Below, piece by piece: positions 1 to 32,000 of a stretch of DNA of 32,000 nt. Within the stretch, counting starts at the first letter, position 1. The number at the start of each line of letters is the position of its first letter. Position numbers and translations under genes: made by a program. The notes beneath the pieces were generated by a model, which worked only from the letters and a program-made list of their open reading frames with translations, was not told the DNA's origin and did not search any database. Source of the DNA: Wolbachia endosymbiont of Cimex lectularius (GTDB lineage Bacteria > Pseudomonadota > Alphaproteobacteria > Rickettsiales > Anaplasmataceae); NCBI RefSeq assembly GCF_000829315.1, contig NZ_AP013028.1, positions 1-32,000 on the forward strand, written 5' to 3'.

Positions 1-152
1 ATGATCAATTTTAGTGATTTTATACCCTTTACAACTCATCAAAAATCACCATAATTTTTAGTGTGTATTAAGTAGTGTTAGCTTTTCACTTTGCAGCAAG
101 CTATTGATTATCTTGTGTTTTTCTAATTATTGCTTTTTTCTTGGTGTAATAT

Positions 153-1535
153 ATGAGCTTGATTAACCCTAAGGTTTCTACTATGTTTTTTGACCAAATC
201 GTTACAGTAACAGATCACAATATTGCTTGGAAAAAAATCCAAAATTGTCTTTATAATCTTTATGGAGAGGCAACGTATAATAGCTGGCTAAGTTCACTTA
301 GCTTTGTTAGTAGTAGCAATGGAGAAGTTTTGTTGTCTGTGCCAACAAGATTTATAAAAGAGTGGATTACGGTTCACTACATGGAAAAAATACTATCATT
401 GTGGCAAAACGAGGATGAAAGTATACGTTCTATTGATATTCAAGTAATCGAAGAAAAGAATTCAAACCCTAATACTATATCAAAAAGCAGGGAGGAAAGT
501 AATCATAGTCTTGGTTCACCGCTGGATCCAAGGTTTACCTTTGATAATTTTGTGGTAGGAAAGCCAAATGAGCTAGCGTTTACAGCTGCAAAGCGTGTGG
601 CAGAATCTATAGATCCAATACCAGGCAGCAACCCTCTGTTTCTATATGGTGGAGTGGGGCTTGGTAAAACACACCTGATGCATGCTATAGCTTGGCACAT
701 AGTCAATTCTCCATCGGTGAAAAGAAAAGTAGCATATTTATCAGCAGAGAAGTTCATGTACCAATATATTACAGCACTGCGAAGTAAGGATATTATGTTG
801 TTTAAGGAACAATTTAGGTCAGTAGATGTATTGATGGTAGATGATGTGCAATTTATCAGTGGTAAAGATAGCACGCAGGAAGAATTTTTTCACACCTTTA
901 ATGCGCTAATAGACCAAAATAAACAATTGGTTATATCGGCTGATAGATCTCCTAGTGATCTTGATGGAGTAGAGGAAAGAATAAAATCGCGGCTTGGTTG
1001 GGGGTTGGTGGCGGATATTAATGAAACGACTTTCGAATTAAGACTTGGTATATTGCAGGCTAAAGTGGAACAAATGAGCATGTATGTTCCGGATGATGTT
1101 CTAGAGTTTTTGGCAAGGAACATAAAATCTAATATAAGAGAATTGGAAGGAGCATTGAATAAAGTTGCCCATACTTTGTTGATTGGCAGGAGTATGACAG
1201 TAGAGTCGGCCAGTGAAACTTTAGCAGATCTTCTTAGATCAAATCATAAGTCAATTACAATAGCAGAAATACAAAGGAAAATAGCTGAGTTTTTTAATAT
1301 AAAAGTAGCGGATATGCACTCCAATAGGAGGCTTCGTGGTCTTGTAAGACCAAGGCAAATAGCTATGTATTTCGCTAAGAAATTCACACAAAAAAGTCTG
1401 CCAGATATTGGAAGAAGCTTTGGTGGCAGAGACCATGCTACTGTTATACATGCAGTAAAACAAATAGAAAATTTTATAAAAACCGACTCAAATTTTGCTG
1501 ATGAAATTAATCAGTTAAGGAAAATGTTTAAATAG
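153..1535 (+). CDS. dnaA: Chromosomal replication initiator protein DnaA
   Basis: 460-aa ORF. AAA+ Walker [11 protein letters not shown], Walker B-like VLMVDDVQF, and a C-terminal DnaA-box-binding region ([10 protein letters not shown]...[11 protein letters not shown]). Confidence 0.97.
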
Positions 1536-1620
1536 AGGTTAGGTTACACAGGCCTTATGTTTAGTGCTGGAGCGGCAATAGACCACTCGCATAGCTTTTA
1601 GCAGCATGCTAGACATATAG

Positions 1621-2170
1621 AAACAAAAAAACTACTTGACAACCTTCGCCAATACCCTTATAATGAGATTGAAGCTATTATTTATCTTCAGTCTGTGCAG
1701 ATTAAATGACAAAAAAACTTAGTATATCTGGCGTACCATGTTTAATTTTTTGCACTATGTGCACCTCACGTCTTTTTAAAACTTCTGGTTTTTTACCTAT
1801 ACAAGCTGAAACGCGCTTATAAGTCGTTTAAAACATAAAAAAACGCCAATATTATAGGATAGATAGTAAATAACTAGCTACCGGGGTTTCTTTTGCTGTT
1901 TTTTCTGTTTAGTAAATTTTTTAAACGTTTGCAGCTAAGGTTAGTTGCATTAAAAAGCAGCTAAGTCGCATTCATCAAGCGTTTAGAATAAAAAAAACGC
2001 CGATATTTCGACACAAAAGTAAATAACTAGCCACCACGGGGCTTCTTTTGCTTTTTTTTTGTTTAGTAAATTTCTTAATATTTATAGCTAAGGCAATTTA
2101 AGAGCACACAAAAAATGCCAAGAATAATTGCCTTTTAGATGCAAGAAGTTTAGTGTTTGTTATTTACCTA
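1621..2170 (+). repeat. Promoter-bearing modular intergenic repeat, copy A (promoter module, conserved body, 2-3 tandem 3' modules)
   Basis: Aligns by eye with 12521-12939 (reverse complement), 17343-17730, 21445-21745, 21764-21912 and 27711-28090 (reverse complement). Shared blocks: aaaaaactacttgacaa, ttgaagctatt, cttctggtttttacctatacaagctgaaacgcgcttataagtcgtttaa, aacgccaat...ggggtttcttttgc + T-run. Confidence 0.85.
1636..1664 (+). promoter_or_regulatory. Consensus sigma70-type promoter TTGACA-N17-TATAAT inside repeat copy A
   Basis: TTGACA at 1636-1641, 17-nt spacer, TATAAT at 1659-1664. It fires toward the convergent minus-strand gene at 2182-3435. Confidence 0.5.
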
Positions 2171-2181
2171 AAATCGTGACT

Positions 2182-3435
2182 TTAATCTACCTTAAGCTCA
2201 AAGTCTTCCGTTAGCTGTGTAGAATACATTTCCTGATTATCTTGATTATAGAGAGTAAATTCGTGATCATCTAAGTTTAATATTGCAAAACCGAAGCCAA
2301 AAAAGTTTCTAACTTCATGTGCTAAATAATTTTTGCCGTTTGAGTAACTAAATTCTACATTTTGATAAGTAGGTTCCTGATCTTGAGCGTGTAATAGTGC
2401 ACCACCGTTTCCGATTATAATCTGGTCTGGAACATTACTCATCAATAAGATCTGAGCTATGTGAATATGGCCGGAAACTGTGGTAGTGACATTGCTTGGA
2501 AATTTATCTCCAAAAGCTTCAATTTGTGTGAGATTGCCATGACTTTTTAATATCAAAAGTTCTTTTTTTGGAGATCTCCAAAGCGGTCTGTGAGTTAAAA
2601 ACCACGTGGGTTTGTTAGAACTATCTTGTGTTAGTTTGTTAAATTGCTTCTCAAAAGCATCAATTGTACTCTGAGTTGTGAAAATATCTTCACCAGACGA
2701 AGAGTCGAAGATAAAAAATCTCATCGGTCCAATGTCTAAAGACCAGCTAGGAACGAAATTTTCACATTTCTCAGATGAAAAGGGGTATGGATCTAGATAT
2801 CTAAACCATCCTTCATAAGCTCTGTCACAACTTTCATGGTTTCCCCTGACAAAGAGAAAAGAAGATTGTAGTAGAATATCCTTTGCAGGCTCGAACCAAT
2901 CAGCGTACCAAGCTTCTTTATTGTACCCATAAATATTGCCGCACTTTTGTTCATTTCTACATTTTGTTTTTCTGTAATGGTAATCGCCAACGTGGATAAT
3001 TAGGTCAGGTTTATGAGAGGCAATAGAATCTAAGTTTTTTTTTAAAGGCCAACTATCTACCGAATTACATTCCTGTTGAAATAATGCATTTATTCTGCAG
3101 CCCGTATCACCAATAAAAGCAATTTTGCTAATCTTTTCTGGTGATGTGGGGACCTGTATGTTGTCAATATTAATGTTTTCGGCACTCGTTTCTACTATCA
3201 GTTCACAAACTGTTTCGGTGTGATCACCATTGTTAATTGAGCTGCGACTTAGCATTTCTATTTCCTCGCCGTCGACATGAACGATGGGGCAAGTATCATT
3301 GTCTATAATTGCACGTACGCTTAATTTATTTTCCGGAATAGCTTGAGACCACGTGTATAATATCTGTGCATGGGCAGAGTAAAAGCTGGTTATAAGAGAT
3401 AAGGTTAAAAAGATAAGGATATTAGCTATATTCAT
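2182..3435 (-). CDS. Secreted calcineurin-like metallophosphoesterase
   Basis: 417-aa ORF with an N-terminal signal peptide (MNIANILIFLTLSLITSFYSAHA). Metallophosphatase motifs GDTG, HVGDYHY, RGNHE, GHIH. Confidence 0.8.
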   Translation of the reverse strand: MNIANILIFLTLSLITSFYSAHAQILYTWSQAIPENKLSVRAIIDNDTCPIVHVDGEEIEMLSRSSINNGDHTETVCELIVETSAENINIDNIQVPTSPEKISKIAFIGDTGCRINALFQQECNSVDSWPLKKNLDSIASHKPDLIIHVGDYHYRKTKCRNEQKCGNIYGYNKEAWYADWFEPAKDILLQSSFLFVRGNHESCDRAYEGWFRYLDPYPFSSEKCENFVPSWSLDIGPMRFFIFDSSSGEDIFTTQSTIDAFEKQFNKLTQDSSNKPTWFLTHRPLWRSPKKELLILKSHGNLTQIEAFGDKFPSNVTTTVSGHIHIAQILLMSNVPDQIIIGNGGALLHAQDQEPTYQNVEFSYSNGKNYLAHEVRNFFGFGFAILNLDDHEFTLYNQDNQEMYSTQLTEDFELKVD

Positions 3436-3551
3436 TTGTATAAAAACCTAAGTTTAAAATGTATCCGTTCAACGGGGTGACAAAATAGGGTGGACAAGGT
3501 AACATAAAAGATAACCATGGAGTAAAAGTAAGTTTACAACAAAGGATGTTG

Positions 3552-3661
3552 TCCCAGTGCCTAGACACTGGGATCCAGCAAAATTGATTGTAAACAAGTG
3601 CACTATACAGCATTTTAAATGAAACTACCAAAAACTGGATTCCAGTGTCAAGCACTGGAAT
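3552..3661. repeat. Two hairpin repeats of the tcccagtg/cactggga family
   Basis: tcccagtg(3552-3559)/cactggga(3566-3573) and attccagtg(3639-3647)/cactggaat(3653-3661). The same stem motifs recur at 12417-12437, 23465-23600, 26140-26280 and 29829-29854. Confidence 0.8.
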
Positions 3662-3752
3662 AACACCACTTTTGCTTCAATATTCACCACGCCCCTGAAT
3701 GGATATCTTAAAATTAGCGACACAATCATCTTAAATAATTGAAGCTCATAAT

Positions 3753-3795
3753 CACAAAATCAGATCTCTTGCATAACCTGCTTTCTGATTTTGTG
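3753..3795. repeat. Perfect 12-bp inverted repeat (hairpin, 19-nt loop)
   Basis: CACAAAATCAGA at 3753-3764 and TCTGATTTTGTG at 3784-3795. Confidence 0.85.
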
Positions 3796-3991
3796 TCAAA
3801 ACTTGCTTGCGCTTCTCCCAAGTATTCTGTGTGTCTCCTAAAAATTCCTTACCATTAATGCAAAAGATCTATTCATAACAGAATTATACAGACAATTTAT
3901 AAATTATCCTAGTATCAGATTGACACTTTGGATGAAGAATCCTAAAATGATTAAGTAATTTAAAATAATTATATAAAAACTAGAATAAAAT

Positions 3992-4079
3992 GCGGTCGTG
4001 GTGGAATTGGTAGACACGCAGCGTTGAGGTCGCTGTGGCTCATAAGGTCTTGGAAGTTCAAGTCTTCTCGGCCGCACCA
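3992..4079 (+). tRNA. tRNA-Leu (anticodon GAG), type II with long variable arm, CCA encoded
   Basis: Manual cloverleaf. Acceptor GCGGTCG/CGGCCGC (one G-U pair), D arm GTG-AATTGGTAGA-CAC. Anticodon stem CAGCG/CGCTG with loop TTGAGGT. T arm GGAAG-TTCAAGT-CTTCT, discriminator A plus CCA. Confidence 0.9.
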
Positions 4080-4109
4080 AGTTTCTTGTCGTTATTTGAT
4101 GTAGGTAAA

Positions 4110-5192
4110 ATGTTAATAGGAAATCAAGGTAAAAATAAAATAGAGAGGGCCATCAGTGAAATCAGGCGTGGTCTGCCAATTGTAATATATGATGAAAGTG
4201 ATTATCTATTGTTTGCTGCTGCTGAAACTTTAGAGAGGGATTCATTTGATCAGTATAAGCTCATATCAGACAATCTATGTGTCACTTTGACTCCAAGTAA
4301 AGTGCAGTATACGTTCCAAAATGAGGAAAATGGCAGCAAACGCTTGCCGATAAACAACTTTGATGAGCTGCTTTATTTAGTAAACTGTTCAACAGAAGAT
4401 AGCACAAAAGAATTGCTGCGTTCAAAGATGATAGATAAATGTGCTACTACTTTGCTTAAATTCTCGGAATTATTGCCATACGCGTTAGTGATCGATATGA
4501 CTTTTAAAGATAAGAATGAGATGCGAGATTGGTGTGAGAAAAATGACGTCATTGCGTTGGACACATCATTCATAAACGATTTTCAACGAAACCAGGGTTT
4601 ATATGAAGTGTGCAAAACATCATTATTTTTGAAGCAGACTCAAGAAGTAAATATCATATCTTATAGAACCAAAAGTGGCGGGAGGGAACATTATGCAATT
4701 ATTATTGGCAATCCAAATGAAGATGGAGACCTGTTAGTGAGGATTCATTCCTCATGCTATACAGGCGATCTATTAGACAGCTTATCGTGCGATTGTAGAA
4801 GCCAATTACATCAAGCAATCCAAATAATGGCTGACTCTAGCGGTGGCATTATATTATACCTTATGCAGGATGGTAGGGGCATTGGTTTAACTAATAAGTT
4901 AAGGGCATATGATATGCAGAGAAAATATAATCTTGATACTGTGGATGCAAATAGAATATTGGGTTTTGAAGATGATGAAAGGGATTTTACCGTTGCAGCT
5001 GAAATGCTCAAGAAATTAGGCATTAAAAAAGTCCAATTACTTACAAATAACGGTAGAAAGTTATCAGAGTTGAAAAACAGTGGCATAGAGGTTACAAGGT
5101 GTCTACCACTTATTATGGAGCGTAATCAGTATAATAGTTCATATATGGAGACAAAATTTGGCAAGCTAGGCCACAAGTTAAGGGTTTTTTAG
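4110..5192 (+). CDS. ribA: GTP cyclohydrolase II (RibA) with an N-terminal RibB-like but apparently degenerate domain
   Basis: C-terminal half has GTP cyclohydrolase II signatures (HSSCYTGDLLDSLSCDCRSQL, QDGRGIGLTNKLRAY). The track ORF start at 4035 (GTG) overlaps the tRNA-Leu, so the ATG at 4110 (MLIGNQG...) is preferred. Confidence 0.85.
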   Translation: MLIGNQGKNKIERAISEIRRGLPIVIYDESDYLLFAAAETLERDSFDQYKLISDNLCVTLTPSKVQYTFQNEENGSKRLPINNFDELLYLVNCSTEDSTKELLRSKMIDKCATTLLKFSELLPYALVIDMTFKDKNEMRDWCEKNDVIALDTSFINDFQRNQGLYEVCKTSLFLKQTQEVNIISYRTKSGGREHYAIIIGNPNEDGDLLVRIHSSCYTGDLLDSLSCDCRSQLHQAIQIMADSSGGIILYLMQDGRGIGLTNKLRAYDMQRKYNLDTVDANRILGFEDDERDFTVAAEMLKKLGIKKVQLLTNNGRKLSELKNSGIEVTRCLPLIMERNQYNSSYMETKFGKLGHKLRVF

Positions 5193-5263
5193 CTTTTTTG
5201 TTGTAACTACTTTGTTGATTTACTATGTTCGTTAATATTGGTTAAGGTTTTGAGAAAATTAAG

Positions 5264-5944
5264 ATGCTAAAGCTTTTCAAACAGAAAAATAATGAGTCGT
5301 TGGATAAGGATGTAAATTGGAGTTCAAGTCGTTATAGCACAGTTGTTGCTCAGAGAAATACTTTGCTTTTATTTACATTAATATTATTAGTAGCAATTTC
5401 TGTAAGCATATTGGCTATATTTAAAATTAGTACAAGTAGCACTATTGAACCATTTGTTATAGAAATTGAAAAAAAATCTGGAATAGTGCAGTTGGTTGAT
5501 CCTGTTACAGTAAAACAATATTCTGCGGATAAAGTACTAAACAATCATTTTATTGCAGAATATATAAAGGCAAGAGAGGTTTTTGATAAATATAACTACA
5601 ATTATAACTATTACACAAAGGTGAGGTTATTTTCTTCACCCAATGTATATAATGAATTTAGAAATTATATAAGTTCGCAGAACATGGATGATCTTTTTAA
5701 TTTATATTCAGGTTTTGTTAAAAATGAGTTTAAGATTCGCTCAATTCAGAAATTGTATGATGATACCTTTCAGGTGAGGTTTACTGTGGAATTTACACGA
5801 AAAAATGGAAGCTCTGTAAAAAAGAACAAGATAGTCATCATGTCGTATAAATATGCATCACTTGAAATGAATGATCAGCAAAGATACGTTAATCCGTTAG
5901 GATTTCAGGTTACTTCTTATAGGGTAGATGATGAACATGTGTAG
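5264..5944 (+). CDS. virB8: Type IV secretion system protein VirB8
   Basis: 226 aa with a single N-terminal TM (LLLFTLILLVAISVSILAIF) followed by a periplasmic domain. It is first in a virB8-9-10-11-D4 gene string and overlaps virB9 by 17 nt. Confidence 0.85.
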   Translation: MLKLFKQKNNESLDKDVNWSSSRYSTVVAQRNTLLLFTLILLVAISVSILAIFKISTSSTIEPFVIEIEKKSGIVQLVDPVTVKQYSADKVLNNHFIAEYIKAREVFDKYNYNYNYYTKVRLFSSPNVYNEFRNYISSQNMDDLFNLYSGFVKNEFKIRSIQKLYDDTFQVRFTVEFTRKNGSSVKKNKIVIMSYKYASLEMNDQQRYVNPLGFQVTSYRVDDEHV

Positions 5945-6737
5945 AATATTATTAGTTTTAGCTTTACTGATAAATAGCAGTTTAAGTGCATCAGTTAATT
6001 ACAATAAGCCTATTTCTGTAGATAGTAGAATAAAAACTTTTGTGTATAGCCCTAACGAAGTATTCACAGTTGTTTTCAGTCAAGGCTACTATTCTTATAT
6101 TGAATTTGCAGAAGGAGAAAAAGTCAAAAACATTGCTGTTGGTGATGCGTCAAGTTGGAAAATTAGCCCTTATGACAATAAATTACTTATCATGCCATTT
6201 GAAGTTAGTAGCCGCACTAACATGATTATCACAACCACCAAAAAAAGAAATTACATTTTTGATTTAATCTCAAGACCAAACTACGATAAATACCCAGATA
6301 CTGATACTGAGAAAATAAGTCACGATTATTCTGCTGAAAAAGATATATCTTATGTAGTACGTTTTTATTACCCTCAAGAGGAAGATGAATTTGATGTTGA
6401 TTTAGATGAAGTATCAACGCCTACTCAAATGCAATATGTTGTAGACAAGCCAGAAGGAGTAATACAGGAAAATGACAAGAAGTACAATTATACATATATC
6501 GATGAAGGTGTTAACACTGATATAATACCAATTGAGTTATTTGACGATGGCTATTTAACCTATTTTAAATTTAGGGACAGTAACAAAATACCTCAGATTT
6601 TTACAGAAGAGGGTAAAACTAAATTACCTTGTAAAAGACTGTTATTTGATGGTTATGTTATAATAAAAGGGGTGCATAAGAAATTGTTCATGCGTTATGA
6701 GAATAATGAGGTTGAAATTATAAATAGGTCACTTTAG
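5928..6737 (+). CDS. virB9: Type IV secretion system protein VirB9
   Basis: 269 aa, signal peptide (MCRILLVLALLINSSLSA), VirB9/CagX-like size and position between virB8 and virB10. Confidence 0.85.
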   Translation: MMNMCRILLVLALLINSSLSASVNYNKPISVDSRIKTFVYSPNEVFTVVFSQGYYSYIEFAEGEKVKNIAVGDASSWKISPYDNKLLIMPFEVSSRTNMIITTTKKRNYIFDLISRPNYDKYPDTDTEKISHDYSAEKDISYVVRFYYPQEEDEFDVDLDEVSTPTQMQYVVDKPEGVIQENDKKYNYTYIDEGVNTDIIPIELFDDGYLTYFKFRDSNKIPQIFTEEGKTKLPCKRLLFDGYVIIKGVHKKLFMRYENNEVEIINRSL

Positions 6738-6753
6738 CTGTGGTACATGTAAT

Positions 6754-8241
6754 ATGAGTAAAGAAAAGCGTAACAATTCGGAAAATGAGTCAGAAATAGA
6801 GAGCAATGTAGTAACAGTTGGCTCTAATCAAGGCCATAGAGCATTAATGGTTGTTATTTTAGTGCTTCTAGTTGGTGGGATATATTATCTCTATTTTAGT
6901 CCTTCTTCCGATGAAGAGGATGTGGAAACCATTAGAAAGGAAGAAACGGAGCAAAATGTTCAAGAATTGAAAGGAAAGTTGGAGAAAGTTCCAGATAATA
7001 CAGCAGTTCCTGAAAGGATAATAACTGATCTGCCATCTTTACCTCCTATTTCTACACCGCAAATTATACCGGAAGTAAAACAGTCTAAAAAAGAAGAAAT
7101 GGTAAAAAAAGAAGAAGAAAAACCAAAAGAAACGCCTATGTCAAATATACCTGTTTTGCCAAAGCAAAACTTCCCTCATAGCAATATTACTAGCAATTTA
7201 CCAACATCGTTTCCTACAATAGGTGGAGGTGGTTATCCTAGAGACAGACGTGGTGCACAAATGTTAGCAATTTCAGGTGGTGGTAAAGAGGGCAAGGCTG
7301 CCGATGCCGTTTTATCTAACACTTCAATACAGCCGAGTATAGCTACCAAAGTGGGAAAACTTGGGTTTATGATTACTCAAGGTAAAATTATTGATGCTGT
7401 TCTTGAGACTGCAATAAGTTCTGATCTGCAAGGAACGCTACGTGCTGTGGTTAGTAGTAATGTTTATGCAGAGACTGGTGATACGGTTTTAATACCCAGA
7501 GGTTCAAGATTGATAGGTGGCTATTCATTTGACTCGAATGTTGCAAGAGTTCGCATAAATATAAACTGGAATAGGATCATTCTTCCTCATGGAATAGATA
7601 TTGCTATTTCATCACCTGGCACCGATGAGCTTGGTAGAGCAGGAGTAGCTGGCATAGTTGATAATAAAATAGCAAGTGCATTGTTTTCTTCAATATTGCT
7701 TGCAGGCGTTTCGATTGGGTCAGCTGTTATAGGACAAAAGTCTTCCAATCTTGTTGATGCGCTAACTCCTATGGATGCGGTGAGAGCTATCACTGCAACT
7801 GAAATAGATTTTTCTTCACTCAAGGATGTCATTATTGATGGACTAAAGGGTGACAGTGCAGCTAAAGTTGAGAAAGCAGAGGGAAAAGCGTGGAAATTGG
7901 GTCTTGGAGCTATTGGCAGAATTAAGAATGCTAAAAATGAGCAAGATTTGCTGAAGATAATGAAAGAGGAAATAGCAAAAGCGTTAGGAATTGAAAAAGA
8001 TAAGGTAAATATAAGCCTAGAAGACATAAATCAACTGCTACAACAATTTCTAGGAAAAAACAAGTCTGTCTATGAAGAAGCAATTAGCAAATCAATCAAT
8101 GATTTTTCTAAAGATATGCGAGATATAGTCGAAAGATCTACAGATAAAAAACCAACTGTTTATGTCGATCAAGGCACCGCGTTGAAAGTATTTGTTAACC
8201 AAGATATAGTATTTCCTCCACAGGCAATATTAAACCAGTAA
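6754..8241 (+). CDS. virB10: Type IV secretion system protein VirB10
   Basis: 495 aa. N-terminal TM, Pro/Lys/Glu-rich linker, C-terminal TrbI/VirB10-type domain (IPRGSRLIGGY..., PTVYVDQGTALKVFV). Confidence 0.9.
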   Translation: MSKEKRNNSENESEIESNVVTVGSNQGHRALMVVILVLLVGGIYYLYFSPSSDEEDVETIRKEETEQNVQELKGKLEKVPDNTAVPERIITDLPSLPPISTPQIIPEVKQSKKEEMVKKEEEKPKETPMSNIPVLPKQNFPHSNITSNLPTSFPTIGGGGYPRDRRGAQMLAISGGGKEGKAADAVLSNTSIQPSIATKVGKLGFMITQGKIIDAVLETAISSDLQGTLRAVVSSNVYAETGDTVLIPRGSRLIGGYSFDSNVARVRININWNRIILPHGIDIAISSPGTDELGRAGVAGIVDNKIASALFSSILLAGVSIGSAVIGQKSSNLVDALTPMDAVRAITATEIDFSSLKDVIIDGLKGDSAAKVEKAEGKAWKLGLGAIGRIKNAKNEQDLLKIMKEEIAKALGIEKDKVNISLEDINQLLQQFLGKNKSVYEEAISKSINDFSKDMRDIVERSTDKKPTVYVDQGTALKVFVNQDIVFPPQAILNQ

Positions 8242-8242
8242 A

Positions 8243-9235
8243 ATGAACTATGCTGCACTTGATACATATTTAGAGCCATTACAAGGCATCTTTCAAGAGG
8301 AAGGTGTAAATGAAATATCAATAAATAAGCCAAAGGAAGTATGGATTGAAAATCGTGGTGAAATAAGGTGTGAAAAATTAGAGATATTCGACCTTAACCA
8401 TTTAAAATCTCTTAGCAGACTGATTGCTCAAGCCACAGAACAAAAACTTAGCGAGGAAGCACCGCTGCTTTCAGCTACATTACCAAATGGTTATCGTATA
8501 CAGATAGTATTTCCACCAGCATGTGAGTCTGATAAGGTAGTCATGTCAATTCGTAAACCTTCTACCATGCAATTAGCATTGGATGATTATGAAAAGATGG
8601 GGGCTTTTTCTGAAACTGTTATAGAAGTAACTGATGATCCAGTGGATCGTCACCTGGATTCACTATTAAAGCAAAGGAGAATAAGAGAGTTTTTAGAATA
8701 CGCTGTAATAAATAAAAAAAACATCATAATCAGTGGCGGAACTTCTACTGGTAAAACTACTTTCACTAACGCAACTTTGCGTACCATTCCAGCCGAAGAA
8801 AGAATTATTACTGTTGAAGATGCGAGGGAAATCGTTTTGAACGATCACCCCAATAGAGTACATTTAATTGCCTCTAAAGGAGGGCAGGGCAGGGCCAAAG
8901 TGACCACTCAAGATTTGATAGAAGCATGCTTACGCTTAAGACCAGATAGAATAATAGTTGGTGAGCTCCGTGGAGCGGAAGCTTTTAGCTTTCTTAGGGC
9001 AATAAACACTGGTCACCCAGGATCAATATCAACCCTTCATGCGGATAGTCCAGCAATGGCCCTTGAGCAAATAAAACTGATGGTCATGCAAGCAAATCTT
9101 GGCATTCCCCCAGATCAGATCATACCATACATCAGAAATGTAATCGATATTGTCATTCAGCTAAAAAGAACCAGCGGGGGGAAAAGAAGCATATCTGAAA
9201 TATTATTTACTAGATCATCGGATGAAAATGCTTAA
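8243..9235 (+). CDS. virB11: Type IV secretion ATPase VirB11
   Basis: 330 aa. Walker A GGTSTGKTT, RPDRIIVGELRG, His box TGHPGSISTLHA. Starts 1 nt after the virB10 stop. Confidence 0.95.
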   Translation: MNYAALDTYLEPLQGIFQEEGVNEISINKPKEVWIENRGEIRCEKLEIFDLNHLKSLSRLIAQATEQKLSEEAPLLSATLPNGYRIQIVFPPACESDKVVMSIRKPSTMQLALDDYEKMGAFSETVIEVTDDPVDRHLDSLLKQRRIREFLEYAVINKKNIIISGGTSTGKTTFTNATLRTIPAEERIITVEDAREIVLNDHPNRVHLIASKGGQGRAKVTTQDLIEACLRLRPDRIIVGELRGAEAFSFLRAINTGHPGSISTLHADSPAMALEQIKLMVMQANLGIPPDQIIPYIRNVIDIVIQLKRTSGGKRSISEILFTRSSDENA

Positions 9236-9263
9236 ATTTATACATAATGAGGAAAAGTAGTTT

Positions 9264-11402
9264 ATGAGTAATGGAAATCATCTACGCAACATTCTGATAG
9301 GAGGGGTTGTAGCTTTCAGTGTACTAGAATTTTGCTTCTATTTATCTGGTATATTGTTTTACCTCTTTGTTGATGGTCCAGATGGCGTGGATTTTAAAGC
9401 AATTAACCCTAGCTTGACGCCTTTTCCTCAAGCTCTTTGGCCAACAATTTTTGATCATATACAATATTGTTGGCGTCATCCAGAGTTGTATAGCCTTGAG
9501 CTCAAAATTAAGTTGGTTGTATTTTCTGCGCTGCCTATCGTTGTCTTGATGATTATTTTGTGGAATTTAAGAGAAAGGGTAGTTGAGTGGCGACCATTTA
9601 AAAAGAAAGAATCACTACACGGAGATTCGAAGTGGGCATCAGAAAAAGACATAAGAAAAGCCGGGTTAAGAAGCAAAAAAGGGTTATTGCTTGGTAAAGA
9701 TAAAAGGGGCTACTTTATTGCTGAAGGGTTTCAACATGCATTGCTGTTTGCTCCTACAGGTTCGGGTAAAGGTGTTGGCTTTGTAATTCCTAATTTATTA
9801 TTTTGGACTGACTCGGTAATTGTACACGACATAAAATTAGAAAACTATGAAATAACAAGTGGTTGGCGAGAACGGCAGAAGCAAAAGGTATATGTGTGGA
9901 ATCCAGCACAGCCAGATGGAATAAGCCACTGTTATAATCCGCTACAATGGATTAGTGAAAAACCTGGACAGATGGTTGATGATGTGCAGAAAATAGCTAA
10001 CCTAATCATGCCTGAACAAGACTTTTGGCAAAATGAAGCAAGAAGCTTGTTTGTTGGAGTAGTATTGTACTTACTTGCTACACCGGAGAAAGTTAAATCT
10101 TTTGGTGAAGTTGTGCGCACGATGCGTAGTGATGACGTGGTTTATAATCTCGCTGTTGCTCTTGATACAATGGGTAAAATAATACACCCTGTGGCATACA
10201 TGAACATTGCGGCTTTCTTGCAAAAAGCTGAGAAAGAAAGGTCAGGTGTCGTATCAACTATGAACTCATCACTTGAATTGTGGGCAAACCCATTGATTGA
10301 TACTGCAACGGCGACAAGTGATTTTAATATTTTAGATTTTAAAAAGAAGAAAACTACAGTTTATGTCGGCTTAACTCCTGATAACTTAACTAGATTAAGA
10401 CCTTTAATGCAGGTTTTCTACCAGCAAGCAACTGAGTTTTTGTGTAGAAAATTGCCATCGGATGATGAGCCTTATGGTGTATTGTTTTTGATGGACGAGT
10501 TTCCAACACTTGGAAAAATGGAGCAATTTCAAACTGGCATTGCATATTTTCGTGGTTACAGAGTTAGATTGTTCTTAATTGTTCAAGATACTGAACAGCT
10601 CAAAGGAATATACGAAGAAGCAGGGATGAACTCCTTTTTATCAAACTCAACATACAGGATAACTTTTGCAGCTAATAACATTGAGACGGCTAATTTAATA
10701 TCGCAGCTGATAGGAAACAAAACTGTGCAACAAGAATCGTTGAATAAACCTAAATTTTTAGATTTGAATCCTGCTTCAAGATCGTTGCATATTTCTGAGA
10801 CACAGAGAGCGTTGCTGCTGCCTCAAGAAATTATTATGTTGCCACGTGATGAGCAGATAATTTTAATAGAGTCGACTTATCCAATTAAATCAAAGAAGAT
10901 TTTGTACTACAGTGATAGCACCTTTACGAGGAAGCTGCACAAATCAACTTTTGTGCCTACACAAGAGCCATATGATCCAAATAAAGTTTTTTCTGCTACT
11001 AACGAAGATAAAATTAGTAAAGAAGAAAATAATGCTATCGCAGGGCCTAGTACTGCTGATTATCCTGTTGAAACTCAAACCGAAGATGCAATATATGATG
11101 AATCAGAGATTAACGATGAGCTTAAAGAGGAAGATCTTGATGATGAATATGTTGACGACAAGTTTGAAGATGAAGAAGATGACGGGTTTGATGATGAAGA
11201 GGATGAATTTGAAAGTGGTGATGAATTTAAAGAAGAAAGAGACGATGACGGGTTTGACGACGAAGAGGATGAATTTGAAGGTGGTGATAAATTTAAAGAG
11301 GAAAGAGACGATGATGGGTTTGATGACGAAGAGGATGAATTTGATGATGAAGATATTGACGACGAATTAAAAAATGACAACAAAGCCGAAGATAAAGGTT
11401 AA
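9264..11402 (+). CDS. virD4: Type IV secretion coupling protein VirD4 with an acidic repeat C-terminal tail
   Basis: 712 aa. Two N-terminal TM segments, Walker A APTGSGKGVG, Walker B-like VLFLMDEF, TraG/VirD4 family layout. The last ~120 aa are D/E-rich. Confidence 0.93.
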   Translation: MSNGNHLRNILIGGVVAFSVLEFCFYLSGILFYLFVDGPDGVDFKAINPSLTPFPQALWPTIFDHIQYCWRHPELYSLELKIKLVVFSALPIVVLMIILWNLRERVVEWRPFKKKESLHGDSKWASEKDIRKAGLRSKKGLLLGKDKRGYFIAEGFQHALLFAPTGSGKGVGFVIPNLLFWTDSVIVHDIKLENYEITSGWRERQKQKVYVWNPAQPDGISHCYNPLQWISEKPGQMVDDVQKIANLIMPEQDFWQNEARSLFVGVVLYLLATPEKVKSFGEVVRTMRSDDVVYNLAVALDTMGKIIHPVAYMNIAAFLQKAEKERSGVVSTMNSSLELWANPLIDTATATSDFNILDFKKKKTTVYVGLTPDNLTRLRPLMQVFYQQATEFLCRKLPSDDEPYGVLFLMDEFPTLGKMEQFQTGIAYFRGYRVRLFLIVQDTEQLKGIYEEAGMNSFLSNSTYRITFAANNIETANLISQLIGNKTVQQESLNKPKFLDLNPASRSLHISETQRALLLPQEIIMLPRDEQIILIESTYPIKSKKILYYSDSTFTRKLHKSTFVPTQEPYDPNKVFSATNEDKISKEENNAIAGPSTADYPVETQTEDAIYDESEINDELKEEDLDDEYVDDKFEDEEDDGFDDEEDEFESGDEFKEERDDDGFDDEEDEFEGGDKFKEERDDDGFDDEEDEFDDEDIDDELKNDNKAEDKG
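11181..11348 (+). repeat. 66-bp in-frame tandem repeat, about 2.5 copies, inside the virD4 3' end
   Basis: Units at 11181-11246 and 11247-11312, partial unit 11313-11348. Each unit encodes DGFDDEEDEFE(S/G)GD(E/K)FKEERDD. Confidence 0.9.
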
Positions 11403-11519
11403 TTTTGCCTATTTTTTTGGCTCAGAAAACAAGTTATGCAAATCATTAAGCTTTTCACATTAAGCCATTTTTAATTAATTAGTATTAAATTATCTACTTT
11501 AAGTTAGGGGAGTAGTAAA

Positions 11520-12376
11520 ATGAGTAATAAAAAAACATTAGCAGTTATAGCATTTACTTTATTATTGTCACAACAGTCTTTTGCAAGCGAAACGGAAGGA
11601 TTTTACTTCGGTGGTGGATATCACGGCCAATTTTTAATAGCATAGGTTCACTGAAAGTCGAAGCGGCTAAAGGAAGTAAACATGTGACTGTGGACGAAAT
11701 GTACGTTCCGGACAAGATAAAAGGTCAAAAACCAAGTGAATACAAGGGAGACTATAATCCACCTTTTGCTGGAGGTGTAGTGTTTGGTTATGAAGGAGAA
11801 TTGGGTAACAATAGCTATAGAGCTGAATTGGAAGGAATGTATTCTTCTATAAAAGCGGATAATGTTGGATTAGAAGGCAACCAAATGAGTGTATCGTATC
11901 TCAAAGAAATTAGTGGAAAAAAATATATATATGATACTAAAGTAGATAATGACCAAATTGAAAACATGTCTGTAATGGCCAATGCCTACTATCATTTGAA
12001 GAATGATAGTTTCTCCTTTTCTCCTTATGTTGGGGCTGGAGTCGGTTTAACAAGGATGAGGATATTTGGAGAGGCGTCAATAAAACCTGCATATCAATTA
12101 AAAGCTGGTCTTGATTATTCCATAAATGAAAGTGTAAATATGCATGTTGGATATAGACATTTTGGTGCCTTTGGTACGAGTCATGAGCTAAAGGCAGATT
12201 TGTTGGGAAAAGTGAAACCCGGTACTTCAGGAGCAAAATCGACATTGGATGACAGTGTTAAAAACAGTCCACCAGACGGAGTTGCAAAACAGGAAAATAT
12301 AAATATAGGCAGTGGATTATTTGCTACACACGGTATAGAGGCTGGTCTTACTTTCCATTTTGCTAGCAAATCTTAA
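11520..12376 (+). pseudogene. wspB: wsp-paralog outer membrane protein (wspB-like), frameshifted
   Basis: ATG at 11520 encodes a signal peptide plus SETEGFYFGGGYHGQF, then hits TAG at 11643-11645. The rest of the surface-antigen beta-barrel (230 aa, ends GIEAGLTFHFASKS) continues in the +2 frame to 12376. One extra nt in the T5 run 11631-11635 would fuse the two parts. Confidence 0.7.
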
Positions 12377-12416
12377 GGCATGTTGTTCTTTGAAGAAAAT
12401 AGGCCTTTTGGTGTCG

Positions 12417-12512
12417 TTCCAGCGTGTAACGCTGGAATTCAGGAGAAAAAGAAGCATGGATCCCAATGGACTTTGTTGCATAGCTAGCTACGCAACAAAG
12501 CCAACTGGGATG
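12417..12512. repeat. Hairpin repeats downstream of wspB
   Basis: ttccagcg(12417-12424)/cgctggaa(12430-12437). Also ctttgttgc(12471-12479)/gcaacaaag(12492-12500), nested within an imperfect tcccaatgg/ccaactggga pair. Confidence 0.8.
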
Positions 12513-12520
12513 TTACTTTA

Positions 12521-12939
12521 GCAATAAATATTTAAGAAATTTACCAAATAAAAAAAAAGCAAAAGAATCCCCGTGGCGGCTAGTTATTTACTTTTGTGTC
12601 GAAATGTTGGCGTTTCTTTATCCTAAACGCTTAATAAGTGCGACTTAGCTGCTTTTTAAGGCAACTAACCTTAGCCATAAACATTTAAGAAATTCACTAA
12701 GCAGAAAAACAGGCAAAGAAACCCCGAGTAGCTAGTTATTCACTCTATCTTATAACATTGGCGTTTTTGATGTCTTAAACGACTTATAAGCGCGTTTGAG
12801 CTTGTATAGGTAAAAAACCAGAAGTTTTAAAAAGACATACGGTGCACATAGTGCAAAAAATTAAATATGAGACGCCAAATATGCTAAGTTTTTTTGTCAT
12901 TTAATCTGCACAGACTGAAGATAAATAATAGCTTCAACC
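12521..12939 (-). repeat. Promoter-bearing modular repeat, copy B (promoter module missing, abuts IS)
   Basis: Reverse complement aligns with 1668-2095 of copy A. The alignment stops at ttgaagctatt, exactly at the IS target site 12940-12942. Confidence 0.85.
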
Positions 12940-12998
12940 TTAGAACCTGTTTAAAATCTTGGAAATGTGAGGTAAAGTAAGCATAGATTAATAATGAG

Positions 12999-13319
12999 GT
13001 GTCTATGCAGAAAAGTTATCCAAGTAATATAAGTCAAGAGCAGTTTGAAAAAATCAGGCCAATTTTGGAGAGTAGCAAGCAGAAAACAAAACCAAGAAAA
13101 CTTGATTTGTATGACGTATTTTGTGGGGTGTTGTACGTCTTAAAAAGTGGTTGTCAGTGGAGGATGTTACCAAAGGGTTTTCCAAGATGGGAAAGCGTAT
13201 ATTACTATTTTCGAGTGTGGAGTAAAAAGAATGGAGAAGAGCCAAGCTTGTTGGAATTAGTCTTAAAAAAAATTAGTTGGAGAGGTCCGTATCAGCAATG
13301 GTCGGAAAGAGAAAACTAG
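12999..13319 (+). CDS. IS5-family transposase, N-terminal part (orfA)
   Basis: 106 aa with the typical IS5 N-terminal region (LYVLKSGCQWRMLPKGFPRWESVYYYFRVW). Confidence 0.85.
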   Translation: MSMQKSYPSNISQEQFEKIRPILESSKQKTKPRKLDLYDVFCGVLYVLKSGCQWRMLPKGFPRWESVYYYFRVWSKKNGEEPSLLELVLKKISWRGPYQQWSEREN

Positions 13320-13794
13320 CTTTTGTATAATTGATTCTCAAAGCGTTAAAAACGCAGATACTGCTGAAAAAAAAGGCTATGATGCAGGTAAAAAGATTTC
13401 AGGGATAAAGCGCCATATTGCAGTTGATACACAAGGTTTGCCACATGCAATTTATGTAACAACGGCAGAAGCAACTGACCGTAGCAGTGCTGTGAAAATG
13501 GTCGAAAATGCTAAAGCAAACCTCTCTGAAGTTAAAAACATACTGGTTGATGCTGGCTACACAGGAGAAAATTTTGCAACACAAATAAAAGCTATCATTG
13601 GTGCGACTGTTGAAGTAATAAAGCGAAGTGAGTTACACACTTTCGTCGTATTGCCAAAAAGATGGGTTGTTGAACGCTCTTTTGCCTGGTTAGAAAAGTG
13701 CAGGCGATTGTGGAAAAATTGCGAGCGGAAGCTCAACACTAGCTTACAGATGATAGTCCTCTCCTTCATTTCTCTCCTGTTACGAAGATTTTAA
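13273..13794 (+). CDS. IS5-family transposase, catalytic part (orfB), reached by a +1 frame change at an A8 run
   Basis: The frame is open from 13273 (LVGEVRISNGRKEKTSFCIIDSQSVKNADTAEKKGYDAGKKISGIKRHIAVDTQGLPHAI...DAGYTGE...RWVVERSFAWLEKCRRL), a DDE_Tnp_1-like sequence. The track lists only 13438-13794. Confidence 0.75.
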   Translation, partial: LVGEVRISNGRKEKTSFCIIDSQSVKNADTAEKKGYDAGKKISGIKRHIAVDTQGLPHAIYVTTAEATDRSSAVKMVENAKANLSEVKNILVDAGYTGENFATQIKAIIGATVEVIKRSELHTFVVLPKRWVVERSFAWLEKCRRLWKNCERKLNTSLQMIVLSFISLLLRRF

Positions 13795-13874
13795 ACAGGT
13801 TCTTATGTATAAAATAATTCTATTGTATATATGCTGGAAATTTTTGCATTAGAAAATTTTTTTGTTACCTAAAA

Positions 13875-16355
13875 TTAAACTGTTTTTTTTACTTTGTGTA
13901 GTACACTTTGCACTTTGTTTCCCAATTCATTTAGGGTGAATGGCTTTGGTAAAAAGTGGAAATCTTCCACATTAATGGTGTCATTCTTCAAAAACGCATC
14001 TTCCGCATATCCAGAAATAAAAATGACATTGATACCTGGTCTGTGAATTAAGGCTTCTTTGACTATCTCTGGACCGCTAACTTCTGGCATAATCACATCA
14101 GTGACTATTAGATCTATGTGTAAACTTTTTTCGCTTATCATTTCTAATGCCTTGTTGCCTGTGCTAGCTTCTATTACATCAAACCCTTTTCTTTGTAATG
14201 CTTTAGTAGTGAATTCTCTTACTGAATCTTCATCTTCGATCAATAAGATTGTACCATTGCTTCTAACTTCATTTACTACTGGTTTCTCTATTTCTTCGCT
14301 GCTTTCCTCTCTATGATTTTCATCTGATATGTAAACCATAGGCAAAAATATACTAAATTTAGTCCCGTGATTTATCTCACTAGCAACATAGATATACCCT
14401 TCAGTTTGTTTAATAATACCATATACAGTGGAGAGACCAAGACCTGTACCAGAGGTAATATCTTTAGTAGAAAAGAATGGGTAAAATACTTTTTGAATTG
14501 TATCATGCGTCATTCCACATCCTGTATCAACTACTTCAATTACAACATAATTTCCATGTTCAATCGCTTCTTTGTCTGGAGAAAACATATTCTTAGGTGT
14601 AGAATTTAATGAATTGATCTTTTTATTAAAAGTTCGTATGGTTAGTTCTCCACCCTTTTCCATGGCAGCACTAGCATTTATTACTAAGTTAAGTATAACT
14701 TGCTCTAATTGTCCTTGATCAGCCCTCACCATACCTAAACCCCTACCGTAATAAGCAGTGAATTTTATATTCTCGCCTATTAATCTCTTTATCATTTCAT
14801 AAAGATTAGTTATCGCACTGTTTACATCAATAATTTTTGGTTGCATTGTCTGCCTTCTTGAAAAAGCAAGCAACTGCTTAACTAAATTTGATCCACGTTT
14901 AGCATTTTGCTGTATTTGTATTATATTTCCAAAAGATGGATCACTAGCTGAGTGCTGAAGCAAAAGCAAATCACAAAATCCTATTATTCCGGTTAGTATA
15001 TTGTTAAAATCATGCGCAATACCACCTGCGAGCTGTCCTATAGCTTGCATTTTTTGGTAATGCTCAAGTTTTATCTCCAGATTTTTATGCTCAGTGTTAT
15101 CGACAAAATAGCAGAGTATGAACATCGTTCTATTATGAAGAAACTTATTGAAATATATCTTCGTATTATTGTTGTTGCTGAGCTGCACATCAAAGGATAT
15201 GTTATTTATTCTATTACTAGAAAAATACTCACGTATTTTCATATGATAGTCGTCTGATGTCAGTGTAAAGATCGAATTGTTATCTGGTCCTGCAAGCTTT
15301 ATTAGCGCTGTATTTTTTTTTATAAAGTTACCGTTTACATTGCACTGTGCAATAGCGATTGATGAATTTGTAAAACATGGGTGTAATTGATAATCAATAA
15401 CGTTTGATTCAACTGGCGTAATAAAGCCATATATATAGTTATGATGGTGTTTATCATAAAACATAGCAGCACTCATATAAGCCTTAAATGGAATACCACT
15501 TACGGTACAAAATAAAACTTCATTATCAGCTGCTGTATTATTATACTTAGATTGAAATACAAAGTCATTGATTGAACTGCCTCTTTCAAGTTTTTTCAGT
15601 TCAAATATGTTTAAAAACCTTTGATTTACAGATAAAATCATCCCTTTAGCATTTGCAATGTAAGTTCCTATATTATGCTTTTCTATTAATTCTTCGTATA
15701 CCTGCTCTTTGTTCATCTGTGTTGCTTTTAACACAAAATACCCATGTGGTCTTGCTATTGGTGCTAGTGATAAATTTAGAGCCTTATTACTACTTATAAC
15801 AACTTGGGGATTATCTGGTACTGGTTCAAAAAGCAAAAGAAAATTAGATATTTTATCTTTCTTGTTTAAGGCAATGCATACCTGTACAGAAGAGTTATTT
15901 TTTAGCGCATGGTATAGCGCCTTCTTGTCTTTCTCTGAAATATTCCCTATTTCAAGAATCTTGTCTAATGTACCGTCATTATCTATGTGATCTTTGAATC
16001 TTTCGTAGAACCTTGCGTCAGCATAAACAATACCCTCATCTCTGTGTAAAATAAGACAAAATTCTGTATTGTGATTTAGTGCATTTGCAAATATTGCATT
16101 TTGAAATTCTACGATATTAAGTAGATATCTATAGCGTTTTACATGATATACTATAAATAGAGTCATTAAAGTGCTAACTAGCAGGTTAATCTCTATATTA
16201 GTATGCTGGTCATATATATCAAAAAAGTAGAGTGTTGATATTACTACTGGAGGTAAAAACATAATGACTGCCATAGCGATAATTGACATTCCATGATTTC
16301 TCAATATGAAGTCAACTCTGTTCTCTTTCTTGCTGTCTATGTATCTTTTACTCAT
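13875..16355 (-). CDS. cckA: Hybrid sensor histidine kinase/response regulator, CckA-like
   Basis: 826 aa. N-terminal TM segments, PAS-like middle, H-box AIGQLAGGIAHDFNNILTGIIGF, HATPase_c (DTGCGM, GTGLGLS). C-terminal receiver domain (ILLIEDEDSVREF, DLIVTDVIMPEVSG, KPF). Confidence 0.8.
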   Translation of the reverse strand: MSKRYIDSKKENRVDFILRNHGMSIIAMAVIMFLPPVVISTLYFFDIYDQHTNIEINLLVSTLMTLFIVYHVKRYRYLLNIVEFQNAIFANALNHNTEFCLILHRDEGIVYADARFYERFKDHIDNDGTLDKILEIGNISEKDKKALYHALKNNSSVQVCIALNKKDKISNFLLLFEPVPDNPQVVISSNKALNLSLAPIARPHGYFVLKATQMNKEQVYEELIEKHNIGTYIANAKGMILSVNQRFLNIFELKKLERGSSINDFVFQSKYNNTAADNEVLFCTVSGIPFKAYMSAAMFYDKHHHNYIYGFITPVESNVIDYQLHPCFTNSSIAIAQCNVNGNFIKKNTALIKLAGPDNNSIFTLTSDDYHMKIREYFSSNRINNISFDVQLSNNNNTKIYFNKFLHNRTMFILCYFVDNTEHKNLEIKLEHYQKMQAIGQLAGGIAHDFNNILTGIIGFCDLLLLQHSASDPSFGNIIQIQQNAKRGSNLVKQLLAFSRRQTMQPKIIDVNSAITNLYEMIKRLIGENIKFTAYYGRGLGMVRADQGQLEQVILNLVINASAAMEKGGELTIRTFNKKINSLNSTPKNMFSPDKEAIEHGNYVVIEVVDTGCGMTHDTIQKVFYPFFSTKDITSGTGLGLSTVYGIIKQTEGYIYVASEINHGTKFSIFLPMVYISDENHREESSEEIEKPVVNEVRSNGTILLIEDEDSVREFTTKALQRKGFDVIEASTGNKALEMISEKSLHIDLIVTDVIMPEVSGPEIVKEALIHRPGINVIFISGYAEDAFLKNDTINVEDFHFLPKPFTLNELGNKVQSVLHKVKKTV

Positions 16356-16469
16356 TGTGCATATAAAAATGTTTTATTATATTTATTTAATTATTATCGA
16401 ATTATTAACATCTTTGATAAGTAATTACCACTTAAATCTCTCGAATATTGGTACTGTTGACAAGACATT

Positions 16470-17294
16470 ATGAACGAACAAAAAATGCAAGCTTTTGAAT
16501 GGTTCTGTGCACTGAGAAATAAAATTGTAGAGTCTTTTTTGTCAGTTGAAGAACAGTCATCCACAGATCCAAAGATTGAAAAAAGAAAATGGGATTGTCC
16601 AGGTGGTGGAGGTGGCGAATCTACAATTATTTATGGTAATGTTTTTGAAAAAATAGGGGTAAATGTTTCAAAAGTACATGGAAGATTCGCAGATTCAATT
16701 ATAAATGAAATCCCTGGTGCAAGCGAGAGCGATGGGGAATTTTGGGCAAGTGGCATATCTTTAGTGTCTCACATGCAATCTCCTCTGATTCCTGCAGCAC
16801 ATATGAACACAAGGCTGATGTATACATCGAAACAATGGTTCGGTGGAGGAATGGACTTTACTCCAATATATAAAAATGAAGAAGATTATAAGTATATTCA
16901 TGAATCAATCAAGGCAACATGTGATGAATTTGATACTGAGTATTATCCAAAATTTAAGGAGCAATGTGACAGCTACTTTTTCTTACAGCACAGGAAAGAA
17001 CCACGTGGAATTGGTGGAATTTTCTATGATAATCTGAATTCTGGCAACTGGGAAAGTGACTTCAAATTTACAAAAGCAGTGGGCGAAACCTTCTTGGGAA
17101 TCTATTTGCATATAATACGTCAACATATGCAAAAGCCTTGGACGAAAAAGCAGCGAGAGACCCAATTAATAAAGCGTGGCAGGTACGTAGAATTCAATCT
17201 GTTATATGACCGTGGTACAAGATTTGGTTTAATGACGGGTGGTAATCCAGATGCAATTATGATGTCAATGCCGCCTCTTGTTAAGTGGTTGTAG
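16470..17294 (+). CDS. hemF: Oxygen-dependent coproporphyrinogen III oxidase
   Basis: 274 aa with HemF signatures (AHMNTR, WFGGGMDFTP, RKEPRGIGGIFYD, RGRYVEFNLLYDRGTRFGL). Confidence 0.93.
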   Translation: MNEQKMQAFEWFCALRNKIVESFLSVEEQSSTDPKIEKRKWDCPGGGGGESTIIYGNVFEKIGVNVSKVHGRFADSIINEIPGASESDGEFWASGISLVSHMQSPLIPAAHMNTRLMYTSKQWFGGGMDFTPIYKNEEDYKYIHESIKATCDEFDTEYYPKFKEQCDSYFFLQHRKEPRGIGGIFYDNLNSGNWESDFKFTKAVGETFLGIYLHIIRQHMQKPWTKKQRETQLIKRGRYVEFNLLYDRGTRFGLMTGGNPDAIMMSMPPLVKWL

Positions 17295-17342
17295 AGCCTA
17301 AATGCATGAACATTGTGATTTGAAAACAGGGAGAACGGAGCT

Positions 17343-17730
17343 AAAAAACTACTTGACAAATTTCTCCAACCCCTTATAATGATACTGAAGCTATTCATTT
17401 AACTTCGCAATCTGCAGATTAAAATGACAAAGGAAACTTTGTATTTGGCGTCTCATGTCTTTATAAAAACTTCTGGTTTTTACCTGTACAAGCTGAAACG
17501 CGCTTATAAGTCGTTTAAGACAGTATAGAACGTCAAATAGAACAAGGGAGAATTTGAATACTAGCTGCTCTGGGTTTCTTTTGCCTTTTTTTTCTGCTTG
17601 GTAAATTTTTTAATATTTAAACTAAGGTCTGTTGCAGTTTAAAAGTCGCTAAACTGCAGCGTTTAAGACTTAAAAAAACGCCAATACTGAAAATAAGTAC
17701 TGACCAGGGCTTCTTTTGTCTTTAATTTGT
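17343..17730 (+). repeat. Promoter-bearing modular repeat, copy C
   Basis: Same block order as copy A, with an internal ~34-bp deletion and two 3' modules. Confidence 0.85.
17353..17380 (+). promoter_or_regulatory. Sigma70-type promoter TTGACA-N16-TATAAT in repeat copy C
   Basis: TTGACA at 17353-17358 and TATAAT at 17375-17380. Oriented toward the CDS at 17873. Confidence 0.45.
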
Positions 17731-17872
17731 CCTATTACCATTGAGATTTAGTATAAGCAAATCAAATATAGATCTGTTAACTTTCTACAAAACTAACAAA
17801 ACCCAAATATTAATGCTTGCTTAAAACCACTTAACTAATTATAATAGCTTTTGAGACTTTAGGTACAGTAAA

Positions 17873-18655
17873 ATGACCGCTTTTGTTCCTTTGGTTGTTT
17901 TTTTAATCTTGTACATTGGAGGCGGTGTTTATTTTTCTTTGATTGGAACTGACAATCCATTTAATCAAATTTCACCAGTAATTTGTCTACTACCAGCACT
18001 ATTTTTAGCTGTTTCATGCAGTACGGATAAAATTCAGCATAATATCAATACTGCTGTAGAGGGTATGGGTAGAAAAACCGTTCTTGTTATATGCTTGATT
18101 TTTTTGTTTTCTGGAGCATTTTCTGCTGTTGCCAAGTCAATTGGTAGCGTAGACGTGGCCACTGACTTAGTTGTTAATTTCTTTCCAGCAAGGTTACTAC
18201 TACCTGGGATGTTTTTGGCCTCTGCTTTTATCTCAACTGCAATTGGTACATTTATGGGAGTTGTCGCATTAATAGTGCCTATAGCTGTTAATCTAGCGCA
18301 AAATGGAGCTTTCGGTCTTGAAGTAGGAACTGCAACTGTGGTAGTCGGTGCTATGTTTGGCGACAACCTTTCAATGATATCCGCTCCGACTATTGCAGCT
18401 ATCTCGTTACAAGGATCTTCAGCAATAGATAGACTTAAAGCGAATTATAAGGTTGCATTCGTTGCAGGCGCTATAACATTCACTTATCTAGCGATCATTT
18501 CAAATAGTCCAGGAGTTATTCATGTATCAAGTTTAGATTATTATTCCATAATAAAGGTTATTCCTTACATTTCTTTAATAATCATGGGTTTATTTGAAGT
18601 AAACGTTCTAATAGTACTAGCCACCAACAATGCTGATAAGCCTAGTACTCAATAG
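17873..18655 (+). CDS. Polytopic inner-membrane transporter-like protein (Na+/H+ antiporter NhaC-family-like; possibly truncated)
   Basis: 260 aa, almost entirely hydrophobic with several predicted TM helices. The family assignment is from recollection of similar Rickettsiales proteins and is not verified. Confidence 0.45.
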   Translation: MTAFVPLVVFLILYIGGGVYFSLIGTDNPFNQISPVICLLPALFLAVSCSTDKIQHNINTAVEGMGRKTVLVICLIFLFSGAFSAVAKSIGSVDVATDLVVNFFPARLLLPGMFLASAFISTAIGTFMGVVALIVPIAVNLAQNGAFGLEVGTATVVVGAMFGDNLSMISAPTIAAISLQGSSAIDRLKANYKVAFVAGAITFTYLAIISNSPGVIHVSSLDYYSIIKVIPYISLIIMGLFEVNVLIVLATNNADKPSTQ

Positions 18656-18660
18656 CTTCA

Positions 18661-21264
18661 CTAAGTCAAGAGAAGTATATAACTCAACACTCCACCACTC
18701 ATTAAGTATTTCATCTCAGTTGCAGTTTGTACACAGCACTTAAGTTGAATGGATTGCTCTGAATTATCCTTTCTTTTTATGATAAATTCTAGATTTCCAT
18801 TTGGCACTATTTTACCTTTTATGCTTATTATCTCACTACCATCAAATATTTTTCTGGTTACTCCATCTTGAAATGCAAGCGGAAGAACACCCATACCGAC
18901 TAAGTTGGATCTGTGTATACGTTCAAAGCTTTCTGCAATTACAGCTTTAATTCCTAACAGCGCAGTACCCTTTGCTGCCCAGTCTCTGCTTGAACCTGTA
19001 CCATATTCTTTTCCTGCAACGACAACTAATGGAACAGCTTCTTCTTTATACCGCATTGCTGCATCAAAAATTGACATAGTCTCTTGAGAAGGAATGTGTT
19101 TTGTATAACCACCTTCATTGCTCACCATTTCGTTTCTTATTCTGATATTAGCAAAGGTTCCACGCATCATTACGTTGTGATTACCACGACGGGACCCATA
19201 TGAGTTGAAATCCTGTGGTTCAATTCCAAGACCTTTCAAATATATACCTGCAGGACTGTTTGAAGCAATATTTCCAGCAGGAGAAATGTGGTCAGTAGTT
19301 ACACTGTCGCCAAACATTGCCAGTATTCGCACACCCTTCATGTCGACCACGTTATTTTTATCATTCTCCATCGATAAATTATCAAAATAAGGAGGGTTTT
19401 GTATATAAGTGCTTTCCGTGTTCCAGTTGTAGATTTCACTTTTCTCACACTTTATCTTTTGCCAATGTTCGTCACCGGAGAAAACATTCTCATACTTTTG
19501 TATGAACATCTCACGCGTTACCACATTTTTAACACAATCTTCGATTTCACTGTTCGTTGGGCATATATCTTTGAGGTAAACGTCATTTCCATCCTTGTCT
19601 TTGCATATAGGATCTTTTGCTAAGTCAATCTGCACAGTACCTGCAAGTGCATACACAATAACAAGCGGTGGAGATGCTAAATAATTGGCTTTGACTAAAG
19701 GATGGATTCTTCCTTCAAAATTGCGATTACCAGATAAAACCGCGGCGACGGTTAAGTTTTTGCTTTTAATATCATTTTCTATATTTTTATTAAGCGGACC
19801 GGAATTTCCAATGCAGGTTGTGCAACCGTATCCAACCAAATTAAAGCCTAAAGCATTTAGATCTTGCTGTAGTCCTGATTTTTCTAAATATTCTGTTACA
19901 ACTTGTGATCCCGGGGCGAGAGAAGTTTTAACCCAAGGCTTTGATTTTATTCCAAGTTTAATCGCATTGCGAGCTACAAGACCAGCAGCAATCATCACAC
20001 TTGGGTTTGAGGTGTTGGTACAGCTTGTTATTGCTGCAATAACTACACTTCCATCTTGAAGTACATCACTTTCCTTTGACTCACTAATTGAAAATGATGT
20101 AGAAAAAGACTCTGCCACTTGTGAGAGAAAAACCTTATCTTGTGGTCTTTTTGGACCAGCCATTACTGGCTCCACGCTTGATAAATCAAGCTCTAGTACG
20201 TCAAAAAACGCCAACTCGTCACTGCTTCGCCACAGTCCTTGCTCTTTTGCATAGATTTCAACCAACTTAATCAGCTCTTCCGGCCTTCCGGTTAAGCTTA
20301 AATAATCTAGTGTTTTCTGATCAATAGGAAAAAACCCACAAGTTGCACCATACTCTGGAGCCATGTTGGCTATGGTTGCCCTATCTGCCACAGATAAATA
20401 ATCCAAACCATCACCATAAAATTCCACGAATTTGCCAACAACACCTTTTGTTCTTAAGATATTTGTGACTGTTAGCACTAGGTCAGTTGCAGTTACTCCT
20501 TCTGGAAGTTTTCCAATTAATTTAAATCCTATTACCTCTGGAATCACCATACTAATTGGCTGATCAAGCATCACAGATTCAGCTTCTATTCCCCCAACGC
20601 CCCAGCCAAGAACTGATAAGCTGTTGACCATAGTAGTGTGGCTGTCCGTGCCAACTAAGGTATCAGGATATACAACCCCATTATCGTTACATACAACTCG
20701 TGCTAAATACTCGATATTCACTTGGTGGCAAATTCCCGTGCCAGGCGGCACTACCCTAAAATTTGTGAAGGATGATTCGCCCCATTTCAAGAATTGATAT
20801 CTCTCCAAATTTCTTTTTACTTCCAGTTCAACGTTTTTACCAAATGCAGAAGCACTTGCATAACTATCTACTTGAACAGAATGGTCAATCACAAGATCAA
20901 CCGGTACAGACGGATTTATTTTGCTTGGATCACCTCCGCTTTTTTTCATATAACTACGCATTGACGCTAAATCGACAATAGCGGGAACTCCTGTAAAATC
21001 CTGCATCAATACCCTTGCTGGTTTGTAGCTAATTTCGTGATCAACGTGTTTCTCAACGCAACTTGCTAATGTTTTTATATCATCCAACTTTACGTTCGCT
21101 CCATCTTCGTTGCGCAATAAGTTCTCAAGCAATACCTTGAGCGAACAGGTTAATTTAGTTAGATCTATTCCTAAAAATCTACCAGCAGCGCTGAGGCTAA
21201 AGTAGCTATATGACTTTCCGTCAATGTTTAAAATTGTTTTTGAATTTAAAGAATTATTCATCAT
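18661..21264 (-). CDS. acnA: Aconitate hydratase A
   Basis: 867 aa with aconitase signatures (VGTDSHTTM, ITSCTNTSNP, GCTTCIGNSGP, SGNRNFEGR, YGTGSSRDWAAKG). Confidence 0.96.
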   Translation of the reverse strand: MMNNSLNSKTILNIDGKSYSYFSLSAAGRFLGIDLTKLTCSLKVLLENLLRNEDGANVKLDDIKTLASCVEKHVDHEISYKPARVLMQDFTGVPAIVDLASMRSYMKKSGGDPSKINPSVPVDLVIDHSVQVDSYASASAFGKNVELEVKRNLERYQFLKWGESSFTNFRVVPPGTGICHQVNIEYLARVVCNDNGVVYPDTLVGTDSHTTMVNSLSVLGWGVGGIEAESVMLDQPISMVIPEVIGFKLIGKLPEGVTATDLVLTVTNILRTKGVVGKFVEFYGDGLDYLSVADRATIANMAPEYGATCGFFPIDQKTLDYLSLTGRPEELIKLVEIYAKEQGLWRSSDELAFFDVLELDLSSVEPVMAGPKRPQDKVFLSQVAESFSTSFSISESKESDVLQDGSVVIAAITSCTNTSNPSVMIAAGLVARNAIKLGIKSKPWVKTSLAPGSQVVTEYLEKSGLQQDLNALGFNLVGYGCTTCIGNSGPLNKNIENDIKSKNLTVAAVLSGNRNFEGRIHPLVKANYLASPPLVIVYALAGTVQIDLAKDPICKDKDGNDVYLKDICPTNSEIEDCVKNVVTREMFIQKYENVFSGDEHWQKIKCEKSEIYNWNTESTYIQNPPYFDNLSMENDKNNVVDMKGVRILAMFGDSVTTDHISPAGNIASNSPAGIYLKGLGIEPQDFNSYGSRRGNHNVMMRGTFANIRIRNEMVSNEGGYTKHIPSQETMSIFDAAMRYKEEAVPLVVVAGKEYGTGSSRDWAAKGTALLGIKAVIAESFERIHRSNLVGMGVLPLAFQDGVTRKIFDGSEIISIKGKIVPNGNLEFIIKRKDNSEQSIQLKCCVQTATEMKYLMSGGVLSYILLLT

Positions 21265-21444
21265 GTATAACCATTATTTAAATGAAAAGACCCACAATCT
21301 TACCATTGCTGCAAAAACCTTAGGAATAAACATATTTAATCCTGATTGTCAATAGTAAACTGAGGCTAACCATTTTATGTCAAGTTTGATGAAAGCAAAA
21401 TAATTGCGATAGCTGGCTGGATTCAGATTTTTTAGCCATAGAAA

Positions 21445-21745
21445 AAAACTACTTGACAACCTTCATCAATCCCCCTATCATAGTATTGTGGGTGTTTAAA
21501 GCCTAAAATTTATCTTTAATCTTAGTATTAAGTGACAAAAGCACAGTATAAAACAAGGCGTGTTATGTTTAATTTTTGCAGCATGGACACTGCATGTCTT
21601 TATAATTTTTTGTCTACATTAGCTGGACCTCGCTTATTAAGCGGTGTAAGAGAGAACCGGACGCCAAGTTTTTGAGAGAACAGTAAACAACTCACATTGC
21701 GGGGTTTCTTTTGTCTTTTTTTTAAGTTAGTTAAAAATTTAACCA
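21445..21745 (+). repeat. Promoter-bearing modular repeat, copy D (diverged)
   Basis: aaaaaactacttgacaa with TTGACA at 21453-21458, N17, TATCAT at 21476-21481. Diverged body, 3' module acgccaag...ggggtttcttttgtc + T-run. Confidence 0.75.
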
Positions 21746-21763
21746 ATCTCATTTTTTTCACAA

Positions 21764-21912
21764 AAAAACTGCTTGACAAGTTTCGACATTTCCCTTACCA
21801 TAAATTATGGGTATTTACAACCCCAAGGTCAGCTACTTGTCAAGCGTATAGAGCATTAACGCCAAGTTATTAAAATAGATATTGGCCAGGGCTTCTTTTG
21901 CCTTTTTTTAGC
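21764..21912 (+). repeat. Promoter-bearing modular repeat, copy E (short: promoter module + one 3' module)
   Basis: TTGACA at 21773-21778, N17, TACCAT at 21796-21801. 3' module aacgccaag...gggcttcttttgcc + T-run. Also has an 11-bp inverted repeat, 21771-21781 with 21835-21845. Confidence 0.7.
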
Positions 21913-22048
21913 CTTGCTACTCGTTAGCGCCACGTTAACTAATCACACGGGATTGTGCAGTAGGCCTAGCTTAACATAAAAATTTTGACTTTTTGAAATT
22001 TTTTTATTACACTCGAGTATAGTTCACCATTAGCAAGGGGTAGTTATT

Positions 22049-23356
22049 ATGAAAAAAGAAGAAGCTTTAAAAATATTAGGTTTTAGCGAGGGTGCTAATC
22101 CTGATGATGAATATGAAATTAGAAAAGCATATAGAAAATTAGCCCTAAAATATCATCCTGATAGACATTCAGGTGCAAGTAAGGATGTGCAAAAACAAAA
22201 CGAAGAGAAATTTAAAGAATTAGATGCTGCATATAAATTTTTTACTGGAGAAGATGCAAAAGAGGTTACAAATCTAATCAACAAAAATTTAGATGACATT
22301 AGGTCCCCTGAAGATTTGAAGTTTTACTTATATAAGGCTCTCTGCAATCAAGATATAGCGTTTCTTAAAAAGCTTTTTTCCAAATTCAAAAGCAGTAAGG
22401 GTGGAGAATTTGGTGATTACATCAATGAAATGCATTTCGAAAATTACTTGCCATTGACGATTGCTTTATTTGGCGCTAGAGATTCAGGGGATTTTAGTCT
22501 TTTGAACCTACTTTTAACAAATGGTGCTAATCCTAACATAAAAGTATATTATGACGAAACGCCATTATATTGTATCGGAATTCTTGAAGACAGTAGAATT
22601 GTGGAGCTACTGTTAAAACATGGCGCTAACCCTGATATAAAAAATGAGAGTGGTGGCACTCCATTAATTGTGGCTTCTGGTAAAGGGTATTATGAAACTG
22701 CCAAAATACTTTTGGAATACAAGGCTGATCTTAATATACAAGATAAGTATGGTAATACTCCATTAAGTAAAGCGTCTTTTAGGGGGCATTATAAAATTGT
22801 AGAACTGCTTTTGAAGCATGGTGCTGGTAAAGAAAGCGAAAGTGTCAATAAAGCACTACTTGAAGCAGTGCGATTTCATGAACATGGGCATGATAAGGAA
22901 AAAACCGTGGAACTACTCCTAAAGTATGGTGCAAATCCTAATGAAAAGAATTACCACATGAGATTAATAGAACGTGCTCCATATTTCGCTAATAGTGGGA
23001 TAATAAATTGCATTAAGAAGATTGTTTTGCCATATGGCAGCAATGACAAAGTTAAAAAGTTGATGGCTGAATACGGTGGCGTTGATAGATGCTATCTACG
23101 TGATCAAACGATACTGACTTGCTGTTGCCTGATAGTAGCTTCTGCTACTTTGTTTAGTATGGCTTCTCCTTGGCGTTATATACCGACAACGATATTTACA
23201 CTTGCCGCATGTTTTTTCGTTAAAAATGCTGTACAGTCAGCATTTTTTGCAAAAACAAAAGAACCTTCTCCTGAGTTTGCTGAAGTTATTACTGAAAAAG
23301 CTGTTGGGTCAAATGCCAAGGACAATTCTCAAGAAATCAATAGTGCATTAGTTTAA
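22049..23356 (+). CDS. J-domain (DnaJ-like) + ankyrin-repeat protein with C-terminal hydrophobic segments
   Basis: 435 aa. N-terminal J domain with HPD (AYRKLALKYHPDRH). At least 4 ankyrin repeats (TPLxxA...ELLLKHGANPD/N). Two hydrophobic stretches near the C-terminus (ILTCCCLIVASATLFSMA, IPTTIFTLAACFFV). AAGGGG ribosome-binding site upstream. Confidence 0.85.
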   Translation: MKKEEALKILGFSEGANPDDEYEIRKAYRKLALKYHPDRHSGASKDVQKQNEEKFKELDAAYKFFTGEDAKEVTNLINKNLDDIRSPEDLKFYLYKALCNQDIAFLKKLFSKFKSSKGGEFGDYINEMHFENYLPLTIALFGARDSGDFSLLNLLLTNGANPNIKVYYDETPLYCIGILEDSRIVELLLKHGANPDIKNESGGTPLIVASGKGYYETAKILLEYKADLNIQDKYGNTPLSKASFRGHYKIVELLLKHGAGKESESVNKALLEAVRFHEHGHDKEKTVELLLKYGANPNEKNYHMRLIERAPYFANSGIINCIKKIVLPYGSNDKVKKLMAEYGGVDRCYLRDQTILTCCCLIVASATLFSMASPWRYIPTTIFTLAACFFVKNAVQSAFFAKTKEPSPEFAEVITEKAVGSNAKDNSQEINSALV

Positions 23357-23359
23357 CCA

Positions 23360-23880
23360 ACAACTGCACGAACATTATGATTTAAGATTAATCTCAACCA
23401 GGAAGGATGTCATTCCAGCGCGTGACGCACATCTGTACGAACATTGTGCTACTAGGAGGGTGTCATGCCAGTGCTTAACACTGGCATCCAGGAATTTTAT
23501 TAAGTTGGTGAGTATAAAAGTAGCTGTTTTATGTTAAAATACGACGTTTTAATGATTATGGAAATGGTGGATCCCAGTGTCGGAGCACTGGGATGACACC
23601 GTCTGTTAAGCAAATTACCTGCTAATTGCAATGTTCGTACAGTTGTGTGCTTGATCACTGGCATCCAGAAATTTTATCAAGTAGGTGAGCATAAAAGTTG
23701 TGTTAAAATGCACCATTTTTATGGAAAACTAGATCCCAGTATCAAGTACTGGGATGACAAAAAAGGAAGCGCTGGAATGACAAGAAATGGAGGCGTTGAG
23801 ATGACAGGAAGGGGCTACTTATATAACACCTTCCGGTGAGAGTTGCTCTCAAACTGCAATGTTTGTACAGTTGTAGAACG
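23360..23880. repeat. Nest of palindromic/hairpin MITE-like repeats
   Basis: Hairpins gccagtg/cactggc (23467-23487) and atcccagtg/cactgggat (23571-23594). Inverted pairs tgtcattccagcgc (23408-23421) with gcgctggaatgaca (23770-23783), and ctgtacgaacattg (23433-23446) with caatgttcgtacag (23629-23642). Confidence 0.85.
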
Positions 23881-23966
23881 GCAGTATGATGTAGAGTGAA
23901 TAGCTTAACCATAAGGTGACAGAATTTTAAGAAAGCCCTATTATAGATAAACAATTTTACACATGT

Positions 23967-26015
23967 ATGAGTCTCAACGAGCAACCAGATGTGTTGGCCT
24001 TTCTAAATGGCAAGCTGGAGAATATACCTAAGTTTCATTCCATAATATTGCCTAAACTTTGTGGTGGAGATAGAGTAATGGACCTGCTGTTTTACAGGCC
24101 ACACAGTTATGTAGATAGAAGTAAATCGCTACTTGATGCTCAAGTTGGAGAACTTACAACTTTCACAGCAAAAGTTCATGAACATCAGCCACCCACTTTT
24201 AGGGGTAGGCCATATAAAATAGTCGTTAAAGGCGAAAGTCAGTATATATTCATAGTCTTTTTTAATTACTCAGTTAAATATTTATATAAATCATTTCCAA
24301 TTGGAGCCCATGTAATCATCAGTGGTAAACTTGACAAATTTGCTGGATATTGGCAAATTACTCACCCAGATTACGTATCGCTTAACATCGACCAATTTGA
24401 AGAGATAGCTCGCATAGAGCCGGTTTACCAATTATGTTGCGGCATTACTAACAAGAGTATTAAAAACATAATAAATTCCAATCTAAAAGAATTGCCTGAT
24501 TTGCCAGAGTGGATAGATGGTACATTAATCGAGCAAAAAAAATGGCTGAGTTGGAGAGAAAGCATTATAAAGCTGCACAGACCAAGGTCATTGGCAGAAG
24601 CGGAAGTTTGTCGGAAAAGGCTTGCCTATGATGAATTGTTTGCGTATCAACTAGCACTAAAGCTTGCAAGAGAAAATCACGTAAGAAAAGAGAGAAGAGA
24701 ATTTACAATATCTAATAAATATAAAGAGCAAGTTTTAAATGGATTGTCGTTCCAATTAACAAACGATCAAATTCGTGCAATAGATGAAATTTCTGAGAGA
24801 CAAAAATCCAAATACCGCATGGTAAGCTTGCTACAAGGTGATGTCGGTAGTGGCAAGACCGTGGTTGCACTTTTTACGATGCTGAGTGTGGTGGAAAACA
24901 ACATGCAGGCAGCTCTAATGGCACCAACTACTATCTTAGCAGAGCAACATTATAATTGGATCGAAGAGGCTTTATCTTGCACCGATATAAAAGTTGCTCT
25001 GCTTACTGGTAAAACTACGCGCAAAGAAAGAAAGACTATCATGAACGAACTTGCAAGTGGTATTTTAAATATAGTGGTTGGCACTCATGCATTGTTTCAA
25101 GCTAACGTTACATTTAAAAATTTAGGGCTTGCAGTCATAGACGAACAACAGCGGTTTGGGGTGATGCAGAGAAATCGTTTGGTAGGAAAGGGAGAAAATA
25201 CCGACATACTTTTTGTTACTGCCACTCCTATCCCAAGGACTTTGCAGCAAGCCATGTATGGCGATGTTGAATGCTCCGTTTTAAGGGAAAAACCAAAATC
25301 CAGGTTGCCAATAAAAACTGTTACTATGAACACCAAGAGGGTACCAGATATTATTGAAAGGCTCAAGGATGCTGTAAATAGGAGCGAAAAAGCATATTGG
25401 ATTTGTCCATATATAGAAGAAAACGAAGAACTAAATATTGTTGCAGCAGAGATGCGCTTTCAGGAATTGCAAAAAACATTTTTTGATAAAGTTGGAATAA
25501 TACACGGAAAACTAACTCAAGATCAGAAAGATCAAGCCATGTTTTCTTTCAAAAGAAATGAATTTTCCCTCCTAGTTGCAACAACTGTAATAGAAGTTGG
25601 TATAGATGTACCAGATGCAACCATTATGATTATAGAAAATGCAGAGCAATTTGGGTTATCGCAGTTACATCAGTTGAGAGGTAGGGTAGGGCGAGGAAGT
25701 AAGCCATCTTTTTGCGTATTACTATACGATAATCTAAGCAAAAGCTCATCTTCGAAGTTAAAGATCATGTGTGAGTCACAAGATGGATTTCACATTGCTG
25801 AGAAGGACATGATGCTGAGAGGCAGCGGAGATATCTTAGGCATAAAACAATCAGGATGCATGGAGTTTAAATTTAATGACTTATATAAAGATAGAGAGCT
25901 ACTCAACCTTGCATACAATAATGCGAAAGGTGCAATTGCTGAGAATAAATCTTTTGAACTACTACTTGATATATTTGAATATAGAAGTAGATTACATTTT
26001 TCAAAATTTCAGTGA
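23967..26015 (+). CDS. recG: ATP-dependent DNA helicase RecG
   Basis: 682 aa. Wedge/OB N-terminus, SF2 helicase motifs (GDVGSGKT, VIDEQQRFG, TATPIPRT, QLRGRVGRG). Confidence 0.95.
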   Translation: MSLNEQPDVLAFLNGKLENIPKFHSIILPKLCGGDRVMDLLFYRPHSYVDRSKSLLDAQVGELTTFTAKVHEHQPPTFRGRPYKIVVKGESQYIFIVFFNYSVKYLYKSFPIGAHVIISGKLDKFAGYWQITHPDYVSLNIDQFEEIARIEPVYQLCCGITNKSIKNIINSNLKELPDLPEWIDGTLIEQKKWLSWRESIIKLHRPRSLAEAEVCRKRLAYDELFAYQLALKLARENHVRKERREFTISNKYKEQVLNGLSFQLTNDQIRAIDEISERQKSKYRMVSLLQGDVGSGKTVVALFTMLSVVENNMQAALMAPTTILAEQHYNWIEEALSCTDIKVALLTGKTTRKERKTIMNELASGILNIVVGTHALFQANVTFKNLGLAVIDEQQRFGVMQRNRLVGKGENTDILFVTATPIPRTLQQAMYGDVECSVLREKPKSRLPIKTVTMNTKRVPDIIERLKDAVNRSEKAYWICPYIEENEELNIVAAEMRFQELQKTFFDKVGIIHGKLTQDQKDQAMFSFKRNEFSLLVATTVIEVGIDVPDATIMIIENAEQFGLSQLHQLRGRVGRGSKPSFCVLLYDNLSKSSSSKLKIMCESQDGFHIAEKDMMLRGSGDILGIKQSGCMEFKFNDLYKDRELLNLAYNNAKGAIAENKSFELLLDIFEYRSRLHFSKFQ

Positions 26016-26082
26016 ACTTCTCACATAGCCATATGAAAAATCAGTAATCCACTCTCTATATCATTCCGGCGCCCCTTCTTCT

Positions 26083-26290
26083 GTCATTCCAGCGCGTGAC
26101 GCACAACTGTACGAACATTGTGATTTGAGCCTACCACTAGGGTGTCATGCCAGTGTCAAGCACTGGCATCCAGGAATTTTATTAAGTTGGTGAGTATAAA
26201 AGTAGCTGTTTTATGTTAAAATACGACGTTTTGATGATTATGGAAATGGTGGATCCCAGTGTCGGAGCACTGGGATGACACCGTCTGTTA
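26083..26290. repeat. Second copy of the 23408-23608 palindromic element, cut by IS copy 2
   Basis: Near-identical by eye to 23408-23608. Both run to ...caccgtctgTTA. The paralog continues agcaaattacc, whereas here the IS begins. Confidence 0.85.
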
Positions 26291-26298
26291 GAACCTGT

Positions 26299-26820
26299 TT
26301 AAAATCTTCGTAACAGGAGAGAAATGAAGGAGAGGACTATCATCTGTAAGCTAGTGTTGAGCTTCCGCTCGCAATTTTTCCACAATCGCCTGCACTTTTC
26401 TAACCAGGCAAAAGAGCGTTCAACAACCCATCTTTTTGGCAATACGACGAAAGTGTGTAACTCACTTCGCTTTATTACTTCAACAGTCGCACCAATGATA
26501 GCTTTTATTTGTGTTGCAAAATTTTCTCCTGTGTAGCCAGCATCAACCAGTATGTTTTTAACTTCAGAGAGGTTTGCTTTAGCATTTTCGACCATTTTCA
26601 CAGCACTGCTACGGTCAGTTGCTTCTGCCGTTGTTACATAAATTGCATGTGGCAAACCTTGTGTATCAACTGCAATATGGCGCTTTATCCCTGAAATCTT
26701 TTTACCTGCATCATAGCCTTTTTTTTCAGCAGTATCTGCGTTTTTAACGCTTTGAGAATCAATTATACAAAAGCTAGTTTTCTCTTTCCGACCATTGCTG
26801 ATACGGACCTCTCCAACTAA
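26299..26820 (-). CDS. IS5-family transposase, catalytic part (orfB), copy 2
   Basis: Mirror of 13273-13794. The same homopolymer appears as T8 on the plus strand at 26821-26828. Confidence 0.75.
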   Translation of the reverse strand, partial: LVGEVRISNGRKEKTSFCIIDSQSVKNADTAEKKGYDAGKKISGIKRHIAVDTQGLPHAIYVTTAEATDRSSAVKMVENAKANLSEVKNILVDAGYTGENFATQIKAIIGATVEVIKRSELHTFVVLPKRWVVERSFAWLEKCRRLWKNCERKLNTSLQMIVLSFISLLLRRF

Positions 26821-27094
26821 TTTTTTTTAAGACTAATTCCAACAAGCTTGGCTCTTCTCCATTCTTTTTACTCCACACTCGAAAATAGTAATATACGCTT
26901 TCCCATCTTGGAAAACCCTTTGGTAACATCCTCCACTGACAACCACTTTTTAAGACGTACAACACCCCACAAAATACGTCATACAAATCAAGTTTTCTTG
27001 GTTTTGTTTTCTGCTTGCTACTCTCCAAAATTGGCCTGATTTTTTCAAACTGCTCTTGACTTATATTACTTGGATAACTTTTCTGCATAGACAC
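26774..27094 (-). CDS. IS5-family transposase, N-terminal part (orfA), copy 2
   Basis: Translation identical to 12999-13319. Confidence 0.85.
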   Translation of the reverse strand: MSMQKSYPSNISQEQFEKIRPILESSKQKTKPRKLDLYDVFCGVLYVLKSGCQWRMLPKGFPRWESVYYYFRVWSKKNGEEPSLLELVLKKISWRGPYQQWSEREN

Positions 27095-27150
27095 CTCATT
27101 ATTAATCTATGCTTACTTTACCTCACATTTCCAAGATTTTAAACAGGTTC

Positions 27151-27557
27151 TAAAACTTGAGGATTAGCCTCTTGCTTGTCTCACTTTGCATCAAATCGAC
27201 TGGTTCCTGCAGTTCCTTATTAAAGCCCAGATCAGACTCACGCCACCTTTATGCCGAACACCGCCTACACAGTAATCAGGTTCCCTGTACGCTTTTAAGA
27301 GGAGAATGACTCACCCCTCCTTTCGATGTTCACTTCCAATTTCGACACGTTCATCAGTGGTTCACTCACGTTCGTCTTTCTGATCCACACCTTCCAGCTT
27401 ATATGCTGACTTTTCCTTAACGCTCATGACCCTATCTCTTAAATAGAGCCACTTAAGGTGGGTTGAAACCTGCTCCTGAAAACCGATTTCGAAGGACCTT
27501 CCTTCATCTTCAATAAAGCTTCTCACAAACATTATTCTGCTTGTTGCTGCAGCACAC
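27151..27557 (-). other. Possible 5' fragment (domain I-like) of a group II intron, truncated at the IS
   Basis: No ORF of 60 aa or more in any frame, and visibly more GC-rich than other spacers. The minus-strand read begins GTGTG (27557-27553). It contains stretches resembling group II domain I as I recall it (acagggaacc, aaaggtggcgtgagtc, cgaaaggagg), with no RT ORF following. Not verified. Confidence 0.35.
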
Positions 27558-27710
27558 CATCATTTTTAGGGTCGAGAAATTTTGAGAAAGCCACGACTAT
27601 AGTACTTAAAAATATTAATAATTATACACAATTCTGTAGAAATATTCAATCTTTTTGTTTCGGATGTATTGGCCTACGAACCCAAGCCTCATCTTGAATT
27701 GCAACTATAT

Positions 27711-28090
27711 TAAAAAATTTACTAAATAGAGAAAAAAGCAAAAGAAACCCCGGTCGGTGGCTAATTATTTATATGTACCTCAAATATCGGCGTTTTTACT
27801 CTCAGCGCTACGATTCAGCTACTTTTAAATGCAAATAACCAAAACTGTAAACATTAAGAAATTTACTAGCGGAAAAAAAGGCAAAAAAACTCTGAGGCAG
27901 CTAGTATTCAAATTCTCCCTTGTCTATTTGACGTTCTATATTGTCTTAAACGACTTATAAGCGCGTTTCAGCTTGTATAGGTAAAAACCAAAAGTTTTAA
28001 AAAGATGTGAGGTGCACAGATTGCGAAGATAAACAAATAGCTTCAATACTATGATAATGGGTTTGGAGGAACTTGTCAAGTAGTTTTTGC
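27711..28090 (-). repeat. Promoter-bearing modular repeat, copy F
   Basis: The reverse complement gives caaaaactacttgacaag-N-tatcat, then ttgaagctatt, the conserved body ...acaagctgaaacgcgcttataagtcgtttaagac, and two 3' modules. Confidence 0.85.
28051..28079 (-). promoter_or_regulatory. Sigma70-type promoter TTGACA-N17-TATCAT in repeat copy F
   Basis: Minus-strand TTGACA at 28079-28074 and TATCAT at 28056-28051. Confidence 0.4.
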
Positions 28091-28277
28091 ATTCAATTTT
28101 CAGCCCCGTCTCTATGGCTTAGATTCCACTTGGATGACATCTTTCTGGCAGGCTCGAATCACAATGTTCTTACGGTTGTGCGCTCTTCCCGAGTATTCTG
28201 CGGTGCTCATCTGCGCTGCTCCTAAAAATTCCTTACCATAATGCAAGAGATCTAGTACAGAATGACGCAAAAATAGC

Positions 28278-28784
28278 TTATTTTGTGTGGCACAAATCGT
28301 GCATTTTTTGATATGCCTTTTGAAAACCAAGTAGAGAATAAGTGTCATCAACGGTTGCTGCTTTTGTTTTTCCATTGACCACCATTGATAATCCTTGCTT
28401 CATCTTGAGAATTAACTCTTGGTCTGTTTTTGTGTGCTCTGCCCATGCGAGACTCCCCTGTATTATGGGCAATGTATATTTGACTTTTTTATCAACATTA
28501 AGAATTACAGGCTCCTTATCGTACTGAAAACCAGAGGTAACGCTGACCTCGTCTGCTTTTTTATCGACATAACTAACCATTACATACGGCTTACGATCAG
28601 TTGTATAATGCTCACTTTTCTTCTTAGGATAAGACACGATGTAGCACACTTTTTCCCCATCTTCTAATGCAGTATACACAAGCCAATCTTTATATTTTTC
28701 TTTCAATTGCACATCACTAACCGATGCAAGAGCACTTACTGAAAAAAATGTTAAAAGTACAAAAAACCTACGCATGCAAGCCAA
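28278..28784 (-). CDS. Periplasmic/secreted protein, IalB (invasion-associated locus B)-like
   Basis: 168 aa, signal peptide (RRFFVLLTFFSVSALA), size and C-terminal ...YSLLGFQKAYQKMHDLC pattern reminiscent of the IalB family. Overlaps the rpoH 3' end by 17 nt (8 nt if it starts at MRRFF). Confidence 0.5.
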   Translation of the reverse strand: MACMRRFFVLLTFFSVSALASVSDVQLKEKYKDWLVYTALEDGEKVCYIVSYPKKKSEHYTTDRKPYVMVSYVDKKADEVSVTSGFQYDKEPVILNVDKKVKYTLPIIQGSLAWAEHTKTDQELILKMKQGLSMVVNGKTKAATVDDTYSLLGFQKAYQKMHDLCHTK

Positions 28785-29661
28785 ATTTTAAACTCTCCGA
28801 TTGTATATGTTGTCTTACCTTACTCATCGCCTGCTCAGCTAGCTGTCTTATTCTTTCTCTTGAAACACCATATTTTTTACTAAGCTCATCTAGAGTTTGA
28901 GTGTTTTCAGACAAATATCTACTGACAAAGATGTCTCTTGACCTTTCGTTAAGGTTTGCCAGCGCATTGTTTAAAATTGTTTCTTTTAATTCTTTCTCTT
29001 CATAATTTTGGTAAGTTATTTCTTGACTAACCGAGTTACATGGAATCATATCTTGTAACTCCTTTTTAGAGTCATCACCTATCTTTATACACTTATTTAG
29101 CGACTGATCCTTACAAGCTAAACGGTAACCCATCTGTACAACATCTCCTTCAGATACAGAAAGTTCATTGGATATTGCTTTTATTTCCTCATTACTTAAA
29201 GTTTCTCTGTTTGTATATCGCAAAATTCTTTTTTTTATTTTACGCAAACTAAAAAATAGCTTTCTTTGCGCCTGTGTTGTGCCTATTTTTACAAACGACC
29301 AAGATTTCAATATAAAGTCTTTTATTGAAGCTTCAATCCACCACACTGCATAAGTTGAAAAGCGAAACCCTAAATCAGGATTAAACTTTTTCACTGCATG
29401 CATTAAACCCATGTTTCCTTCCATGACCAGATCCATAAGCAGCAGCCCATAGTTTTTGAACTTCATTGCAATTTTCACTACCAAATTCAAATGACTGGTA
29501 ATCAACTTATGAGCGGAAGAAATATCTTTATATTGGTGCCAATTTTTTGCTAATCGTACTTCTTCTTCTTGGGAAAGCATAGGAAATTTTCGCACTTCAG
29601 CAATATACTGCGTGAGATTAGTGCTACTGTTAACACATAAGCTTGCTGTTGGGATTAACAT
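28768..29661 (-). CDS. rpoH: RNA polymerase sigma-32 (heat shock) factor RpoH
   Basis: 297 aa with sigma70 regions 2-4 and an RpoH box (QRKLFFSLRKIK). Confidence 0.92.
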   Translation of the reverse strand: MLIPTASLCVNSSTNLTQYIAEVRKFPMLSQEEEVRLAKNWHQYKDISSAHKLITSHLNLVVKIAMKFKNYGLLLMDLVMEGNMGLMHAVKKFNPDLGFRFSTYAVWWIEASIKDFILKSWSFVKIGTTQAQRKLFFSLRKIKKRILRYTNRETLSNEEIKAISNELSVSEGDVVQMGYRLACKDQSLNKCIKIGDDSKKELQDMIPCNSVSQEITYQNYEEKELKETILNNALANLNERSRDIFVSRYLSENTQTLDELSKKYGVSRERIRQLAEQAMSKVRQHIQSESLKFGLHA

Positions 29662-29828
29662 AACAACTTAAATTAAAACTCCATACATATAATATATTGA
29701 TTTTCCAGCAAAAATTCAAGATTTAATTTAAAAAAGTACGTATATCTCTGCAGCCAACTAGGGCCTCAAATGTCTTAGCACTGGCTGCCAGCATATAACT
29801 CCATAAACTAAAGTAGCCTACATATGTC

Positions 29829-29908
29829 ATTCCAGTGCTGAAAAACACTGGAATCCACATTTTTTTTCTAGGTCCCAGCATCAGTTACTTGAATGACAAA
29901 ACTGGGAC
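29829..29908. repeat. Two hairpin repeats between wsp and rpoH
   Basis: attccagtg(29829-29837)/cactggaat(29846-29854) followed by a T8 run. Also gtcccag(29872-29878)/ctgggac(29902-29908). Confidence 0.8.
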
Positions 29909-29932
29909 AACAAGAAGAGCTGCTAAGATTGA

Positions 29933-30628
29933 CTAGAAGTTAAATGCCACTCCAGCTTCTGCACCAATAGTGCTGTAAAGGACTTTGTATACGCCTTCAT
30001 CAGTAACCTTTTTGGTTGTATCGCCAGGATGTGCAGGATCTTGTTTTTGCCCATCAAAGCTAGCGCCATAAGAGCCGAAATAGCGAGCACCAGCGTAAAG
30101 CTTGATTTCTGGAGTTACATCATAGCTAACACCAGCTTTTGCTTGGTAAGCAAAACCAAATCCATGTTTTTTATCTCCCACAGGGCTCTTTAAAGGGTTG
30201 CTGAGATATGCTGCACCAACACCAATGCCAACATACGGAGTAATAGGCATATCCTCAATTGCTACATCATAATACACATTAACTAGCCCTGACATTACTG
30301 ATAAATTATCTGCAAATGGATTAACTGTATCTTTGTTGTTGTTGAGTTGTGAGTAAAGCGCTTCAACATCAACTCTAATGTCATCCATTTTGTAACCAAA
30401 TGCACCACCGCCAGCCATAAAAGAAGCTTTGAAAGGATCAACTTTGTCAGGATTCGGTATACCACTAACTTCTGTTTTAAAAGGTGAAAATTCACCATTG
30501 TACTGCAGGCGAATGTAGTAGCTAGTTTCTTCATCAGCTATTGGACCAACAGGATCTGAGAAAGCAGCGTTTGATAAACTTAGCAACGTCACTAAAGCGG
30601 TTGCTGAAAAAAACTTTTTATAATGCAT
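29933..30628 (-). CDS. wsp: Wolbachia surface protein (major outer membrane protein, surface-antigen family)
   Basis: 231 aa. MHYKKFFSATALVTLLSLSNAAFSDPVGPI... signal peptide and conserved WSP blocks (AGGGAFGYKMDDIRVDVE, PYVGIGVGAAY, AGARYFGSYGA, GAEAGVAFNF). Confidence 0.92.
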   Translation of the reverse strand: MHYKKFFSATALVTLLSLSNAAFSDPVGPIADEETSYYIRLQYNGEFSPFKTEVSGIPNPDKVDPFKASFMAGGGAFGYKMDDIRVDVEALYSQLNNNKDTVNPFADNLSVMSGLVNVYYDVAIEDMPITPYVGIGVGAAYLSNPLKSPVGDKKHGFGFAYQAKAGVSYDVTPEIKLYAGARYFGSYGASFDGQKQDPAHPGDTTKKVTDEGVYKVLYSTIGAEAGVAFNF

Positions 30629-30962
30629 AATTACCCTCGTTAAAAAAAAAATTAAAATTCCACTTTAGCAATTTAAGTAAAAACTAAAGTTAAGTCAAGT
30701 ACTAACTTAATAACATAAAATATTTGACATTTAAACCAATTTTTAAGGGTAAGGTAAAAATTTTATTAATAAAAAGACAATTATATAACTTTTTACCTTT
30801 AATTTTTTGGTATTTTCTCACTGACTCTAGTATTTCTTTGCTTTCTGCATACCATCTTCGCTGCTGCGATTTCTTTCATCTTTGCATGACGTTTCGGGTA
30901 CAGTATATGAAATAATGCTAGTACCAGAGATACAGAAACCTAGTTAGCGATACAGAGAACTT

Positions 30963-31295
30963 TTAAAAGGGAAGTTTAAACCCAGGTGGTAACCCCATCA
31001 TACCTGCAAGATCAGAGGTTGCATTTGCCATGTCTTCCTCTGCCTTTTTAATGGCATCGTTGAATGCTGCCGTTACTAAATCTTCTACTATATCTTTCTC
31101 CTCGTTTCTCATAAGCTCTAAGTCTATGCTTACTTTCTTAGCTTTGTAACTACCTATTTTTACAACTTCCACCAACACAGAAACTTTGCCACCCCCGGAA
31201 ATACCTTGAAACTCTTTCCCAATGTACTTCTCTTGAGCTTCTGCAAGCTTTTTTTGCATCTCTTGTGCTTGCTTCGTTATTTGACTAAAATCCAT
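30963..31295 (-). CDS. ybaB: Nucleoid-associated protein YbaB/EbfC
   Basis: 110 aa with the typical YbaB sequence (QAQEMQKKL...GGGKVSV...AAFNDAIKKAEE...GLPPGFKLPF). Directly downstream of dnaX, as in many bacteria. Confidence 0.9.
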   Translation of the reverse strand: MDFSQITKQAQEMQKKLAEAQEKYIGKEFQGISGGGKVSVLVEVVKIGSYKAKKVSIDLELMRNEEKDIVEDLVTAAFNDAIKKAEEDMANATSDLAGMMGLPPGFKLPF

Positions 31296-31298
31296 AAC

Positions 31299-32000
31299 CT
31301 ACTCCTTATTCTCTATATTAACTACCTTTGCACCCTTAAATGTATCAAGTATATTCCTGACTACAGGTGCGTAATTTAAATTACTTACTTCCCTGCTCAT
31401 ATAGCCTGCATCAACTGTGACAACCCATTCTTGCCGAGTCACTTGATTTAAGTAATTTTTCAAGTCATTACAAAAACTGTTGTCCAGCCGAGATACGGCT
31501 CTTAATTTTAAATACCCAGGTTTGCAATCCACTAATTGTAGATTACTACATAGCTGTTTGTAAAGATAAATTTGGTTATTCTGTCGTAATAGTTGCAGAA
31601 TTTTATCAAAATCGTAATTTTTTTGCTGTGCACTCTCTGCGTCACGCATATTCCTTTGCTGGGTATTCTGCGTAAGAACTTTTTTGACTACTTGCTCAGG
31701 GGAAGGTAAATCAGAAAGATAACAGAGGCTAATTAACATCATTTCAGCAGCAATATCGTTACATGTTGAAGTTTTTATATCCTGAACTCCCTTGAGCAAC
31801 ATCTTCCACAATCTCGAAAAAAATATTAAAGACTTCTTTGCACTTAAGTCTTTTATCCTGTTCTTTTCACATTCTATAACTGAACTATCGATTTCTTTTG
31901 TGATCAAATAACGGCATATTAATTGGATTGTTTGCAATAGACCCTCGAAGACACTGAGTGGGTTTGCTGTCTTTATTGCCTTGTCGAATACTGACAGAGC
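31299..32000 (-). CDS. dnaX: DNA polymerase III subunit gamma/tau, C-terminal part (partial, runs off the window)
   Basis: The frame stays open to position 32000. The extra 21 codons read ALSVFDKAIKTANPLSVFEGL, matching the DnaX RDALSLLDQAI region. Conserved dnaX-ybaB order. Confidence 0.8.
   Translation of the reverse strand, partial: ALSVFDKAIKTANPLSVFEGLLQTIQLICRYLITKEIDSSVIECEKNRIKDLSAKKSLIFFSRLWKMLLKGVQDIKTSTCNDIAAEMMLISLCYLSDLPSPEQVVKKVLTQNTQQRNMRDAESAQQKNYDFDKILQLLRQNNQIYLYKQLCSNLQLVDCKPGYLKLRAVSRLDNSFCNDLKNYLNQVTRQEWVVTVDAGYMSREVSNLNYAPVVRNILDTFKGAKVVNIENKE

Follow-up and report, generated by a model that had tools for sequence, protein, structure and literature searches.

A family of modular, promoter-bearing intergenic repeats in Wolbachia links an anonymous repeat class, VNTR loci and orphan transcription start sites

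Results

Gene content of the window

The window, by which we mean the whole stretch of 32,000 nucleotides that was analysed, stems from the Wolbachia endosymbiont of Cimex lectularius and carries dnaA, a gene with orthologues that match Metallophos (the metallophosphoesterase gene), ribA, virB8-11, virD4, an unassigned ORF at 11684-12376, cckA, hemF, acnA, recG and rpoH. The gene order from dnaA to virD4 is that of supergroup A and D genomes. The best relative of DnaA was found in a Wolbachia MAG (97% identity) and, among the matches listed, the nearest genomes at the DNA level were termite-associated MAGs and the Wolbachia of Mansonella, Penenirmus, Paracimex and a cicada, all of which we take to belong to supergroup F or to lie near it.

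Several features of the window stand apart from the repeat family described below. An Rfam match to WsnRNA46 was found at 3533-3682, and ~246 bp around it (3460-3707) had no aligned counterpart at the orthologous place in the termite MAG Gx481 (L007), whose alignment passes from 1737-3460 directly to 3707-10023; this stretch has short palindromic repeats in common with 23565-23607 and 26247-26296. Upstream of ribA (4035), a TTGACA, 17 nt and TAAAAT (11/12) are present at 3920-3948, with no relation to the family. The 3' end of virD4 (9264-11402) contains a tandem repeat (11142-11384) with a period of 66 nt in which acidic residues (D/E) are abundant, and recG (23967-26015) is bracketed by direct repeats of ~200 nt (23408-23608 and 26082-26290, 95-98% identical), of which a third, partial copy is located at 23656-23698.

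Six copies of a modular repeat

The initial annotation had proposed that six loci share one ordered set of modules. Repeat finding and alignment recovered all six (copies A to F), at about the coordinates first reported and in mixed orientation, with the common order P (A-run, TTGACA, 16-17 nt, TAnnAT), M2, M3 and then one or two U units. The first module is missing from copy B and, therefore, the promoter is present on five loci, not six.

Copy A (about 1617-2095, from ~1625, plus strand) is a full P-M2-M3-U-U between the convergent dnaA and metallophosphoesterase genes. In the family-wide comparison, conservation sets in sharply at 1625-1627 and fades past ~2095; a short, looser motif, (CC)AATAGAAAC, is often found just ahead of the onset. 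P (1625-1670) comprises an A-run (1625-1631), which would fit the consensus AAAAAARNR of a proximal UP element, the -35 hexamer TTGACA (1636-1641), a 17-nt spacer and the -10 hexamer TATAAT (1659-1664). With 12/12 matches to the sigma-70 consensus it is indeed the textbook promoter that it had been taken for. By homology to wMel, transcription is predicted to start at 1671, the G of GAAGCTATT and the seventh base past TATAAT. M2 (1671-1765) contains a 5' stem, GAAG/CTTC (1671-1689), and the hairpin TGCAC-TAT-GTGCA (1751-1763). M3 (1766-1835), the most conserved block, contains the imperfect dyad AAACG-CGCTTATAAGT-CGTTT (~1808-1829). The U units (1836-2095) are a full unit of ~153 nt (1836-1990) and a partial unit (1991-2095), and a unit is made up of AACGCCRAT, ~30 nt, GGGGYTTCTTTTGC, a T-run and then TTAGTAAATTT.

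On both sides of copy A, at 1577-1594 and 2137-2155, a motif consisting of TAGACYTCTTGCATA and then TTTTGGCAGCGCG is found in inverted orientation, each of the two shortly after the 3' end of the gene next to it. Of 70 copies in the family, 18 had the inverted flank motif AGACTTCTTGCATA in the left flank and 12 had it in the right one, and it may be a separate module at gene ends.

Copy B (12518-12939, minus strand) has the layout M2-M3-U-U and is adjoined, where P would be expected, by an IS of 864 bp at 12940-13803. The promoter of copy B was found neither beyond this IS nor beside the second IS copy (26290-27153), which is inverted relative to the first and 100% identical to it; the ends of the IS read TTAGAACCTGTTTAAAATCTT, and the same IS end was found after M3 in another locus (L103). 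Copy C (17343-17730, plus strand) has its -35 hexamer at 17353-17358, a 16-nt spacer, a -10 TATAAT at 17375-17380 and a predicted start at 17387; M2 carries an internal deletion and is followed by M3, one U and one short U. Copy D (21442-21745, plus strand) belongs to a diverged subfamily that recurs in L013, L048 and L124. It has TTGACA (21453-21458), 17 nt, TATCAT (21476-21481) and one U, a hairpin at 21577-21594 and, at the place of the M3 palindrome, the palindrome cgcttattaagcg (21631-21643; CGCTTATTAAGCG), and its predicted start is at ~21488. The M3 dyad, this palindrome and the small hairpins described as tgcac/gtgca and tgcag/ctgca were thus all confirmed in the window. Copy E (21762-21912, plus strand) is minimal, with P (TTGACA 21773-21778, 17 nt, TACCAT 21796-21801), a predicted start at ~21808 and one short U. 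Copy F (27707-28088, minus strand) has TTGACA at 28079-28074, 17 nt, TATCAT at 28056-28051 and a predicted start at 28044, followed by an M2 with an internal deletion and M3-U-U. A fragment of a group II intron (D1-D4, 27389-27505, minus strand like copy F) was detected by Rfam a short way downstream of this copy, between it and the second IS copy, so that a cluster of mobile DNA adjoins the element here.

The family in other Wolbachia genomes

The M3 20-mer ACGCGCTTATAAGTCGTTTA was found at at least 120 loci across nine Wolbachia genomes. Many of these loci, among the matches listed, are located at contig ends, as expected of a repeat that breaks assemblies. Module mapping among the matches listed gave P-M2-M3-U-U (n = 34) and P-M2-M3-U (n = 33) as complete layouts, and most other forms were cut by contig ends. 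Diverged members were found in supergroup B (wTpre, with an intact promoter) and supergroup D (wLsig, with a decayed one). With 6 copies per 32 kb here and 3 per 21 kb in the Paracimex strain, versus 0-1 per 21 kb in supergroups A, B and D, the family looks denser in the supergroup-F-like lineage. A hand comparison of the wMel IGR-1021 insert (supergroup A) with locus L002 (supergroup F) revealed ~57 identical nucleotides from M3 into the start of U. For 40 copies the orientation of the downstream gene was scored: 22 of these genes share the strand of the element and 18 have the opposite one, in keeping with an element that is independent of its neighbours.

Conservation of the promoter

The 16-mer AAAAACTRCTTGACAA occurs five times in the window versus 0.13 expected occurrences, and none of 100 shuffles reached five. 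Scored against the sigma-70 consensus, copies A and C reached 12/12, copies D and F 11/12 and copy E 10/12; both 12/12 matches in the window, two of its four 11/12 matches and one 10/12 match come from the family. For a family-wide tally, 100 copies were picked via M3 and, thus, independently of the promoter. P was present in 96 of them, many of which are mutually orthologous and hence not 96 independent samples. TTGACA was unchanged in 91 of the 96 and the spacing was 17 nt in 93, while the -10 hexamer had the form TAnnAT in 79 (TATCAT 48, TATAAT 12, TATTAT 9, TACCAT 7, TACTAT 3; other variants were rarer). The 17 spacer columns had identities of 0.40-0.99 with a mean of ~0.7. Hexamers and spacing are retained while the spacer varies, just as had been noticed in the window, and the promoter is the best-kept feature of the element after M3. 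The conservation of the hexamers could reflect shared inheritance and homogenisation driven by conversion rather than selection on each copy.

One segment of the spacer is also well kept: a CCC(C/T)T that adjoins the -10 hexamer on its upstream side (window 1655-1658, spacer positions 14-17) is conserved to 82-95% at three positions. It falls outside the sigma-70 consensus and may be read by a second sigma factor or a regulator.

Transcription of homologues in wMel

Wolbachia promoters of the TTGACA/TATAAT type are known from published work. The 5'RACE inserts of wMel IGR-1047 and IGR-1021 are printed in a supplement (Woolfit et al. 2015) and alignment along the family modules identified both as family members. 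Right after the adaptor, the IGR-1047 RNA begins with GAAGCTATTG... (GAAGCTATTGTATTTGC...) and the IGR-1021 RNA with GAAGGCATTC... (GAAGGCATTCAGTTATC...), and the start G equates to window position 1671. The insert of IGR-1047 extends through M2, M3 and the T-run of the first U, and wMel IG-1021 is co-transcribed with its downstream gene, reading into the coding sequence. In addition, the 5'RACE primers of six more wMel intergenic regions match family modules, and U is among the modules matched by such IGR-specific primers. A homology to ncrwmel02 had been considered as well and was dropped, since its published sequence is unrelated; ncrwmel01 is also of other sequence (Woolfit et al. 2015).

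The 5'RACE coordinates of wMel are absent, by coordinate, from the supplement of the Cappable-seq study of wMelPop-CLA, and the start sites of the family were recovered from it by sequence. Cappable-seq captures primary 5' ends. The TSS 131390, 713865 and 1067756 (Suliman et al. 2025) are preceded, within the 50 nt upstream, by ...TTACTTGACA, 17 nt, TATCAT and 7 nt and are followed by M2. TSS 131390 and 713865 are located at the same G as the 5'RACE ends, TSS 1067756 is 1 nt upstream. These 5' ends agree with the start about 7 nt past the -10 hexamer that had been predicted from the window. Two of the three homologues were induced at 4 h of a temperature shift, TSS 131390 with log2 2.4 at 34 °C and log2 2.4 at 21 °C and TSS 713865 with log2 1.4 and 1.6 upon heat and cold (Suliman et al. 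2025). Since multi-mapping reads were discarded in that study, other copies may have gone unseen. The promoter of the family is, therefore, active in wMel homologues; we infer the same activity, and likewise the transcript length, for the genome analysed here.

The location of the promoter does not fit the outward-firing cassette that had been suggested. P occupies the 5' edge and drives transcription across the element itself, and transcripts can leave the far end by read-through only, as is the case for wMel IG-1021.

Coding potential, RNA structure and termination

Copies A (1706-1822) and B contain ORFs of 38 codons which, together with the multi-copy, intergenic arrangement and the strong promoter known from type I toxin loci, would be compatible with a small protein such as a 38-residue toxin. 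A hand count between A and B gave seven non-synonymous and two synonymous changes, the ATG of copy A reads ACG in most family members, and copies C and F have deletions in this region. The ORF is not conserved and a protein-coding function was dropped; the small-protein reading is effectively refuted, and conservation is, as first proposed, at the nucleotide and not at the protein level.

An RNA gene with a conserved structure was not supported either. Rfam searches with the window (gathering threshold) and with copy A (E up to 10) revealed nothing relevant for the element, and no match of copy A exceeded a significance of E = 0.5. Single-copy folds of copy A on both strands had z-scores of +0.3 and -1.0 versus shuffles, by which a stably folded RNA is rejected, and from a 73-sequence alignment RNAalifold derived a consensus of -2 kcal/mol with no more than 7 pairs. 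The 5' stem, GCAC-TAT-GTGC and the M3 dyad, three hairpins that had been drawn by hand, were paired to 92% but mostly invariant; helix 1, the 5' stem, was paired to 87% and helix 2 to 91.5%, with few two-sided changes. Changes that affected both partners of a pair were counted in 16 cells versus 8.7 in shuffles, for a structure that was drawn from the same sequences, and the covariation signal is modest. The small hairpin before M3 differs by subfamily (AAAAC/GTTTT versus ACCTAG/CTAGGT), a difference the alignment cannot score. Such a weakly conserved structure is unusual for a trans-acting sRNA.

The U units were also considered as intrinsic terminators. The cores of 31 units from a motif search had minimum free energies of -3 to -8 kcal/mol with a mean z of ~+0.5 versus shuffles, on both strands. 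As neither strand of the cores forms a stable hairpin, the label is unjustified; a G+C-rich stable hairpin was not found in them, and transcription in wMel goes on beyond the first T-run. M3 and P were also inspected by eye for CtrA-, IHF- or sigma-32-like sites, a reading that was rejected because the half-sites are lost in diverged copies.

Insertion, turnover and probable recombination between copies

The gap between dnaA and the metallophosphoesterase gene is 27 bp in supergroup A and 19 bp in supergroup D, but 646 bp here, which identifies the block of copy A as an insertion. At the dnaA site of the Paracimex strain a decayed copy with a broken promoter (TTGATA, shortened spacer) was found, so that one lineage at least can do without the element. 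In F-like genomes, counterparts occupy the sites orthologous to copies A, B, C, D and F, e.g. in L051 for copy F, and the site orthologous to copy B in the Wolbachia of Psylliodes (L078) contains a complete P-M2-M3-U-U. Empty sites were not found among the F-like genomes sampled, a sample that had been chosen for presence of the element.

Between orthologous sites, divergence within the element exceeds that of third codon positions in the adjacent genes. Between copy A and L055, identity was 93% at third codon positions of dnaA and 93% in the left flank, versus 47% in the spacer, 83% in M2, 93% in M3 and 75% in U; between copy D and L112, the values were 91% (third codon positions of acnA), 89% (left flank), 65% (spacer), 65% (M2), 69% (M3) and 66% (U). 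The -35 hexamer was unchanged in both pairs. The greater divergence inside the element indicates that the occupant of a site was swapped for a member of another subfamily, recombination between copies being the simplest route. Further, the number of U units differs by about one between orthologous sites, in line with what has been described for the VNTRs of wMel. Synteny with the Wolbachia of Penenirmus (L112) ends at the right edge of copies D/E (21721-22048) and copy B is where it changes for the Psylliodes strain, so that rearrangement breakpoints coincide with family members.

The suggestion of a mobile element was borne out in part. The empty site in supergroups A and D speaks for mobility in the past. 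A search for terminal inverted repeats turned up nothing but matches of low complexity, 11-14 nt long, that rest on A-runs and T-runs, a target duplication could not be read at the empty site of copy A as the flanks in supergroups A and D are too diverged, and a related transposase was not found in the window, whose sole IS has different ends. Mobility is only historical.

Discussion

Few transcription factors are present in Wolbachia, which raises the question of what shapes its transcription. We consider it probable (about 0.62) that the loci described here are members of a family of non-coding intergenic repeats, dispersed, modular and found across Wolbachia, in which each copy is a self-contained transcription unit. 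Direct support comes from the family and its module order, the preferential conservation of hexamers and spacing, the lack of coding potential, one empty site and the replacement of subfamilies. In the mechanism that we propose, RNA polymerase would be recruited by the near-consensus sigma-70 promoter at the 5' edge (A-run, TTGACA, 17 nt, TAnnAT) and would start at the G of the initiation motif, position 1671 in copy A. It would then transcribe the AT-rich, weakly structured M2 and M3 and one to three VNTR-type U units, whose T-runs would halt transcription only partly. The product would be an orphan non-coding RNA of 100-350 nt or a long leader into a downstream gene on the same strand. The copies would have been inserted into intergenic DNA long ago and would be reshuffled at present by recombination between copies, with U units being gained and lost by slippage. 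As for a role, the RNA could serve as an orphan RNA, as a leader for downstream genes, or for nothing. A bolder extension, which we regard as improbable, is a multi-copy regulatory RNA system: dozens of near-identical, stress-induced ncRNAs with a constrained M3 core would act in trans, perhaps as a sponge or guide that is tuned by dosage and is directed at a factor of Wolbachia or of the host, with a dose set by the copy number that was expanded in the supergroup-F-like lineage.

The same observations can be read differently. The element could be a portable promoter with a 5' leader that supplies, in cis, a strong stress-responsive promoter to the gene downstream while the RNA itself has no function. 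The wMel IG-1021 transcript, which runs into the downstream coding sequence, would be explained well, and so would copies C and D/E, which face the co-oriented genes 17873-18655 and 22049-23356, and the 22 of 40 copies with a downstream gene on the same strand. However, the downstream gene converges on the element in the other 18, copy A is located between two gene 3' ends where it would yield antisense RNA only, and a mere promoter donor does not need M3, although M3 is the most conserved block; on balance we think this rather unlikely. Less likely still is a selfish or neutral dispersed repeat, e.g. a MITE-like relic, whose promoter is an inherited by-product and which persists because selection in Wolbachia is inefficient. 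The empty copy A site in supergroups A and D, the copies that break MAG assemblies at contig ends, the synteny breaks and the IS and intron insertions that adjoin copies, the decayed copies in the Paracimex strain and the abundant anonymous repeats and inefficient selection described for wMel (Wu 2004) all go along with it. Against it stand the lack of convincing terminal inverted repeats beyond the 11-14 nt A-run/T-run matches, the unreadable target duplication and the failure to find a related transposase; nor would a by-product be expected to keep its hexamers and 17-nt spacing far better than its spacer or to retain the ~57 nt from M3 to U in identical form between supergroups A and F.

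Finally, the element could act as DNA, with the M3 palindrome and the U motifs as protein-binding sites or the U units as bidirectional terminators or insulators. M3 contains a near-palindrome and diverged copies keep other palindromes at this place, as copy D does; each U core is flanked by an A-run and a T-run, and a consensus scan detected terminator-like sites on the minus strand at 2014-1997 and 17704-17680. Yet the 31 U cores fold no better than shuffles on either strand, transcription in wMel continues past the first T-run, no binding protein is known and the orientation of the copies in the window is mixed, and a role at the DNA level appears very unlikely to us. We favour the family of self-contained transcription units. 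It unites three records: the anonymous repeat that is most abundant in wMel, the loci used for VNTR typing, and a number of orphan TSS. If this link holds, a sizeable share of the "orphan" or "intergenic" transcription of Wolbachia would come from one repeat family, filters that drop multi-mapping reads would under-count it, and a change in VNTR copy number would alter a transcribed RNA and not an inert spacer. Furthermore, the family marks recombination-prone sites that coincide with synteny breaks.

Relation to known repeats and loci

The initial annotation had not recognised the repeat as a named family; it is not wholly undescribed, since its DNA is already on record. The wMel repeat classes 11, 4 and 3 (Wu 2004) are homologous sequence, as 5'RACE inserts and Cappable-seq flanks align over all modules, P, M2, M3 and U alike. 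Class 11 (89 segments; Wu 2004, Table S1) fits the most abundant repeat of that paper and spans wMel 1,216,516-1,217,060 (IGR-1047), 713,868-714,301 (TSS 713865) and the VNTR-105 locus; class 4 spans 1,190,018-1,190,200 (IGR-1021), where class 3 is also found, and classes 1-7 have segments at 12,456-13,174. The classes were published as coordinates, without anatomy, promoter or transcription. VNTR-105 and VNTR-141 (Riegler et al. 2005, 2012) are, like U, arranged in tandem in intergenic DNA, with units of 105-153 bp that differ in number from strain to strain. U at 1934-1950 is matched by the VNTR-141 reverse primer gactaaaggttagttgcat at all bases but one; the likeness of U and VNTR units is founded on this primer match, the overlap with class 11 and the variation in U count. 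In the VNTR papers the arrays are typing markers without a link to an upstream promoter or to M2/M3. Among the highly transcribed IGRs of wMelPop-CLA (Woolfit et al. 2015), IGR-1047 and IGR-1021 are members of the family with the same promoter and start, and so are the orphan or internal TSS 131390, 713865 and 1067756 (Suliman et al. 2025); these studies handled the loci singly, with no description of a family, and left several out of consideration as being repetitive or subject to read-through. In the openly accessible literature we found no description of repeat, VNTR and start sites as one promoter-bearing modular element, and a full-text search for the element's own sequence strings retrieved only the VNTR primer paper. 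What is presented here is a link between known pieces and not a new kind of element or system.

Other bacteria, too, have small non-coding elements that are intergenic, occur in many copies and may come with promoters, such as the Correia elements of Neisseria and the BOX elements of pneumococci, the latter being modular with a variable number of middle units. These families possess terminal inverted repeats or else strong stem-loops, and in the case of Correia a TA target is duplicated. The Wolbachia family differs from them in showing no convincing terminal inverted repeats, no strong stem-loops and no readable TA duplication and in carrying, at one edge, a complete consensus promoter that fires through the element.
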